Positions 1-64,000 are shown, numbered from the stretch's first letter. The stretch: DNA of 64,000 nt from an uncultured Gemmatimonadales bacterium (GCA_963798845.1 CAWCUS010000002.1:192001-256000); one strand, 5' to 3'. Notes: a model not told the origin generated them from the sequence alone. Made by a program: numbers and translations.

Positions 1-70
1 TCTTCCGCACTTCAGGAACATCGGATGGACCCGGACGGCCAGGCGTGACCTAACCGGCAGGTCGAGACGG

Positions 71-106
71 GAACGGGCGCAGCGGCTGAAGCCGTCGCGC
101 CCGTTC
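71..106. terminator. GC-rich hairpin, probable terminator downstream of tRNA-Ser
   Basis: GAACGGGCGC...GCGCCCGTTC inverted repeat; no long U-tract. Confidence 0.5.
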
Positions 107-119
107 GGTCCGAGGTCAG

Positions 120-203
120 CGGAGGTGGAGGGACTCGAACCCCCAAGGGCTTGCGCCCGCCGCATTTCGAGTGCGGTGCCTTACCAATTAGGGCTACACC
201 TCC
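120..203 (-). tRNA. tRNA-Ser(CGA)
   Basis: Cloverleaf, anticodon arm CCGCA-CT-CGA-AA-TGCGG, long variable arm, GGTTCGAGTCC T-arm. Confidence 0.95.
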
Positions 204-244
204 AGGCCGCGGCGGCCGCTGAAGCGGCGGCTGCGGAGCGGGAA

Positions 245-273
245 AAGATAGGAGCGCGGCCGGGTCGGTTCAA
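245..273 (-). promoter_or_regulatory. sigma70-like promoter of tRNA-Ser
   Basis: TTGAAC-17bp-TATCTT on the minus strand upstream of the tRNA. Confidence 0.6.
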
Positions 274-489
274 GCCCCGATGACATCGCGCGCGCCCCGG
301 GAAGCGACTGTGGCTCGAAAGCCCGGAGCCCCGGCCCGCGGGGGAAGGCCGACCCGAGCCGTCGTCCTGGCGCCGCCGCCCCCCACGGTTGCGCGCCGTG
401 ACGGGCGCGGCGAAGCTACGGAATGCTCCGGGGCGGCTCCGGGCCGGTCGGAGTGACCGACGCCGGCGTCGCCCGTGACCCGGACGGCC

Positions 490-1089
490 ATGACGCGGAA
501 GCGATTGATCTGGATGCTGGCCGCCACCGGCGCGGCGCTGGTGGTGGTGCTGGTGTTGGGCGCGACGCTCGGGCGTCCCCGCCACCAGTTCGCGGGCACG
601 CACTTCGACCCGGCGACGCCCGCGGCCCCGTTCACGCTCCATACCGACACGGGCGACGTGAGCCTGTCATCGTTCCGCGGCAAGGCGGTGGCGCTGTTCT
701 TCGGGTACACGTCGTGCCCGGACGTCTGTCCCACCACGCTGCTGCGGCTGAGCCGCATGCTCGACGATCTCGGGAGCGACCGGGACAGGGTGCGCGTGGT
801 GTTCGTGAGCGTGGACCCGGAGCGGGACTCGCCCGAGCGCGTGGCTGCGTACGCGAGGGCCGTGGACCCGTCGATCGTCGGGGTGACCGGGTCGCCGGAA
901 GAGATCGCGGGCGTGGCGAAGAGCTACGGGATCTACTACGCGAAGCAGCCCGGCTCCGACGCCACCGGCTACCTGATGGACCACACCGCGGCGATCACAG
1001 TGGTGAATCCAGCGGGGCGGGTGGCGCTGATCTTGTCGCCCACGCTGACGGCGGAGGAGATGGCCGGGGACGTGAGGGCGATCCTGTGA
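490..1089 (+). CDS. SCO1/SenC family copper-binding protein
   Basis: N-terminal TM helix, FFGYTSCPDVC (CxxxC) and downstream conserved His (MDHT). Confidence 0.93.
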   Translation: MTRKRLIWMLAATGAALVVVLVLGATLGRPRHQFAGTHFDPATPAAPFTLHTDTGDVSLSSFRGKAVALFFGYTSCPDVCPTTLLRLSRMLDDLGSDRDRVRVVFVSVDPERDSPERVAAYARAVDPSIVGVTGSPEEIAGVAKSYGIYYAKQPGSDATGYLMDHTAAITVVNPAGRVALILSPTLTAEEMAGDVRAIL

Positions 1090-1652
1090 TGGCCGCGGCC
1101 ATCCGACCCTCCCGCCTCCTGCAACCCGCCGGTCTTCTCGTGGCGCTCGCGGCGCTGGGCGCGTGCGGGGAAGGGGGCGGTCCGCGTCCGGAGCAAGGGG
1201 CGGGCGACGCCGCCCGGGCTACCCAGCCGGGCGCCGATACCGCGACGGGGTCGCCGGCCGCGGTGGCGGACGGGCTGGCCGTGCTCGACCCGTGGGTGCG
1301 CGCGGCGATCGTGCCTGACATCGGCGCCGGGGAAGCCGGGCCGCCGATCAACTCCGCGGCGTACCTGGCGGTCCGGAACGCGGGCGACGCCGGGGACGCG
1401 CTGGTGGCGGCGTCGTCGCCGGCCGCTTCCGCGGTCGAGATCCACGAAGTGTCCCTGGACGATGGCGTGATGCGGATGCGGCAGGTGGACTCGGTGGCGG
1501 TGCCCGCGGGGGGAACGGCCGTGCTGGAGCCAGGTGGCTACCATATCATGCTGATCGGCCTGAGCGATCCGCTGGTGGCGGGAGACACCGTGGCGCTCAC
1601 CCTCCGCTTCCGCAGCGGCCGGGAGATCGATCTCCGCGCTCCGGTGAGATAG
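1089..1652 (+). CDS. Copper chaperone PCu(A)C family lipoprotein
   Basis: TGATG overlap with SCO gene; lipobox LGAC; EIH...MRM...PGGYHIML motif. Confidence 0.9.
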   Translation: MAAAIRPSRLLQPAGLLVALAALGACGEGGGPRPEQGAGDAARATQPGADTATGSPAAVADGLAVLDPWVRAAIVPDIGAGEAGPPINSAAYLAVRNAGDAGDALVAASSPAASAVEIHEVSLDDGVMRMRQVDSVAVPAGGTAVLEPGGYHIMLIGLSDPLVAGDTVALTLRFRSGREIDLRAPVR

Positions 1653-1731
1653 AGCGGCCTGCGGCCCGCCGGCAGGGCTTCGCCTGCAGTACCCGGCCTA
1701 CGCCCCACCCTGGCGGACCTGCGGCGCGCGA

Positions 1732-1938
1732 GCCCGCGAAGCCCGCCAGGCCCGCCAAGCCCGCCAGGCCCGCGAGGCCCGCGAGGCCCGCGAAGCCCGC
1801 GAAGCCCCCGAAGCCCCCGAAGCCCGCGAAGCCCCCCAGGCCCGCGAAGCCCCCCAAGTCCGCGAAGCCCCCGAAACCCGCTAGGCCCACGAGGCCCGCG
1901 AGGCCCGCGAGGCCCGCGAAGCCCCCGAAGCCTCCGAC
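1732..1938. repeat. Degenerate 9-bp tandem repeat (GCCCGCGAA-like, about 23 units)
   Basis: Directly visible 9-bp periodicity. Confidence 0.9.
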
Positions 1939-2128
1939 GCGACCACTCGAGGCGGGCGAAGCGACCACTCGAGGCGGCATTTCAGTCGATGGGTCGGGAA
2001 GCGGCTTCCATGACCGGATTCTGACCAGGCGGCGGCGCCGGCGACGAACGCGTGGTCGCTCCGCAGGGATGAAGACCGGTTAACGACCACACGGTGGAAC
2101 AGAGGTGCCGATTGGTCGCTCCCCGGTG

Positions 2129-2440
2129 CCCCGCCCCACCCGCCCGACCCGCCCCACCCACCCCACCCGCCCGACCCGCCCCACCCGCCCCACCCGCCCC
2201 ACCCGCCCCACCCGCCCGACCCGCCCCACCCGCCCGACCCGCCCCACCCGCCCCACCCGCCCGACTCACCCCACCCGCTCCACCCGCCCGACCCCTCGAA
2301 CCCCTCGAACCCCTCGAACCCCTCGAACCCCTCGCACCCCTCGAACCCCTCGAACCCCTCGAACCCCTCGCACCCCTCGCACCCCTCGAACCCCTCGAAC
2401 CCCTCGAACCCCTCGACCCTCGGACCCGTCGGACCCGTCG
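2129..2440. repeat. Adjacent 9-bp tandem repeats (CCCGCCCCA/CCCGCCCGA then CCCCTCGAA/CCCCTCGCA)
   Basis: Directly visible 9-bp periodicity. Confidence 0.9.
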
Positions 2441-2450
2441 AACTGCCTGC

Positions 2451-3755
2451 CTACGCGCCCAGTCGCTGGGCGGCCCGAACGGCGTCGGCCACGATCTCCC
2501 GCTCGTCCGCCACCTCGAGCCGCCGCTCGTGCATGAGGACGCGGCCGTCGCAGATGGTGGTGTGGACCGCGCGTCCGTTGGCGGCGTAGACGAGCGCGGA
2601 GACCGGGTCGTGCACGGGCTGCGTGGACGGGTCGGAGAGGTCCACCAGGATCAGGTCCGCGGGCGCGCCGGGCTCCAGGCGGCCGCTGCCGAGCCGGAAA
2701 GCCTCGGCGGGCGCTGTCGTCGCCAGGTCGAGGGCGTCGCGGGCGGTCAGGACCGTGGGGTCGGCCGCGCGGTGCTTCTGCACCAGCGCGACCGTCTTCA
2801 TCTCCTCGATCATGTCCAGGTTGTTGTTCGACCCGGCGCCATCGGTGCCCAGGGCGACGCGGAGGCCGGCCGCCTTCGCGGCCCGGTAGTCGAAGATCCC
2901 GCCCGTCGCCAGCTTCATGTTGGCGGTGGGGTTGGTCACGACGGTGGCGCCCGCCTCGGCCATGAGCTCCATCTCGCCCGGGTCCAGGTAGACGCCGTGG
3001 GCGGCCACGAGGTTGGGGCCGAGCAGCCCGAGCCGCCGGAGGTACTCGGCAGGACGAACGCCGTGCCGCTCGACGCAGCCGTCCACCTCGCCGCGCGTCT
3101 CGGACAGGTGGATGTGGAAGACCAGGTCGTGCTCGGCCGCGAGCTCCCCGAGCCACTCCAGGCTCTCGGGGGCCACGGTGTAGATGGCGTGGGGCGCGAG
3201 CGCGACCTGAACGCGCGGCCCCAGGGCGCCTCGCTCCTCAACCTGCCGGAGCACCGACGCCCGCTGCTCCCCGGCTTCCACGCCGCTGGGGTCGCCGTGG
3301 TCGATGAACACGGAGCCCACGTGGGCGCGGATCCCCAGCTCCTCGACGGCGCGCACCACCGCCGGGCGGTGCCAGTACATGTCGTTGAAGTACGTGGTGC
3401 CCGAGCGGATCATCTCCACCAGGGCCAGGCGCGTGCCGGCGTAGACGTCCGCTTCCGCCAGCTTCGCCTCGGCGGGCCAGATCCGGGTGCGCAGCCACTC
3501 CATGAGCGGGAGGTCGTCGCCCCAGCCGCGGAATAGCGTCATGGCCGCGTGCGTGTGCCCGTTGCGAAGCCCGGGGAACGCGTGCAGCCCGCGGGCGTCG
3601 ATCGAGCGCTCGGGAGCGGCCCGGCCCGCCGCAGGGCCGGCGTCACCCGGGTGGGCGCGGTCGGCCGCCTTCCGGATCCAGGCGATCCGGCCTTCGTCGA
3701 TCCCAATGTCGTGGACGCCCCCATCGAGGATGGCCCCGCGGAGCTCCAGCTTCAC
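2451..3755 (-). CDS. mtaD: MTA/SAH deaminase-like amidohydrolase
   Basis: PGLRNGHTHAAMTLFRGWGDD, HIHLSET, ALGTDGAGSNNNLD; GTG start overlaps stop of the upstream phosphorylase gene. Confidence 0.88.
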   Translation of the reverse strand: MKLELRGAILDGGVHDIGIDEGRIAWIRKAADRAHPGDAGPAAGRAAPERSIDARGLHAFPGLRNGHTHAAMTLFRGWGDDLPLMEWLRTRIWPAEAKLAEADVYAGTRLALVEMIRSGTTYFNDMYWHRPAVVRAVEELGIRAHVGSVFIDHGDPSGVEAGEQRASVLRQVEERGALGPRVQVALAPHAIYTVAPESLEWLGELAAEHDLVFHIHLSETRGEVDGCVERHGVRPAEYLRRLGLLGPNLVAAHGVYLDPGEMELMAEAGATVVTNPTANMKLATGGIFDYRAAKAAGLRVALGTDGAGSNNNLDMIEEMKTVALVQKHRAADPTVLTARDALDLATTAPAEAFRLGSGRLEPGAPADLILVDLSDPSTQPVHDPVSALVYAANGRAVHTTICDGRVLMHERRLEVADEREIVADAVRAAQRLGA

Positions 3756-4465
3756 GTCGCCTCCGTGGTGGTGCGCCGGACCAGCTCGGCGACGATGGCG
3801 CGGGCGCGCTCGGTGTTGCCGGCGAGACGCGCCTCGTACGCATCGAGTGTGAGCGGGGCGCCGCCGATCCCGTTGGCGAGGTTGTCGACCAGCCCGAGCA
3901 TGGCGTAGGAGAGCCCGCGCTCCTGGAAGAGGGTGGCTTCGGACGCGGCGGTCATGCCGATGACGTGGGCGTAGTCGGCGAGGAGCCGGACCTCGGCGCG
4001 CGTCTCGAAGCGCGGCCCGCGCGTCTCCGCGTACACGCCGCCATCCTGCACGGTGCCCCCGGTGGCGCGCGCGGCATCCAGGAGCAGGCGACGCAGCCCT
4101 TCGTCCAGCGCGGGCACCACGTGCAGCCGCTCGTCCTCGGCGAACGAGGGCGGCGCGTGGAAGGAGAGGTAGTCGTCGGGGACCACGGCGGTGCCGGGCT
4201 CGAGCGAGGCGTCGAGCGCGCCCACGGAGCAGAGCCCGACCGCGCGCCGGACGCCGAGGGCCTCGAAGGCGAGGGCGTGGGCATGGTGCGTCACGCGGTG
4301 GGGTGGCCGGTAACGGTCGTGGCCGTGGCGTCGCAGGAAGACGAAGCCGTCGCCCACGTGAGCCACGACCTCGCCGCGCTCCGTCTCCACGAGGCGCTGC
4401 CGCGTCCGCGCGGGCTCGCCGCCGCCGAGGAACGCGCTGCCGCCCACGATCCCGAGTGTGTCCAT
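3752..4465 (-). CDS. mtnP: MTAP-family nucleoside phosphorylase (probably methylthioinosine-type)
   Basis: GIVGGS, RRHG..H..PPH, GPRFETRAE, VIGMT motifs. Confidence 0.85.
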   Translation of the reverse strand: MDTLGIVGGSAFLGGGEPARTRQRLVETERGEVVAHVGDGFVFLRRHGHDRYRPPHRVTHHAHALAFEALGVRRAVGLCSVGALDASLEPGTAVVPDDYLSFHAPPSFAEDERLHVVPALDEGLRRLLLDAARATGGTVQDGGVYAETRGPRFETRAEVRLLADYAHVIGMTAASEATLFQERGLSYAMLGLVDNLANGIGGAPLTLDAYEARLAGNTERARAIVAELVRRTTTEAT

Positions 4466-4601
4466 GCCCGCTCCCGCGCTCCCCTGTCGAACCGGCTGCC
4501 GGGCAGCGGACGCACTTGCCCGCCGCCCCCGCCGTGCTCCACCTTTCGCCTTCCCGACCGCCCTGGAGCGCGCGGCCGGAGCGGCCCCAGCAGGCGGAGC
4601 G

Positions 4602-5717
4602 ATGAAGGTAGACGGCGTCGGCTATCGCAGCATCTTCACGGACGACGACGGCTGGTCCGTCCGCATCATCGACCAGGCCGTTCTCCCGCACGACTTCCGG
4701 CTGGCGCGCCTCACCGACCTGGAGGGCGCCGCGGAGGCCATCGCCACCATGCAGGTGCGCGGCGCTCCGCTCATCGGCGCCACTGCAGCGTACGGCCTGG
4801 CGCTGGCGCTCCGGTCCGACGCCTCCGACGATGCGCTGGACGCTGCGCGCGAGCGTCTCCTGGCGACGCGCCCCACGGCCGTCAACCTCCGCTGGGCGCT
4901 CGACGCCGTCACCGACGCCGTCGCATCCCTCGCACCCGGCGACCGCGCCGCTGCCGCCTACCGCCTGGCCGCCGAAATCGCCGACGCCGACGTGGCGCAG
5001 AACCGCCGCATCGGCGAGCACGGCCTGAAGCTGATCCGCGGCCTGGCCGCACGCAACCCGGACCGGCCGGTGGAGATCCTGACCCACTGCAACGCCGGCT
5101 GGCTCGCCACCGTGGACTGGGGGACGGCCACCTCGCCCATCTACCTGGCGCACGACGAGGGTATCCCCGTGCACGTGTGGGTGGACGAGACTCGCCCGAG
5201 GAACCAGGGCGCGAGCCTGACCGCGTGGGAGCTGGGCCACCACGGCGTGCCCCACACCGTGGTGGTGGACAACGCGGGCGGCCACCTGATGCAGCGGGGA
5301 CGCGTGGACCTGTGCCTCGTGGGCACCGACCGCACCACCGCGGCCGGGGACGTGGCCAACAAGATCGGGACGTACCTGAAGGCGCTGGCGGCGAGCGACA
5401 ACGGCGTGCCGTTCTACGTGGCGGCGCCATCGTCGTCCATCGACTGGACGCTCATGGACGGGCGCGACATCCCGATCGAGGAACGGGACGCGGAGGAGGT
5501 GGTCCGGGTGCGAGGCGCCGCCGGGGACGGCCGCGTGGAGGCCGTTCGCGTGGTGCCCGAGGGGTCGACCGTGGCCAACCCTGCGTTCGATGTCACGCCC
5601 GCCCGGCTGGTCACCGGGCTGATCACCGAGCGGGGGATCGCGGAAGCGAGCGCCGACGGGCTCCGTCGCCTGTTCCCCGAGCGAGCTCCGGCGCACGGAA
5701 AGGGGGTGACTCCATGA
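4602..5717 (+). CDS. mtnA: S-methyl-5-thioribose-1-phosphate isomerase
   Basis: MQVRGAPLIG, TRPTAVNL, LTHCNAGWLA, DETRPRNQG, GDVANKIGT, NPAFDVTP. Confidence 0.96.
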   Translation: MKVDGVGYRSIFTDDDGWSVRIIDQAVLPHDFRLARLTDLEGAAEAIATMQVRGAPLIGATAAYGLALALRSDASDDALDAARERLLATRPTAVNLRWALDAVTDAVASLAPGDRAAAAYRLAAEIADADVAQNRRIGEHGLKLIRGLAARNPDRPVEILTHCNAGWLATVDWGTATSPIYLAHDEGIPVHVWVDETRPRNQGASLTAWELGHHGVPHTVVVDNAGGHLMQRGRVDLCLVGTDRTTAAGDVANKIGTYLKALAASDNGVPFYVAAPSSSIDWTLMDGRDIPIEERDAEEVVRVRGAAGDGRVEAVRVVPEGSTVANPAFDVTPARLVTGLITERGIAEASADGLRRLFPERAPAHGKGVTP

Positions 5718-6346
5718 CGGGGACCGAGCTCCGGGCCGCCGTGGTCCGCGCCGCCCGCCGGATGAGCGCCAGCGGGCTCAGCCGCGGCGTGTCCGGGAAC
5801 GTGAGTGCCCGCGACGCCGACGCCATGCTGGTGACGCCGTCGGCCTTCCCGTACGACGAGATGGGCAATACCGACGTGGTCCGCATGGCGCTGGACGGGC
5901 GCGTGCTCGAGGGCGAGCGCAAGCCGACCACGGAGTGGCCCATGCACGCGGCGATCTACCGCGCCCGCCCGGATGCCACGGCCATCGTCCACGCCCATGC
6001 CACCTTCTGCACCACGCTCGCGACCCTGCGACGCGACATCCCGCCCTTCCACTACATGATCGCCCTGGCCGGCGGCGACTCCATCCGCTGCTCCGGCTAC
6101 GCCACGTTCGGCACCGCCGCGCTCGGCGAGCTGGCCGTCGTCGCGCTGCGCGATCGGCAGGCGTGTCTGCTCGCCAACCACGGCATGATCGCCATCGCAG
6201 CCTCTCCCGACGCCGCGCTGGAGCTCGCCCGCGAGGTGGAGACGCTGGCCGAGCTGTACTGGCGCGCGCTCCAGGCGGGTGAGCCAGCACTCCTCTCCGA
6301 GTCCGACATGGCCGACGCCCTGACCGCCTTCGGCGACTACCGCTGA
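5714..6346 (+). CDS. Class II aldolase (FucA/Ald2-like)
   Basis: SGNVSAR, TPS, EWPMH, HAH, FHYMIA, YATFGT, LANHG; ATGA overlap with mtnA. Confidence 0.9.
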   Translation: MTGTELRAAVVRAARRMSASGLSRGVSGNVSARDADAMLVTPSAFPYDEMGNTDVVRMALDGRVLEGERKPTTEWPMHAAIYRARPDATAIVHAHATFCTTLATLRRDIPPFHYMIALAGGDSIRCSGYATFGTAALGELAVVALRDRQACLLANHGMIAIAASPDAALELAREVETLAELYWRALQAGEPALLSESDMADALTAFGDYR

Positions 6347-6376
6347 ACGGCTCGGTTGCAGCCGGATCTCCTTTTC

Positions 6377-6429
6377 TGTCAATAACTTGAACACATTCCG
6401 CCAGGCCGCGGGACGGCGCCCGTCTTGCG
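6377..6429 (+). promoter_or_regulatory. Candidate IHF site plus sigma54 -24/-12 promoter
   Basis: TGTCAATAACTTG (one mismatch to WATCAAnnnnTTR), followed by ACGGCGCCCGTCTTGCG (GG-N10-GC). Confidence 0.5.
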
Positions 6430-6519
6430 TCCCTTCTTCCTGCGGTCGGCCAGCGGGGCTGCGGCCCCGGTGCGCCGGTCGAAGGCGATCATCGGCGGAA
6501 CCGCAGCAAGGAGGAATTC

Positions 6520-7383
6520 ATGGCGCGATTCGAGCACCTGTCCGAGCGATCGGACATCCGGTTCGGCGAGAACAGCTTCGACGTGCGCGACTGGGAGGTG
6601 CGCACGGGGGCGGACGGCGAGCGGGTAGGCCGGGTCCACGACGTGCTGCTGGGCGAGGGCGGCCGCACACGCTACCTGGACGTGGACCTGGAGGGCGGCC
6701 GGCACGTGCTCATGCCGAGCGGCGAGACGCGCGTGGACGCCAGCGACCGCGTCGTGCGGCTCCCGGGACTGGACCGGGAGTCGATCCGAACGCTCCCCGA
6801 GTACGAGCACGACCCGGGGCACATCACGTCCGACTACGCTCGCTCCCTGGCCACCGCGCACGACCGCGCCTACCGGGAGGAGGACTACTACGAGCGGTCC
6901 CACTACGGCGCGGAATGGACGCGTCGTGAGGGCGAGGCTCCGCGAAAGACCGTGGCGCGGCTCGACCGGCTGGACGACATCGAGCTGGCCGAGCACGACC
7001 CGGATCCGCGCGGGTGGGACGTGGTGGACGCGGCGGACCGGCGGATCGGGCGCGTGGAGCACCTGATCGGGGACACGGGCGCCATGAAGGTGCGCTACCT
7101 CGACGTGGAGCTGGACGAGGAGGTGGCCGGGGACCACCGCAACGTCCTGATCCCCCCGGGGCACGTGGACCTGGACACCGGAAGCGAGCGCGTGGTGGCA
7201 CGCGGCCTGGACCGGTCGAGCTTCGCCCGCATACCGGCGTACGAGGGCGGTCCCATCGGGCGGGGGTACGAGCGCGACCTCACCCGCCGCTACGACGAGG
7301 CGTACGCGGGCGAGCGGGAGTACGAGCACCCCCGCTACAGGGCCCGCTCCATGGACACGCTTCCCGGCCGCGCCGGGCGGTAG
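6520..7383 (+). CDS. Tandem PRC-barrel domain protein
   Basis: Two repeats of D(V/P)R.W.V...DG/D...G.V..L....RYLDV(D/E)L; RBS AGGAGG. Confidence 0.88.
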   Translation: MARFEHLSERSDIRFGENSFDVRDWEVRTGADGERVGRVHDVLLGEGGRTRYLDVDLEGGRHVLMPSGETRVDASDRVVRLPGLDRESIRTLPEYEHDPGHITSDYARSLATAHDRAYREEDYYERSHYGAEWTRREGEAPRKTVARLDRLDDIELAEHDPDPRGWDVVDAADRRIGRVEHLIGDTGAMKVRYLDVELDEEVAGDHRNVLIPPGHVDLDTGSERVVARGLDRSSFARIPAYEGGPIGRGYERDLTRRYDEAYAGEREYEHPRYRARSMDTLPGRAGR

Positions 7384-7536
7384 GCGCGGGCGCCGGCGGG
7401 GCGCGGGGCGGGGCGGAGGAGCCGGCCAGGGCGGTGCTGCCGCGGCCGCGCCGGGGAAGGCCCGTTTCGTGGACCGGGCGGGTCGTCTACGTTGTCCTCC
7501 CTGGAAACAGGCTCCCACTCCAGAATGAGGTGACGC

Positions 7537-10500
7537 ATGCCTTCGTCCGGCTTCCTCCGCGCGCCCGCCGGCACACTCGCCGGGCCGTCCCGCGTCCGCT
7601 CCCTGATCGTGGCCGCGTCGCTGGCGCTGCTCGCGGCCGCCGGCCCGCGACCGCTCGAGGCGCAGGGGACGCGCCTGCTCCGCTCCCCCACCGTGTCGGC
7701 CACGCAGGTGGCGTTCGAATACGGCGGAGACATCTGGTTGGTGGGTCGTCAGGGCGGAGAAGCGCGCCGCCTCACGGCGACGCCCGCGATCGAGACGGGT
7801 CCCCACTTCTCGCCGGACGGGACAATGATCGCGTTCACGTCGAACCGGACGGGCTCGGACCAGGTCTGGGTGGTGCCCGCGGAGGGCGGGGAGCCGCGTC
7901 GCCTGACGTGGTACCCTGGCGGCGGCGCAGAGGCGCGCGGCTGGACGCCGGACGGCAGGGAGATCCTGTACGCGTCCGGCCGCGGCTCCGCGCCGGTCTC
8001 GTACACGCACCTGTGGCTCGTCCCGGCTGGCGGCGGGCCGTCGCACGAGGTGCCCGAGCACATGGCGGCGCGGGGCTCGTTCTCCCCGGACGGCAGGCGC
8101 ATCGTGGTGGACCGCGTCCCGCGCTGGGACAGCGAGTTCCGCAACTACCGCGGCGGCCAGAACACCGCGCTCACCATCCTGGACCTGGACGACCTGTCCG
8201 AAGTGAAGCTGCCGAACGAGCGGACCACGGACACCGACCCCGTCTGGCTCGGGGACCGGATCTGGTTCCTGTCCGATCGCGACTTCGCGACCAACGTCTG
8301 GAGCTACGAGGTGGACACCGGCACGCTGGCCCAGGTCACCCGCTTCACCGCTGCCGACGTGAAGGCGCTGGGCGGCGGCGCCGCCGATGCGCTGGCGTTC
8401 GAGCAGGACGGCTGGCTCTGGCTCCTGGATCCCGCGAGCGGCGAGGCCCGCAAGCTGGACGTCACCGTGCGCGGGGACTTCCCGTGGGCCGCCCCGCACT
8501 GGGCGACGGTGAGCGACGAGGTCGCTTCCGCGTCGCTCTCGCCCACGGGCCAGCGGGCGCTCTTCGAAGCGCGCGGCGAGGTCTTCACGGTCCCGGCGGA
8601 GAAGGGCGATGTGCGCAACCTCACCCGCTCGCCGGGCGCCGCCGACCGCTCGCCGATCTGGTCGCCGGACGGGACGAAAGTGGCGTGGTTCTCCGACGCG
8701 GGCGACGGCTACCGGCTGATGGTCGAGGACCAGGACGGGCTCGGCGAGCCCCGGTCCCTGGAGCCGGGCGACGAGACGAAGTACGCGTGGTCGGTGACCT
8801 GGTCGCCGGACGGGGAGCGGCTGGCGTGGGTGGACCAGCGCGCCCGCATCCACGTCATGGAGCTGGCCAGCGCAAAGGTCCGCACCGCCGACGTGGACGG
8901 CACGATCCAGAACCGGGGCGGCCTCGGGCTCACCTGGTCGCCCGACTCGAAGTGGCTCGCGTACGCGAAAGAGTACCCGAACCACTTCCACCGGATCGTG
9001 GTGTGGTCGCTGGACAGCGGGAAGACGACGGCGCTCACCAATGCGCTGGCCGACGCCGTGTCCCCGGCCTGGGACGCCGGCGGGCGCTGGCTCTACTTCC
9101 TCGCCAGCACCGACCTCGGCCTGGCCAGCGGCTGGGCCAACCTGAGCAACGCCCAGGCGGATCCGTCGTACGGCGCGTACGTGGCCGTCCTGCGGAGCGG
9201 TGATCCCACGCCCTTCGCGCCGGAGAGCGACGAGGAGCCGGCCGGAGGCGGGAAGAGTGGCGCCGGGAAGGACGAGGCAGGCGGAAAGGGCGGAAAGGCC
9301 GCGGGCGGGAAGGCGTCGTCGTCGGAGAAGGGCGGTGCGGATTCGGCGGTGGACGTCCGCATCGACGCGGACGGCATCGCCCGCCGCATCGTGGCGCTGC
9401 CGGTGCCGGTGCGACGCTACGCGGAGCTCGCCGCGGGGCCGCGAGGCGTGGTCTTCATGGCCGAGCGCCAGGAGGACGGGCCCGGGGCCACGCTGCGCCG
9501 TTTCGACATGGAGAAGCGGAAGGAAGAGACATTCCTGGAGGGCGCGCGCAGCTTCGCTCTGTCGCGCGACGGCTCGAAGCTGCTGTACCGACAGGGATCC
9601 TCGTGGCACATCGTCGGCGACCGGCTCGCCGCCCAAGCCCGGGGACGGGAAGATCGATGTCGCCCTCCGGATGCGGGTGGAACCCGCGGAGGAGTGGCGG
9701 CAGATCTTCGAGGAAGCGTGGCGGATGGAGCGCGACTTCTTCTACGACCCGGGGCTCCACGGCGCCGACTGGACGGCGGTGCACGCGCGCTACGCGCCGC
9801 TGGTGCCGTACGTCCGCAGCCGCGAGGACCTGCGCTACATCCTGGACCAGGTGGGCGGCGAGCTGAGCGTGGGACACAGCTTCACCGGCGGCGGCGACTA
9901 CCCGGCCGTCGACACGGTGCGAACCGGGCTGCTGGGCGCCGACCTGGTGGCCGAGAACGGCCGCTGGCGCATCCGCCGCATATTGAGCACCGAAAGCTGG
10001 AACCCCGGGCTCTCCGCGCCGCTCGCCGCTCCCGGCGTGCGAGCCTCCGAGGGCGACTACCTGCTGGCCGTGAACGGCCGCGATCTCACCGCCGACGACA
10101 ACCCGTACCAGTGGCTCGACGGCACCGCCGACCAGCAGACCGCGCTGCGGCTGAACAGCCGCCCCTCCCCGGACGGGTCCTGGACCGTGACCGTGGTTCC
10201 GGTGCGGAGCGAGGCAGCGCTGCGCCAGCGCGCCTGGGTCGAGGACAACCGCCGCATGGTGGACTCGCTCTCCGACGGCCGGCTGGCGTACGTCTGGGTG
10301 CCCAACACCGGCGGCAGCGGGTTCGTCAACTTCAACCGCTACTTCTTCGCCCAGCAGGACCGTGACGGCGCGGTCATCGACGAGAGATTCAACGGCGGCG
10401 GCCTGCTCGACGACTACATGGTCGACCTGATGAGCCGAAAGCTCATTGGCGGCGTCACCAACGATGCCGCGGATGGCACGGACTACCGCCTCCCCATGGC

Positions 10501-10906
10501 CGGGATCCTCGGACCCAAGGTGCTGCTCATCAACGAGCTCGCCGGGTCCGGCGGCGATTACTTCCCCTGGGCCTTCCGCCAGCTCGACGTGGGGCCGCTC
10601 ATCGGCCAGCGCACCTGGGGAGGGCTGGTGGCCGCCTGCGCCCCCTACGCCCTCGTGGACGGCGGCTACATCACCTCCCCGTGCAGCGCCGTCTTCTCCG
10701 GCGACCACTGGGTGGCGGAGAACGAGGGCGTGCCGCCCGACATCCCCGTCTACTTCGACGCGAAGGACTACGCGGCTGGCCGCGACCCGCAGCTCGAGCG
10801 CGCCGTCCGGGAAGCGCTGAAGCTGCTCGAGACCGAAGGCGTGAACGCGCAGCGGCACCCGCCCTTCGTGAAGAAGGCCAGGCGGCCGGAGACGGGCGGG
10901 CAGTAG
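7537..10906 (+). CDS. Tricorn-type S41 protease (beta-propellers, PDZ, S41), split by an apparent +1 frameshift at about 9616
   Basis: N-part LLRSPT...YGGDIW, NYRGG; C-part DERFNGGG, AGSGGDYFP, GQRTWGG, ENEGVPPD, DPQLERAV in the next frame; deleting one G gives WHIVATGSPPKPGDG. Confidence 0.88.
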
Positions 10907-10939
10907 CAGGCGGATCGGGCGAAGGGCGCGCCGGATGTG

Positions 10940-10975
10940 AAAAGCGCCGCAGACCACGGGTGGCCGGCGGCGCTT
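10940..10975. terminator. Probable bidirectional terminator between tricorn gene and tRNA array
   Basis: AAAAGCGCCGC...GCGGCGCTT inverted repeat. Confidence 0.5.
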
Positions 10976-10989
10976 CCCTTTCGACTCAG

Positions 10990-11063
10990 TCGGGGAGACA
11001 GGATTTGAACCTGCGACCCCTGCGTCCCGAACGCAGTGCTCTACCGGGCTGAGCTACTCCCCG
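10990..11063 (-). tRNA. tRNA-Pro(CGG)
   Basis: Cloverleaf; CTGCG-TT-CGG-GA-CGCAG. Confidence 0.95.
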
Positions 11064-11132
11064 AGTCCTTCCGTCCTGCTCCAGCGGTGCGACACGCACG
11101 CCGGCCACCTCGGGCGGGTGGTCACGGCGTCA

Positions 11133-11217
11133 CGGACGGGGTGGGATTCGAACCCACGAGAGCTTGCGCCCCACACGATTTCCAATCGTGCTCCTTGAGC
11201 CGCTCGGACACCCGTCC
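11133..11217 (-). tRNA. tRNA-Ser(GGA)
   Basis: Cloverleaf with long variable arm; CACGA-TT-GGA-AA-TCGTG. Confidence 0.95.
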
Positions 11218-11227
11218 CGATGGCGAG

Positions 11228-11314
11228 CGGAGAGGGAGGGATTCGAACCCTCGAGGGCCTTTCGGCCCAAACGCCTTAGCAGGGCGCCGCCTTAAGCCTC
11301 TCGGCCACCTCTCC
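11228..11314 (-). tRNA. tRNA-Ser(GCT)
   Basis: Cloverleaf with long variable arm; GCGCC-CT-GCT-AA-GGCGT. Confidence 0.95.
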
Positions 11315-11336
11315 CATCCGTCGTACCCTTCTCCAG

Positions 11337-11409
11337 TTGCCCCTCCTGGGCTCGAACCAGGACTCTTCTGATCCAGAGTCAGACGTGTTGCCAGTTACAC
11401 CAAGGGGCA
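11337..11409 (-). tRNA. tRNA-Gln(CTG)
   Basis: Cloverleaf; TCTGA-CT-CTG-GA-TCAGA. Confidence 0.95.
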
Positions 11410-11436
11410 ATGTCCACCGGCTCCCGCGGGAGCCAG

Positions 11437-11509
11437 AGCGGGCGACCGGGCTCGAACCGGCGACCCTCAGCTTGGGAAGCTGATGCTCTACCAACTGAGC
11501 TACGCCCGC
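11437..11509 (-). tRNA. tRNA-Gly(CCC)
   Basis: Cloverleaf; TCAGC-TT-CCC-AA-GCTGA. Confidence 0.95.
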
Positions 11510-11587
11510 ACATTCCTTCAGTCAGTCGTGAACGCGAGCTTCGCAGACGGCTACGCCTGCGCCGCCTCTCGGAGGGCGCTCCAGCAG

Positions 11588-11661
11588 AGCCACCACGCGG
11601 ATTCGAACCGCGGACCCCATCATTACGAATGAATGTGCTCTACCAGCTGAGCTATGGTGGC
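11588..11661 (-). tRNA. tRNA-Thr(CGT), one extra base in anticodon stem
   Basis: Cloverleaf; CATTCA-TT-CGT-AA-TGATG (bulged T). Confidence 0.88.
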
Positions 11662-11668
11662 ACGTCAG

Positions 11669-11741
11669 TGGAGCTGAGGGGAGTCGAACCCCTGACCTCT
11701 GCAGTGCGATTGCAGCGCTCTCCCAACTGAGCTACAGCCCC
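11669..11741 (-). tRNA. tRNA-Ala(CGC)
   Basis: Cloverleaf, G3:U70; CTGCA-AT-CGC-AC-TGCAG. Confidence 0.95.
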
Positions 11742-11801
11742 AGCACTCCATCGTCCGGCGCGAGCCCGGGTCGTGGACCATCTCCCGGGGCCGCGGCTTC
11801 A

Positions 11802-11875
11802 TGGGCGCGAGAGGACTCGAACCTCTGACCTCTACGATGTCAACGTAGCGCTCTAACCAACTGAGCTACGCGCCC
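11802..11875 (-). tRNA. tRNA-Val(GAC)
   Basis: Cloverleaf; CTACG-TT-GAC-AT-CGTAG. Confidence 0.95.
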
Positions 11876-11967
11876 TCACTCGCACCGCGCGTCAGCGCGG
11901 TGCTTCACGCGCGCAGCGCGTCCCGCGCGGAACGCGTCCCCGTCGCCGTGACGCGTCCCCTTGCGAG

Positions 11968-12051
11968 TGGTGGGGGAAGGATTCGAACCTTCGTAGGGCG
12001 TGGCCCAACAGATTTACAGTCTGTCCCGTTTAGCCGCTTCGGTACCCCACC
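11968..12051 (-). tRNA. tRNA-Tyr(GTA)
   Basis: Cloverleaf with variable arm; ACAGA-CT-GTA-AA-TCTGT. Confidence 0.95.
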
Positions 12052-12055
12052 GGAG

Positions 12056-12139
12056 TGCCCACGACAGGACTCGAACCTGTACGCCCTTTCGGGCACTGGT
12101 CCCTCAAACCAGCCTGTCTACCAGTTTCAGCACGTGGGC
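12056..12139 (-). tRNA. tRNA-Leu(GAG)
   Basis: Cloverleaf with variable arm; CTGGT-TT-GAG-GG-ACCAG. Confidence 0.95.
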
Positions 12140-12160
12140 TCCCTGCATCCTGCGATCCAG

Positions 12161-12244
12161 TGCTCGGAAGAGGACTCGAACCTCCACGGGGTTGCCCCCA
12201 CATGGTCCTGAACCATGCGCGTCTACCAATTCCGCCATCCGAGC
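12161..12244 (-). tRNA. tRNA-Leu(CAG)
   Basis: Cloverleaf with variable arm; CATGG-TT-CAG-GA-CCATG. Confidence 0.95.
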
Positions 12245-12253
12245 GACCAACCA

Positions 12254-12326
12254 TGGAGCTGAGGGGAATCGAACCCCTGACCTCCTGAATGCCATTCAGG
12301 CGCTCTCCCAACTGAGCTACAGCCCC
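12254..12326 (-). tRNA. tRNA-Ala(GGC)
   Basis: Cloverleaf, G3:U70; CCTGA-AT-GGC-AT-TCAGG. Confidence 0.95.
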
Positions 12327-12423
12327 GGCGGCCGACCTGCCGGCGCGATCCCGGTCCGCCGGCCAACCTTCCCGGCGGCGTTTCGCCGCCTTCGTGTCGC
12401 ACCTCTCTTGTCAATCAACTCAG

Positions 12424-12498
12424 CGGGGCTGACGGGACTTGAACCCGCGACCTCCGGTGTGACAGACCGGCACTCTAACCAAACTGAGCTACAGCCCC
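12424..12498 (-). tRNA. tRNA-Asp(GTC)
   Basis: Cloverleaf; CCGGT-CT-GTC-AC-ACCGG. Confidence 0.95.
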
Positions 12499-12529
12499 TG
12501 ACCCCGACCCTTCCGGGCCGGCCAACCAG

Positions 12530-12602
12530 AGCGGGCGACCGGACTCGAACCGGCGACCTTCTGCATGGCAAGCAGACGCTCTACCAACTGAGCTACGCCC
12601 GC
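12530..12602 (-). tRNA. tRNA-Gly(GCC)
   Basis: Cloverleaf; TCTGC-TT-GCC-AT-GCAGA. Confidence 0.95.
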
Positions 12603-12741
12603 GCATTTCCCGCTCATCCTGCCTCAGAGCGCAAGGCCCTTCCCGCCACCTGGGCGGAGTCTGTGAACGCTCGGCGTTCACAGAACTGAGCTACGCCCGC
12701 GCATTTCCCGCTCATCCTGCCTCAGAGCGCAAGGCCCTTCC
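12586..12741. repeat. 58-bp direct repeat (12586-12643, 12684-12741) including the first 17 nt of tRNA-Gly(GCC), separated by a 40-bp hairpin spacer
   Basis: AACTGAGCTACGCCCGCGCATTTCCC...GGCCCTTCC occurs twice; spacer holds TCTGTGAACGC-TCG-GCGTTCACAGA. Confidence 0.9.
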
Positions 12742-12760
12742 TGCGAAACGAATCCTAGCA

Positions 12761-12832
12761 TGCCCCCAAGGGGAATCGAACCCCTATTACCAGCTTGAAA
12801 GGCTGGCGTCCTAGCCGTTAGACGATGAGGGC
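12761..12832 (-). tRNA. tRNA-Glu(TTC)
   Basis: Cloverleaf; CCAGC-CT-TTC-AA-GCTGG. Confidence 0.95.
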
Positions 12833-12905
12833 CCATCTGCCCTTCCAACGCCCGGCTCGGGGTCGCTTCCCGACGACGAGCACCACCCCGACAACGACGT
12901 CTTCA

Positions 12906-12978
12906 TACCCCCACGGGGAATCGAACCCCGGTCTTCTGGCTGAGAACCAGATATCCTAGGCCACTAGACGATGGGGGC
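12906..12978 (-). tRNA. tRNA-Glu(CTC)
   Basis: Cloverleaf; TCTGG-TT-CTC-AG-CCAGA. Confidence 0.95.
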
Positions 12979-13028
12979 CTGGCCCCGTGTGCGCGAGCCC
13001 GCTGGCGTCGCGCGCCATCCGCCGCTAG

Positions 13029-13101
13029 CAGGCCCGGAGGGACTTGAACCCCCAACCGCCGGTTTTGGAGACCGGTGCTCTACCAGTTGAGCTACGGACC
13101 T
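13029..13101 (-). tRNA. tRNA-Trp(CCA)
   Basis: Cloverleaf; CCGGT-CT-CCA-AA-ACCGG. Confidence 0.95.
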
Positions 13102-13108
13102 ACACCAG

Positions 13109-13181
13109 TGGCCGGGGACAGAATTGAACTGTCGACACCACGATTTTCAGTCGTGTGCTCTACCAACTGAGCTACCCGGCC
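13109..13181 (-). tRNA. tRNA-Phe(GAA)
   Basis: Cloverleaf; CACGA-CT-GAA-AA-TCGTG. Confidence 0.95.
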
Positions 13182-13347
13182 TCGTACCGACCATCATCGC
13201 GCGGCCGAAGGGCTCACGACCCCGAGAGCATGCCTGCGGTGCGAACTCCGGCCGCACACAGCGTGGCCCTCGCCGACCCTGCCCGGCCGCGCTCCAGAAC
13301 CCGAATTGTCAGCGGCAGCACGACCACCACCGCTCGTCCTTTCGACG

Positions 13348-13382
13348 AAAAGCCCGCCCCACGGTTCGGACTCGGGGCGGGC
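13348..13382 (-). terminator. Intrinsic terminator-like hairpin after tRNA-fMet
   Basis: Minus strand GCCCGCCCC...GGGGCGGGC followed by TTTT. Confidence 0.6.
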
Positions 13383-13406
13383 GGGCCGCGGGGCGGCCTT
13401 GCCGAA

Positions 13407-13480
13407 TAGCGGGGGCGGGATTTGAACCCGCGACCTCCGGGTTATGAGCCCGGCGAGCTACCAGACTGCTCCACCCCGCG
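13407..13480 (-). tRNA. Initiator tRNA-fMet(CAT)
   Basis: Unpaired C1:72, three G-C pairs in the anticodon stem (CCGGG-CT-CAT-AA-CCCGG). Confidence 0.95.
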
Positions 13481-13491
13481 TCGAGACACCT

Positions 13492-13520
13492 AAACTAGTC
13501 CGGGCCGTGGGGGGTGTCAA
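13492..13520 (-). promoter_or_regulatory. sigma70 promoter of tRNA array
   Basis: TTGACA-17bp-TAGTTT, 11 bp upstream of tRNA-fMet. Confidence 0.85.
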
Positions 13521-13570
13521 CCCCGCCCCGGCGCCTTCCAGGGTGCCCGTGTCGGCACGGATCGCGCCCC

Positions 13571-16078
13571 CTATCCGACCACCAGATTCACCAGGCGGTC
13601 GGGGACGAAAATGACCTTCCGGACGGCCTTCCCCTCCACCTGCCGGGCGACGTTCTCGTCAGCCAGCGCCGCTTCGCGGGCGTCCTTCTCGGAGATGCCC
13701 CTCGCCATCGGCATACGGGCGCGCAGCTTGCCGTTCACCTGCACCACGAACTCAATGCTTTCGGCGATGACCCTGTCCGGGTCGTAGTCCGGCCAGAGCA
13801 CCGGGTTGCGCGCGGATGCCTGCTTACGGAAGAGCGGGGCTTCGTGCCCGAGCCGCGCCCACAGCTCCTCGGCGATGTGCGGACCGAACGGCGCCGTCAG
13901 GACGACGAGCGGCTCGACCTCGCTCCGGCTCGCCAGCCGGCCGCCCTCCCGGACGGCGTTGAGGTACTCCATCATGGCGGCGATGGCCGTGTTGTACCTG
14001 AGCGCCGCGATGTCCTCGGTGACCTTCTTGATGGTGGCGTGCAGCTTCTGCTCGAGGTCGCCCGCGAGCGGGGCTTCTCCCAGGTCGTCGCGTACGATGG
14101 TGTCCCACAGGCGGGAGTAGAAGCCGCCGGGCCCGCTGAGCCCCTGGTCGCGGAAGTCGCCGCCCTCCTGGTAGGGTCCGAGGAACATGAGGTAGGTACG
14201 GAACGTGTCCGCGCCCCACTTCTCGATGTACTCGTCCGGGACCACCACATTGCCCCGGGACTTCGACATCTTGGCCCCGTCCTTGATGATGAGGCCGTGC
14301 TTGCGGAAGCGCTCGAACGGCTCCTCGAAGTCGATCAGGGCCAGGTCCTTCAGCACCATCGTGATGAATCGGGAGTAGAGCAGGTGCAGCACGCTGTGCT
14401 CCTCGCCCCCGATGTACATGTCCACCGGCAGCCACTTCTCCGTCCGTTCCGGGCCGAACGCGCGGTCGTCGAGCGCGGTGGACGGGTAGCGGAGGAAGTA
14501 CCAGGAGCTGTCCAGGAACGTGTCGCTCACGTCCGTCTCGCGCGTGGCCCTGCCGCCGCACGAGGGGCACGTCACCCGGTACCACGACTCGGCCCGGGCC
14601 AGGGGACTGATGCCCGAGGCGTCCGGCTTGTAATCGTCCACGTGCGGGAGCAGGACCGGGAGGTCGCTCTCGGGGACGGCGACGGTGCCGCAGTCGTCGC
14701 AGTAGATGATCGGGATGGGCGGACCCCAGTAGCGCTGGCGCGAGATGCACCAGTCGTGGAGCCGGTAGTTGATCCGCTCCTCGCCCAGCCCGCGCACGGC
14801 GAGCCAGTCGGTGATGGCCCGTTTCGCGTCGCGCCACGGCATGCCGTCGAACGGGTCGGAGTTGACCAGTGTCCCCTCGTCGCCGACGTAGGCCTGCTCC
14901 AGCGGGGTCAGCCCGTCCTCGCCCTCGCCCGCCACCACGCGCACGATCGGCAGCCCGAAGCGGGTGGCGAACTCGAAATCGCGCTCGTCGTGCCCGGGCA
15001 CGGCCATGATGGCGCCCGTGCCGTACTCCATGAGCACGTAGTCGGCGATCCACACCGGCACTTCCTCTCCCGTGGCCGGGTTCACGCAGAAGCCGCCCGT
15101 GAAGACGCCGGTCTTCTCCTTGTCGGTCTTCTTCCGGGAGACGAGGTCCATGGCCGCGGCCCCACGACGGTACGCCTCCACCTCCTCGCGACGGTCGTCC
15201 GTCGTGAGCGCGTCCACCGCCGGGTGCTCCGGCGCCAGCACCATGAACGTGGCACCGTAGAGCGTGTCCGGGCGGGTGGTGAAGACCTCGATCACCGGGC
15301 GGTCGGCGTGCACCTGCGCTTTCTCGTGCTCGTCCTCGGCGACCTTCTTCCGGGCGATGGGGAAGCGCACCAGCGCCCCCTCGCTCCTCCCGATCCAGTT
15401 CTCCTGCGCCTTCTTCGTCGTCTCCGACCAGTCGATCCAGGAGAGGTTGTCCAGGAGCCGGCCCGCGTATTCCGTGATCCGGAAGAACCACTGGCTGAGG
15501 AAGCGCTGCTCCACGGGCGTGCCGCAGCGTTCGCACGCGCCGGCGATGACCTGCTCGTTGGCCAGCACCGTCTGGCACGACGGGCACCAGTTGACCGGCG
15601 CCTCCTTCTTCTCCGCCAGACCCGCCTTGTAGAGCTGGAGGAAGATCCACTGGGTCCACCTGTAGTACGACGGGTCGGTGGTGTTCACCGCGTGGTTCCA
15701 GTCGTACATGGCGCCCGTGCGCTTCAGCTGGCGCGTGAAGTTGGCCACGTTGCTCGGGATCAGCTCCATGGGGTGCGTCCCCATCTTGAGCGCGAAGTTC
15801 TCGCTGTGGATCCCGAACGCGTCGAAGCCGATCGGCTCGAACACCGTGTGGCCGCGCAGCCGCATGTAGCGACCGTACACGTCGGCGCCCGTAAACGCGT
15901 AGATGTTCCCCACGTGCAGCCCCTCGGCCGACGGGTAGGGGAACATCATCAGGTTGAAGAAAGGCTTCTCGGCGCCGAGGAGCGTCTCCTCGTCGAGGGC
16001 GTTCGTGTTCTCCTCGGCCCAGCGGGCCTGCCATTTCTTCTCGAGCGCGGATGCGTTGTAGGTCTTGTCGTCCATCAC
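13571..16078 (-). CDS. leuS: Leucine--tRNA ligase
   Basis: MFPYPSAEGLHVGN (HIGH), FTTRPDT editing domain, DWCISRQRYWG, KMSKS, QVNGKLR. Confidence 0.97.
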   Translation of the reverse strand: MMDDKTYNASALEKKWQARWAEENTNALDEETLLGAEKPFFNLMMFPYPSAEGLHVGNIYAFTGADVYGRYMRLRGHTVFEPIGFDAFGIHSENFALKMGTHPMELIPSNVANFTRQLKRTGAMYDWNHAVNTTDPSYYRWTQWIFLQLYKAGLAEKKEAPVNWCPSCQTVLANEQVIAGACERCGTPVEQRFLSQWFFRITEYAGRLLDNLSWIDWSETTKKAQENWIGRSEGALVRFPIARKKVAEDEHEKAQVHADRPVIEVFTTRPDTLYGATFMVLAPEHPAVDALTTDDRREEVEAYRRGAAAMDLVSRKKTDKEKTGVFTGGFCVNPATGEEVPVWIADYVLMEYGTGAIMAVPGHDERDFEFATRFGLPIVRVVAGEGEDGLTPLEQAYVGDEGTLVNSDPFDGMPWRDAKRAITDWLAVRGLGEERINYRLHDWCISRQRYWGPPIPIIYCDDCGTVAVPESDLPVLLPHVDDYKPDASGISPLARAESWYRVTCPSCGGRATRETDVSDTFLDSSWYFLRYPSTALDDRAFGPERTEKWLPVDMYIGGEEHSVLHLLYSRFITMVLKDLALIDFEEPFERFRKHGLIIKDGAKMSKSRGNVVVPDEYIEKWGADTFRTYLMFLGPYQEGGDFRDQGLSGPGGFYSRLWDTIVRDDLGEAPLAGDLEQKLHATIKKVTEDIAALRYNTAIAAMMEYLNAVREGGRLASRSEVEPLVVLTAPFGPHIAEELWARLGHEAPLFRKQASARNPVLWPDYDPDRVIAESIEFVVQVNGKLRARMPMARGISEKDAREAALADENVARQVEGKAVRKVIFVPDRLVNLVVG

Positions 16079-16207
16079 ACAGCGGATGCCGATTGGCGTC
16101 TACGGCGAGTACCGGTCAGGGCGTGCACGGCTTGCAAGACCGTGAACGGCCGCGGGCCGGCTCCCGGGGCATGGCCCGGGCGCAAGCCAAACAACATATG
16201 CACGGGG

Positions 16208-17278
16208 TCAACCGGGAGCCAAGCGGGCGATGGCCTCGTAGGGGACGTCGGGCGACGACTTCGCTGCCTCGACCATCTTCGCGACCACCTGCCTCAGGTC
16301 CCCGCCCGACGCCCGGTATACGCGGTCGAACTCGCCCAGGTCCCTGTAGTAGAGCCGGATCCCCATGAGCGTGGCGTTGTTGATGGGCCGTTCGGCGAAC
16401 GTCCGGAAGTTGCGCTCCAGGCGAGGCACCACCTCGCGCTCGTACCCCTCTCGCCAGCGGCGGATGATCTCGTCGCGGTCGGCGACCTTCTGGGCGGCTG
16501 CGATGTCGGTTCGCCCGTACAGGTTGTCGAGGGCGGAGACCAGGCGCTGGAGCGCGTCGCCGAAAACCACCGCGTCGTGCCACGCGGCCCTCGCCGCGAC
16601 GCAGTGCGGACCGGCGTCCCCCTCGATCCCGCAGAACAGCTCGGCCGCCCCCACGTCACCGACGAAGTTGGCAAAGCTCTCATTGAACGCCGCCTGGCTC
16701 GGCAGGTACAGCGTGTTGTGCGTGACCTCGTGGATCACCGTGGACGCCAGGGACACGCTGTCGTAGTCGAGGACCGTGCTGAGCAGCGGATCGTTGAACC
16801 AGCCGAGCGTGCTGAACGCCCCCGACGGTCGCACGTACGTGTCGTAGCCTGCCGCGTCGAGCTTGCTCGCCGCCTCGCGCGCGTCGTCCGGGTCGAAGAA
16901 CCCCTTGTACGGCACCCGCCCCACGATCGGGAACCACCAGGTCACGGGCTGGAACGCGTCCTTCCTCGACGCCTGGACCACGAGCAGGAGCGTGTCGCTG
17001 TCCACCCGCGAGAAGGTCGTGTAGCTGTCGCCGACGTCCAGGCGGAGCCGCTGGCTCGCGAACGTCCTGGCCGTGCGCACCAGCTCCAGCTTGTCCCGCG
17101 TCCGCTCCCCCGTCTCCGGCGACGAGATCACCTGTTCGATCGGACGACGTCGGCTCAGGATCTTCGCTTCCTCCAGCCCCGCCCGCACCACGTACCCCGG
17201 GGAGCAGAACAGGAGAGTGCCGGCCAGTCCTGCGAGGATGGCCACGAGGAGCAGGCGACGAGCGGTGCTTACGGTCAT
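16208..17278 (-). CDS. Putative secreted zinc aminopeptidase
   Basis: WWFPIVGRVPYKGFF, AFSTLGWFNDP, IHEVTH (HExxH), FNESFA. Confidence 0.85.
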   Translation of the reverse strand: MTVSTARRLLLVAILAGLAGTLLFCSPGYVVRAGLEEAKILSRRRPIEQVISSPETGERTRDKLELVRTARTFASQRLRLDVGDSYTTFSRVDSDTLLLVVQASRKDAFQPVTWWFPIVGRVPYKGFFDPDDAREAASKLDAAGYDTYVRPSGAFSTLGWFNDPLLSTVLDYDSVSLASTVIHEVTHNTLYLPSQAAFNESFANFVGDVGAAELFCGIEGDAGPHCVAARAAWHDAVVFGDALQRLVSALDNLYGRTDIAAAQKVADRDEIIRRWREGYEREVVPRLERNFRTFAERPINNATLMGIRLYYRDLGEFDRVYRASGGDLRQVVAKMVEAAKSSPDVPYEAIARLAPG

Positions 17279-17524
17279 GAGGACGTGAGACCCCGGTCGG
17301 CGGCGCGCGGTTCCGTGGGCGCCGCGAGCCTGGACGGGCGGCGCCGGCAGGGTGGGCCTGGCGAATGTTGTTTCTTGTACCAGGTCCGCCGGTCCCCCGC
17401 GTGGCCGGAGGCCAGAATGTGGCCGAGCCACGCGGAAGTCGGGGCGCCATAAAATGTGGATAGTGGTGCCAGGTCCGGCACCGGGGCGTTGCGGCGCCGG
17501 CCGGGCCGGCGGAAATTGCCGACC

Positions 17525-17893
17525 ATGAACCGCACCTTCTTCGCCGTCGGGTCCATCGCGGCGCTCCTGGCCGTGGCCGCCGGCGCGTTCGGCGCCCACG
17601 CGCTCGAAGCGCACCTGACTCCCGAGCGGCTCCAAACGTGGGAGACCGGCGCGCGCTACCAGATGTACCACGCCCTCGGCCTCCTGTTCGCGGCCGCCGC
17701 CGCAGGGCGCTGGCCGGGCGGCGCGACGAGCGCGGCGGGCTGGCTGTTCGTGGCCGGGATCCTGGTCTTCTGCGGCACTGTCTACGCGCTGGCGCTGGGG
17801 GCGCCGCGCTGGCTCGGCGCCGTGACGCCGCTGGGCGGGCTGGCGTTCATGGCCGGTTGGGCGGCGCTGGCCTGGGCCGCGCTCCGGGCATGA
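17525..17893 (+). CDS. DUF423 family membrane protein
   Basis: GAFGAH, YQMYHALGL, GAVTPLGG. Confidence 0.9.
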   Translation: MNRTFFAVGSIAALLAVAAGAFGAHALEAHLTPERLQTWETGARYQMYHALGLLFAAAAAGRWPGGATSAAGWLFVAGILVFCGTVYALALGAPRWLGAVTPLGGLAFMAGWAALAWAALRA

Positions 17894-18666
17894 CGGAGGC
17901 AGAGGCCGGGGAACGCCGCCGGACGGGGCGCGTCGTCGTCATCACGGGGGCGAGCAGCGGCATCGGCGCCGCCCTGAGCCGGCTGCTGGGCGGCGGCGGG
18001 GATTCCCTCGTGCTCGTCGCGCGTCGGGACGCGCAGCTCCGGGCCGTGGCCGCGGAGAGCGGGGACACGCTGCCCATCGCCGCCGACGCGACGCGCCGGG
18101 AAGATGTCCGGCGCGTGGTGGCGCGGGCGCTGGAGCGCTTTGGCCGCATCGACGTGTGGGTCAACAACGCGGGCCAGGGGATCACGCGCCCCCCGTCGCG
18201 GCTCACCGATGACGACATCGACGCCATGATGGCGGTGAACGTGAAGGCGGTCCTGTACGGCATGCAGGAGGTGCTCCCGCACTTCCAGGAGCGGGGCCGC
18301 GGCCACATCGTCAACGTCTCCTCCATGCTCGGGCGCATACCGTTCGTGGTCGGCCGCGCCGCCTATTCCGCCTCGAAGCACTACATGAACGCCCTCACCG
18401 CCAACTTCCGCGACGAGATCCAGGAAAACCATCCCGACATCCACGTCTCCATCGTCTCCCCCGGCGTGGTCCGCACCGACTTCGGACTCCACGCGCGCCA
18501 CGGCGGCCCCGACTCGCGATCCTTCCCGTACTCCCAGGGCGCAGACGACGTCGCCGCCGTCATCGCCCGCGTCATCGACCACCCCCGCCCTGACGTGTAC
18601 ACCCGGCCCGGCGCGGCGGCGAGCGTCGCCGCTTACTACGCAAAGCTGGGCGAAGACCCGTCCTGA
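17890..18666 (+). CDS. SDR family oxidoreductase
   Basis: TGASSGIG, NNAG, YSASK; ATGA overlap. Confidence 0.92.
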   Translation: MTEAEAGERRRTGRVVVITGASSGIGAALSRLLGGGGDSLVLVARRDAQLRAVAAESGDTLPIAADATRREDVRRVVARALERFGRIDVWVNNAGQGITRPPSRLTDDDIDAMMAVNVKAVLYGMQEVLPHFQERGRGHIVNVSSMLGRIPFVVGRAAYSASKHYMNALTANFRDEIQENHPDIHVSIVSPGVVRTDFGLHARHGGPDSRSFPYSQGADDVAAVIARVIDHPRPDVYTRPGAAASVAAYYAKLGEDPS

Positions 18667-18752
18667 CAGGTCAGGGCGTCCGCAGGACGTCCGGTCGGCA
18701 CGGCGCCACGCTTCCGCGGCGGACACCCCGCGTCGACACGGCGGTTCGAACT

Positions 18753-19012
18753 CCCCTGGGCGTCCACCGCTCAACGGCTGGCAAACGCCCAGGGCGACGC
18801 CGACCGCCCCGCTCCCCTGGGCGTTCACCGCTCAACGGCTGGCAAACGCCCAGGGCGACGCCGACCGCCCCGCTCCCCTGGGCGTTCACCGCTCAACGCT
18901 GGCAAACGCCCCGGGCGACGCCGACCGCCCCGCTCCCCTGGGCGTTCACCGCTCGACGGCTGGCAAACGCCCAGGGCGACGCCAACGGCCCCGCACCCCT
19001 GGGCGTTCACCG
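18753..19012. repeat. 61-bp tandem repeat (about 4.3 copies) with internal palindrome, REP/BIME-like
   Basis: Units start at 18753, 18814, 18875, 18935, 18996; each has CCCTGGGCGTT...AACGCCCAGGG. Confidence 0.9.
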
Positions 19013-19152
19013 TTCTGAGAGCAGAAGACCACCCGGGAGGTGCGGAGGGGGGCAGCCCGTTGGGCGTTCCCCACGGCCACAGGCCGGGCCCCCTTCCGTC
19101 CCGTCATCTCCGGGCGGCCCAGTCCGCTGTCCCTCCCCGGGGGCCCCCCTCC

Positions 19153-19270
19153 CCCGTCGCCGTCCCCTCCGGGCGGCCCGTCGCCGTCCCCTCCGGGCGG
19201 CCCGTCGCCGTCCCCTCCGGTCCCCCGTCGCCGTCCCCTCCGGGCGGCCCGTCGCCGTCCGCCCCGGGGG
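19153..19270. repeat. About 24-bp tandem repeat CCGTCGCCGTCCCCTCCGGGCGGC
   Basis: About five degenerate copies visible. Confidence 0.8.
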
Positions 19271-19300
19271 CCCGGTCCCCCATCCCCGCCTCCCCCCAAT

Positions 19301-19360
19301 CTACTAACAAATTAGTTGACAGCGCCCCATGCGGGCGATTATCTACTAGTCAGGTAGTAG
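19301..19360 (+). promoter_or_regulatory. Promoter with two putative BlaI-family operators
   Basis: CTACTA-N6-TAGTTG (19301-19318) overlaps TTGACA (19316-19321); perfect CTACTA-N6-TAGTAG (19343-19360) lies at the -10/+1 region. Confidence 0.75.
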
Positions 19361-19418
19361 GAAGGCCCGGCCGCGTGGACGGCCCGGGAGCGGAGATCGA
19401 GCGCGGGGAGTGTCTGGG

Positions 19419-19796
19419 ATGCCGAGATTCACGGACCGTGAGCTGGACGTGATGGCGGTGCTCTGGAAGCGTGGTGAGGCCACGGTGGCGGAGGTGCGGG
19501 CGGGGCTGGCGGACGAGCTGGCGTACACGACGGTGCTGACGGTGCTGCGGACGCTGGAGGAGAAGGGCCACGTGGGTCACCGTGAGGGGGAGGGACGGGC
19601 GTACGTGTACCGGCCGCTGGTGGAGAGGGAGGAGGCGGGGGCGAGCGCTTTGGCGCGCGTTCTCGACCGGGTGTTCGGCGGCTCGCCGGAGCTGCTGCTG
19701 ACGCAGCTGGTGAGCGAACGGGATCTGAGCGATGCGGAGCTGGAGCGGATGCGTCGCCTGCTGGAAGACCGGCTCGGGAAGGGAGGTGGCGAATGA
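19419..19796 (+). CDS. BlaI/MecI/CopY family repressor
   Basis: RELDVMAVLW, LAYTTVLTVLRTLEEKG, RAYVYRP, FGGS. Confidence 0.93.
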   Translation: MPRFTDRELDVMAVLWKRGEATVAEVRAGLADELAYTTVLTVLRTLEEKGHVGHREGEGRAYVYRPLVEREEAGASALARVLDRVFGGSPELLLTQLVSERDLSDAELERMRRLLEDRLGKGGGE

Positions 19797-21520
19797 TCCT
19801 CGACTGGCTGATCTACGCGCTGGCGGTATCGGCGCTGGTGACAGCCGCAGCCCTGGCGGCCGAGCGTGCGGCGCGGGAGCAGGGTTGGCCGGCGCGGTGG
19901 GTGTGGACGGCGTCGCTGGCCGCGTCCATCGCCCTCCCGGCGGCGGCGGTGGTGCTCCCGGCGCGCGGCCCCATCGCGCCGCTGCCGGCGTTCCCCGTGG
20001 TGTACGCGCTGCCGGCGCTCGTCCCGATCCGGGCGGCCGGCGAGGCGTCGCCCGGGCCGACGCTGGGGACGCTCCTTCTGGCTGCGTGGGTGGCGGCGAC
20101 GGCGGTGCTCCTCGGCGTGCTGGCAGTGGCGGCGGTCCGACTGGGGCGGAGCCGCCGCCGCTGGCAGCAGCGGCGAGTGGACGGCGTCGATGTGCTGGTG
20201 TCCGCCACGGTGGGCCCCGCGGCGGTGGGGATCTGGCGCGGGGCCGTGGTGCTGCCGGGCTGGGCGCTGGAGCTGGACGCCGAGCGTCGCCGGCTGCTGG
20301 TGAGACACGAGGCGGAGCACGTTCGGGCGGGCGATCCCCGGCTGGCGCTGGCGGCCCTGCTCGCGTGCGCGCTGGTCCCGTGGAACCCCGCGATGTGGTG
20401 GCAGCTCAGGCGGCTGCGCCTGGCGCTGGAGATGGACTGCGACGCCCGCGTGCTTCGCCACGGCGGTGATGCGCGCCGTTACGGCTCGCTCCTGCTGGAG
20501 GTGGGGCAGCGCCGGGCCGTGCTCGCCCTGGGACTTGCGGAAGGCACATCGATGCTCGAGAGGAGGATTCGAATGATCACTCGGACGACGTCGGGCCGCC
20601 GCAGGCTCCACGGGCTCGGTCTGGCCGCGTCATCCGCCCTCGCCCTTGCCCTGGCACTGTCGTGCGAGGCGCCGAAGGACCGGCCGGTGGGGGCGCAAGG
20701 GGCGGCGGCGGACGCGGTGTCGCCGACGGAGCCCACGGTCGTCCCCGACCGGGCGCTGCCGTCGAAGGTGAGCGCGGCCGACTTCTCCGACTTCCGGGCG
20801 CTGTTCGCGCACGCGTACACGGAGGAATACCAGAAGGGCAGGCCTGGGGACGCGTACAAGCTCCTCGCGGACGCCGGCCCGCTGGCGAAGACGGACGACG
20901 ACCGGCTGACGCGGGCGTTCTGGATGGCGTACATCCTGTACGAGCAGGCCCAGGAGATCGCCAAGCCCATGACCGCCGAGTCGGCCGCGCAGGCGGAGCC
21001 GCTCTTCCAGGGCGCGCGCGAGCTGTTCGAGTCGGCACGCGCCTACCAGGACCTCCATCCGTCGGCCGACGTCCCGAAGCTGCTGCAGGCCACGGGGAAG
21101 TATCTCGAGATCCAGGAAGCGCTCCTGGCGCGCGGGCCGGATGGCGCAGGTGCGACGCCGGAGGCGTCCAAAGCCGAGGCTGCCGCCAAGATGGCGCGGG
21201 CGTACGCCAATGGGCCGACGTTCACGCCCATGACGACGCGGCCGGAGCTGAAGAACGGGAAGGACGTGCAGCAGGCGCTCATGACCTCCTACCCGCCGCT
21301 GCTCCGGAATGCCGGGATCGGCGGCACCACCAACGTCTGGTTCTTCATCGACGAGAACGGAAGGGTGGCGAAGACGATGATCAACAAATCGAGCGGCTAC
21401 GATGCCCTCGACCAGGCGGCGCTGAATGTAGCGGGGACGATGGAATTCACGCCCGGCATGAACGGCGAGAAGAAGGTGCCCGTGTGGGTGGCGCTCGACA
21501 TCAGGTTCGCCGTCGAATAG
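19793..21520 (+). CDS. M56 (BlaR1-like) metallopeptidase fused to helical and TonB C-terminal domains
   Basis: TM helices, HEAEH, PWNP, EMDCD, LERRI; C-terminal YPPLLRNAGIGG...IDENG...SSG...LDQAA. Confidence 0.9.
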   Translation: MILDWLIYALAVSALVTAAALAAERAAREQGWPARWVWTASLAASIALPAAAVVLPARGPIAPLPAFPVVYALPALVPIRAAGEASPGPTLGTLLLAAWVAATAVLLGVLAVAAVRLGRSRRRWQQRRVDGVDVLVSATVGPAAVGIWRGAVVLPGWALELDAERRRLLVRHEAEHVRAGDPRLALAALLACALVPWNPAMWWQLRRLRLALEMDCDARVLRHGGDARRYGSLLLEVGQRRAVLALGLAEGTSMLERRIRMITRTTSGRRRLHGLGLAASSALALALALSCEAPKDRPVGAQGAAADAVSPTEPTVVPDRALPSKVSAADFSDFRALFAHAYTEEYQKGRPGDAYKLLADAGPLAKTDDDRLTRAFWMAYILYEQAQEIAKPMTAESAAQAEPLFQGARELFESARAYQDLHPSADVPKLLQATGKYLEIQEALLARGPDGAGATPEASKAEAAAKMARAYANGPTFTPMTTRPELKNGKDVQQALMTSYPPLLRNAGIGGTTNVWFFIDENGRVAKTMINKSSGYDALDQAALNVAGTMEFTPGMNGEKKVPVWVALDIRFAVE

Positions 21521-21522
21521 AG

Positions 21523-21652
21523 GGGGGACCCGTTACCCCGGGACCCGTTACCGGGGACCCGTTACCGGGGACCCGTTACCCGGGACCCGTTACCCGGGAC
21601 CCGTTGCCGGGGGGCCGTTACCGGGGACCCGTTACCGGGGGGCCGTTGCCGG
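21523..21652. repeat. 14-bp tandem repeat GGGGACCCGTTACC (about 9 copies)
   Basis: Directly visible, between convergent genes. Confidence 0.9.
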
Positions 21653-21654
21653 CG

Positions 21655-22731
21655 TCAGCGGCTCACGCAGTACAGGTACTCGAACGTCCGGTCCGACTTG
21701 TAGCTCCGCTGCTCGGAGTCCGAGTCGGACCGGTACCGTTTGTAGCTGCGGTGGTAGCGGCGGTAGGTGTCCGGGGCCCCGTACCGTTTCAGGACGCGCT
21801 CGATGGTGGGCTCGGGAATGATCCCCTCGTCGTTGTAGCTCATGACCAGGTGGTGCCAGCGGGCGGTGGCCACCAGCGCCTCGAAGGCCTCCTCGCACTT
21901 CCCGGCGCGGGACCAGTCGCTGCGCTTGTCGGCATCCGGCAGCAGCCCGGTCTTGCCGCGCAGCTCCGGCGCGCCGTCGAACCAGCCCTCCGCCAGAAGC
22001 TCCGGGATGTGGTAGTAGCCCGGGTACTGGCGGTTGTTGTAGGGCGGGTCGAGGTAGAGCAGGTCGAACGGCTCCATGCCGGCGACGAGCTCCAGCGCGT
22101 CCTTCCGCTCGGCGCGGCAGCCGTTCCCTTCCACGATCTCGGCCGCGCGCAGCTCCAGCGGCTTGCGCGCATTGGGCTGCCAGCTCTTCACGAAGGCCGC
22201 GTAGACGCCCGTGGTGTTGGCGACGCGGTCGGCGGCCTCGATGAGGACGGCGAGGAGGAGGTGGAAGAGGTCGTCGTCGATGCGGTCTGCGCGACGCCAC
22301 TCCTCGATGCGGTTTCGTACGTGGTCGATCCGCGCCGCGTTCTGCGGCGTGAAGTACATCCGCCGGTGCTCCCGGGCGCCCTCGCCGGCCGGGGAGTAGT
22401 GGTGGTGGATGAAGTCGGGGAGAGGGTCGAGACCGTTCAGGTAGGCGACGACGTCGCCGAACGTCGGGGCGTCCCTTCCTTCCACCGCGAGCACCTCGTC
22501 CGCGAGCCCGGGCGCCGACGGCAGCGAGCGCGCTTCCACGTAGGCGCGCGCGAAGACGTAGCCGTAGGTCATGATGTCGGACGCGGTGACGCGGAACCCC
22601 ATGCGCTTCAGGTGCTGCGCCACGCTGGCGGTACCGCTGAAGGGGTCGACGGCCGTGCCGGCGATGCCTCGCCTGCGGACCCGCCCCTCGATGAAGGACA
22701 GCAGCTTCGTCTTGTTGCCTATGTATCGCAC
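21655..22731 (-). CDS. N6-adenine DNA methyltransferase (alpha/D12 class)
   Basis: RYIGNKTKLL, DPFSGTASV (motif I), YLDPPY (motif IV), MSYNDEG. Confidence 0.9.
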   Translation of the reverse strand: MRYIGNKTKLLSFIEGRVRRRGIAGTAVDPFSGTASVAQHLKRMGFRVTASDIMTYGYVFARAYVEARSLPSAPGLADEVLAVEGRDAPTFGDVVAYLNGLDPLPDFIHHHYSPAGEGAREHRRMYFTPQNAARIDHVRNRIEEWRRADRIDDDLFHLLLAVLIEAADRVANTTGVYAAFVKSWQPNARKPLELRAAEIVEGNGCRAERKDALELVAGMEPFDLLYLDPPYNNRQYPGYYHIPELLAEGWFDGAPELRGKTGLLPDADKRSDWSRAGKCEEAFEALVATARWHHLVMSYNDEGIIPEPTIERVLKRYGAPDTYRRYHRSYKRYRSDSDSEQRSYKSDRTFEYLYCVSR

Positions 22732-22773
22732 GGAAGCGAATATAGGCGGTGTTTCCAGGAATTGTCCATCGCG

Positions 22774-22971
22774 ATGCCGATCTACCGAGTCACGATCCGA
22801 CACGGGGCGCCGAGGGTGCTCTACGAGGTACTCGACGTGGACGCCTCCGACCTGCGGGGCGCGCTCCTTGCCGCGGCGCAGCGCATGCACGAGGACGTGG
22901 CCGCCACCGCCGATCTCGCGGAGATCCGCGTCCAGGTGGATCCCGACGAGCGTGAGTACGCCCCCGGGTGA
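22774..22971 (+). CDS. Small hypothetical protein (65 aa)
   Basis: Fills the gap before waaA; typical codon usage; MPIYRVTIRHG...EREYAPG. Confidence 0.6.
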   Translation: MPIYRVTIRHGAPRVLYEVLDVDASDLRGALLAAAQRMHEDVAATADLAEIRVQVDPDEREYAPG

Positions 22972-23004
22972 GCACGGGAGAGGGGAGTCGTCGAAGCCGG
23001 GATC

Positions 23005-24393
23005 GTGTCGCTGCCTGAGAACCTGTACGAAGGGACGCTGGCCGTCGCCGGGCCGCTGATCCGGGCGGCCGCGCACCTGAACGCGAAGGCCACGCGTGCC
23101 GTCCGCGGACGCGCGGAATCGCTGGAACGTTTCCGGACGTGGTCCGCGGCGGAGCGCGATCCGGGGCGTCCGCTGGTCTGGGTCCACGCCCCGTCCGTGG
23201 GCGAGTCGCTGATGGCGCAGGCGATCATCGCCGAGCTGCGCCACCTCCGCCCGGAGGCGCAGGTGGCGTTCACGCACTTCTCGCCGTCGGCGGAGCGGAT
23301 GGTGGGGGAGGTGGGCGCGGATGTCTGGGGGTACGTGCCCTGGGACACACGCAAGCCCGTGCGCGAGGTGCTGGGACTGCTCCGCCCCTCCGCCATCGCG
23401 TTCGTCCGCACCGAGGTGTGGCCCGTGCTCACGCGCGAAGCGGCGCAGGCGGGCGCGCGCATGGCGCTGGTGAACGCCGTTCTCGCGGAGGACTCCGGGC
23501 GCCTGAGCTGGCTGGGGCGCGCGTTCCTGGAGTCCGTGTATCGCCGCCTGGACCGGGTGGGCGCGGTGAACGACGTGTGCGCCGCACGGTACGAGCGCCT
23601 CGGCGTTCCGCCCGGTCGGATCACCGTCGCCGGTGACGCTCGCTTCGACCAGGTATTCCGCCGTATCGAGCGACGGTGGCGACCCGGGCCCGCCGGGCTC
23701 CCCGGGCTCCCCGGGCTCGCCGGGCTCCCCGGGCCCGCCGGGCTTCCCGGGCGGGACGGCGACGACGAGTGCGTCCCGGACGAGCTGCGGCCGATCTGGC
23801 GGCTGCTGCGCGACCCGTCCGCGTTCACGCTCGTCGCCGGCTCCACGTGGCCGGAGGACGAGAAGGTCCTGCTTCCCGCGATGGCGGTGCTGCACCACCG
23901 CCACCCGCTGCGCCTCGTGATCGCCCCGCACGAGCCCACGCCCGCCCACCTGAAAGCGCTGGAAACGCGCCTGGACGGTGCGCTGCTGCGCCACGCGCGC
24001 CTCGGCGCCCTTCTGGACAGCGGCGCGGCGCCGCCGCAGGTGGTGGTGGTGGACCGGATGGGGATCCTCGCCGACCTCTACGGCCTCGCTGACGTGGCAT
24101 ACGTGGGCGGCGGATTCGGCACTGCCGGGCTCCACTCCGTGGTCGAGCCGGCGGCGCTGGGAGACCCCGTTCTGTTCGGCCCGGCCCACGGGAACGCGAG
24201 CGAGGCTGTCGACATGGTGGAGGCGGGCGGGGCGCGCGTGGTGAACACGGCCAGCGCGCTGGAGCTCCGGCTGCGCACCTGGATGTCGGACCCGCAGGCC
24301 TGTCGCGTGGCCGGCGAGCGGGCCAGGGAGTTCGTGAAGTCGCGCACAGGCGCCGCGCGCCGAAACGCGGAGCTGGTGGCCGGCCTGCTCTGA
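23005..24393 (+). CDS. waaA: Kdo transferase
   Basis: WVHAPSVGE, GDARFD, VAGSTW, APH, DRMGILADLY, AYVGGGF, EPAA. Confidence 0.9.
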   Translation: MSLPENLYEGTLAVAGPLIRAAAHLNAKATRAVRGRAESLERFRTWSAAERDPGRPLVWVHAPSVGESLMAQAIIAELRHLRPEAQVAFTHFSPSAERMVGEVGADVWGYVPWDTRKPVREVLGLLRPSAIAFVRTEVWPVLTREAAQAGARMALVNAVLAEDSGRLSWLGRAFLESVYRRLDRVGAVNDVCAARYERLGVPPGRITVAGDARFDQVFRRIERRWRPGPAGLPGLPGLAGLPGPAGLPGRDGDDECVPDELRPIWRLLRDPSAFTLVAGSTWPEDEKVLLPAMAVLHHRHPLRLVIAPHEPTPAHLKALETRLDGALLRHARLGALLDSGAAPPQVVVVDRMGILADLYGLADVAYVGGGFGTAGLHSVVEPAALGDPVLFGPAHGNASEAVDMVEAGGARVVNTASALELRLRTWMSDPQACRVAGERAREFVKSRTGAARRNAELVAGLL

Positions 24394-24459
24394 AGCGGGC
24401 CGTTCCGATGGCGCCGCCGCCGCGGCACGAACGAGGTCCACGTGGGTACCCCTGAGCGC

Positions 24460-24783
24460 ATGAGCATCCCACGACCCCCTCGCCCCGAGCCCCTGCCGGC
24501 GGACGCCACGGCGGTGCGCATCCGCGTGCCCGGGCCGCTGCGCCCGCTCGCGGACGGGCGGGCCGAGGTGGTCGTGCCGGCAGGCACGGTCGGCGACGCG
24601 CTGGACGCGCTGGTCCGTCGACATCCCGGGCTCCGCCGCCACCTCCGCACCGAGGCCGGGGCGCTCCGCGAGCACGTCAACATCTTCCTGAATGACGACG
24701 ATGTCCGCTACCTGGCCGGCGAGGCCACGCCGGCCTCGCCGGGCGACGTGGTCACGGTCGTCCCCAGCATCGCGGGCGGTTGA
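24460..24783 (+). CDS. MoaD/ThiS ubiquitin-like sulfur carrier
   Basis: VNIFLNDDDVR, C-terminal IAGG. Confidence 0.9.
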   Translation: MSIPRPPRPEPLPADATAVRIRVPGPLRPLADGRAEVVVPAGTVGDALDALVRRHPGLRRHLRTEAGALREHVNIFLNDDDVRYLAGEATPASPGDVVTVVPSIAGG

Positions 24784-26141
24784 TGAGTCCTGAAACCCTG
24801 TCGCCAGCGGAAACGCTTCGCTACGCCAGACACCTCGTCCTCGACGACGTGGGGGAGGAAGGGCAGGCGCGGCTGAAGGCAGCGCGCGTCCTCATCGTCG
24901 GCGCCGGGGGTCTCGGCTCGCCGGCCGCCCTCTATCTCGCCGCGGCCGGCGTCGGCACCCTCGGCCTGGTGGACTTCGACGTGGTGGACGCCAGCAACCT
25001 CCAGCGCCAGGTCCTGTACGGCGAGTCCGACCTCGGGCGGCCGAAGCTGGACGCCGCCGCCGAGCGCCTCCACGACCTGAACCCGCACATCACCATAAGA
25101 AAGCACCCGGTGCGGCTGACGAGCGACAACGCTCTCGACATCATCCGCGACTACGACATCGTGGTCGACGGGACGGACAACTTCCCCACCCGGTATCTGG
25201 TCAACGACGCCTGCGTTCTGCTGGGGAAGCGCAATGTCTACGGCTCCATCCTCAAGTTCGAGGGTCAGGTCTCGGTTTTCGGAGGCGGCGACGCCCCGTG
25301 CTACCGCTGCCTCTTCAGACAGCCGCCGCCGCCCGGGCTCGTGCCCAGCTGTGCGGAGGGCGGCGTCCTCGGCGTGCTCCCTGGCGTCATCGGATCGCTC
25401 CAGGCGCTCGAGACCATCAAGCTCATCACCGGCGCCGGCGAGCCGCTCCTCGGTCGGCTCCTGCTCTTCGACGGCCTCAAGCTGAAGTGGCGCGAGCTCA
25501 AGCTGCGGCGGAGCCCCGAATGTCCCGTGTGCGGCGAGCACCCGACAGTCACCACGCTCATCGACTACGAGGAGTTCTGCGCCGGGGGTGCCGACGCACC
25601 CCCGGCCTCCGTGCCCACGGAGCCGAGTACCGCGCGCGATGGCGGGGCGGCGGAGCAGAGTGCCGCGCACGACGGCGGGGCGGCGGAGCCGAGTACCGCG
25701 CACGATGGTGCGGCCGCGGAGCAGAGTGCCGCGCACGATGGTCCGGCGGCGCACCGGGGTGCCGCGCGTGATGGCGGGGCGGCCGACCACGATGCCCCGC
25801 CCGAGGTCCGGGAGACGCCCTTCGAGATCGGCGCACGCGAGCTCAAGGAGCGTCTGGACCGCGGCGATCCCGTCGATCTCGTGGATGTCCGGGAGCCCTA
25901 CGAGTGGCGGATCACCAATCTGTCGGAGTACGGGGCGCGTCTGATCCCGATCCGCCAGCTCGAGCAGCGCCTCGGCGAGCTCGACCCGGCGCGGGAAACC
26001 GTCTTCATCTGCCGCGTCGGAGAACGGAGTGGCGACGTCGCCCGCTTCCTCCGCGCCCGCGGCCACCGCCACGCCAGGAACCTGCGCGGCGGGATGCTGG
26101 CGTGGCGAGACGAGGTGGACGCGAGCGTGCCCCGGTACTAG
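24783..26141 (+). CDS. moeB: MoeB/MoeZ E1-like adenylyltransferase with C-terminal rhodanese domain
   Basis: RYARH, GAGGLG, SNLQRQ, CYRC, SCAEGG, CPVC; rhodanese DVREPYE...CRVGERS...GGMLAW. Confidence 0.93.
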   Translation: MSPETLSPAETLRYARHLVLDDVGEEGQARLKAARVLIVGAGGLGSPAALYLAAAGVGTLGLVDFDVVDASNLQRQVLYGESDLGRPKLDAAAERLHDLNPHITIRKHPVRLTSDNALDIIRDYDIVVDGTDNFPTRYLVNDACVLLGKRNVYGSILKFEGQVSVFGGGDAPCYRCLFRQPPPPGLVPSCAEGGVLGVLPGVIGSLQALETIKLITGAGEPLLGRLLLFDGLKLKWRELKLRRSPECPVCGEHPTVTTLIDYEEFCAGGADAPPASVPTEPSTARDGGAAEQSAAHDGGAAEPSTAHDGAAAEQSAAHDGPAAHRGAARDGGAADHDAPPEVRETPFEIGARELKERLDRGDPVDLVDVREPYEWRITNLSEYGARLIPIRQLEQRLGELDPARETVFICRVGERSGDVARFLRARGHRHARNLRGGMLAWRDEVDASVPRY

Positions 26142-26150
26142 GGTCTGCCC

Positions 26151-26365
26151 GGCGGTGGCGGTGGCGGTGGCGGTGGCGGTGGCGGTGGCGGTGGCGGTGG
26201 CGGTGGCCCGCGGCGGCCCGGCGGCCCGGCGGCCCGGCGAGCCAGGGGCCCGGCGGCCCGGGTCATGGCGGCGGCCCGGCCGCCCGGGGGCCCGGGGACC
26301 CGGCGTCATGGCGGCGGCCCGGCCGCCCGGGGGCCCGGCGTCATGGCGGCGGCGGCGGCCCGGCT
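26151..26365. repeat. (GGCGGT)9 microsatellite followed by GGCCCGGC/TCATGGCGGCGG repeats
   Basis: Directly visible. Confidence 0.85.
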
Positions 26366-26381
26366 GGGTCTCCCACAAAAC

Positions 26382-26488
26382 TCTCTCCAGCTGGAGAGAC
26401 TTCCCCGTGAGCAGATTTGACGTATGTCCTTGTGACACAACGACTTAAAGATACTTTGCTTTGCGGGTTTCTCTCCAGCTGGAGAGAA
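26382..26488. other. Symmetric intergenic element: two identical perfect palindromes around a central IHF-like inverted repeat
   Basis: TCTCTCCAGCTGGAGAGA at 26382-26399 and 26470-26487; TATGTCCTTG-N5-CAACGACTTA centred at 26435. Confidence 0.75.
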
Positions 26489-26698
26489 TCTTGGGGGGAG
26501 GGAGGATCAACGGCTCGGCCGAGGCCGCGAGGAGATGCCATGCCGACGGGCCACCGCGGCTAGGCTGCCGGCGGAATGGCCGGGAAGCTGGCGTGTGGCC
26601 TCGAACCTGCGACATATGTTTCCGCTGGTCCCGGCGTGCGCCGCAACCTATTGTCCCGGGCGCAAACCGTGATCTCGGACCCGAACCCGTTGAAGCGA

Positions 26699-28219
26699 AT
26701 GCCGCGGTCTGAAGAAAACAGGACGTCGACGGCCGGATGGTCGCGGCGGCTGGACGTGCGGCTGGCCGGGGGCGCCCTGCTGCTGGCGGCGGCGGCGGGC
26801 CTCGGATTCGGTGTGGGTCGCGATCGCTCCGGCTCGTCCGCCCGCTCCCCTTCGTCCGCCCACGCGCCCGGCGCCGGGGCGACCAACGTAAGCGTTGCGG
26901 GCGCGGCCGAAGGGGCTGCGGCCGAAGGGGCTGGAACGCCTCGCACGAGTTCGGCGGACGCGGCCGGTAGGTCGGGCACGGTTCGGGCGAGCGAGACCGA
27001 CGCGGGCGAGACGGCCGCCACGGCCGGGGTGACGGGGAAGGGCATCGTCCCCGCGCCGGCGCCCCCGCGTGCGCTGCCGACGGACCCGAGCCCGCTGGTG
27101 GCGAGTCCGGTGGCGGAGCGGGTGCCGAAGCCGGATGCGGTGAGGGGGATCTACGTGGGGTCGTGGAGCGCAGGGAGCGCTCGTCGCCTGAGAGAGTTGG
27201 TGGCGCTGGCGGACGACACGGAAATCAACGCGTTCGTGATCGACGTGAAGGACGCGACGGGGGAGGTGAGCTACGCGTCGCAGGTGCCGCTGGCGAGGGA
27301 GATCGGTGCGACGGCGCGGGTGCGGATCGGGGACATCCGGAGGGTTCTGGGGCTGCTGCGGTCGCACGGGATCTACCCGATCGCGCGGATCGTCGCGTTC
27401 AAGGACCCGCTGCTGGCGGCGGCGCGGCCGGAGTGGGCGATCGCGAATGAGGACGGGTCGGTGTGGCAGGACCAGCACGGCGTGCGCTGGGTGGACGCGT
27501 TCGACCGCCACGTGTGGGACTACGACATTGAGCTGGCGCGCGAGGCGGTGGCGCTCGGGTTCAGCGAGGTGCAGTGGGACTACGTGCGCTTCCCGGACGT
27601 CCCGAGCTCGTACATGGACACGGTCCCGGCGGTCTACCCCGCGCGGTCCGGGCGTGAGAAGGCGGAAGGGATCCGGGCGTTCCTGTCGTACTCCCGCGAC
27701 CGGCTGGCGGAGTACGACGTTCCGGTCACGGCCGACGTGTTCGGCATCACCACGTCCGCGCACCGGGACTACGGCATCGGGCAGCTGTGGGAGAAGATGT
27801 CGGACGTGACTGACGTGCTCCTGCCCATGGTCTACCCGTCGCACTACCCGCACGGGACTTGGGACTACGACAACCCGAACGCCGCGCCGTACCAGATCGT
27901 GCGCCACGCCGTCGGCGATGGCGTCGAGCGCTCGAAGGAAATCGAGGGCGCGGCAGCCATCCGGCCGTGGCTGCAGGCGTTCAGCATGGGCCAGCCGGAC
28001 TACGGACCCAGGCAGATCCGCGCCCAGATCGACGCGGTGTACGACGCCGGCGTGCGGGAGTGGATCCTGTGGCACGCAGCGGTCCGGTACCCGATCGAAG
28101 CCCTGGCCGACTCGGAGGGGAACGAGCCGTGGTTCGCGGGGCTGGGCGAGCAGCTGTATCCGCCGTCGGACACGGTGGCGCCGGTCCGGGACTCGGTGGT
28201 GAGGACGCCGGTGCGCTGA
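26699..28219 (+). CDS. Putative glycoside hydrolase (DUF4015-like TIM barrel) with N-terminal TM and linker; start uncertain
   Basis: VRGIY, NAFVIDVKD, ARIVAFKD, EVQWDYVRFPD, PMVYPSHY, RPWLQAF. Confidence 0.82.
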   Translation: MPRSEENRTSTAGWSRRLDVRLAGGALLLAAAAGLGFGVGRDRSGSSARSPSSAHAPGAGATNVSVAGAAEGAAAEGAGTPRTSSADAAGRSGTVRASETDAGETAATAGVTGKGIVPAPAPPRALPTDPSPLVASPVAERVPKPDAVRGIYVGSWSAGSARRLRELVALADDTEINAFVIDVKDATGEVSYASQVPLAREIGATARVRIGDIRRVLGLLRSHGIYPIARIVAFKDPLLAAARPEWAIANEDGSVWQDQHGVRWVDAFDRHVWDYDIELAREAVALGFSEVQWDYVRFPDVPSSYMDTVPAVYPARSGREKAEGIRAFLSYSRDRLAEYDVPVTADVFGITTSAHRDYGIGQLWEKMSDVTDVLLPMVYPSHYPHGTWDYDNPNAAPYQIVRHAVGDGVERSKEIEGAAAIRPWLQAFSMGQPDYGPRQIRAQIDAVYDAGVREWILWHAAVRYPIEALADSEGNEPWFAGLGEQLYPPSDTVAPVRDSVVRTPVR

Positions 28220-28223
28220 CATT

Positions 28224-28452
28224 GGGGTTCGATGCCCCGTCGCGGCTTCGCCGCTCGGGGCACCCGCTTCGCGGGGTTCGAATGCCCGGTCGCGGCTTCG
28301 CCGCTCGGGGCACCCGCTTCGCGGGGTTCGATGCCCGGTCGCGGCTTCGCCGCTCGGGCACCCGCTTCGCGGGATTCGAATGCCCGGTCGCGGCTTCGCC
28401 GCTCGGGGCACCCGCTTCGCGGGATTCGAATGCCCGGTCGCGGCTTCGCCGC
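28224..28452. repeat. About 50-bp tandem repeat (4.6 copies) with internal hairpin, REP-like
   Basis: Units at 28224, 28273, 28323, 28371, 28421; TGCCCG..GCGGCTTCGCCGC..CGGGGCA. Confidence 0.9.
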
Positions 28453-30303
28453 CTATGCCAGCCCGACCAGCCGCACCAGCTTCAACGCGTTCGTCGACGT
28501 GGCCACGCCTTCCCGCAGGACGTAGTCGAACGTCATGGGCGGCTCGTGCCCTTCGGGATGCACGGTCTCGCGGAAGTGTACGGCGACGACCGCGGAAGCC
28601 AGCGGCTCCGAGGCGGCGAGATCCAGGTCGTGCGTCGAGATCGCGCCGATGGCCCCGCTCTCGATCAGGTGGGCGATCACCCGCCGGACGGCGACCTGGC
28701 GCTCCGCGCTGTTCGTGCCGTGCAGGATCTCATCGAGCAGGTAGAGGACGGCGCGCTCGCGGGCCGTGTCGGCGGCGTCCACCACCCTCTTGAGCTGCCG
28801 GAGCTCCGCCATGAAGAGGGACACGCCCTCCTCGAGCGAGTCCTCCACGCGCATGCTCGTCCGGACGTCGAGCGGGGGGGTGCGCAGCGACCGCGCGCAA
28901 ACCGGCCCTCCGGCCAGCGCAAGAACGGCGTTGACGCCGACGGCCCGGAGCAGCGTGCTCTTCCCGGACATGTTCGAGCCGGTGACCATCAGAAAGGTCC
29001 CGGGCGGGCCCACGACCACATCGTTGGGAACGCGCTGGTCGGCGGGGAGCATCGGATGCGCCAGCGCCTCGGCTGTGAGCTCGGTGCCTTCGGCCGCCAG
29101 CTGGGGGAACGACCATCCCGGCTCTTCGGCCACCGGCGTCGCGAGCGCGGCGCACGCGTCCACTTCCGCGATCCGATCCGCCCAGTCCCGCACGTGCCGT
29201 CCGGCCCGCCGCTGCCAGTGCTCGAGCGCCGCGAGCACGTGGAAGTCCCAAAGCGTCGGGACGTGGATCAGGACGTAGAACATGCCGCCGTGGCGCAGGT
29301 CGGCGAGCTCGGTGAGCCAGCCGAGGCGGCTCAGCTCGCGCCGGGCGTCGCACTCCTCGGTGAGCGCGACGCGCGCTGCCCGGAGCGTCTCGCTGGTGAA
29401 CTCCTGCGCCTGGATGCGCTCGACGACGCCCGCATAGTTGCGGAGGCTGGCGTCGCCTAGAGACGCCCTGTCGAGAAGGTCGTGGACCCGCCGCCCGAGG
29501 AGGAGAGCCAGGATCACGCCCGCGATCAGCGTCAGGATCCACCACGGCGCCTGCATCACTCCCTGCCCCTGGAGCACGGCCAGGATGACGGTCGCCGCCG
29601 GTATCAGCCTCGCCGCCCACAGGACCATCGGGCGGCGGAGCAGCCACGGCTCGCCTTCGGCCCAGCCCAGAAAGCGTTCGATGGCTCGCCGGTTGGGGCT
29701 CCCCGCGAGGCGCCCGGCCACCTGCAGGTCCTGGCGGAAGTCCAGCCGCTCCACCAGCTCACGGACCGCTCCCTGGCGACGCCGGGCGTCGGCCGTGCTC
29801 GAGGGCTCCAGCAGCCACCCGTGGAGCCGGTCCCGCCCGATCCCCGTTCCGGCGGTGCCGAACAGTCGGGCCAGCGATGCGTGGCCGAACACGTCGAGGT
29901 CGTGGGCGTACGGGTGGCCGGGCTCCCCTGCCGAGTGGACGTCGGGCAGCTCCGACCATGCGCGGCGAAGGCGGGCGAGGGCCTCGCGATTCACGGCCGC
30001 CATCTCGGCGGCGCGCCGGGCGCGCTGCGTCAGCCTCGAGTGCACCACGACCAGGACCACGAACGCGATCACGGCCGCCGCGAAGAGACCGAACGCGACC
30101 GGCCCCACCACAGGCCGGAGCTCCGCCCAGACCAGGGCGGCGATCCCGACCAGGAAGACCAGGAGCCTCAGGTTCGAGACGTGCCCTGCCCGGCCGGCGA
30201 GCCTCCGGTGCCGCTCGGCGGCGAGGTCGCGCCGCTCGGTGTAGAGTCGGGTGGCGGGCGGGGTGTCGGGCCGCTCATCGTCTGGCGTCGGCTGCTGGGT
30301 CAC
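28453..30303 (-). CDS. Membrane-anchored MutS domain V family ATPase
   Basis: TM segments, HPYAHDLDVFG, TGSNMSGKSTLLR, SLFMAEL, LDEILHGTNS, STHD. Confidence 0.9.
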   Translation of the reverse strand: MTQQPTPDDERPDTPPATRLYTERRDLAAERHRRLAGRAGHVSNLRLLVFLVGIAALVWAELRPVVGPVAFGLFAAAVIAFVVLVVVHSRLTQRARRAAEMAAVNREALARLRRAWSELPDVHSAGEPGHPYAHDLDVFGHASLARLFGTAGTGIGRDRLHGWLLEPSSTADARRRQGAVRELVERLDFRQDLQVAGRLAGSPNRRAIERFLGWAEGEPWLLRRPMVLWAARLIPAATVILAVLQGQGVMQAPWWILTLIAGVILALLLGRRVHDLLDRASLGDASLRNYAGVVERIQAQEFTSETLRAARVALTEECDARRELSRLGWLTELADLRHGGMFYVLIHVPTLWDFHVLAALEHWQRRAGRHVRDWADRIAEVDACAALATPVAEEPGWSFPQLAAEGTELTAEALAHPMLPADQRVPNDVVVGPPGTFLMVTGSNMSGKSTLLRAVGVNAVLALAGGPVCARSLRTPPLDVRTSMRVEDSLEEGVSLFMAELRQLKRVVDAADTARERAVLYLLDEILHGTNSAERQVAVRRVIAHLIESGAIGAISTHDLDLAASEPLASAVVAVHFRETVHPEGHEPPMTFDYVLREGVATSTNALKLVRLVGLA

Positions 30304-30329
30304 GGGCCGTTCCGGGTGCCGGCCCCGGA

Positions 30330-32009
30330 TCAGCGGTCCATGCCGACGAGCCGGGGCTTGTGGAAGAGGAAACCCTGGGTCAGGTGCACGCCGATCTGCT
30401 TGATGGTCTCGAACTCGTCACGCCGCTCGACACCCTCGGCCACCACCATGGCGCCGTGATTCTCGGCGAACCCCACCAGCGTCTCCACCAGGTTCTGCTT
30501 GAGGAAGTTGGTGTCAATGTTCGAAATGAGCGAGATGTCGAGCTTGATGTAGTCCGGATCGAGGTTGGCGATGGACCCCAGCCCGGCGTATCCGCTCCCG
30601 GCATCGTCCACGGCAAACCGGAATCCGCGCTCGCGGAACACCTCCAGGTACTGCTTGAATCGGGGGTAGTCGCTGATCGCGGTGCGCTCGGTGATCTCGA
30701 GCACCAGCCGGTCCCGGTCCGGCATCCCCAGGGACTCGGGGGTGATGTCGCGGAACTCGGGGTCGTTGAAGTCGTGGGGGTCGACGTTGAGGAATAGCTG
30801 CTGCCCATCCTTCAGCTCCCCCGCGATCCCCTCGACCGCTCGGCGGCGCAGGAGCCGCGACAGCTCCCAGAGCAGGTTGGCCTGGCTCGCCACATCCAGC
30901 AGCACTTCAGGGGAGCGGAGGCCCGTGCGGCGGCCGCGTGCCAGCGCCTCGTATCCGTAGACCTCCTCCGTGGCCGTGACGATGATCGGGTGGTACTCCA
31001 TGAACACGGCGCCCTCGCGCAGGAGCGCCTTGAGGTCGCTGATCTTCCGGCTCCGCTCCCACTCCTTCGCGCCACGCGCCGCCTGCGATGCCTCCCGGAT
31101 CCCCCGGTAGATGAGCCGCTCGGTCCGGATCTTCGGGTTCCGGAAGACCGTGGTGGCGCCCACGTAGATGCCGCACAGCGACGCGATGTCCTCCGAGTGG
31201 TCTGCTTCGAGCCGGCGGCGAAGGTGGTCTTCCAGCTTCTGCGTCAGCTCCTTCAGCCGTCGCTCCGGCTCGTCGGCGTCCCGCATGCGCGGGTGCTCGG
31301 TGAAGAGGATGAAGTCGTCGTCGCCGATGTGGCTCACCATCATCAGGCTCTCGGAGTCCGGATGGTGCCGGCGGTAGAACTCGCGCACGCCGTCGGCGGT
31401 GGACTCCAGGACATCGTCCAGCTTCTGCCAGCCGTAGATCTCCTCGATCTTCTCGTACCAGACGAACTGGATGTACAGGATGGTGAGCTCGCCGAAGCTG
31501 TCCAGCAGGTCCCTCGCCTTCTCCATCATGACGGGCAGCGTGGGGAAGCCGGTCAGGCGGTCGTGCAGCAGCTCCTCGTAGCGCAGGAGCTCGGCCGCCT
31601 GCTCGCGGTCGTGCGAGAGGAGCTGCTGGATCGCCCGCTGCCGGGCCGTCCCCAGCCGCGCCGCAATCTCGTCCTCGTCCGCGGGGACCCGGAACCAGTC
31701 GTCCGCCTCCACCAGCGAAGCGGCCGTGCACTCCTCCTGCGACCGGCACGCGACCACGAGCGCCGCCCCGAGCGCGCGCGCCCGCTCGGCCAGCGGCTCG
31801 AGCCGGTGGTCCGGCGGCATCTCCGCCAGCAGCACGTCCGCGTTTCCGGCGCCGTTGCCACTCGGCCGGACGCCGAGGGTGCCATCGCCGGCGACGCTGC
31901 CATCGCCGGCGACGCTGCCCTCGTACAGGACGTTTGCCTTGAGCCGCTCTCCGACGCGCTCCACCATCCGGCGCAGATGGGGATCGCTCACACGGGCGAG
32001 GATCTTCAC
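30330..32009 (-). CDS. EAL phosphodiesterase with degenerate GGDEF and receiver-like N-terminus
   Basis: HDRLTG, IGDDDF (degenerate), YEALARG, LEITE, VDDAGSGY, IKLD, AEGVE, QG. Confidence 0.88.
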   Translation of the reverse strand: MKILARVSDPHLRRMVERVGERLKANVLYEGSVAGDGSVAGDGTLGVRPSGNGAGNADVLLAEMPPDHRLEPLAERARALGAALVVACRSQEECTAASLVEADDWFRVPADEDEIAARLGTARQRAIQQLLSHDREQAAELLRYEELLHDRLTGFPTLPVMMEKARDLLDSFGELTILYIQFVWYEKIEEIYGWQKLDDVLESTADGVREFYRRHHPDSESLMMVSHIGDDDFILFTEHPRMRDADEPERRLKELTQKLEDHLRRRLEADHSEDIASLCGIYVGATTVFRNPKIRTERLIYRGIREASQAARGAKEWERSRKISDLKALLREGAVFMEYHPIIVTATEEVYGYEALARGRRTGLRSPEVLLDVASQANLLWELSRLLRRRAVEGIAGELKDGQQLFLNVDPHDFNDPEFRDITPESLGMPDRDRLVLEITERTAISDYPRFKQYLEVFRERGFRFAVDDAGSGYAGLGSIANLDPDYIKLDISLISNIDTNFLKQNLVETLVGFAENHGAMVVAEGVERRDEFETIKQIGVHLTQGFLFHKPRLVGMDR

Positions 32010-32392
32010 GTGGAGCTCGTCCCGGCCTCCAGGTTCTTCTCCACGCGCGACGCGAGCTCGTCGAGACGAATCGGCTTGACGATGTAGTCATCGGCGCCGG
32101 CCCGGAGTCCTTCCTGCTTGTCGCTGAACCCGCTGCGCGCGGTCAGCATGACGACGCGGGTGTTCCCGAAGTCCGGGTGGTTCTTGATCACGCGGGCCAC
32201 CTCCCAGCCGTCCATTCCCGGCATCATGACGTCCAGCAGCACCAGCGCCGGATGCACCTCCTCCAGCCTCGCCAGACCTTCCTTGCCGTTGTTCGCCGTG
32301 GTGACCACGTACCCTTTCGACTCCAGGAACGTGCGGACAATGTCCAGGGAGTCGGGATCATCATCCACGATCAGTATTGTGGTCTCGGCCAT
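32006..32392 (-). CDS. Single-domain response regulator
   Basis: ILIVDDD, LLDVMMPGMDG, LTA, YIVKP. Confidence 0.92.
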   Translation of the reverse strand: MAETTILIVDDDPDSLDIVRTFLESKGYVVTTANNGKEGLARLEEVHPALVLLDVMMPGMDGWEVARVIKNHPDFGNTRVVMLTARSGFSDKQEGLRAGADDYIVKPIRLDELASRVEKNLEAGTSST

Positions 32393-32472
32393 CAGGCCCG
32401 GGTCCGTTCGCATGGTGCGCCTCGCGCGTGAGCAACCGAAGAGCCGGGCGTTGCAAGGTCCGGGCCCCCTCG

Positions 32473-34294
32473 CTACCCCGCCGCGGACCCGACGGTGGCG
32501 AACTGGAGCTCGTGCAGCCGGGCGTAGAGGCCGCCTCGGGCAAGGAGCTCGGCGTGGGTCCCGGTCTCGCGCAGCTCGCCGTGATGGAAGACCAGGATCC
32601 GGTCGGCGTTCTGGACCGTGGAGAGGCGGTGTGCGATGACCACGGAGGTGCGCCCCTGGAGGAGTGTCTCCAGCGCTTCCTGGATCTGCGCCTCGAGCTC
32701 GGAGTCCACGGAGCTGGTGGCTTCGTCCAGGATGAGGACGAGAGGGTCGAATGCCAGGGCGCGGGCGAACGAGAGCAGCTGGCGCTGGCCGACGCTCAGG
32801 CTGGCGCCGCGTTCGCCCAGCGCCTCGTCGTACCCGGCGGGCAGGCGCTCAATGTGGGGTTCGGCGCCCACCCGGGCGGCAGCCTCCCGGACCCGCTGGT
32901 CGTCGATGTCCTCGCGCCCGAGGCGGATGTTGTACTCCACGCTCTGGCTGAACAGGAACACGTCCTGGAGCACCAGCCCGATGCGCTCGCGCAGCGCCCG
33001 CAGGGAGACTTCCGTGATCGGCACTCCGTCGAACAGGATCTCGCCCTTCTGCGGCTCGTAGAAGCGCATGAGCAGGCTGATCGAGCGTGGTCTTGCCGGC
33101 CCCCGTGTGCCCGACCACGGCCAGCCGCTCGCCCGCGGAGACGTGGAAGGAGACGCCCTTCAGGACCCAGTCCCAGTCGCTCCCGTCCTCGGTGCGGGTG
33201 TAGGCGAACCAGACGTCCCGGAACTCGATCTCGCCGCGCCCGGGCTCCGGCATCGCCACCGGCTCCAGGGGATCGCGCACTTCCGGCTCGGTGTCCAGGA
33301 CGCGGAAGATGCGCTCGGACGAGGCCATGGCGCCCTGGAGCATGTTGTACTTCTCGGACAGGTCCTGGATCGGGCGGAAGAAGCGCCGGGCGTACATCAG
33401 GAACGCGGTCACCACGCCCACGGAAACGGTGCCTCCGACGAGCCGGCTGCCGCCGTACACCAGGATGAGCGCCAGCGCCAGCGTGGTCAGGACCTCGATG
33501 ACCGGGAAGAAGAGGGCGTAGTAGGTGATGCTTCGAAGGTGCGCCTCGAGGTGGTCCTGGTTGATCTCCCCGAAGCGGCGCACCGTATTCCGCTCCTGCC
33601 CGAAGAGCTGCACCACGCTCACGCCCGTGATCCGCTCCTGGAGGTAGGCGTTGATGCGCGCCAGGCGGACCCGGATGTCCCGGTACGCCTCCCGCACCTT
33701 CTTCCGGAACAGGAAGGCGACCAGGAACACCAGCGGCATCACGGCGAACGCCACCAGCGCCAGCTTCCAGTCCATCCACAGCATCACGCCCACGATGAAG
33801 ACGAGCGTGAAGATGTCGCCGAACACGGTGACGATGCCCGAGCTGAAGAGCTCGCTCAGCACCTCCACGTCGTTGACCACGCGGGTCATGAGCCGCCCGA
33901 CGGGGTTGCGGTCGAAGTAGCGGAGGCTCTGGCGCTGCAGGTGGCCGAACAGCTCGCCACGCAGGTCGAACATGATCTGCTGCCCCAGCCACGTGGTGAG
34001 GATCTGCTGCCCGTAGCCGAGCCCGAGCGTCAGGAAGAGGGTGGCGAAATACGCCAGGGCGAGGAGCCCGAGGTAATGCAGGTCGCCTTCGGGAATCGCG
34101 CGGTCCAGCGCCACTTTCGTCAGGTACGGCCCCGCCAGCTCCAGCGCTGCGATGATCAGCAGAATGGCCACACCGCCCACGACCGGCCAGCGGTACGGCT
34201 TCAGGTAGCGGAGCAGCCGCCGCATGAGGCGGGCGTCGTACGCCTTGCCGAACGCTTCTTCCTCGTGCAGCGGCGTGATGTCGGTCGCGGGCAT
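32473..34294 (-). CDS. ABC exporter (TMD+NBD), split by an apparent one-base insertion at about 33082
   Basis: Walker A GHTGAGKTT in one frame; LSVGQRQ, DEAT, AHRLST in the next; deleting one base gives GKTTLISLLMRFYE. Confidence 0.88.
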
Positions 34295-34463
34295 GCGCGG
34301 AAGGTAAGGGCGCACCGCCCCCGCCGGTACCCGGCCGCCCCGGCTTTCAGGGCCCGGTACCCGGCGCCCCGGCTGGCGCGCCCCGGGCGGTGCCCGCTAC
34401 CGTGGGGTGGTGGCGGCGGAAAGCCCCGCCGCCGTCGGTCACGACCCGCCACCCGCCTGCTCC

Positions 34464-34850
34464 ATGCTCCACGACGACGCCACTCCCGTCGGCTTCCTCG
34501 GCGCCCGCGATCTCGAGCGAGCGCGCACCTTCTACGCCGATACCCTCGGACTCCCGCTCATGCACGTGGACGTGTTCGCCCTGGTGTTCGACGCGGGCGG
34601 GACGCCGCTGCGCGTAACACGGGTGGACCGGCTGGAGCCGCACGCGTTCACGGTCTTCGGCTGGGAGGTGGACGACGTGGATGGCGCCGTCGATGCGCTG
34701 GCCGCCGCCGGCGTCGCATTCCAGCGCTTCGCCTCGCTCGAGCAGGACGCCCGCGGGATCTGGACCTCGCCCAATGGGACCCGCGTCGCGTGGTTCCTCG
34801 ACCCGGACGGGAACGTTCTCTCCGTCAGCGACAACACCAGCGACATCTAG
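34464..34850 (+). CDS. VOC/glyoxalase family protein
   Basis: DLERARTFY..LGL, AWFLDPDGNVL. Confidence 0.88.
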   Translation: MLHDDATPVGFLGARDLERARTFYADTLGLPLMHVDVFALVFDAGGTPLRVTRVDRLEPHAFTVFGWEVDDVDGAVDALAAAGVAFQRFASLEQDARGIWTSPNGTRVAWFLDPDGNVLSVSDNTSDI

Positions 34851-34894
34851 GTCCCACGGGCGACCCGCAGGCCCCCGGAGCGCGGTAGACGCGG

Positions 34895-35893
34895 CTAGCG
34901 GCCGCCCGCTCGCAGCCGCTCGGCGAGGAAGGCGGCGAGCATCTCCTCGGCCCAGAAACGAGGGCGGAGGATCGACCCTGCGATGAAGCCGACGTGCCCG
35001 CCGTGGCGGGTGATCAGCGGTGTCACCGCCGGGTTCGCCTCCATCGCCGCCCGGGGGATCCGCTCGGGCGGGAGGAACGGATCATCCTCGGCATGGATGA
35101 CCAGCGTCGGCACGCGGATGCCGTTGATGAAGCGCTGGGAGCTGCTGCGCGTGTAGTAGTCCGCCGCGTCAGCGAAGCCGTGCACGGGCGCCGTCATGGC
35201 CTCGTCGAAAGCGCGCAGGTCGCGGGCGGCCAGTACCGCCGCCACGTCCACGTGCCCATCCAGCACGTCCGCTTTGCCGCGCACCTTCCGAAGCAGGCTG
35301 CGCATGAAATACGCGGTGTAGACGCGCCCCATGAGACCCTCCCCGATGCGACGGCAGCCGGCGTCGAGGTCGAACGGCACGCTCACGGCCACGGCCGCGC
35401 CCACCAGGCCGCTCGCGGCCTCTCCCATCTCGCCCAGCAGCTTCAGGGTCACGTTCCCGCCGAGGGAATAGCCCACGATCCCGCACGGTCCGCCGAAACG
35501 GTCGCGCAGCCGCTCGGCCACGAAGCGAACGTCGGCCGTATCGCCCGAGTGGTACGCCCGCGGCGTCCGGTTCGGCTCCCCGCTGCAGCCCCGGAAGTTC
35601 AGGCCGACCGGGCTGAGGCCGCTGTCGAGCAGCGCGGCGTACGTGGTGCGCATGTAGGGGCGGTCCGCCGTCCCTTCCAGGCCGTGGAGCACGAGGACCT
35701 GCGGCCTCCGGCCTCCCCGCTCTTCCACGCCCGCGAAGTCGAGGTCGACGAAGTCCCCGTCCGGCAGCTCGAGCCGCTCGCGGCGGAGGAGAACGTCGAC
35801 ACCCGGGCGCAGCACCTTCCCCGCGATGGACTGGAGGTGAGGGTTCGAGAGACCGGGCGCGGGCCGGAACGGCCAGGGTGTCGGGTTCGGCAT
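34895..35893 (-). CDS. YheT-like alpha/beta hydrolase
   Basis: NPHLQS, DGDFVDLD, HGLEG, GYSLGG, DDPF, GGHVGF. Confidence 0.9.
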   Translation of the reverse strand: MPNPTPWPFRPAPGLSNPHLQSIAGKVLRPGVDVLLRRERLELPDGDFVDLDFAGVEERGGRRPQVLVLHGLEGTADRPYMRTTYAALLDSGLSPVGLNFRGCSGEPNRTPRAYHSGDTADVRFVAERLRDRFGGPCGIVGYSLGGNVTLKLLGEMGEAASGLVGAAVAVSVPFDLDAGCRRIGEGLMGRVYTAYFMRSLLRKVRGKADVLDGHVDVAAVLAARDLRAFDEAMTAPVHGFADAADYYTRSSSQRFINGIRVPTLVIHAEDDPFLPPERIPRAAMEANPAVTPLITRHGGHVGFIAGSILRPRFWAEEMLAAFLAERLRAGGR

Positions 35894-35988
35894 TCTGAAG
35901 GCTATCAGCGATCGGGCCGCAATGACGCGACTATGGACACGCGTGCCACCACGATGTTGATTTCTGTCACCACTCCCCCGGAGCCGCC

Positions 35989-36903
35989 GTGGATATCCAG
36001 ATCCTCACCGTCCCCTACGATTCGGGTCATCGCGCCGTGCGCATGGGGCGCGGCCCCGGGAGGCTCATCGAAGCCGGCATCGCTTCCGAACTGGAAGGCA
36101 ATGGCCACCGCGTCCGCGTGCGCGAACTCGAGACCAGGGTGGATCCCCCCACCGAGATCGCCTGCGCATTCGACCTGGCCCGCACTCTCTCCGCCGCGGT
36201 CGCGGACGCCCGCGAAGCCGACCGCTTCACCGTGGTCCTGGCCGGAAACTGCTTCTCCGCCCTCGGCACCGTCACCGGGTTGGGGGGCGAGCGCGTCGGT
36301 GTCCTCTGGTTCGACGCCCACGGCGACCTCAACACGCCCGACACCACCACCAGCGGGTTCCTCGACGGGATGGCCGCCGCCACCCTCACCGGCCGCTGCT
36401 GGCGAGAGCTCGTCGCCACCATCCCCGGCTTCAGACCGCTCCACGACCTGAACCTCCTCCTCATCGGCGCCCGCGACCTCGACCGCCCCGAATCCGCCCT
36501 CGCCTCGGCCGTCGGCATCGCCCGCCTCGACAGCGACGAGCTCCGCAGCCACGGAACCAGAGCCGCCGTCCGCAAGCGCCTGGCCCGCATGTCCCAGAGC
36601 GCCGACACCTTCTACCTCCACGTGGACCTCGACGTCCTCGATCCGGATGTGGCTCCCGTCAGCGCCTTCAGCACCCCGGGCGGCCTGACCCCCGGAGAGG
36701 TGGTCGAAGCGGCCGCCGCCGCAGCAGCAGTTCGACCCATCTGCGCCGTTGCCATCGCCTCCTACGATCCCGCGTTCGATATCGACGGCCGCGCCGCCGC
36801 CGCCGCCATCCACATCGTCCGCGGCATCGCCCGGGAGGCCGAGCGCCGTGGCGCCGCCACCCCGCCCGCCGCGCCTATGGCTCCCGCACCACCAGTCCCC
36901 TGA
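35989..36903 (+). CDS. Arginase/ureohydrolase family protein
   Basis: DAHGDLN, HVDLDVLDP, PGGL; GNC replaces the usual GDH. Confidence 0.87.
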   Translation: MDIQILTVPYDSGHRAVRMGRGPGRLIEAGIASELEGNGHRVRVRELETRVDPPTEIACAFDLARTLSAAVADAREADRFTVVLAGNCFSALGTVTGLGGERVGVLWFDAHGDLNTPDTTTSGFLDGMAAATLTGRCWRELVATIPGFRPLHDLNLLLIGARDLDRPESALASAVGIARLDSDELRSHGTRAAVRKRLARMSQSADTFYLHVDLDVLDPDVAPVSAFSTPGGLTPGEVVEAAAAAAAVRPICAVAIASYDPAFDIDGRAAAAAIHIVRGIAREAERRGAATPPAAPMAPAPPVP

Positions 36904-37483
36904 CCGCCGCACGGTAGCGATCCAGGTCGAATCGGGATGGGTCGGCGATCAGCTGCATCACGCACCCCTGGATGAAGCTCACCACAACCGACGCCAGACC
37001 TTCCCCGCCCACGGCCCGGTACCGCTCCGGCGCCGCCTCCACCACCGGCTCCGTCCACGGCAGGAACTCCCCTCGGTACCGCTCGAACGCCGCACGGATC
37101 CGATGCTGGATCTCCGGCACGCTCGTCCCCAGCACCCAGTAGTCCAGAAACAGGCTCGAGCGCGCCCGCCGCGTCGGAAGCACCGCCAGCTGATGCTCCA
37201 GCAGCGCCAGCAGCCGCTTCGCCGGCCGGTCCGACAGCGCCCCCGCCTCCAGCTCCGGCGGCACCCGCACACGCGGGTCCTCCAGCAGCAGCCAGTCCAG
37301 AAGCGCCAGCAGCAGACGCTCCCGGTCCTCGAAATGGAAGAACACCAGCCCCTTGCTCACCCCCGCCCCCTCCGCCACCGCCCGCGCGCTCAACCCGCCC
37401 AATCCCTTCAGGGTCGCCACCTGGAAGGCAGCCTCGATGATGGCTTCCCGGCGCTGCTCTTCCGGCATCCGTTTCCCGGGCAT
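36875..37483 (-). CDS. TetR family regulator (BetI-like)
   Basis: N-terminal HTH VAEGAGVSKGLVFFHF. Confidence 0.9.
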   Translation of the reverse strand: MPGKRMPEEQRREAIIEAAFQVATLKGLGGLSARAVAEGAGVSKGLVFFHFEDRERLLLALLDWLLLEDPRVRVPPELEAGALSDRPAKRLLALLEHQLAVLPTRRARSSLFLDYWVLGTSVPEIQHRIRAAFERYRGEFLPWTEPVVEAAPERYRAVGGEGLASVVVSFIQGCVMQLIADPSRFDLDRYRAAVRGLVVREP

Positions 37484-37492
37484 GTCGACCTC

Positions 37493-37545
37493 TTGACCGA
37501 AGGGTCAGTAACCGCTACCGTGCATGCGTTGACCTGACGGTCAAC
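37493..37545. promoter_or_regulatory. Two putative TetR operators TGACC-N4-GGTCA
   Basis: TTGACC-GAAG-GGTCAG (37493-37508) and GTTGACC-TGAC-GGTCAAC (37528-37545) directly upstream of the TetR start. Confidence 0.75.
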
Positions 37546-37822
37546 AATCGGGAAACTGTGGTTCGGGCTCCGGTCGGGCCAGAGGGTGGGGAAGCAGGGT
37601 CGGGTGTGGCCTGTGCCGGGGCGCCGTGATGGCTTCTGGTCTGGTCGAGAACGGGTCGGGCCCACCGGCTGCGTCTGGGGGGATCAGTCGGCCCCGCCCG
37701 GGATCGAAGGAATCGAACCCACCTGGCAGGGGTAGCGGGTCACGGTGCAATGCCGTGGCCCGCTTCTGCATGGGGGCCGGTGGCGGAGCTCGTCGCACTT
37801 TATCCCCGTTCTGCGGGCGCAT

Positions 37823-38680
37823 ATGATGGTCCGCATGCGAAGCCGCCTCCGGGGTACCCGTTCTCTTTCCTTGACGCCCGTCCTCGCGCCTGTGATCGGG
37901 CTGGCCGTGCTTGCGGCCTCGTGCGGGCGAGCGCCGGTGCGGGGTGGGGGCTGGGTGGCGGCGGCGGAGGCAGTGCGTCCGACGGTGCACTCGGTGTGGG
38001 GGAGCCGACCGGTGGACGGGCTGGAGCGGACCGCGTTCGCCCCGCTGGGGAGCGCGTTCGCGTTGACGGCGAAGGGGCTGCTGCTGACGAACGCGCACGT
38101 GGTGGCGCCGGAGCGGGGCCTGGCGAGGCACCTCCGGGTGCTGGTGCAGGGGGACACGGGGGCGGTGTTCTACAATGGGGAGGTGCTGGCGATCGACGAG
38201 GGGAAGGACCTTGCGGTGGTCCGGATCGAGGCGGACGGCCTGCGGTACGCGCGCTGGACGGAGGAGGAGGCGCCGATCGGCACGCCGCTGGCCACGATCG
38301 GCTACGGGCTTCCGGAGGGCGGAGTGGTGGAGGCGAGCGATACGGACGTGGTTTCGCAGTACACCGTTTTCCGCCGGTTCACGGCCGGGTACAGCAGCGG
38401 CTATCGTACGCGGGTGGCAGGGGATCCTGGAACGAACGCGCTGGAGGCGGACCTGTTCCTCTTCCCCGGTGTGAGCGGGGGGCCGGCGTTCCGGGAGGAC
38501 GGGCGGGTGGTGGGTGTGGACCGTGGCCACCGCGAGTACCGGGAGGCTGCGTCGTCGTACGGCGTGATCATCCCGGCGAACGTGGTGAAGCTCTTCCTGG
38601 CGTCGGTGGCGGCGGAAACCGGCCTGGATCCCGACTCTGTGTTCGGCGCCGCGCCCGCCGGCGCAGCGGAGCGGCCGTGA
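37823..38680 (+). CDS. Trypsin-like (S1) serine protease, probable lipoprotein; start uncertain
   Basis: TNAHVV, DLAVV, PGVSGGP catalytic motifs; LAASC lipobox. Confidence 0.85.
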   Translation: MMVRMRSRLRGTRSLSLTPVLAPVIGLAVLAASCGRAPVRGGGWVAAAEAVRPTVHSVWGSRPVDGLERTAFAPLGSAFALTAKGLLLTNAHVVAPERGLARHLRVLVQGDTGAVFYNGEVLAIDEGKDLAVVRIEADGLRYARWTEEEAPIGTPLATIGYGLPEGGVVEASDTDVVSQYTVFRRFTAGYSSGYRTRVAGDPGTNALEADLFLFPGVSGGPAFREDGRVVGVDRGHREYREAASSYGVIIPANVVKLFLASVAAETGLDPDSVFGAAPAGAAERP

Positions 38681-40506
38681 AGGCCCGCGGGCGCTGCCGC
38701 CCTGCGACGGCAGTGCGGCTCTTCGCCGCCCTGGCCGTCACGGCGGTGTCGTGCGGACCCGGCGTCGCGTCGGCGCCCCGTCCGTCCGGCCCTCCGGGCG
38801 GCGGGGCCGCGGCGGGCGGGAGTGTGGCTGCCCCCGGCGTCGCCGCGAGGAGCGGTGAGGCGCCCGACCTCTACTTCCCTTCGCGCGACCTCGGGCCGCT
38901 CTTCCAGGACGTCCAGCTGTCAGGGATCTTCGCGGACTCGAAGACGTTCGTGGACGCCAGGCCGCGGGAAGCGCCAGGGGAGGTGGGGTCGCGCTACGTC
39001 GCCCTGCGGGCGGAGCCAGGGTTCGATCTCGAGGCTTTCGTCGAGCGCGAGTTCGAGCTCCCGGCGGCAGCGGGAGGCGAGTTCCGCACGGACACCTCCC
39101 GCACGATGGCGGAGCATATCCGCGCGCTCTGGCCGGTCCTCACTCGCCATGCCGACGAGCCCGACGCACGCTCCTCGCTGATCCCGCTGCCGGCGCCGTA
39201 CGTGGTGCCCGGCGGCCGCTTCCGCGAGGTGTACTACTGGGACTCGTACTTCACCATGATCGGGCTGGTGGAAAGCGGGTGCGTGGACCTGGTGGGGAGC
39301 ATGCTCGACAACTTCGCGTGGCTGGTCCGGACCTACGGTCACGTGCCGAACGGCAACCGGGCGTACTACCTGAGCCGCAGTCAGCCGCCCTTCCTCGCGG
39401 CCATGGTCGGGCTGTACGCGGCAACGGCCGACACCGCCAGCGCGCTCCGTTACCTCGACGCGCTGATCGCCGAGCACGGCTTCTGGATGGACGGCGCGGA
39501 CCGCGTTGCGCCCGGTGAAGCGTACCGGCGGGTGGTGCGGCTGTCGGACGGCTCCGTGCTGAACCGCTACTGGGACGAACGCGACGACCCCCGCCCGGAG
39601 TCGTTCCAGGCGGACTACCGGCTGGGGCAGACCCTTTCGTCCGCCGAGCGGCCGGCGTTCTACCGGAACATCCGCGCAACGGCCGAGAGCGGCTGGGACT
39701 TCTCCAGCCGGTGGATGCGCGACTCATCGGACCTGCGCACGCTGGAGACCACGGAGCTCGCGCCGATCGACCTCAACAGCCTGCTCTACCACCAGGAGCG
39801 GACGATCGCCGCGCTCCTCCGGTCCCGCGACGCGCCTGGCGACGCGGCCGCCGCCCACCGCTTCGACCAGGCCGCCGCCGAGCGTCGCCGGGACCTGCTC
39901 GCCGCCGCCTGGGACCCGGAACGCCGCTTCTTCTACGACGTCCGCTGGCGCACCGGCCAGCGCGTCACCGACCGTCCGACCCTCGCCGCCGCCGTCCCCC
40001 TCTTCTTCGGCGTGGCCTCTCCCGAGCAGGGCGGCGCCGTCGCCGACGTCCTCGCCCGCGACTTCCTACGCCCCGGCGGCTTCGTCACCACGCAGGTGGC
40101 GTCGGGGCAGCAGTGGGACGCGCCCAACGGCTGGCCGCCGCTGGAGTGGATGGCGATCGAGGGGGCGCGGCGATACGGCCGCGTCACGCTTGCGGACACC
40201 GCGGCCGCCCGCTGGCTGCGGCTCCTCCGTGACACGTTCCGGTCCACCGGCCGGATGACGGAGAAGTACGACGTGGTGGACCTGGCCCGCCGCGCTGGCG
40301 GCGGGGAGTATCCGACACAGGATGGCTTCGGCTGGACCAACGGGGTGGCGCTTGGACTCCTGGGGACGGGGGCCGCCGCCTCCGCGCCGGGCGGCCGTCG
40401 CCCACCATCATCTCCCGGCCGGGGGCGGGACGGACGCAGCGACGGGTCCGATGCCCGGCCACCGGCCCCGACACGGAGGGACCCATGCCCGCTCCGGCAC
40501 GAGTGA
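38677..40506 (+). CDS. Alpha,alpha-trehalase (GH37)
   Basis: DSKTFVD, PGGRFREVYYWDSY, SRSQPP, AESGWDFSSRW, QWDAPNGWPP, EKY, QDGFGWTNGV. Confidence 0.95.
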   Translation: MKARGRCRPATAVRLFAALAVTAVSCGPGVASAPRPSGPPGGGAAAGGSVAAPGVAARSGEAPDLYFPSRDLGPLFQDVQLSGIFADSKTFVDARPREAPGEVGSRYVALRAEPGFDLEAFVEREFELPAAAGGEFRTDTSRTMAEHIRALWPVLTRHADEPDARSSLIPLPAPYVVPGGRFREVYYWDSYFTMIGLVESGCVDLVGSMLDNFAWLVRTYGHVPNGNRAYYLSRSQPPFLAAMVGLYAATADTASALRYLDALIAEHGFWMDGADRVAPGEAYRRVVRLSDGSVLNRYWDERDDPRPESFQADYRLGQTLSSAERPAFYRNIRATAESGWDFSSRWMRDSSDLRTLETTELAPIDLNSLLYHQERTIAALLRSRDAPGDAAAAHRFDQAAAERRRDLLAAAWDPERRFFYDVRWRTGQRVTDRPTLAAAVPLFFGVASPEQGGAVADVLARDFLRPGGFVTTQVASGQQWDAPNGWPPLEWMAIEGARRYGRVTLADTAAARWLRLLRDTFRSTGRMTEKYDVVDLARRAGGGEYPTQDGFGWTNGVALGLLGTGAAASAPGGRRPPSSPGRGRDGRSDGSDARPPAPTRRDPCPLRHE

Positions 40507-42068
40507 AGTGGTGGGACGACGTCGTCAGCTCGGAGTCGGTGAAGCTCACCGACGAGGTTCACCTGCTGTGGGGAGACCGCGTGCGCGTGCTCCAGCATGA
40601 CGCCGCCGCGAAGCGCTCGCGCGTGTACGCCCGCGGCGCCATCGGCTGGATCGACGACCACCATCTCGGTGGTGACCCGCTCCTGGAGCTGTACTTCATC
40701 GACGTGGGGCAGGGCGACGGCATCCTGATCGTCACGCCCGAAGGGCACCACATCGTCATCGACGGCGGACTCCAGCGGTCGTATCAGCAGACGCGGAAGA
40801 GCGCGGCGGACTTCGTGGACTGGAAGTTCGCGAAGGACTACCTCGTGTGGGGGGAGCGGGACGATGCGGCGAAGAACGCGGTGCGCCTGGACGCCATGAT
40901 CGCGACCCACGCGGACCAGGACCACTATGGCGGGCTGCGCGACCTGATCGACCGGGACACGCCGGACTACCGCGAGGAGCTGGACGCCCTCAATGTCACC
41001 GTGGAGGCGTTCTACCACCCCGGTCTCTGTCCCCAGGAGGACGGGACCGACGCCCTCGGTGAGAAGGACGGCGGCTGCTTCGTCCGCCTCATGGAGGACC
41101 GGGCGTCGGTGGAGAAGAGCCTCGGCCCCGATCCGGGTGGTGCGCCCCGCCTGCGGGGCTACTGGCGTTCCTTCATCTCCGCCGTGGCCCGGCAGAAGCG
41201 CAGGGACGGACAGCCGACCACCATCCAGCGGCTGTCGCAGAGGACCGGCTTTCTCCCCGGCTTCGATGATGCCAGGCACGATTCGGCCGTGGCGATCCGC
41301 GTGCTCGCCCCGGTCGAGGAGGAGGTCGGCGGGACGCCGGGGCTGCGCGACCTGGGCGACGAGGCGCACAACAAGAACGGGCACTCGGTCGCCCTCAGGC
41401 TCGACTACGGCGAACGCCGCTTTCTCCTCACCGGCGACCTCAACGACAAGGCCCACGCGCTCATCATCGACAGCTATCCGGCGCTGGCGGCGTTCGAGGA
41501 CGACTGGCGCGCCGACGTCGCCAAGGCGTGCCACCACGGGAGCCACGAGGTGGACCGGCGCTTCCTCCAGGGCGTCCAGGCCCTCGCCACCATCTTCTCC
41601 AGCGGCGACGCCAACACGTACGACCACCCGCGCGCGTGGCCTCTCGGCGCCGCGGCCCTCTACGGCCGAGTCATCGAGGACGCGAGCCAGTTCCGCCTGA
41701 AGGCCCCGCTCATCTACTCCACCGAGGTCGCCCGCAGCATCTCCCTGTCCGGGATCGAGCAGCTGAGGCGCTACGACACGCCTCAGTCGTACGGCCGCGA
41801 GAGAGCCGAGCCGGCCGACCAGGTGTCCGGCGAGGTCACCATGAGCCGCTGGCGGGTCGTCCTGAACAGGGACAGCGCCGAGCCCCGCGACCTCCCGCCC
41901 GCGCCCGGCGTCCGCGTCATGCGCAGCCTGGTTTACGGGCTGGTGAACGTTCGATCCGACGGCAGGCGTCTCCTTTTCGCCGTGCGCAACGAGGGCAACT
42001 ACTCCTGGTCCACCGCCACCATGGAGGCCGAAGAGATCGACGGCGCGTTCCGCATGGTCAGACCGTGA
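40485..42068 (+). CDS. ComEC-like MBL-fold metallohydrolase with possible N-terminal SH3-like domain
   Basis: [46 protein letters not shown]. Confidence 0.8.
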
Positions 42069-43075
42069 TGCGCAGCGCGCGGACCGCGCTCGTGCTCCTC
42101 TCCCTCGCGGCGTGTTCGGGCGGCGGCGGGAGCGCGGCGGGAGGGGACCCCGGTGGTGGGGCGGGGAACGGCGACAGGGCCGGGCCGGATCGCGCCGGGC
42201 TGCGCTTCGTGCTGGTCACGCACGGCCAGTCCGCGGACCCGTTCTGGTCCGTGGTGGCGAACGGCGCCCGGGACGCGGCAGAGGACATGGGGGTCCGTGC
42301 CGAGTACCAGGCGCCCACCACGTTCGACATGGTGGAGATGAGCAACCTGATCGACGCCGCGGTGGCGTCGCGGCCGGACGGGCTCGTCGTGTCGATTCCG
42401 GACCCCGATGCGCTCGGCTCGTCGATCCGCCGGGCCGTGGAAGCGGGCATCCCGGTGATCTCCATCAACTCGGGGGGGGACGCCTACCGCGCGCTGGGTG
42501 TCCTGGCCCACGTGGGGCAGACGGAGTACGAGGCCGGGCGGAAGGGTGGTGAGCGGCTGGCGCAGGCTGGCGCGCGCCACGTGCTGTGCGTGAACCACGA
42601 GGTGGGCAATCTGGCGCAGGACCAGCGCTGCGAGGGACTGCGCGACGCACTCTCCGAGGCGGGGGGCACCTCGCGGGTGCTGGCCGTCCAGCTCGCCGAC
42701 CCGGAGGACACCCAGCAGAGGATCGCCGGTGCCATCGCCGCCGACCCGACGCTCGACGGCGTCCTGACGCTCGGTCCGGCGGCGGCGGCCCCGGCGCTGG
42801 CGGCGCTGGCGGCGAGCGGGCGGGGCGGGAGCGTCGCATACGCGACGTTCGATCTCACGCTGGAAGTGCTGCGGGGAATCGAGGAGGGCCGGATCGCGTT
42901 CGCCATCGACCAGCAGCAGTACCTCCAGGGCTACCTGCCGATCGTGCTGCTTGCCAAGTACCTGGAGACGTTGACCATGCCGGGCGGTGGCGAAGTGGTC
43001 CGCACCGGGCCGGGCTTCGTGACCCGCGAGAACGCGGAGCGGGTGGTGGAGCTCGCCCGGCGGGGGGTCCGCTAG
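42068..43075 (+). CDS. Sugar ABC transporter substrate-binding lipoprotein (CUT2 type)
   Basis: LAAC lipobox, [20 protein letters not shown]. Confidence 0.9.
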
Positions 43076-43082
43076 GGCCGCC

Positions 43083-44099
43083 GTGTCCGCCCGAACTTCC
43101 GGCCCGCGCCGCGCCCTGGCCTTCATCCGCCGCCCCGAGCTCGGCGCAGCCGCGGGTGCGCTCCTCACCTGGGCGTTCTTCGCCATCGCCGCGGGGCGCC
43201 CCTTTCTCGGCGCGGCCGGGACCGCCGCGTACCTGAACGCCGCCGCCCCGCTCGGGATCCTGGCCGTGTCGGTGGCCCTGCTCATGATCGCGGGCGAGTT
43301 CGACCTGTCTGTCGGCTCTCTCATCGGCGCCGCGAGCATGCTCCTCATGCTGCTGACCGCCGGGGCCGGCTGGCCGCTGTGGCCCGCCATCGCGGCCACT
43401 CTGGCCTTCTCAGCCCTGGTCGGACTCGCCAACGGCTGGCTCGTCGTCCGCACCGGGCTGCCGTCGTTCATCGTCACGCTCGCCATGCTCTTCGTCCTGC
43501 GCGGGCTCGCCGTTGCCGTCACGCGCCTCGCGACGGGGCGAACGCAGCTCGGCGGGCTTCGCGACGCCGCTGGCTACCCCGCCGCCCACGCCCTCTTCGC
43601 GTCCGACCTCGGCCTCTTCCGCATCTCCATCGTCTGGTGGATCGGTCTCGCTGCCGTCGCCACCTGGGTGCTCGTCCGGACGCGGGCGGGGAACTGGATC
43701 TTCGCGGCGGGCGGCGGCGCCGAGGCGGCACGCAACCTGGGTGTTCCCGTGGCGCGGGTGAAGGTCAGCCTGTTCGTCACCACGGCCATGGCCGCGTCCC
43801 TCGTGGCCGTGATCCAGGCCGTGCGCTTCACCGGCGCCGACGCGCTTCGCGGCGAAGGACAGGAGTTCCGGGCCATCATCGCGGCGGTGATCGGCGGAAC
43901 GCTCCTGACCGGCGGGTATGGCTCGGCGGTGGGGGCCGTTTTCGGCGCGCTCATCTTCGGGATGGTGCGACAGGGGATCGTCCTCACGGGCGTGGACGCC
44001 GATTGGTTCCAGGTGGTCCTCGGGGCGCTCCTTCTCGCCGCCGTGCTGTTCAACCGTGTGGCGCGGCGGACGGTGGCCGAGCGAGGAGGGCGCGAGTGA
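43083..44099 (+). CDS. Sugar ABC transporter permease
   Basis: [28 protein letters not shown]. Confidence 0.9.
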
Positions 44100-44887
44100 G
44101 CGACCGGGCCGGAGCGAGCCCGCCGGGCCAGGCGAAACCCCCGGTGCTGGCTGCGCGCGCGGTGACGCGCCGCTTCGGCCGCGTGGTCGCGCTCGAGGAG
44201 GCCACCCTCGAGCTGCACGCCGGCCGCGTCACCTGCCTCCTCGGCGACAACGGCGCCGGAAAGAGCACGCTGATCAAGGTCCTGGCCGGCGTCCACCCGC
44301 CGACCGGGGGTACGGTCGAGGTGGATGGGAGGCCGATCACCCTCGGCTCGCCCCGCCACGCGCAGCGCCACGGCGTCGCCGTGGTCTACCAGGACCTGGC
44401 CGTGATCCCGCTCATGAGCGTCTGGCGCAACTTCTTCCTCGGCCGGGAGCCCACCGTGGGGCGCGGGCCGTTCCGCCGACTCGACGGCGCCGCGTGCCGC
44501 CGTGACACCCGGGTCGCGCTGGGCGCCTTCGGCATCCATATCGACGACGTCGACCGCCCGCTCGGCACCCTCTCTGGCGGCGAGCGCCAGTCGGTGGCCA
44601 TCGCCCGCGCCGTCCACGCTGGCGCCCGCGCCCTCATCCTGGATGAGCCCACCGCCGCGCTCGGGGTCCGGCAGGCCGCGCTCGTCCTCGGCCACATCCG
44701 CCGCGTCTGCGACGCCGGGGTCGCCGTGCTCCTGGTCACCCACAACCCCCGGCACGCGCTCGCGGTGGGCGATGCGTTCGTGGTCCTGCGCCACGGCCGT
44801 GTGGCGGCGGTCCTGGAGGCGAAGGAAGCCGGGGTCGACCGACTCAGCGAGCTCATGTCGGACAGCGCGGCGGGCTGGTCCGGCTGA
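44096..44887 (+). CDS. Sugar ABC transporter ATP-binding protein
   Basis: [20 protein letters not shown]. Confidence 0.92.
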
Positions 44888-45107
44888 GGCCGACGGCCGG
44901 AACGCGCCCGCGCCGCCCGCCGCCAAGACTCTTGCCCCGCCGGTGCGTCCCGATCCATCGTGCACCGTCGCATCGCATTTCCGCACGGGCCACCTCTGAT
45001 CCGGGCCCGAGGCGACGACCTTCGCGTGCCGCCGCGCGACCCCGGACTGCCCGCGATGTCCCGGTCAGGCGTCCGTTCCACCCGCTGCAGGGCCACTGGA
45101 GACTGCC

Positions 45108-45659
45108 ATGTTCAACAATCCCGGCCCGTTCACGTTCGGTCCCACGTCCACGTCGCAGCTCGAGACGCTTCACCCGGATCTGCGCCGGGTCCTCGAGCGG
45201 GCCATAGAGGTCTTCGACTTCAGCGTGGTCGAGGGGCGGCGCACCATCGAGACCCAGATCGGCAATCTTCGGCGAGGCGTTTCGAAGACCATCGACAGCC
45301 GCCACATCCCTCGCGACGAGGATGGCGTCTACCAGCCCACCGGCCTGGGTGAGGCGGCCGACCTGACGCCGTACCAGAAGGGCGTCAATCCGTGGCCCCA
45401 GCCCGGCGACACCCGGGTGACCGCCGAGAAGAAGGCGCGTCGCTTCTACTTCATGCAGGGGGTCCTCTACGCAATCGCGCGCCAGGAAGGCGTGGACATA
45501 CGGCTCGGCGTGGACTGGGACACCGATCTCGACTTCTTCGACCAGTCCTTCGACGACCTCGGCCACGTGGAGCTCCGGACCGCCCGGGCGGCCCTGAAGA
45601 TCCCGGAGGATCTGAAAGAGGACGTGGAGGCGGTGCTGGGAACACTGGTTCCGGCTTGA
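45108..45659 (+). CDS. M15 family peptidoglycan peptidase (T5 endolysin-like L-Ala-D-Glu type)
   Basis: F.FG..S..QL.TLHPDL, DFSVVEGRRT, SRH...AAD, DIRLGVDW, DLGHVEL; RBS GGAG. Confidence 0.85.
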   Translation: MFNNPGPFTFGPTSTSQLETLHPDLRRVLERAIEVFDFSVVEGRRTIETQIGNLRRGVSKTIDSRHIPRDEDGVYQPTGLGEAADLTPYQKGVNPWPQPGDTRVTAEKKARRFYFMQGVLYAIARQEGVDIRLGVDWDTDLDFFDQSFDDLGHVELRTARAALKIPEDLKEDVEAVLGTLVPA

Positions 45660-45678
45660 GAAACCACCATCCGGCGAG

Positions 45679-48600
45679 GTGATGATGATGGATGAGCGAC
45701 AGTTCATCGCGCGTGTCGAGGCCGCGGACCCGGAGGAGTACGCGCGCCTCCTGGCGCACCCGAGCAAGGACGAGGAAGCGGCGCTGCGAACGCACCTGGG
45801 CGATGGCCGATACGAGCGGCAGCACGAGCTCGCCGCTCGCGGCGAGACCCGGGGCCGCGCGGAAAAGCGGGGCAACCTGGTGGTGATCCACGGCATCATG
45901 GGCGGCGAGCTGACTGCGTACGACCGCAGCGCGGACGCGGACCGGGTGTGGGTTCACCTCCCGCGACTCATCGCCGGCGGCATCGATCGGATCTGGCTCG
46001 CCGATGATGGCCTGGCTTCCCGCGACGCGCGCTGGGATGTCCGCGCCACCGGGATCATGAAGCGCAGCTACGGCGAGCAGATCCTCCGCCTCTCCCAGGA
46101 ATGGAACGTCCGCGCCTACTGGTACGACTGGCGCAAGGACCTGCGCAAGGCGGCCGACCTGCTCGCCGCTTCCCTGGACAACTGGTTCGGGCCGGACGAG
46201 CCCGTTCACCTCGTGGCGCATTCCATGGGAGGCCTCGTCTCGCGCTCGTTCATCCAGCGCCACGGCGACCGCTGGAAGCGCATGTGGGATGATGCAGGCG
46301 ATGGTCGCGCCGGCGGCCGCCTGATCATGCTCGGCACGCCCAATCACGGCTCCTTTGCGGTCCCCCAGATCGTCACCGGGCTGGAGGGCATGGTGCGGAA
46401 GCTGGCCATGGTGGACGTGCGTCACAAGCTGCCCGAGATCCTCCAGGTGATCCTGTCGTTCCCCGGATCCTACCAGATGCTCCCGTCACCCTTCGTGCTT
46501 CCCGACATGGAGCCGCTCTATCGCTCCGAAACCTGGGGCGTGTCCCGGCGGGTGCCGCAGCAGCACCTGACCGATGCCCGCGCGTTCCACACCGAGCTGC
46601 GGCCGGTGGTGGACCCCGCCCGGATGGTGTACGTGGCGGGATACAATCGCCGGACTTTCTGCGAGGTCCGGGATCTGAAGCTCGCGGAGGCCGACGCCTA
46701 CGTGGCGACACTCGAAGGCGACGGGCGGGTCCCCCACTCGCTCGGGCTCCTCGACGGGGTGGACACCTACTACGTCGACGAGGTCCACGGCAGCCTGCCG
46801 GGCAACGGCTCCGTGCTCGCGGCCATGACCGACCTGCTGGAAACGGGCAGGACGGAAGCCCTGCCGGCGAAGATGCCGCGCGGGCGGTCGGTGCGTTCCG
46901 CGGCGGCGCTGCGCGAGGCGCACGCGCGTGACGTGGCCCGGAACGCCAGGGACGAGGACGCGCTAGAGCTTTACGTCCGGCACGAGCAGGTGCGGGGGGA
47001 GGCCGCGGCGGAGCGACAGCTGTTGAGCGGCGAGGAGCGCAGGATGGAGGAGATCGTGCTCCGCGGCTGGCTCTACGGAGAGGAGGAGGAGCGCGCCGCT
47101 CCGGCGGCGGACGCGGAGATCGTCGTCGCCGCCACGGGCAGGCCCGTGACCGTGACCCTGGCGGTGCAGCTGGTCGCCGGCGACATCGAGCGGGCGGATG
47201 AGCTGATGGCCGAGCCTCCCGACGCCATCGCCGTCGGCCATTACGTGGGCGTCCGCCCCCAGTTCGCCGAGCGCGCCCTGGACATCGCCGTCACGCGGGC
47301 GCTGCGCGGGCTCGGCCCGGACACGACCATCGCCGATCCGGACCTCCTGCTCACCGGGTTCACCGAGCGCGGCACGATCCGGGGGGAGCTCGGGCAGCCC
47401 TTCCTCCTCCCCGATCCGCGGCGCCCGGGACGGGTCGTCGCCATCGCCGGGATGGGCCTGCCGGGACGGTTCGGCTCGCCCGAGCTCAGCGTCCTCGCCC
47501 GTGAGCTGGCCTGGAGCCTCGGGCAGCTCGGCAAGAACCACCTCGCCACGGTCCTGATCGGCGCCGGCGCCGGGAACCTGGACACCGAAGAAGCGCTGGG
47601 TGCCTGGATGCGCGGTCTTCAGCACGCCATTGCCGCCTCCGCTGACGCAGATCACGGCGCCCACATCTCGCGGATCACCTTCGTGGAGCGGGACCCGCAG
47701 CGCGTCATGGACCTCGACCGGGCGATCCGCGACCAGGATCGCTGGTTCGAGCGTGCGGGGGGCATGGACATCGTCTACCAGCCGCTCGCGGAAGCGCGCC
47801 TCCGGCAGCTGGAGGCGCAGGCGCTGGAGCAGCGCGTCGCGAGGGCGAGGGCTGAGCGAACGTCGGAGCCGGCGCCCGAGCCGACCCGCGTGACGCTGGG
47901 CTTCGATCGCCGGGAGAAGCGCCGGGGCGTCTACCGCTTCGGTGCCCTCACGCGCTCCGCGTCGGTTCCCGAGCGCGAGGTGCCGCTGGACCCGACGCTG
48001 GTGGACGAAGCCAACGACGGGCTCCCGGGGATGGACCGGATCGCGGACCAGATCCGGCGCGGCAAGTACCTGGAGCGACTCCTCGTGCCGCGCGATCTCC
48101 GCGAGGCCATGGCGACGAACGCTCCTCTGGTCATGCTCCTCGACTCGGCCACCGCCCGCATCCACTGGGAGATGGTGGCCCAGCCCGACGTCGTCCCTCC
48201 CGACGCCGACGACGTCGAGGGCTGCTTCCTCGGCACCAGCCGCGGTTTCACCCGTCAGCTCCGGACCACCTTCGCGGCCGTTCCCGAGGCCCCACCGCCT
48301 CCGCGCCGGCCACTCCGCGTCCTGATCGTGGCCGACCCCGCGGAGGACGCACGGCTGCCCGGCGCGCTGCGCGAAGGCTACGAGATCCAGGAGCTGTTCC
48401 AGCGCTTCAACCAGGTCTTCGAAAGCCCCCTCCGGAGCGTCGAGGTGCGGTCGCTGCTCGGCCCCGGCGAGGCGACGCGCACCGCCGTCCTCGACGAGCT
48501 CTTCAGTCGACAGTACGACGTTCTCCACTTCGCCGGCCACTGCGCCTATGAGGAGGACGATCCCGCCTCGTCGGGGTGGATCTTCGGCGATGGCGCGCGG

Positions 48601-49059
48601 CTCAGCGCCAACGAGCTCCGGCGCGTGGACCACATCCCGAAGTTCGTCTTCTCCAACGCCTGCGAATCCGGAATCACGCCGGACCGCTCCGAGAAGCGCG
48701 ACGCCGCCCTCGCGCCGTCCTTCGCAGAAGCGTTCTTCGAGCGCGGCGTGGCGAACTTCGTCTGCACCGCCTGGCCCGTGGACGACGCCGCCGCCCTCGG
48801 GTTCGCGGCGCACCTCTACTCCGCTCTCCTCGGACTCCCCGCCCCCGAGGCGGGAGCCGACCCCCGTGACCCCCAGCCGATGCACGAGGCGATGAAGGAG
48901 GCGCGCGTGGCAGTCGCCCGCATGGGCACAGGTCGCCGGTCGTGGGGCGCCTATCAGCACTACGGCAACCCGAACTTCCGCTTCTTCGAGGCGTCGCCGC
49001 TCCGGTCGCCGGCTCAGCGCGCAGCCGCGGGAACCCGCTCACGGAGCCGGAAGCGATGA
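45679..49059 (+). CDS. Multidomain protein: LCAT/PGAP1-like lipase + macro-like domain + CHAT (caspase-like) protease
   Basis: IHGIMG, YDWR, AHSMGG, LGTPNHGS, GDGRVP, HGSL; GDI...ATVLIGAGAG...ITFVE; HFAGH, FSNACESG, AYQHYG. Confidence 0.85.
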   Translation: MMMMDERQFIARVEAADPEEYARLLAHPSKDEEAALRTHLGDGRYERQHELAARGETRGRAEKRGNLVVIHGIMGGELTAYDRSADADRVWVHLPRLIAGGIDRIWLADDGLASRDARWDVRATGIMKRSYGEQILRLSQEWNVRAYWYDWRKDLRKAADLLAASLDNWFGPDEPVHLVAHSMGGLVSRSFIQRHGDRWKRMWDDAGDGRAGGRLIMLGTPNHGSFAVPQIVTGLEGMVRKLAMVDVRHKLPEILQVILSFPGSYQMLPSPFVLPDMEPLYRSETWGVSRRVPQQHLTDARAFHTELRPVVDPARMVYVAGYNRRTFCEVRDLKLAEADAYVATLEGDGRVPHSLGLLDGVDTYYVDEVHGSLPGNGSVLAAMTDLLETGRTEALPAKMPRGRSVRSAAALREAHARDVARNARDEDALELYVRHEQVRGEAAAERQLLSGEERRMEEIVLRGWLYGEEEERAAPAADAEIVVAATGRPVTVTLAVQLVAGDIERADELMAEPPDAIAVGHYVGVRPQFAERALDIAVTRALRGLGPDTTIADPDLLLTGFTERGTIRGELGQPFLLPDPRRPGRVVAIAGMGLPGRFGSPELSVLARELAWSLGQLGKNHLATVLIGAGAGNLDTEEALGAWMRGLQHAIAASADADHGAHISRITFVERDPQRVMDLDRAIRDQDRWFERAGGMDIVYQPLAEARLRQLEAQALEQRVARARAERTSEPAPEPTRVTLGFDRREKRRGVYRFGALTRSASVPEREVPLDPTLVDEANDGLPGMDRIADQIRRGKYLERLLVPRDLREAMATNAPLVMLLDSATARIHWEMVAQPDVVPPDADDVEGCFLGTSRGFTRQLRTTFAAVPEAPPPPRRPLRVLIVADPAEDARLPGALREGYEIQELFQRFNQVFESPLRSVEVRSLLGPGEATRTAVLDELFSRQYDVLHFAGHCAYEEDDPASSGWIFGDGARLSANELRRVDHIPKFVFSNACESGITPDRSEKRDAALAPSFAEAFFERGVANFVCTAWPVDDAAALGFAAHLYSALLGLPAPEAGADPRDPQPMHEAMKEARVAVARMGTGRRSWGAYQHYGNPNFRFFEASPLRSPAQRAAAGTRSRSRKR

Positions 49060-49229
49060 GCGGCGGATCGCACGGAAGGCGGCCGAACCCGGAGCTCGAC
49101 CACGGCCCCTGACCCGCCCCGGGACGGTCGGGACAGGGCCTTTCGCGTCGTGCCACTCGTCGGAGCGGGCGGCCCGAAACATGCGTTTGTTCAGCGCGAA
49201 CCCACACACCGACATGGGGAGGTGCACGC

Positions 49230-49436
49230 ATGGATCGCGAACACGAACGCGAAGTGAGGCGCAAGGGCGCGGAGCACGAGACGGAAGGCGCCGTGCGGGA
49301 GGGCGAGGGGAAGGTCGAGAAGGAGCTTGGCCGGATCACGAAGGACCGCTCCAAGGAAGCCGAGGGTGCGGCGAAGGAAGCCGCCGGCAAGGTCCAGAAG
49401 AAGGCGGGAGAAGCGGCCCGGAAGGCTGCGGAGTGA
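49230..49436 (+). CDS. CsbD-like general stress protein
   Basis: EG...EGKV....G..T.D...EAEG......GKVQKKAG pattern; RBS GGAGGT. Confidence 0.8.
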   Translation: MDREHEREVRRKGAEHETEGAVREGEGKVEKELGRITKDRSKEAEGAAKEAAGKVQKKAGEAARKAAE

Positions 49437-49579
49437 CGCTCGCCTGACCGCGTGACGCCCCGGCGCGTCACTTCGAAAGCCCCGTGGGCGCGCCGCGCTC
49501 CCGGGGCTTTCCTCGTGACCGGCCAGGAGGCGCGCGCGGCCCGAGCGCCGGTGTCCTGGCTTCTCGTGCGACCTGCTGG

Positions 49580-50503
49580 CTAGGCGCCGAGGGCGGCGAC
49601 CGCGGTGTCGTGGACGGGGGTCTCGACGCTCGTCTGCGCGCCGAGGCGGGCGACCGCGCCGCTCAGGGTGTCCAGCTCGTCGGGCCCGCCGGCCTCGAGG
49701 TCGAGGAGGAAGCTGGGCCGGAGGCCGGGCGCGAGGCCCATGATCCGCTCGATGACGGCTTCGCCCTCGCCCGGGTCGAGGGCCACGCCGCGCGCGCGGC
49801 CCACGGCCACGACCTCGTGCACGGCGCGACGGATGAGGGCGGGGCCCATCGGCGCCTCGCGGACGGCGCCGATGGGGGAGTGGGCGAGGCCGCAGACGGC
49901 GGAGACGGCGGCGATGAAGACGAATTTCCGCCAGAGCTCCGTTTCGATCTGCTCGGTGACCTGGACGTCCACGCCGGTCCCCTCGAATGCGGCGGCGATG
50001 CGTCGGGCGCGATCGTCGCCGTTGCTGCCGGGCTCGCGGAACTGGAGCCGCTCGCCGAGCATGATGGTGCGAAAGTCGCTGCGCCGCTGGATCACGCCGG
50101 GTGCGAGTCGGGCGGCGCTGATGTACGTGAGCCCGCCGAGTATGGACGGGTCCGGGACGCCCGCGGCGGCGAGGCGCTCGGCGATGTCGACACCGTTGAG
50201 GAGGGGGAGCACGGTGGCACCGGCGAGCGCCAGCCCGGCGACGGCGGGCGCGACGTCGTCGATGGCGTACGACTTCACGGCGACGAGAACCAGCTCGGCG
50301 CCGGCCAGCTCCGCGGGCTCGGGCGTGGCGCGGACGCGCGTGGTGTAGCGCTCCCCGTCCGGTTCCTCGACCGTGAGCCCCGCCTGCCGGATCGCTTCCA
50401 GGTTCTCGCCGCGGGCGAGGACGGCCACGTCCTGCCCCGCCCTGGCCAGAACTCCGCCGTAGTACCCGCCCACCCCGCCCACCCCGATGATGGCGATGTT
50501 CAT
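49580..50503 (-). CDS. panE: 2-dehydropantoate 2-reductase family protein
   Basis: GVGGVGGYYG, AVKSY, LLNG, WRKF, SFLLDL..G...E. Confidence 0.88.
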   Translation of the reverse strand: MNIAIIGVGGVGGYYGGVLARAGQDVAVLARGENLEAIRQAGLTVEEPDGERYTTRVRATPEPAELAGAELVLVAVKSYAIDDVAPAVAGLALAGATVLPLLNGVDIAERLAAAGVPDPSILGGLTYISAARLAPGVIQRRSDFRTIMLGERLQFREPGSNGDDRARRIAAAFEGTGVDVQVTEQIETELWRKFVFIAAVSAVCGLAHSPIGAVREAPMGPALIRRAVHEVVAVGRARGVALDPGEGEAVIERIMGLAPGLRPSFLLDLEAGGPDELDTLSGAVARLGAQTSVETPVHDTAVAALGA

Positions 50504-50661
50504 GGTCTCTCCGATCATGGACTTGCCCGTCGCCCCCGGTCCGGGGCGAACGGTAACATACACGGAGTCTCGGATCGAGGCTTTTCCGCACCCTTCCCCC
50601 ACCTGCGGGGTAGGACCAGCGTTCGCCCGGAACCGGAAAAACGAGGCAGGGCCGGGGTGGC

Positions 50662-53600
50662 TTGAAGGACCGGATCGTCGTCCGCAACGCGCGGCAGCAC
50701 AACCTGAAGGGGTTCGACCTCGAGCTCCCGCACCGCCGGCTCATCGTGGTCACGGGGCCGAGCGGGTCGGGGAAGAGCTCGCTGGCGTTCGACACCATCT
50801 ACGCCGAGGGGCAGCGGCGGTACGTGGAGAGCCTGTCCACGTACGCCAAGCAGTTCCTGGAGCGGATGGAGAAGCCGGCGGTGGACTACGTCGAGGGGAT
50901 CGCCCCGGCGGTGGCCATCGAGCAGAAGAACCCGACCAAGACCAGCCGCTCGACGGTCGGGACCGCCACGGAGGTCCAGGACTATTTCCGTCTGCTCTGG
51001 GCCCGCGCGGGGCGCACCCACTGCCCGGAGTGCGGCGACGAGGTGCGCCCGGACACGGTCCAGAGCGCGACCGACGACGTGCTGGCGCTGGAGCCGGGCA
51101 CCCGCATCGTGGTCGGGTTCCCTCTCCCTCTCTCGGCCCGCGCAAGCCACCGCCAGATCGTCGAGAACCTCCGCGAGATGGGCTTCGTGCGCGTCCTTGT
51201 CGGGGACGCGATGGTGACGCTCGACGAGGCCGGGGCCGAGGATCCGGCCAGGCTCGGGCGGGACCTGGGCGCGGAGGCGTCGCTGCTCGTGGTGGTGGAC
51301 CGCCTCAAGGTCGATCCCGAAGCCGGGCGCGAGCGGCTTGCGGATTCCATCGGGACCGCGTTCGTCGAGGGGGAGGGTGAGGCGGCCGTCGTCCTGTTCG
51401 ACGATGCCGGAACGTCGGGCGTCCGCCGCCGGCTCCGATTCTCCGAGCGCTTCCGATGCGAGCGCCACCCGGACGTCCAGTTCCTGGAGCCGACACCGCG
51501 CCTGTTCTCGTTCAACAACCCGTACGGCTCCTGTCGGAAGTGCTCGGGCTTCGGCGCGGTGCTGGAGTACGACGAATCGCTCATCGTGCCGCTCCCCGGG
51601 CGTTCCCTGCGCGCGGGCGCGGTCGAGCCGTGGGAGGTCAAGCGCTACCGGAAGAAGTACCGCACGCGGCTGTTCGAGTTCGCGCGCCAGAGAGGGCTTG
51701 ACCTGGACACGCCGTGGAGCGAGCTCCCGGAACGGTTCCGCCGGCACGTGATCCACGGGGTCCGCCGGCGCGAGGAGGGACGCAGCTTCCAGGGCGTCAT
51801 CCCCTTTCTCCGCTCGCGGGAACGGAAGCGCTACAAGGCCTACATCCGCGTCTTCCTTCGCCGCTATCAGAAGGCCATGGTCTGCCCCGACTGCAGAGGC
51901 TCGCGCCTCCGCCCGGAAGCCCTCTACGTGCGGGTGGGCGGTCGCGATATCGGCGAGGTGTCGGCGCTGACCGTGGAAACGGCCCGGGCGTGGTTCGAGA
52001 CGCTGTCCGCAGGCGGCGACGGAGCGGACGAACGCCCACTCCGGGTTTCCGAGCGTGCGCTCTCGGGCGGCATCCTCCGCGAGATCGGCGCGCGCCTCTC
52101 CTTCCTTGATGACGTCGGCCTCGGCTATCTCAGCATGGACCGCCAGACCCGGACGTTGAGCGGCGGAGAGGCTCAGCGGATCTCGCTGGCCAACTCCCTC
52201 GGCTCGTCGCTCGTGGACACGCTGTACGTGCTGGACGAGCCCACGATCGGTCTCCACCCCCGCGACAACGACCGCCTCATCGGCCTGCTGGAAAAGCTCC
52301 GCGACGCCGGGAACACCGTGCTGGTGGTGGAGCACGATCCGGCGGTCATCGAGCGCGCGGACCACGTGGTGGAGCTGGGCCCCGGCTCCGGTGAGAAGGG
52401 GGGGCAGGTAGTCTTCGAGGGGACGGTCGATGCGCTGCGCCGCGCGGGAGCGGCCGACGCCGGAGCCTCGGGATCGGGGCCGTGCTCGGAATCGGATCCG
52501 GCGACACAGCCCGAGGACGCGACTCCGAGCACCCCCGCCGCCACGAGCAGGAAGTGGGACCCCACGGCGACGGCCCGCTATCTGAGAGGCGAGACCGCCC
52601 GGGCGCAAAGCAGGAACCGGGACGTGGAGGGGGCCCGCTTGCGAATCGAGGGCGCGAGACTCCACAACCTCGCGGGCATGGATGTCGAGATCCCGTTGCG
52701 CACGCTCACCGTCGTGAGCGGGGTGAGCGGGAGCGGAAAGTCCACGCTGGTCCACGACGTCCTGTTCCGCGCGCTCGAGCGGGAGCTGCACGGTGAGAAC
52801 ACGGCGAAGGAGCACCTGGGCGAGGCGGTGGGTTCGTATGACCGGATCGAGGGGCTGGGGCACCTGGACGCGGTGGCGCTGGTGGACCAGTCGCCCATCG
52901 GCCGTACTCCGCGCTCCAACCCGGCCACGTACACGAAGGCATTCGACGAGATCCGCAAGATCTTCGCGGACCAGCCGCTGTCGCGGGAGCGCGGCTACAA
53001 GCCCGGCCGGTTCAGCTTCAACACCAAGGGCGGGCGCTGCGAGGCGTGCAAGGGAGACGGCGTAGTCCAGGTCGAGATGGTGTTCATGGCCGACGTGTAC
53101 GTGCCGTGCGACGCGTGCGGCGGTGCGCGCTACGGCCCGGAAACTCTCCAGGTGAAGGTCAAGGGGAAGAGCATCCGGGACGTGCTCGACATGACCGTGG
53201 ACGAGGCCATCAAGTTCTTCATCCGGGCCGATCGGCTCGGGCGCATGCTCTGGCAGCTACAGCAGGTTGGACTGGGCTATCTCCGCCTCGGCCAGGCCGC
53301 GCCCACGCTCAGCGGAGGGGAGGCGCAGCGGATGAAGATCGCCCGCGAGCTCGCGGGCGCAGGGAAGCGGCGCGGCAGGCGGCTCTACATCATGGACGAG
53401 CCCACCACGGGCTTGAGCGGGCCCGAGGTACAGAAGCTGCTGGACGTGCTCCAGAAGCTGGTCGACGCCGGCCACACGGTGGTGGTGATCGAGCACAACC
53501 TCGACGTCATCCGGGCCGCGGACTGGCTGATCGACCTCGGTCCCGAAGCCGGGGCGGGCGGCGGTCGGATCGTCGCCGTGGGGCGTCCGGCCGACGTCGC

Positions 53601-53667
53601 CGGAGTCGCGGAGTCGCACACAGGGGCGTATCTCCGGCTTCAGCCATGGCGCGCCTCTCCATCCTGA
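50662..53667 (+). CDS. uvrA: Excinuclease ABC subunit A
   Basis: HNLK, GPSGSGKSSLAFDT, EGQRRY, two LSGGE signatures, Zn-finger CxxC pairs. Confidence 0.96.
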   Translation: MKDRIVVRNARQHNLKGFDLELPHRRLIVVTGPSGSGKSSLAFDTIYAEGQRRYVESLSTYAKQFLERMEKPAVDYVEGIAPAVAIEQKNPTKTSRSTVGTATEVQDYFRLLWARAGRTHCPECGDEVRPDTVQSATDDVLALEPGTRIVVGFPLPLSARASHRQIVENLREMGFVRVLVGDAMVTLDEAGAEDPARLGRDLGAEASLLVVVDRLKVDPEAGRERLADSIGTAFVEGEGEAAVVLFDDAGTSGVRRRLRFSERFRCERHPDVQFLEPTPRLFSFNNPYGSCRKCSGFGAVLEYDESLIVPLPGRSLRAGAVEPWEVKRYRKKYRTRLFEFARQRGLDLDTPWSELPERFRRHVIHGVRRREEGRSFQGVIPFLRSRERKRYKAYIRVFLRRYQKAMVCPDCRGSRLRPEALYVRVGGRDIGEVSALTVETARAWFETLSAGGDGADERPLRVSERALSGGILREIGARLSFLDDVGLGYLSMDRQTRTLSGGEAQRISLANSLGSSLVDTLYVLDEPTIGLHPRDNDRLIGLLEKLRDAGNTVLVVEHDPAVIERADHVVELGPGSGEKGGQVVFEGTVDALRRAGAADAGASGSGPCSESDPATQPEDATPSTPAATSRKWDPTATARYLRGETARAQSRNRDVEGARLRIEGARLHNLAGMDVEIPLRTLTVVSGVSGSGKSTLVHDVLFRALERELHGENTAKEHLGEAVGSYDRIEGLGHLDAVALVDQSPIGRTPRSNPATYTKAFDEIRKIFADQPLSRERGYKPGRFSFNTKGGRCEACKGDGVVQVEMVFMADVYVPCDACGGARYGPETLQVKVKGKSIRDVLDMTVDEAIKFFIRADRLGRMLWQLQQVGLGYLRLGQAAPTLSGGEAQRMKIARELAGAGKRRGRRLYIMDEPTTGLSGPEVQKLLDVLQKLVDAGHTVVVIEHNLDVIRAADWLIDLGPEAGAGGGRIVAVGRPADVAGVAESHTGAYLRLQPWRASPS

Positions 53668-54671
53668 TGCCGTGCCTCGACGCGGTGCGGACGATCCAGG
53701 CGGCCATCACCTCGATCCGAAGCCAGACGTTCCCCGACTTCGAGGTGGTGGCCGTGGACGATGCATCCACCGACGGCACCTTCGAAGCGCTCTCGAGCTG
53801 GGCCGGGGAGGACGGCCGCGTGCGTGTCCTGCGCAGCCCCGGACGCGGCCTGATTCCCGCCCTGGCCACCGGCCTGGCCGCCGCCCGCGGCGAGCTCGTC
53901 GCACGCATGGACGCCGATGACATCGCCGAGCCCGACCGGCTGGAGAAGCAGGTGGCGCTCATGGACGACGATCCCGCGATTGCCGCCTGCGGCACCGGCG
54001 TCCGGTATTTCCCCGACGACGAGGTCCGCGCTGGCGCGCGGCGCTACGAGACGTGGCTCAACGGGCTCGTGACCCACGACCAGATCGCCCGCAACATCTT
54101 CGTCGAGTGCCCCATCCCGCACCCGACGCTCCTGGCCCGCCGCGCCGCGCTGACCGCCGTGGGCGGCTATCGGGATCTCGGCTGGCCCGAGGACTACGAC
54201 GTCGTGCTCAGGCTATGGGCCGCCGGCCACCGGCTGGCCAAGGTCCCGGAAGTGCTGCTCGGCTGGCGCGAGAGCCCCGAGCGCGCTTCTCGGACCGACC
54301 CGCGCTACGGCGAGGCGGAGTTCCGCCGCATCAAGGTCCACTTCCTCCGCACCACGCTGCTCGCAGGTGGGCGCCCGGCCATCGTCTGGGGCGCCGGGCC
54401 CGTCGGCAAGGGGTTCGCCCGCGCATTGGTCCTCGCCGGAACACCCGTGTTGGCCTTCGTCGATGTGGACCCGCGCAAGATCGGGCAGGAGATCCACGGC
54501 GCCCCCGTGATCGCTCCCGCCCACGTCCGCCGCTTCGTCGACCCCGCCTCCACACGCGAGTCGCCGCTCGTGCTGGCGGCGGTGGGCCAGGAGGGCGCTC
54601 GCGAGGAGATACGGCACGCCTGCCGCGCCCTGGGGCTGCGGGAGCTCCAGCATTTCGTGGCCGTGGCGTAG
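53646..54671 (+). CDS. Glycosyltransferase family 2 with C-terminal Rossmann-like domain
   Basis: VDDASTD, RMDADD, PEDY, WGAGPVG. Confidence 0.9.
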   Translation: MARLSILMPCLDAVRTIQAAITSIRSQTFPDFEVVAVDDASTDGTFEALSSWAGEDGRVRVLRSPGRGLIPALATGLAAARGELVARMDADDIAEPDRLEKQVALMDDDPAIAACGTGVRYFPDDEVRAGARRYETWLNGLVTHDQIARNIFVECPIPHPTLLARRAALTAVGGYRDLGWPEDYDVVLRLWAAGHRLAKVPEVLLGWRESPERASRTDPRYGEAEFRRIKVHFLRTTLLAGGRPAIVWGAGPVGKGFARALVLAGTPVLAFVDVDPRKIGQEIHGAPVIAPAHVRRFVDPASTRESPLVLAAVGQEGAREEIRHACRALGLRELQHFVAVA

Positions 54672-54840
54672 CCGGCGGCCGCGCCCGCCGGACCTGGCCT
54701 GCCCGGCGCACCGCCCGGCCCCGGCATCGCGAGCTGCCGGAGGTGGCGTCGGCGCCGGCGGCGCCGCTATGCTTGAACGGTTTCCGATGACGGCCTGCGC
54801 GAGCGCGCAGGCCGTTTCCATTTGCGGGAGGGGGCAAGCC

Positions 54841-55845
54841 ATGCCGCGCGGACGCATCTACGACGACATCACGCAGACCATGGGGGACACGCCACTGATC
54901 CGCCTGCGTCGGATGGCGGCAGGTCTGCCGGCGCGCGTGTTGGTGAAGCACGAGGGGTTCGAGCCGTACGGCTCGGTGAAGGACAGGATCGGCGTGGCGA
55001 TGGTGGAGGACGCGCTCGAGTCGGGGGCGCTGCGAGAGGGGATGGTGGTCGTCGAGCCCACGAGCGGGAACACGGGGATCGGCATCACGTTCGCGGCGAC
55101 CGCCCACGGGTTCCCTTGTATCCTGACGATGCCGGACAGCATGACGGTGGAGCGTCGCCACATGCTGGCGGCAATGGGGGCCAGGGTCGTGCTGACGCCG
55201 GGGTCGGGAGGGATGAAAGCGGCGATCGGACGAGCGCGCGAGATTGCCGACGCGCTCGGGGCCGGCGCGTGGATGCCCCAGCAGTTCGAGAACCCTGCCA
55301 ACCCCCGGATCCACTACAGGACCACCGGTCCGGAGATCTGGGCGGACACGGACGGAAAGGTGGACATCCTCGTGGCGGGCGTGGGAACGGGTGGCACTCT
55401 CACGGGGACCGGCCGCTATCTGAAGGAGCGGAACCCCGGCATCCTCGTGGTGGCGGTCGAGCCGGCGGAGAGCCCCGTGTTATCGGGCGGGGAGCCGGGT
55501 CCCCACAAGCAGCAGGGGATCGGCGCCGGCTTCATCCCCGCCGTGCTGGACACAGACCTCATCGACGAGGTGGTCCGGACCACGAACGAGGAAGCGGTGG
55601 AGACCGCCCGCCGCCTGGCGCGGGAAGAGGCGATCTTCGCGGGCATCTCCTCCGGCGCCATCACCCGCGCCGCACTGGTGGTGGCCGCGCGCGGAGAGAA
55701 CGAGGGCAAGCTGGTGGTGGCCGTGATCGCCGACTTCGGCGAACGCTATCTCTCGGCCCCGGTGTACGCGGAGGCGCCGCAGGTGCAGCTCCCGCCCGGC
55801 GCCGAGCGGGCGCTGGCGGAGGCGGGCGCCGGCGCCAGCGCGTAG
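54841..55845 (+). CDS. cysK: Cysteine synthase A
   Basis: SVKDR, EPTSGNTG, QQFENPAN, GVGTGGT, QGIGAGF, GERYLS. Confidence 0.95.
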   Translation: MPRGRIYDDITQTMGDTPLIRLRRMAAGLPARVLVKHEGFEPYGSVKDRIGVAMVEDALESGALREGMVVVEPTSGNTGIGITFAATAHGFPCILTMPDSMTVERRHMLAAMGARVVLTPGSGGMKAAIGRAREIADALGAGAWMPQQFENPANPRIHYRTTGPEIWADTDGKVDILVAGVGTGGTLTGTGRYLKERNPGILVVAVEPAESPVLSGGEPGPHKQQGIGAGFIPAVLDTDLIDEVVRTTNEEAVETARRLAREEAIFAGISSGAITRAALVVAARGENEGKLVVAVIADFGERYLSAPVYAEAPQVQLPPGAERALAEAGAGASA

Positions 55846-55860
55846 CCGGCCGGCCCGGCC

Positions 55861-58200
55861 TCAGCGTCGCTCGGTGAGCGTCGTCGACCCCTTCATCGGC
55901 TTGCCGTCGCGGACCCACTCGATGTCGACGGTGTCACCGGGCTTGTGCGCGCGCAGCGCATCCGTGAGGCCGTACAGGTCGGCCACGTCCATGCCGCCGA
56001 GGCGCAGGATGACGTCCCCTTTCCGGAGCCCGGCCCGGTCCGCGGGCGAGCCCTCGCGCACGCCGCCCAGGAGCACGCCCTTTTCCACCGGGCTGAAATC
56101 GGGGATCGACCCCAGGTACGCCCCGTAACCGGGCGACGACGCCACGGCCGTGGGCTCCGGCTTCCCCACGTCGGGGACAACGGCCATCCGCGCTCCGCTC
56201 CCCACCTTCCGGGCCAGCGCGGCCAGGAGGTCCGCGACGGTGTTGAGTCCGGGGACGTCGATCCTGTCCCAGTCGTCGGTGGGACGGTGATAGTCGGAGT
56301 GCGTGTTGGTGAACAGGTGGAGGACGGGGATGCCGTTCATGTAGAAGGAGGTCTGGTCGCTCGACCCGTAGCCGTCGGGGATGTAGCTCCGTTTCGCGAC
56401 TCCGAGGCGGTCCAGCTCGGGCGTGACCACACCGTCCCACTCCGCGGCCGTGCCCGTGCCGTAGACCACGAGGCCGTTGTCCCGCAGACGTCCCACCATG
56501 TCCAGGTTGAGCATGGCGACCACGCTGTCCAGCGGCACCGTCGGGTTCTTCACCCAGTGGCTCGACCCCAGCAGCCCCTCCTCCTCGCCTGTGAACGCGA
56601 TGAAGACCACCGGCCGCCGCGGGCGCGGACCGATCGCCAGCCGCTCGGCTGCCGCGATCATTGCCGCCACCCCGCTGGCGTTGTCGTCGGCGCCGTTGTG
56701 GATCGCGTGCTCCTCGGGGGCGAGGGAGTTGAAGGCGCCCATCCCCAGGTGGTCGTAGTGCGCGCCCACCACCACGTACTGCGTGGCCATCCCCCGGTCC
56801 GTGCCCGCGAGGAGCGCCGCCACGTTGCGCCCCGTGCCGCCAGGGGCGTGCGGGTTCACGGCGCTCGCCAGCGGAACGTCCTGGAAGTAGCTGCCGTTCT
56901 CCCCGGCGGGAGCCAGCCCCAGGCGACGGAAGGCGTACGCGATGTACTCGGCCGCGCAGCCCGCGCCTGCGCTGCCGGCGTAGCGGCCCTCCAGCGCATC
57001 ATCGGCCAGGTACCGGCCGGTGGCGTCGGCCATGTCGCCGCCGAGCTCGTCGGGATCGAACGCCGGGCAGTCGGCGCCGGCCGCGTCCCCTCCGCTCACG
57101 GTGGGGGCGAACGGCACGGCGTCATCCACCCAGCGAGCGAGGAAGATGTTCGTCTCGCCCGGCACCCTTCCGCCGCGGTTGGACGCGAAAACGAACGTGG
57201 ACGGGTCCGCGGGGCTCCACATGGGGAATCCGTCGAACTCGGGCGTGACCGTGACGCGCTCGAGCCCCTTCCCATCGTCGTCGATCAGGTAGAGGTCGAA
57301 GTCGCGCCCCTCCGGGTCGTGCATGTTGCTGGAGAAGATGACCCTGTCGCCGGACGGGCTGAAGAACGGGGCGAAGTTGGCCTTGCCGTTGTCGGTGAGG
57401 CGTGTCTTCCCGCTCCCGTCCGCGTTCATGATCCAGATGTCCAGCGACGTCGGGCGGATCATCCCCTCCTTCAGCAGCGCCCGGTACTCCGCCACCTCCT
57501 CCGGGTCCGTGGGGTGAGCGGCGCGGTAGACGATCCGCTTCCCGTCCGGGCTGAAGAACGGTCCGCCGTCGTAGCCGACCTCGTGGGTCAGGCGGCGGAC
57601 ATCCGAGCCGTCGGGACGCATCGTATAGATGTCCAGGTCGCCGTCGCGGGCCGAGGTGAACACCACCGTGGAACCGTCGGGCGAAAGCGTGGACTCGGCG
57701 TCGTACGCGGGGGAGCCGAAGATCTTCACCGGCCTCCCTCCGTCGGCATCGTCGCCGTAGATGTCGTAGTCGTACAATCCCCAGACGTAGCCCCGCGACA
57801 TGTCCGGCTCGGCGGGGCACGCGGCGCCGTTCCCGAACGTGGAGCTGTAGAGGATCCGCTCACCCCGCTCGTAGAAGTAGCCGCACGTGGTCCGGCCTTC
57901 CCCGTTGGACACGCGCCGCACGTTCTGCCCGTCCAGTGTCATCGTGAACTGCTGGTCGCACGCCGACACTCCGGGCATCACGGCCTGGAAGATCAGCCGC
58001 CGTCCGTCCGGCGAGAAGTAGGCTTCCGCGTTCTGGCCGCCGTCGGTCACCCGCCGCAGCTGCGTCAGGTGCGGCTCGAGAGGATTGTCGGGGAAGGCGA
58101 CGCCGCCGGGCGGGACCGCCGGCTCGAGGGGAAGACCGGTGCCGCCGCTGGCGCAGGCCGCGACGACGAGGAGCAGAGCGGAAAACAGGGCTCGGTTCAT
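55861..58200 (-). CDS. Lipoprotein: TolB-like PD40 propeller + M28 peptidase + PDZ
   Basis: VAAC lipobox, NAEAYFSPDG repeats, GAHYDH, GADDNASG, GEEEGLLGS, NLDMVG, YLGSIPD...GSPA. Confidence 0.9.
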   Translation of the reverse strand: MNRALFSALLLVVAACASGGTGLPLEPAVPPGGVAFPDNPLEPHLTQLRRVTDGGQNAEAYFSPDGRRLIFQAVMPGVSACDQQFTMTLDGQNVRRVSNGEGRTTCGYFYERGERILYSSTFGNGAACPAEPDMSRGYVWGLYDYDIYGDDADGGRPVKIFGSPAYDAESTLSPDGSTVVFTSARDGDLDIYTMRPDGSDVRRLTHEVGYDGGPFFSPDGKRIVYRAAHPTDPEEVAEYRALLKEGMIRPTSLDIWIMNADGSGKTRLTDNGKANFAPFFSPSGDRVIFSSNMHDPEGRDFDLYLIDDDGKGLERVTVTPEFDGFPMWSPADPSTFVFASNRGGRVPGETNIFLARWVDDAVPFAPTVSGGDAAGADCPAFDPDELGGDMADATGRYLADDALEGRYAGSAGAGCAAEYIAYAFRRLGLAPAGENGSYFQDVPLASAVNPHAPGGTGRNVAALLAGTDRGMATQYVVVGAHYDHLGMGAFNSLAPEEHAIHNGADDNASGVAAMIAAAERLAIGPRPRRPVVFIAFTGEEEGLLGSSHWVKNPTVPLDSVVAMLNLDMVGRLRDNGLVVYGTGTAAEWDGVVTPELDRLGVAKRSYIPDGYGSSDQTSFYMNGIPVLHLFTNTHSDYHRPTDDWDRIDVPGLNTVADLLAALARKVGSGARMAVVPDVGKPEPTAVASSPGYGAYLGSIPDFSPVEKGVLLGGVREGSPADRAGLRKGDVILRLGGMDVADLYGLTDALRAHKPGDTVDIEWVRDGKPMKGSTTLTERR

Positions 58201-58370
58201 GGCTGCCGGGGGATCGAGGCCGTCGGGTTCTTGAGTCGCCAAGTCTGGGGCCCGGCGGAAGGCGGCGCCAGCCCCTGCGTCCCGCCCGGCGCGGCGACGG
58301 TGCATGGCCCGGCGCCTGCCGCGGCGGATCCGGGTCGGTGCGTTCGCTGGCCCGTCGCCGGCCGCCCGCC

Positions 58371-59720
58371 TCACGCCGGCTGGGGACGCCGGACGCCCTG
58401 CCAGATCTCCAGGCTCGGCTGGCCGCCGCCGCGCGGCGCGCCCTCGTCGGCGCGGAAGGCGAAGACCACCGTCATCTGGAGCTCGGAGACGAAGGACCGC
58501 CGGTCGGCGGCGCGGGCGATCACGGGGAGGAAGGCGCCGCTGTTCACGTACATCCTCACGCGCCCGTCCGTCTCGCCGTGGAAGTAATCGTGCCGGGCCC
58601 GGTGCGTGTGCCCGTACACCAGGAACTGCGTGCCCGGCGGGACGGTCCCCTCGCGGAACTCCCGCGCGGCGCCTTCCAGGAGATGCTCGCGGGCGGGGAG
58701 GAGGTGGTGCACGGCCATGGCGCGCCTCGCCCGGCGCCGGAGCTGCGGGAAACCGTCGCCGAGGAGCAGGGTGCGGGCGAGCTGGAGGCGGTCCACCAGG
58801 TCGCCCGACACGAGGACGTCGCGCTTCAGGCGGTCCCACGATGCCGCCACGCTGCTGCCCAGGACGGCGTCGAGAGCGCGCTCGAGCGCGGCGTGCAGGA
58901 TCTCCTGCTGCGCCGGCGACTCGCGGCCGCCGAACCATTCCAGCCACTCGAACACCCCGAGCATCGGGCTCAGGTGGTGAACGTCCCGGAGCCGCTCCAC
59001 CAGCTCGGCATTGGCTTCCATGCGGCGGGCGTGGTGGATGAGCCCCGACATCAGCTCCGCCGTGACCACTTCCCCTATGGCCATGACCCGGTAGACGGCG
59101 GGGTCGAAACGTCCGGCGACGCCGGGCCCGTCCAGCCCCCGCCGCACCAGCTCGAGGCCGTGGCAGTTCCCGTCCCACTCGTGCCCGTGACGGGCGAGCA
59201 GGTCGTAACCCTCGCCCCGGTAGACCGCGTCGAACGCCCCGATCTGCGGAAAGGCGAGCTGCAGCCGGCGCCGCAGCGACGGGAAGTTGTGGAGGATGCG
59301 GTCGTGGTTGCCGGGGATGTACGTCGCCTGGAACGGGATCCCGAGTCGGTCGGCGCCCTCCTCCAGACGGGCGAGCATCGGGCCGAGGCCGCGGCCGGAG
59401 CGCGGAGCGTTGGCGGCAAGCGCACGTTCCAGCACTGCCTCGTACTGGCGCTGGCACTCCGCGGCGTTCCGGTTCATTCCCGTCACGGGATCCAGCACGC
59501 CGCCCCAGGGCCGCTCGTCCGGCGGAATCCCGGCATCCAGCCAGTAGTCCGTGCGAACGAGATCGAAGATATCCCCCAGCAGAACCAGGCCGAGCTCCCG
59601 AGCGCCGCGCGAGCGAGCGGCGGATTCCACGCGCTCGGCCACCACGTCGAACGCCTCCCCGTCGAACGTTCGGGTCGTGCTGCCGTCGCTCAGGTGAAGG
59701 TCGCTGATGATCGCGAGCAT
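58371..59720 (-). CDS. Calcineurin-like metallophosphoesterase
   Basis: SDLH, GDIFD, GNHD, HGH, GHTH, NSG. Confidence 0.85.
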   Translation of the reverse strand: MLAIISDLHLSDGSTTRTFDGEAFDVVAERVESAARSRGARELGLVLLGDIFDLVRTDYWLDAGIPPDERPWGGVLDPVTGMNRNAAECQRQYEAVLERALAANAPRSGRGLGPMLARLEEGADRLGIPFQATYIPGNHDRILHNFPSLRRRLQLAFPQIGAFDAVYRGEGYDLLARHGHEWDGNCHGLELVRRGLDGPGVAGRFDPAVYRVMAIGEVVTAELMSGLIHHARRMEANAELVERLRDVHHLSPMLGVFEWLEWFGGRESPAQQEILHAALERALDAVLGSSVAASWDRLKRDVLVSGDLVDRLQLARTLLLGDGFPQLRRRARRAMAVHHLLPAREHLLEGAAREFREGTVPPGTQFLVYGHTHRARHDYFHGETDGRVRMYVNSGAFLPVIARAADRRSFVSELQMTVVFAFRADEGAPRGGGQPSLEIWQGVRRPQPA

Positions 59721-59911
59721 CCGGTCCTCACGGCGAGGAGGCCGCTTCGCCCGCGCGCGCCTCACGCCCATGGCCATGTTGTGAACGCGGCCTGACGCGT
59801 ATGTAGCGCGCAACTGCACGTGCCGCCAGCATCGGGCCGGGTCCCGCGCGGCCATGGACCTGCCCCCGCCCCCGCCGAGATTGGGAGACGAACCCTCACC
59901 GGAGCGTCATC

Positions 59912-60301
59912 ATGAGACCGCCCGTCGTGTTCGAGTGGGAGACCTATCCCGAGTACCGGAGCCTGCAGCAGCTCGGTACCCTGATCGGCGGCGTGCTCGC
60001 CGCCCTTCCCCGGCGCCAGTCGAGGCGGGCCGAGGCCGTTCTCGTTCCCGCCGCCTACGCCATGGCGCGCGCGATCGTCGGAGCGCACGCGGAAGTCCCT
60101 CGCCCCGCGGAGGTCACGCGCTGCGAGCGCGAGGCGTTCCGCCGCTCCGGCCTCCACGCCGTCGCCGTGGCGCGCTCGGCGCTGCGACGGCTGGCGGCGA
60201 AGCCCCATGGGGCGCGCCCCGGGATCATCGCCGCCCTCGAGGTCCTGGAGCGAATCGAGGCCGGAATGCGGGAGCGGCCGCTGCCCGGCGGCCCGGGTTG
60301 A
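59912..60301 (+). CDS. Hypothetical protein, possibly a divergent four-helix-bundle protein
   Basis: Helical pattern F.WE....Y....L...LP...L..AA...A..I......ER..F. Confidence 0.5.
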   Translation: MRPPVVFEWETYPEYRSLQQLGTLIGGVLAALPRRQSRRAEAVLVPAAYAMARAIVGAHAEVPRPAEVTRCEREAFRRSGLHAVAVARSALRRLAAKPHGARPGIIAALEVLERIEAGMRERPLPGGPG

Positions 60302-60434
60302 CGCCGGGCAGCCGGCGCTCCCGGCGGCCCGTGTCGAGGGCGGGCCCCCCGCCTCTGGCGGCGAGCCCTGGCGATTCCCATCCTGAGCGCGATCGTGCGT
60401 CGCGTGGTCACGTGCTCTCTGCGAAGGAGGTTTC

Positions 60435-60839
60435 ATGGGCGAGATGGGACTGGGACCGATCGGGCAGATCGCGCTCGCCGTGGACGATGTCGCGGCGGCT
60501 ACCGCCTTCTACCGCGACCGGCTCGGGATGCGGCACCTCTTCTCCGCGCCGCCGGCGCTGTCGTTCTTCGACTGCGGCGGGATCCGGCTCATGCTGGCCG
60601 AGGCGGAGGAGGGCGAAGCCGCGGGCGCGCAGCCGCAGGGGACGGGCAGCGTCCTCTACTTCCAGGTGGACGACATCGAGGCGATGCACGGCGCCCTGTC
60701 AGGGCGCGGGATCGACTTCATCGAGGAGCCGAGGAAGGTCGCGGAGCTCGGCGAGACCGAGCTGTGGCTCGCGTCCTTCAGGGACCCCTCGGGGAACCTG
60801 CTGGCTCTCATGTGCGAGCGCGCCGTCTCGGCGAGCTAG
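60435..60839 (+). CDS. VOC/glyoxalase family protein
   Basis: IGQIA, AFYRDRLG, FRDPSGN; RBS AAGGAGG. Confidence 0.9.
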   Translation: MGEMGLGPIGQIALAVDDVAAATAFYRDRLGMRHLFSAPPALSFFDCGGIRLMLAEAEEGEAAGAQPQGTGSVLYFQVDDIEAMHGALSGRGIDFIEEPRKVAELGETELWLASFRDPSGNLLALMCERAVSAS

Positions 60840-60912
60840 GGCACGCCCGCAACTTGCATCCGGATCGTTGCCGACAGCAGCCAACAGCGGAACGAGAACC
60901 CCGAGCATTCCC

Positions 60913-61275
60913 ATGTCGAGCATCGAACGATCGCTGCACGGAAACGCCCTGCTTTTCGACCTCGAGGCGGAGGAGGCGGAAGCCACCCACCCCGACACCC
61001 TGGACCGCGACGGGCGCAGCAGCCGCACCCTGCTCAAGGAAGGCGCGCTCCGGGTGACCCTGGTCGTGCTCGGACCCGGCGGCGGCATCCCGGAGCACGA
61101 CGCCGAAGGGCCGATCACCATCCAGCCGCTGCGCGGCCAGGTCGAGGTGGCGACGGACGGCGGCGCTCAGCGCGTAGAAACGGGGCAGATCCTGGCTCTC
61201 GGCCCGCGCGTACCCCACGACGTCCGGAGCGACGAGGGCGCCGCGTTCCTGCTCACGGTTTCCCACCCGGCGTAG
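60913..61275 (+). CDS. Cupin domain protein
   Basis: RTLLKEG.LRVTL, IPEH.A.GPI, VPHDV. Confidence 0.85.
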   Translation: MSSIERSLHGNALLFDLEAEEAEATHPDTLDRDGRSSRTLLKEGALRVTLVVLGPGGGIPEHDAEGPITIQPLRGQVEVATDGGAQRVETGQILALGPRVPHDVRSDEGAAFLLTVSHPA

Positions 61276-61981
61276 CCGCCCCGCTGCCCGAGGCGCCGGC
61301 CTTTCCGCTGCTCGACGGCGCGGCCTTCGCGCTGGCGGAGGCGGCGGGCTTTTCGCTGCCCGGCCCGGCGGGCTGCTCCGCCGCCGCCGCCCTGGCCGCC
61401 GCCTCGCCGCCCGACTTCTTCTGGTCGGATGCCGGCTTCGCGGACGCCCCGGTTCCACCGCCCAGGCGGCCGACCCGGAGTGCGCCCGCCAGGGTGGCGT
61501 CCTCCCGGATCGCCAGCCGGTCCGTCTCAATGTCGCCTTCCACGACGGCGGTGGCTTCCAGCAGGAGGCGGCGAGCGGCGTTGATGCCGCCGGATACGCG
61601 CCCGTGAACCACGGCCTCCGCCGCCTGGAGGCCACGGCCTACGTAGCCGTCGCGGCCCACCTCGACGCGCTCCGCCTGCACGGCCCCGGCCACGCGGCCG
61701 TCGACCCGGACCTCTCCCTGCGTGTGGCCGCCACCCGGGATGGCCACGCTCCCGTCGACGCGGCCGGTGGGGCCCACGGAGACGCGCGGAGCGAGCACGT
61801 CTCCCGTGACGTGGCCGTTCACGCGCAGGGCCCCCCGGGCTTCGCAGTCGCCGCGAACCACCATTCCCTCGGCGACGACGGAATCGCCGCCATCGCCGCC
61901 CCCGCGCGGCGTCGGCACCGGGACCTCGGCCGCCGCCGGGCGGTCGGCCGCTTCTTCACTGCTGGAACGGAAGAGAGCCAC
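61253..61981 (-). CDS. Bactofilin (polymer-forming cytoskeletal protein) with two tandem domains
   Basis: SVVAEG..V.G.....G.LRVNG.V.G, repeated V.G.V.G strands, L.I..DA.L.G. Confidence 0.82.
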   Translation of the reverse strand: MALFRSSSEEAADRPAAAEVPVPTPRGGGDGGDSVVAEGMVVRGDCEARGALRVNGHVTGDVLAPRVSVGPTGRVDGSVAIPGGGHTQGEVRVDGRVAGAVQAERVEVGRDGYVGRGLQAAEAVVHGRVSGGINAARRLLLEATAVVEGDIETDRLAIREDATLAGALRVGRLGGGTGASAKPASDQKKSGGEAAARAAAAEQPAGPGSEKPAASASAKAAPSSSGKAGASGSGAATPGGKP

Positions 61982-62251
61982 GTCCTGCTCCTGTGTCTTG
62001 CTGGGGTCGGGTTGCGTCCATACACGATAACGCGGACGAGCGCCGTCGTGGATGGGTAACAGGAACCGGCGCCCCGCGGAACCACCGGCGCGGAGGCCCG
62101 AGCGGAACGGGTCGTCCCAGCCGACCACCGGAGGCGCGCCGGAGAGCGGCGGTCCCCCTCCGGCGGCCGCACGGTTTGACGGCTCACGGTCCATCGGCGA
62201 ATTTCCAGACACCCGCTAGCCCCGGCGAAAGACTCTCACAGCGATCCGACC

Positions 62252-63910
62252 ATGCCAAACGCCGTCGCCGGGGCCGCCGAGCGCAAGCCCGTCGCCCCCG
62301 AGTTCGTCTACCAGGACCCGTTCCCGCTCGGGCCGGACGCCACCGAGTACCGGAAGCTCGAAGGCTCCGAGCGGTACGTCTCCATCAAGATCTTCAATGG
62401 CCAGGAAGTGCTGAAGGTGGCGCCGGAAGCGCTGGCCATCCTGACCCGCGCGGCCATGCGCGACGTGTCCTTCCTCCTGCGCCCGAGCCACAACGCTCAG
62501 GTGGCGTCGATCCTGGGCGACCCCGAGGCGTCCTCCAACGACCGGGGCGTGGCGCTCGCCCTGCTGCGGAACGCGGCGGTCGCGGCGGAGGGGGAGCTGC
62601 CGGTCTGCCAGGACACCGGAACGGCCACCGTCGTCGCCAAGAAAGGGCAGCGCGTGTGGACAGGGGCCAGGGACGAGGAGTGGATCGCCCGCGGCGTGTA
62701 CAGGACGTACACCGAAGAGAACCTGCGCTACTCCCAGACCGTGGCGCTGGACATGTACACGGAGAAGAACACGGGGACCAACCTCCCGGCCCAGATCGAC
62801 ATCCAGGCCACGGACGGTGACGCGTACAAGTTCCTGTTCATGGCCAAGGGCGGGGGCAGCGCGAACAAGACCATGCTGTACCAGCAGACCAAGGCGCTGC
62901 TCACGCCGGAAAAGCTCGAGTCGTTCCTCGTGGAGAAGATGAAGTCGCTCGGCACGGCCGCGTGCCCCCCGTACCACATCGCGTTCGTCATCGGCGGAAT
63001 GAGCGCCGACGCCGTGATGAAGGCGGTCAAGCTGGCCAGCGCCCACGAGTACGACGCGCTCCCGACCACGGGCAACGGCCACGGGCGCGCCTTCCGCGAC
63101 CTCGAGCTCGAAGGGAGGCTTCTCCTGGCCGCGCAGCGGCTCGGGATCGGCGCCCAGTTCGGCGGCAAGTACTTCGCCCACGACGTGCGCGTGGTCCGTC
63201 TCCCCCGCCACGGCGCCAGCTGCCCGGTGGGAATGGCGGTGTCCTGCTCCGCGCACCGGAACCTGCGCGCGAAGATCACCCGCGACGGAATGTTCGTGGA
63301 GCGGCTGGACACCGACCCGGCGAAGCTCATCCCCGAGCAGTACCGCGACGCCGCAACGTTGGACGGCGCCCGCATCGATCTGTCACAGGGGCTGGACGCC
63401 GCCCGCAAGTCGCTGTCGGAGCTCGAGGTGGGGGATCCGGTCCTGCTCAGTGGGACCCTCGTCGTCGCCCGCGACATCGCTCACGCCCGCTTCAAGGAGA
63501 TCCTCGACCGGGGCGACCCGATCCCCGATTACCTGACGCGGCACCCGGTCTACTACGCCGGGCCCGCCAAGACCCCCGCGGGGAGGGCCTCCGGATCGTT
63601 CGGTCCTACCACGGCCGGGCGCATGGACGCCTATGTGGACCTGCTCCAGAGCCACGGCGGCAGCCTCATCATGATCGCCAAGGGGAACCGGAGCCGGCAG
63701 GTCACGGACGCATGCGAGAAGCACGGCGGCTTCTATCTCGGCTCCATGGGCGGCCCCGCGGCGCTCCTGGCCGCCGAGAGCATCCGCAACGTGGAGTGCA
63801 TCGACTTCCCCGAGCTCGGGATGGAAGCCGTGTGGCGGATCGAAGTGGAGGACTTCCCCGCGTTCGTCCTGGTCGACGACAAGGGGAACGACTTCTTCGC
63901 CCGGTTCTAG
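62252..63910 (+). CDS. Class I (Fe-S) fumarate hydratase
   Basis: [46 protein letters not shown]. Confidence 0.96.
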
Positions 63911-64000
63911 ACCCCCGGCCGGCCCCGCCCGGCCACCGGCGGGGCCGGGCCGAGCCCGGGTTCGCGGAAGGAGGCGGCGCAATGGCTGCGACTGGATGGA

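Follow-up and report, generated by a model that had tools for sequence, protein, structure and literature searches.

The CBASS patatin CapV is a phospholipase effector of abortive infection. In other conflict systems the lipase-like partner is tied to a protease: Kaur 2020 (PMC7159879) describes caspase domains as always accompanied by an alpha/beta-hydrolase gene, and the Evans 2025 preprint (PMC12642450) describes an alpha/beta-hydrolase zymogen that its caspase-like protease cleaves twice, leading to cell death. CHAT proteases serve as switchable defence executors in Craspase (type III-E gRAMP with TPR-CHAT/Csx29), SAVED-CHAT and Borvo. Here we analyse a 64-kb stretch of DNA (hereafter, the window) in which two neighbouring genes place a predicted phage-type endolysin next to a predicted lipase–CHAT fusion.

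Layout of the locus

The two open reading frames, gene 1 and gene 2, lie on the plus strand (Table 1). An initial annotation had reported two co-oriented genes 19 nt apart, set off by gaps of about 220 and 170 nt, and both the reading frames and the spacings were confirmed. Their GC3 values (0.87 for gene 1, 0.90 for gene 2) are typical for the host genome, which has ~72% GC. We detected neither a sigma-70-like promoter nor a terminator-like site in the upstream gap, and a search for terminator-like sites in the spacer between the genes returned none. Since the spacer leaves no space for a terminator or a promoter, the sequence indicates that genes 1 and 2 are almost certainly co-transcribed as a single unit.

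Table 1 Features of the locus, with positions counted from the first nucleotide of the window
Feature	Position	Strand	Remarks
Left indel edge versus genome G001	~44800-45120		DNA homology ends at 44799 and restarts only within the M15 coding region
Upstream non-coding gap	44888..45107	.	220 nt; GGAG Shine-Dalgarno-like motif 6 nt 5' of the gene 1 ATG
Gene 1, predicted M15C L-alanyl-D-glutamate endopeptidase, phage endolysin (EndoT5/ChiX) type	45108..45659	+	183 aa; signal-less
Spacer between gene 1 and gene 2	45660..45678	.	19 nt; GGCGAGG directly 5' of the gene 2 GTG/ATG starts
Gene 2, entire reading frame	45679..49059	+	1126 aa
Gene 2, N-terminal bundle of four helices	45679..45858	+	residues 1-60; secondary structure from the model
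Gene 2, predicted LCAT/lysosomal-PLA2-like alpha/beta-hydrolase (phospholipase/acyltransferase)	45859..46893	+	residues 61-405; triad S182, D348, H370
Gene 2, linker, charged helical then disordered	46894..47145	+	residues 406-489; poorly conserved
Gene 2, macro-fold domain of leucine-aminopeptidase (M17) N-terminal type, then long helix	47146..47853	+	residues 490-725
Gene 2, beta-rich pre-domain and predicted CHAT (caspase-superfamily) protease	47881..48993	+	residues 735-1105; HFAGH (H950, H954), NAC (C995)
Downstream gap	49060..49229	.	170 nt; right indel edge versus G001 at ~49168; CsbD gene from 49230

Compared with G001, a genome of the same genus, genes 1 and 2 together constitute one indel of ~4.3 kb. 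The two genomes of the genus differ regionally at three sites: an MBL gene, a patatin trio and the gene 1/gene 2 pair.

Pfam scans of the GC3-supported reading frames of the window returned housekeeping families only and none of the holin, integrase or virion families, as the initial annotation had stated, with the limit that short holins or spanins lacking a Pfam model may escape such a scan. Its claim that neither protein has an evident signal peptide also held: both lack a hydrophobic N-terminus and a transmembrane segment, the sole flagged hydrophobic window being a borderline one at gene 2 residue 481. We considered gene 1 as part of a canonical phage lysis cassette and rejected this assignment, as Pfam found no holin or spanin family in the window.

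Domain composition of the two proteins

Gene 1 had been annotated as a T5-type endolysin with intact M15 motifs, and profile comparisons agree. It matches PHROG 465 ‘endolysin’ (4e-28) and, among PDB entries, the T5 L-alanyl-D-glutamate peptidase 2mxz (5.5e-11), 8q2g (3e-8) and ChiX (5opz, 5e-6). Pfam returned no match up to an E-value of 10, and none of its M15 models detects the protein. In an alignment of 37 sequences, D63, D85, D150 and H153 never vary, and conservation reaches at least 90% at S64 and H66; by analogy with EndoT5, we read H66, D85 and H153 as the His-Asp-His zinc ligands and D150 as the catalytic Asp of DxxH. Members of the subfamily are 180–190 aa long: inserted residues separate the His from the Asp zinc ligand, and the C-terminus is prolonged by ~25 aa. 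The nearest relatives of gene 1 (49–58% identity) reside in viral contigs, with GTA_holin_3TM adjoining (L105, L109), and 1071 phage records contain a match. Some sources label relatives of gene 1 ‘CwlK’. Its sequence places gene 1 among the phage-type M15C L-Ala-D-Glu endolysins, with a predicted muralytic activity.

Gene 2 begins with a helical bundle in which E6, E14, L36, R37 and G41 are invariant across a 26-sequence alignment. An HMM built from the bundle (residues 1–60) and run against 3303 ORFs from 81 loci matched gene 2 alone and no neighbouring protein. The hydrolase that follows scores 26.8 bits against Pfam LCAT (cut-off 21), and DUF7379 gave only weak matches (17 bits, under its cut-off of 33). 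Foldseek aligned its model with LPLA2 (4x92; E 5.5e-9; TM 0.62 by target length), LCAT and the T6SS phospholipase effector Tle4 (4r1d, 1e-6). As proposed initially, the serine hydrolase appears intact: H181-S182-G184-G185 of HSMGG (the GxSxG nucleophile elbow), G347-D348-G349 and H370 are invariant in 26/26 sequences. Sequence and model thus identify this part as an LCAT/LPLA2-type alpha/beta-hydrolase, a predicted phospholipase. In the ensuing linker, residues 469–489 are modelled as disordered (pLDDT below 50), and the linker is a candidate proteolytic release site.

The central region had been called a macro domain, a designation that stood at the level of fold and not at that of family. 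The model is confident here (pLDDT 90.1 for residues 488–790), and Foldseek returned M17 N-domains on top (PepA 1gyt, 3.9e-8), followed by macroH2A, Af1521 and MacroD. Macro-fold membership is supported by a probability of 1.00 to macroH2A, Af1521 and MacroD1/2, with TM scores by target of 0.55–0.74. Pfam Macro gave no match, and M17 N-domains are nearer, as also seen in a profile search of the PDB (PepA 3jru N-domain, E 0.013) and in the Atlas (Peptidase_M17_N cluster, 0.89). The usual ADP-ribose-binding motifs were not seen in this domain. Because both these motifs and the Pfam match are missing, a sensor role for the domain is a guess.

The C-terminal part matches Pfam CHAT with 98.3 bits (cut-off 24; 7e-28; residues 795–1097). 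The intact dyad reported in the initial annotation was borne out, with H950, H954 and N993-A994-C995 invariant in 26/26 sequences. Foldseek retrieved Csx29/TPR-CHAT as the best match (2e-9), along with DdvA, separase and SAVED-CHAT. By sequence and modelled fold, this part is a CHAT/caspase-superfamily protease with an intact His/Cys dyad.

Distribution and neighbourhoods of the two genes

The gene 2 family is large, widespread across bacteria and unstudied. At E ≤ 0.001 it comprises 933 proteins. The lipase–CHAT fusion is retained throughout the 120 top-ranking matches, with at least 97% query coverage and 48–63% identity. The macro-like region alone falls into 755 representative clusters at 50% identity, and elsewhere the macro–CHAT core bears swapped effectors, namely Metallophos, PLDc_2, Peptidase_S8, trypsin or nSTAND1. 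A survey of 80 gene 2 loci from about ten phyla revealed conflict-system genes as the neighbours of the family: SIR2_2 was Pfam-confirmed in 16/80 loci, Peptidase_C14 in 8/80 (13 by clustering) and nSTAND1 in 5/80 (19 by clustering). Most homologue loci had no recurrent partner whatsoever.

The pairing of gene 2 with gene 1 did not recur. Searched with tblastn (E ≤ 1e-3), none of the 80 gene 2 loci contained an M15 gene nearby; reciprocally, none of 80 metagenomic M15 loci held the fusion, a patatin or the 282-aa protein described below. Nor does the fusion follow the M15 gene in L102 or L103 (74% identity), the two of the closest M15 homologues whose loci were accessible. Across the phylum, gene 1 occurs in three of 401 sampled genomes, host genome included. 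Among 40 relatives of the host, gene 1 is present in one, G001, which lacks gene 2, and two others (G013, G022) encode full-length gene 2 without gene 1. The M15 protein of G001, 70% identical, is encoded at another chromosomal spot, at the end of a cluster of a patatin phospholipase, a 282-aa protein and M15, so that a lipase-type gene adjoins M15 in both genomes of the genus. Conservation of the pair as a module is hence not supported; among the genomes searched, it was seen in the host genome alone. The lysis or conflict module put forward in the initial annotation is partly supported: the gene identities and the operon-like spacing stood and the family context is of the conflict type, and the pairing with M15 is not conserved.

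Peptidoglycan hydrolases of other types do adjoin gene 2 homologues. Signal-less examples are PG_binding_1 with GH19 (L053), M23 (L007) and M23 with SH3 (L072); one further locus (L039) encodes a signal-less M23 protein of the same subfamily as that of L072, in a different gene order. A LysM-SLT module is fused N-terminally in one clade of four proteins (P0036, P0040, P0048, P0056). In a within-locus control, peptidoglycan hydrolases made up 3/61 adjacent co-oriented ORFs and 3/130 non-adjacent ORFs (Fisher p = 0.39); with L039 included among the linked cases, the values were 4/62 versus 2/129 (p = 0.09). Enrichment of peptidoglycan hydrolases next to the gene 2 family is thus not demonstrable, and the conserved linkage to cell-wall hydrolases expected from the initial annotation largely failed. 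Together, the single indel, the patatin–M15 cluster of G001, the GH19 and M23 loci and the LysM-SLT clade are hints of a link between lipases and wall hydrolases.

Readings of the locus and comparison with described systems

We favour, with a probability of roughly one half, a reading in which gene 2 is a cytoplasmic three-part conflict protein and gene 1 a recruited accessory lysis executioner, the recruitment probably having occurred in the host lineage. By analogy, we read gene 2 as a single-polypeptide version of the caspase plus alpha/beta-hydrolase pair, that is, of a ‘protease-gated death effector’. We infer the cleavage by CHAT, its trigger, the membrane target and the cooperation of the two genes as follows. 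A trigger would activate CHAT; it could be sensed by way of the macro-like domain or oligomerisation, or else, in other genomes, by the neighbouring SIR2 or STAND genes. The active protease would cut one or more linkers, either in cis or in a sister molecule, thereby releasing a phospholipase that would attack the inner membrane and kill the cell, whether as abortive infection or as programmed suicide of another kind. The endolysin would do no damage in the cytoplasm as long as the membrane is intact; after a breach by the lipase, it would cut murein L-Ala-D-Glu bonds and convert membrane damage into lysis. A bolder version holds the locus to be a holin-free, protease-gated programmed-lysis cassette, and ‘phospholipase plus signal-less wall hydrolase’ to be a recurrent two-hit suicide design; we consider it doubtful. 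If true, such a design would have been assembled repeatedly, with M15 here, with patatin and M15 in G001, and with GH19, M23 or LysM-SLT beside or within the fusion elsewhere.

The adjacency may instead be coincidental, gene 2 being a self-sufficient conflict effector and the M15 gene an unrelated orphan in a variable spot, either left behind by a prophage or domesticated as an endolysin in its own right. This explanation is a real possibility, if one that we would not bet on. Both reciprocal surveys came back empty, relatives carry the two genes independently of each other, most homologue loci are without a recurrent partner, the control showed no significant enrichment of peptidoglycan hydrolases, and at three places the region differs from one genome of the genus to the other. 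Chance accounts less readily for the 19-nt spacing on a common strand, for a single indel spanning both genes, for the lipase-type gene next to M15 in both genomes, for the recurrence beside homologues of signal-less peptidoglycan hydrolases from three further families, along with a fusion clade, and for a window in which no other phage remnant was found.

Two further explanations fit the locus less well. In an export or antagonism module, M15 would open the murein locally, like ChiX in the Serratia holin/endopeptidase secretion pathway, and the lipase–CHAT protein would exit as a toxin against competitors. The matches of gene 1 to ChiX and of the lipase to Tle4, and the absence of a signal peptide from both proteins, are compatible with this; we nonetheless consider it improbable, as no holin, immunity or secretion-system gene was found in the window, the genes that accompany the family belong to intracellular conflict (SIR2_2, nSTAND1-WD40, caspases), and it is not obvious what CHAT and macro-like domains would do in a lipase destined for secretion. 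More improbable still is a housekeeping role for gene 1, as a cytoplasmic peptidase for the recycling of murein peptides with no bearing on conflict. Its predicted cytoplasmic location and the ‘CwlK’ name on some relatives would suit such a function, whereas its rarity among relatives and across the phylum sample, its nearest kin beside holins in viral contigs and the many matching phage records argue against it.

The favoured reading, a protease-gated conflict protein with a recruited endolysin, can be set against several described systems. The published caspase/alpha-beta-hydrolase pairs (PMC7159879; PMC12642450, LcCaspase/LcHydrolase) likewise couple a caspase-superfamily protease to a lipase-like hydrolase and occur in conflict-type neighbourhoods with STAND NTPases. 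In the published scheme, the hydrolase is latent until cleavage makes it lethal; the notion that the protease unleashes the hydrolase in gene 2 would agree with these pairs. Gene 2 differs in that both parts are fused into a single chain and separated by a macro-fold domain, and an endolysin gene is attached here. Its protease is of the CHAT type and its hydrolase LCAT/LPLA2-like. Gene 2 has the CHAT domain in common with Craspase, SAVED-CHAT and Borvo; it is without a CRISPR, SAVED or TPR part and bears its predicted lipase effector on the same chain. Assignment to Borvo itself was rejected: the PADLOC model of BovA matched only at positions 515–649 of 711 (135 positions), in the CHAT part, with 28.4 bits.

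As with CapV, the predicted killing step of gene 2 is the breakdown of the cell's own membrane phospholipids, and G001 pairs its M15 gene with a patatin. Gene 2 is LCAT-like rather than a patatin, and its gating would be proteolytic, not by cyclic nucleotides. Gene 1 is homologous to EndoT5 (2mxz) and Serratia ChiX, with conserved zinc ligands and catalytic Asp. All lack a signal peptide, and access to the murein therefore needs a membrane lesion. Unlike these enzymes of ~137 aa, gene 1 is enlarged by its insertion and C-terminal extension and is chromosomal, in a window that yielded neither a holin nor a spanin nor any further phage gene. The proposed arrangement resembles a phage lysis cassette (holin-endolysin-spanin) in that a cytoplasmic endolysin would await a membrane lesion; in place of a holin or spanin, neither of which was found, the lesion would be enzymatic, made by the lipase under the control of the protease.

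A widespread lipase/macro-like/CHAT fusion protein

Pfam assigned residues 142-234 of the gene 2 product to LCAT and residues 795-1097 to CHAT. The hydrolase and CHAT residues that the initial annotation had regarded as intact proved invariant in a 26-sequence alignment (triad S182, D348, H370; CHAT site H950, H954, C995), and the middle domain was strongly conserved. Structural searches matched the N-domain to lysosomal phospholipase A2, LCAT and Tle4, and the C-terminal part to Csx29/TPR-CHAT, DdvA, separase and SAVED-CHAT. At the sequence level, the PDB returned no match at E ≤ 0.01, and the PADLOC models yielded only a weak, partial match to BovA. The full-length model (pLDDT 79.7, pTM 0.49) left domain packing uncertain; that of the middle domain alone (residues 488-790) reached a pLDDT of 90.1. 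Its top structural matches were N-domains of M17 leucine aminopeptidases (1gyt, 3.9e-8), with true macro domains ranking next; its sequence profile matched the PepA N-domain at E 0.013, and the Atlas likewise assigns it toward Peptidase_M17_N. The label 'macro' was thus right as to fold, whereas membership of the ADP-ribose-binding family is unsupported.

We retrieved 933 family members at E ≤ 0.001, the best 120 of which shared 48-63% identity at a query coverage of at least 97%, while the middle region was represented by 755 clusters. Going by record titles, 80 homologue loci fell into Acidobacteriota, Chloroflexota, Actinomycetota, Verrucomicrobiota, Planctomycetota, Myxococcota, Gemmatimonadota, Binatia, Armatimonadota and Proteobacteria; no relative was found in the viral contigs of IMG/VR. 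This size and spread over many phyla lend the family an importance of its own, and a literature search found neither experimental work on it nor a specific description.

ORF clustering combined with Pfam searches of the flanks revealed recurrent neighbors at these 80 loci. SIR2_2 genes, mostly directly downstream of the homologue, were Pfam-confirmed in 16 loci (20 with clustering), nSTAND1(-WD40) genes following SIR2_2 in 5 (19), and Peptidase_C14 caspase genes, directly up- or downstream, in 8 (13). Single cases comprised a second CHAT, a second LCAT, cyclase-RyR, GT4-conflict, CYTH, RES and Macro genes. An HMM of the N-terminal 62 residues of gene 2, tried as a homotypic adaptor link to neighbors, matched itself alone among 3303 ORFs.

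Elsewhere, the macro-like/CHAT core occurs with Metallophos or nSTAND1 replacing the lipase, with an extra C-terminal PLDc_2, Peptidase_S8, trypsin or PD40 propeller, or without any N-terminal effector, in forms of ~600-730 aa (variants P0298, P0319, P0344, P0376, P0386, P0400, P0433 and P0434, and one tabulated locus). To judge from these architectures, the swapped parts are the modular signature of conflict systems. In Pyrinomonadaceae and Verrucomicrobiota, the lipase-macro-CHAT gene is followed by a SIR2_2 gene (~316 aa) and then by a gene for an nSTAND1(-WD40 or TPR) NTPase (L015, L024, L028, L031, L043, L050, L061, L063, L065, L067, L077, L080 and others). This arrangement looks like a three-gene system, and it is conceivable that the SIR2 protein yields an NAD-derived ligand for the macro-like domain.

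A phage-type endolysin gene within a housekeeping neighborhood

Gene 1 escaped every Pfam model, even at E 10, yet matched PHROG 465 'endolysin' at 4e-28, the solved L-alanyl-D-glutamate peptidase of phage T5 at 5.5e-11 and Serratia ChiX at 5e-6. Its subfamily is small (57 matches of 180-190 aa) and marked by extra residues inserted between the His and Asp zinc ligands and by a C-terminus lengthened by ~25 residues. In the alignment, D63, D85, D150 and H153 were invariant and H66 nearly so, in keeping with the M15 motifs initially read as intact. Relatives at 49-58% identity occur in viral contigs; IMG/VR yielded 60 loci, five of them at 49-54%, and 1071 records of sequenced phages matched with a best identity of 38%. 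Some viral relatives adjoin GTA_holin_3TM holins, an SU10 adaptor or tail-fiber genes (L104, L105, L108, L109). Given these relatives and endolysin matches, gene 1 is, by its sequence, a phage-type endolysin gene stranded in a chromosome. Because the Pfam M15 models miss them, members of this long (~185 aa) M15C subfamily are probably under-annotated as endolysins.

Both genes lie co-oriented where they had been proposed, separated by 19 nt and flanked by non-coding gaps of 220 nt upstream and 170 nt downstream, and their third-position GC (0.87 and 0.90) is in line with the genome. The spacer carries a Shine-Dalgarno-like GGCGAGG, and a search of positions 44700-49500 returned no terminator-like or sigma-70-like site, so that co-transcription is likely. 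A sequencing-run search listed no RNA run; the only matches were two DNA metagenome runs containing 0.19-0.25 of the locus words. Neither protein possesses a hydrophobic N-terminus or a transmembrane segment, which agrees with the assumed lack of signal peptides. Upstream lies a sugar ABC transporter; downstream follow CsbD, PanE and a UvrA-like gene. Pfam scans of GC3-supported ORFs detected no phage, holin or integrase family in the whole window, again as first noted, and a KDO transferase and a TonB C-terminal domain encoded there indicate a diderm cell.

Table: Coordinates of the features discussed, in the window and in related loci
Feature	Location	Strand	Remark
Gene 1 ORF	window 45108-45659	+	183 aa
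Gene 2 ORF	window 45679-49059	+	1126 aa
MBL-fold gene	window 40485-42068	+	527 aa
Trypsin-like peptidase gene	window 37745-38680	+	1.8 kb upstream of MBL-fold gene, trehalase gene in between
ABC exporter (ABC_membrane + ABC_tran)	window 32473-34315	-	two overlapping ORFs
Patatin/282-aa/M15 cluster	L097 (sister genome) 9426-12629	-	inserted between trypsin-like and trehalase genes
Long (~185 aa) M15C beside GTA_holin_3TM	L105:1115-2086		viral contig
Long (~185 aa) M15C beside GTA_holin_3TM	L109:5995-7553		viral contig
GH19 + PG_binding_1	L053:2420-3850	+	151 nt upstream of gene 2 homologue
DUF3037 + HipA_2 kinase pair	L053:750-1965	-	just upstream of GH19/lipase-CHAT pair
M23 protein	L007		83 nt downstream of gene 2 homologue
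M23 + SH3	L072		91 nt downstream of gene 2 homologue
M23, same subfamily as in L072	L039		two genes upstream of gene 2 homologue, after caspase gene
Variant architecture of gene 2 family	L070:3851-8239

Two further loci in the window deserve mention. The MBL-fold protein weakly matches the defense models LmuA, RTasMBL, Avs1a and 6A-MBL as well as the ComEC C-terminal region, and its gene is an insertion relative to the same-genus sister genome. Since protease-linked MBL nucleases are a published class of defense effector (PMC12642450), the gene is possibly the window's second conflict gene. The ATPase domain of the ABC exporter is divided between both ORFs, possibly reflecting a frameshift, a pseudogene or a sequencing error.

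Linkage of the endolysin and fusion genes

Conserved pairing was not observed: tblastn matched gene 1 to none of the 80 gene 2 homologue loci, and gene 2 to none of 80 metagenomic M15 loci. Among 40 relatives, gene 1 recurred in the sister genome only (70% identity), which lacks gene 2, while full-length gene 2 recurred in two genomes (G013, 64%; G022, 53%) that both lack gene 1; a weak CHAT-only match in a third (G017) was left aside. The M15 profile matched 3 genomes of a 401-genome phylum sample, the present one included. The predicted complex of the M15 protein with gene 2 residues 488-1126 scored 0.00, a value that carries no weight either way as to binding.

Synteny with the sister genome revealed the two genes as a single ~4.3-kb indel between an ABC ATPase gene and CsbD, free of meaningful flanking direct repeats (the only exact pair, of 14 nt, falls within coding regions). 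The sister's M15 gene resembles gene 1 at the DNA level only within the coding region, differs at its C-terminus and runs into the trehalase start. It is the last of a tightly packed cluster, preceded by genes for a patatin-like phospholipase (551 aa, DUF3376 trace) and a 282-aa protein, so that each of the two genomes of the genus has its endolysin gene beside a lipase-type gene. For the 282-aa protein, neither the PDB nor Pfam returned a match; of the 401 sampled genomes, 7 others encode homologues, none with a patatin or M15 within ~1.5 kb. The present genome encodes neither a SIR2_2 domain nor a homologue of the sister's patatin.

The proposed linkage of gene 2 homologues to cell-wall hydrolases held for individual loci (L053, L007, L072), but amounted to no significant enrichment. 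We compared 61 adjacent ORFs (co-oriented, within ~310 nt; four more were scanned besides these, and opposite-strand and more distant neighbors excluded) with 130 ORFs drawn at random from the 228 non-adjacent ones of 150-600 aa at these loci. Peptidoglycan-hydrolase domains occurred in 3/61 versus 3/130 (Fisher p = 0.39), the latter being the L039 M23 gene and opposite-strand GH25 genes in L075 and L081; moving L039 to the linked side gave p = 0.09. A hydrophobic N-terminus is absent from the hydrolases of L053, L007, L072 and L039, none of which sits in phage-like surroundings. Four homologues (P0036, P0040, P0048, P0056) carry LysM and SLT fused N-terminally, the position that gene 1 occupies relative to gene 2; as they form one clade, this is one evolutionary event.

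In the L053 GH19 protein, the last ~150 residues form a Lys/Ala-rich tail, which recalls the polycationic extensions that aid membrane passage in some lysins. The DUF3037 + HipA_2 pair nearby may be another toxin-type module of the same island.

Readings of the pair and relation to protease-gated effectors

We assign a probability of about 0.5 to a combined account, in which gene 2 encodes a protease-gated phospholipase effector that is complete in itself and gene 1 is a captured endolysin gene that possibly supplies a second hit. Gene 2 would act in suicide or defense, and the endolysin would strike the cell wall after the membrane breach, as a lineage-specific addition; cleavage, trigger, lipid target and cooperation are what we infer. 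Within this account, we are far more certain of how gene 2 is classified than of its coupling with gene 1. Plain coincidence of the two genes is a tentative alternative to be taken seriously: the reciprocal surveys and the within-locus control sit easily with it, the lipase-type neighbor in both genomes of the genus and the LysM-SLT fusions less so. Gene 1 would then be an ordinary orphan endolysin gene beside an interesting but independent conflict gene. Export for antagonism and recycling are minor readings, to be viewed alongside two proteins devoid of hydrophobic N-termini. Should the endolysin cooperate as in the combined account, a bacterial immune or suicide system would have borrowed a phage lysis enzyme, with an enzyme in place of the holin; such a mechanism of controlled lysis would be new and of use in synthetic biology.

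The best-supported conclusion is that gene 2 represents a new, fused and very widespread form related to known protease-gated effectors. In published work, an alpha/beta-hydrolase gene always accompanies caspase domains in such systems (Kaur et al. 2020, PMC7159879), and a caspase-like protease cuts an alpha/beta-hydrolase zymogen at two sites, leading to cell death (Evans et al. 2025, PMC12642450). Unlike these pairs, gene 2 joins protease and hydrolase on one chain. It thus reads as a fused form of the published pair, and could serve as a compact model for how cleavage-gated death switches are held off and fired.
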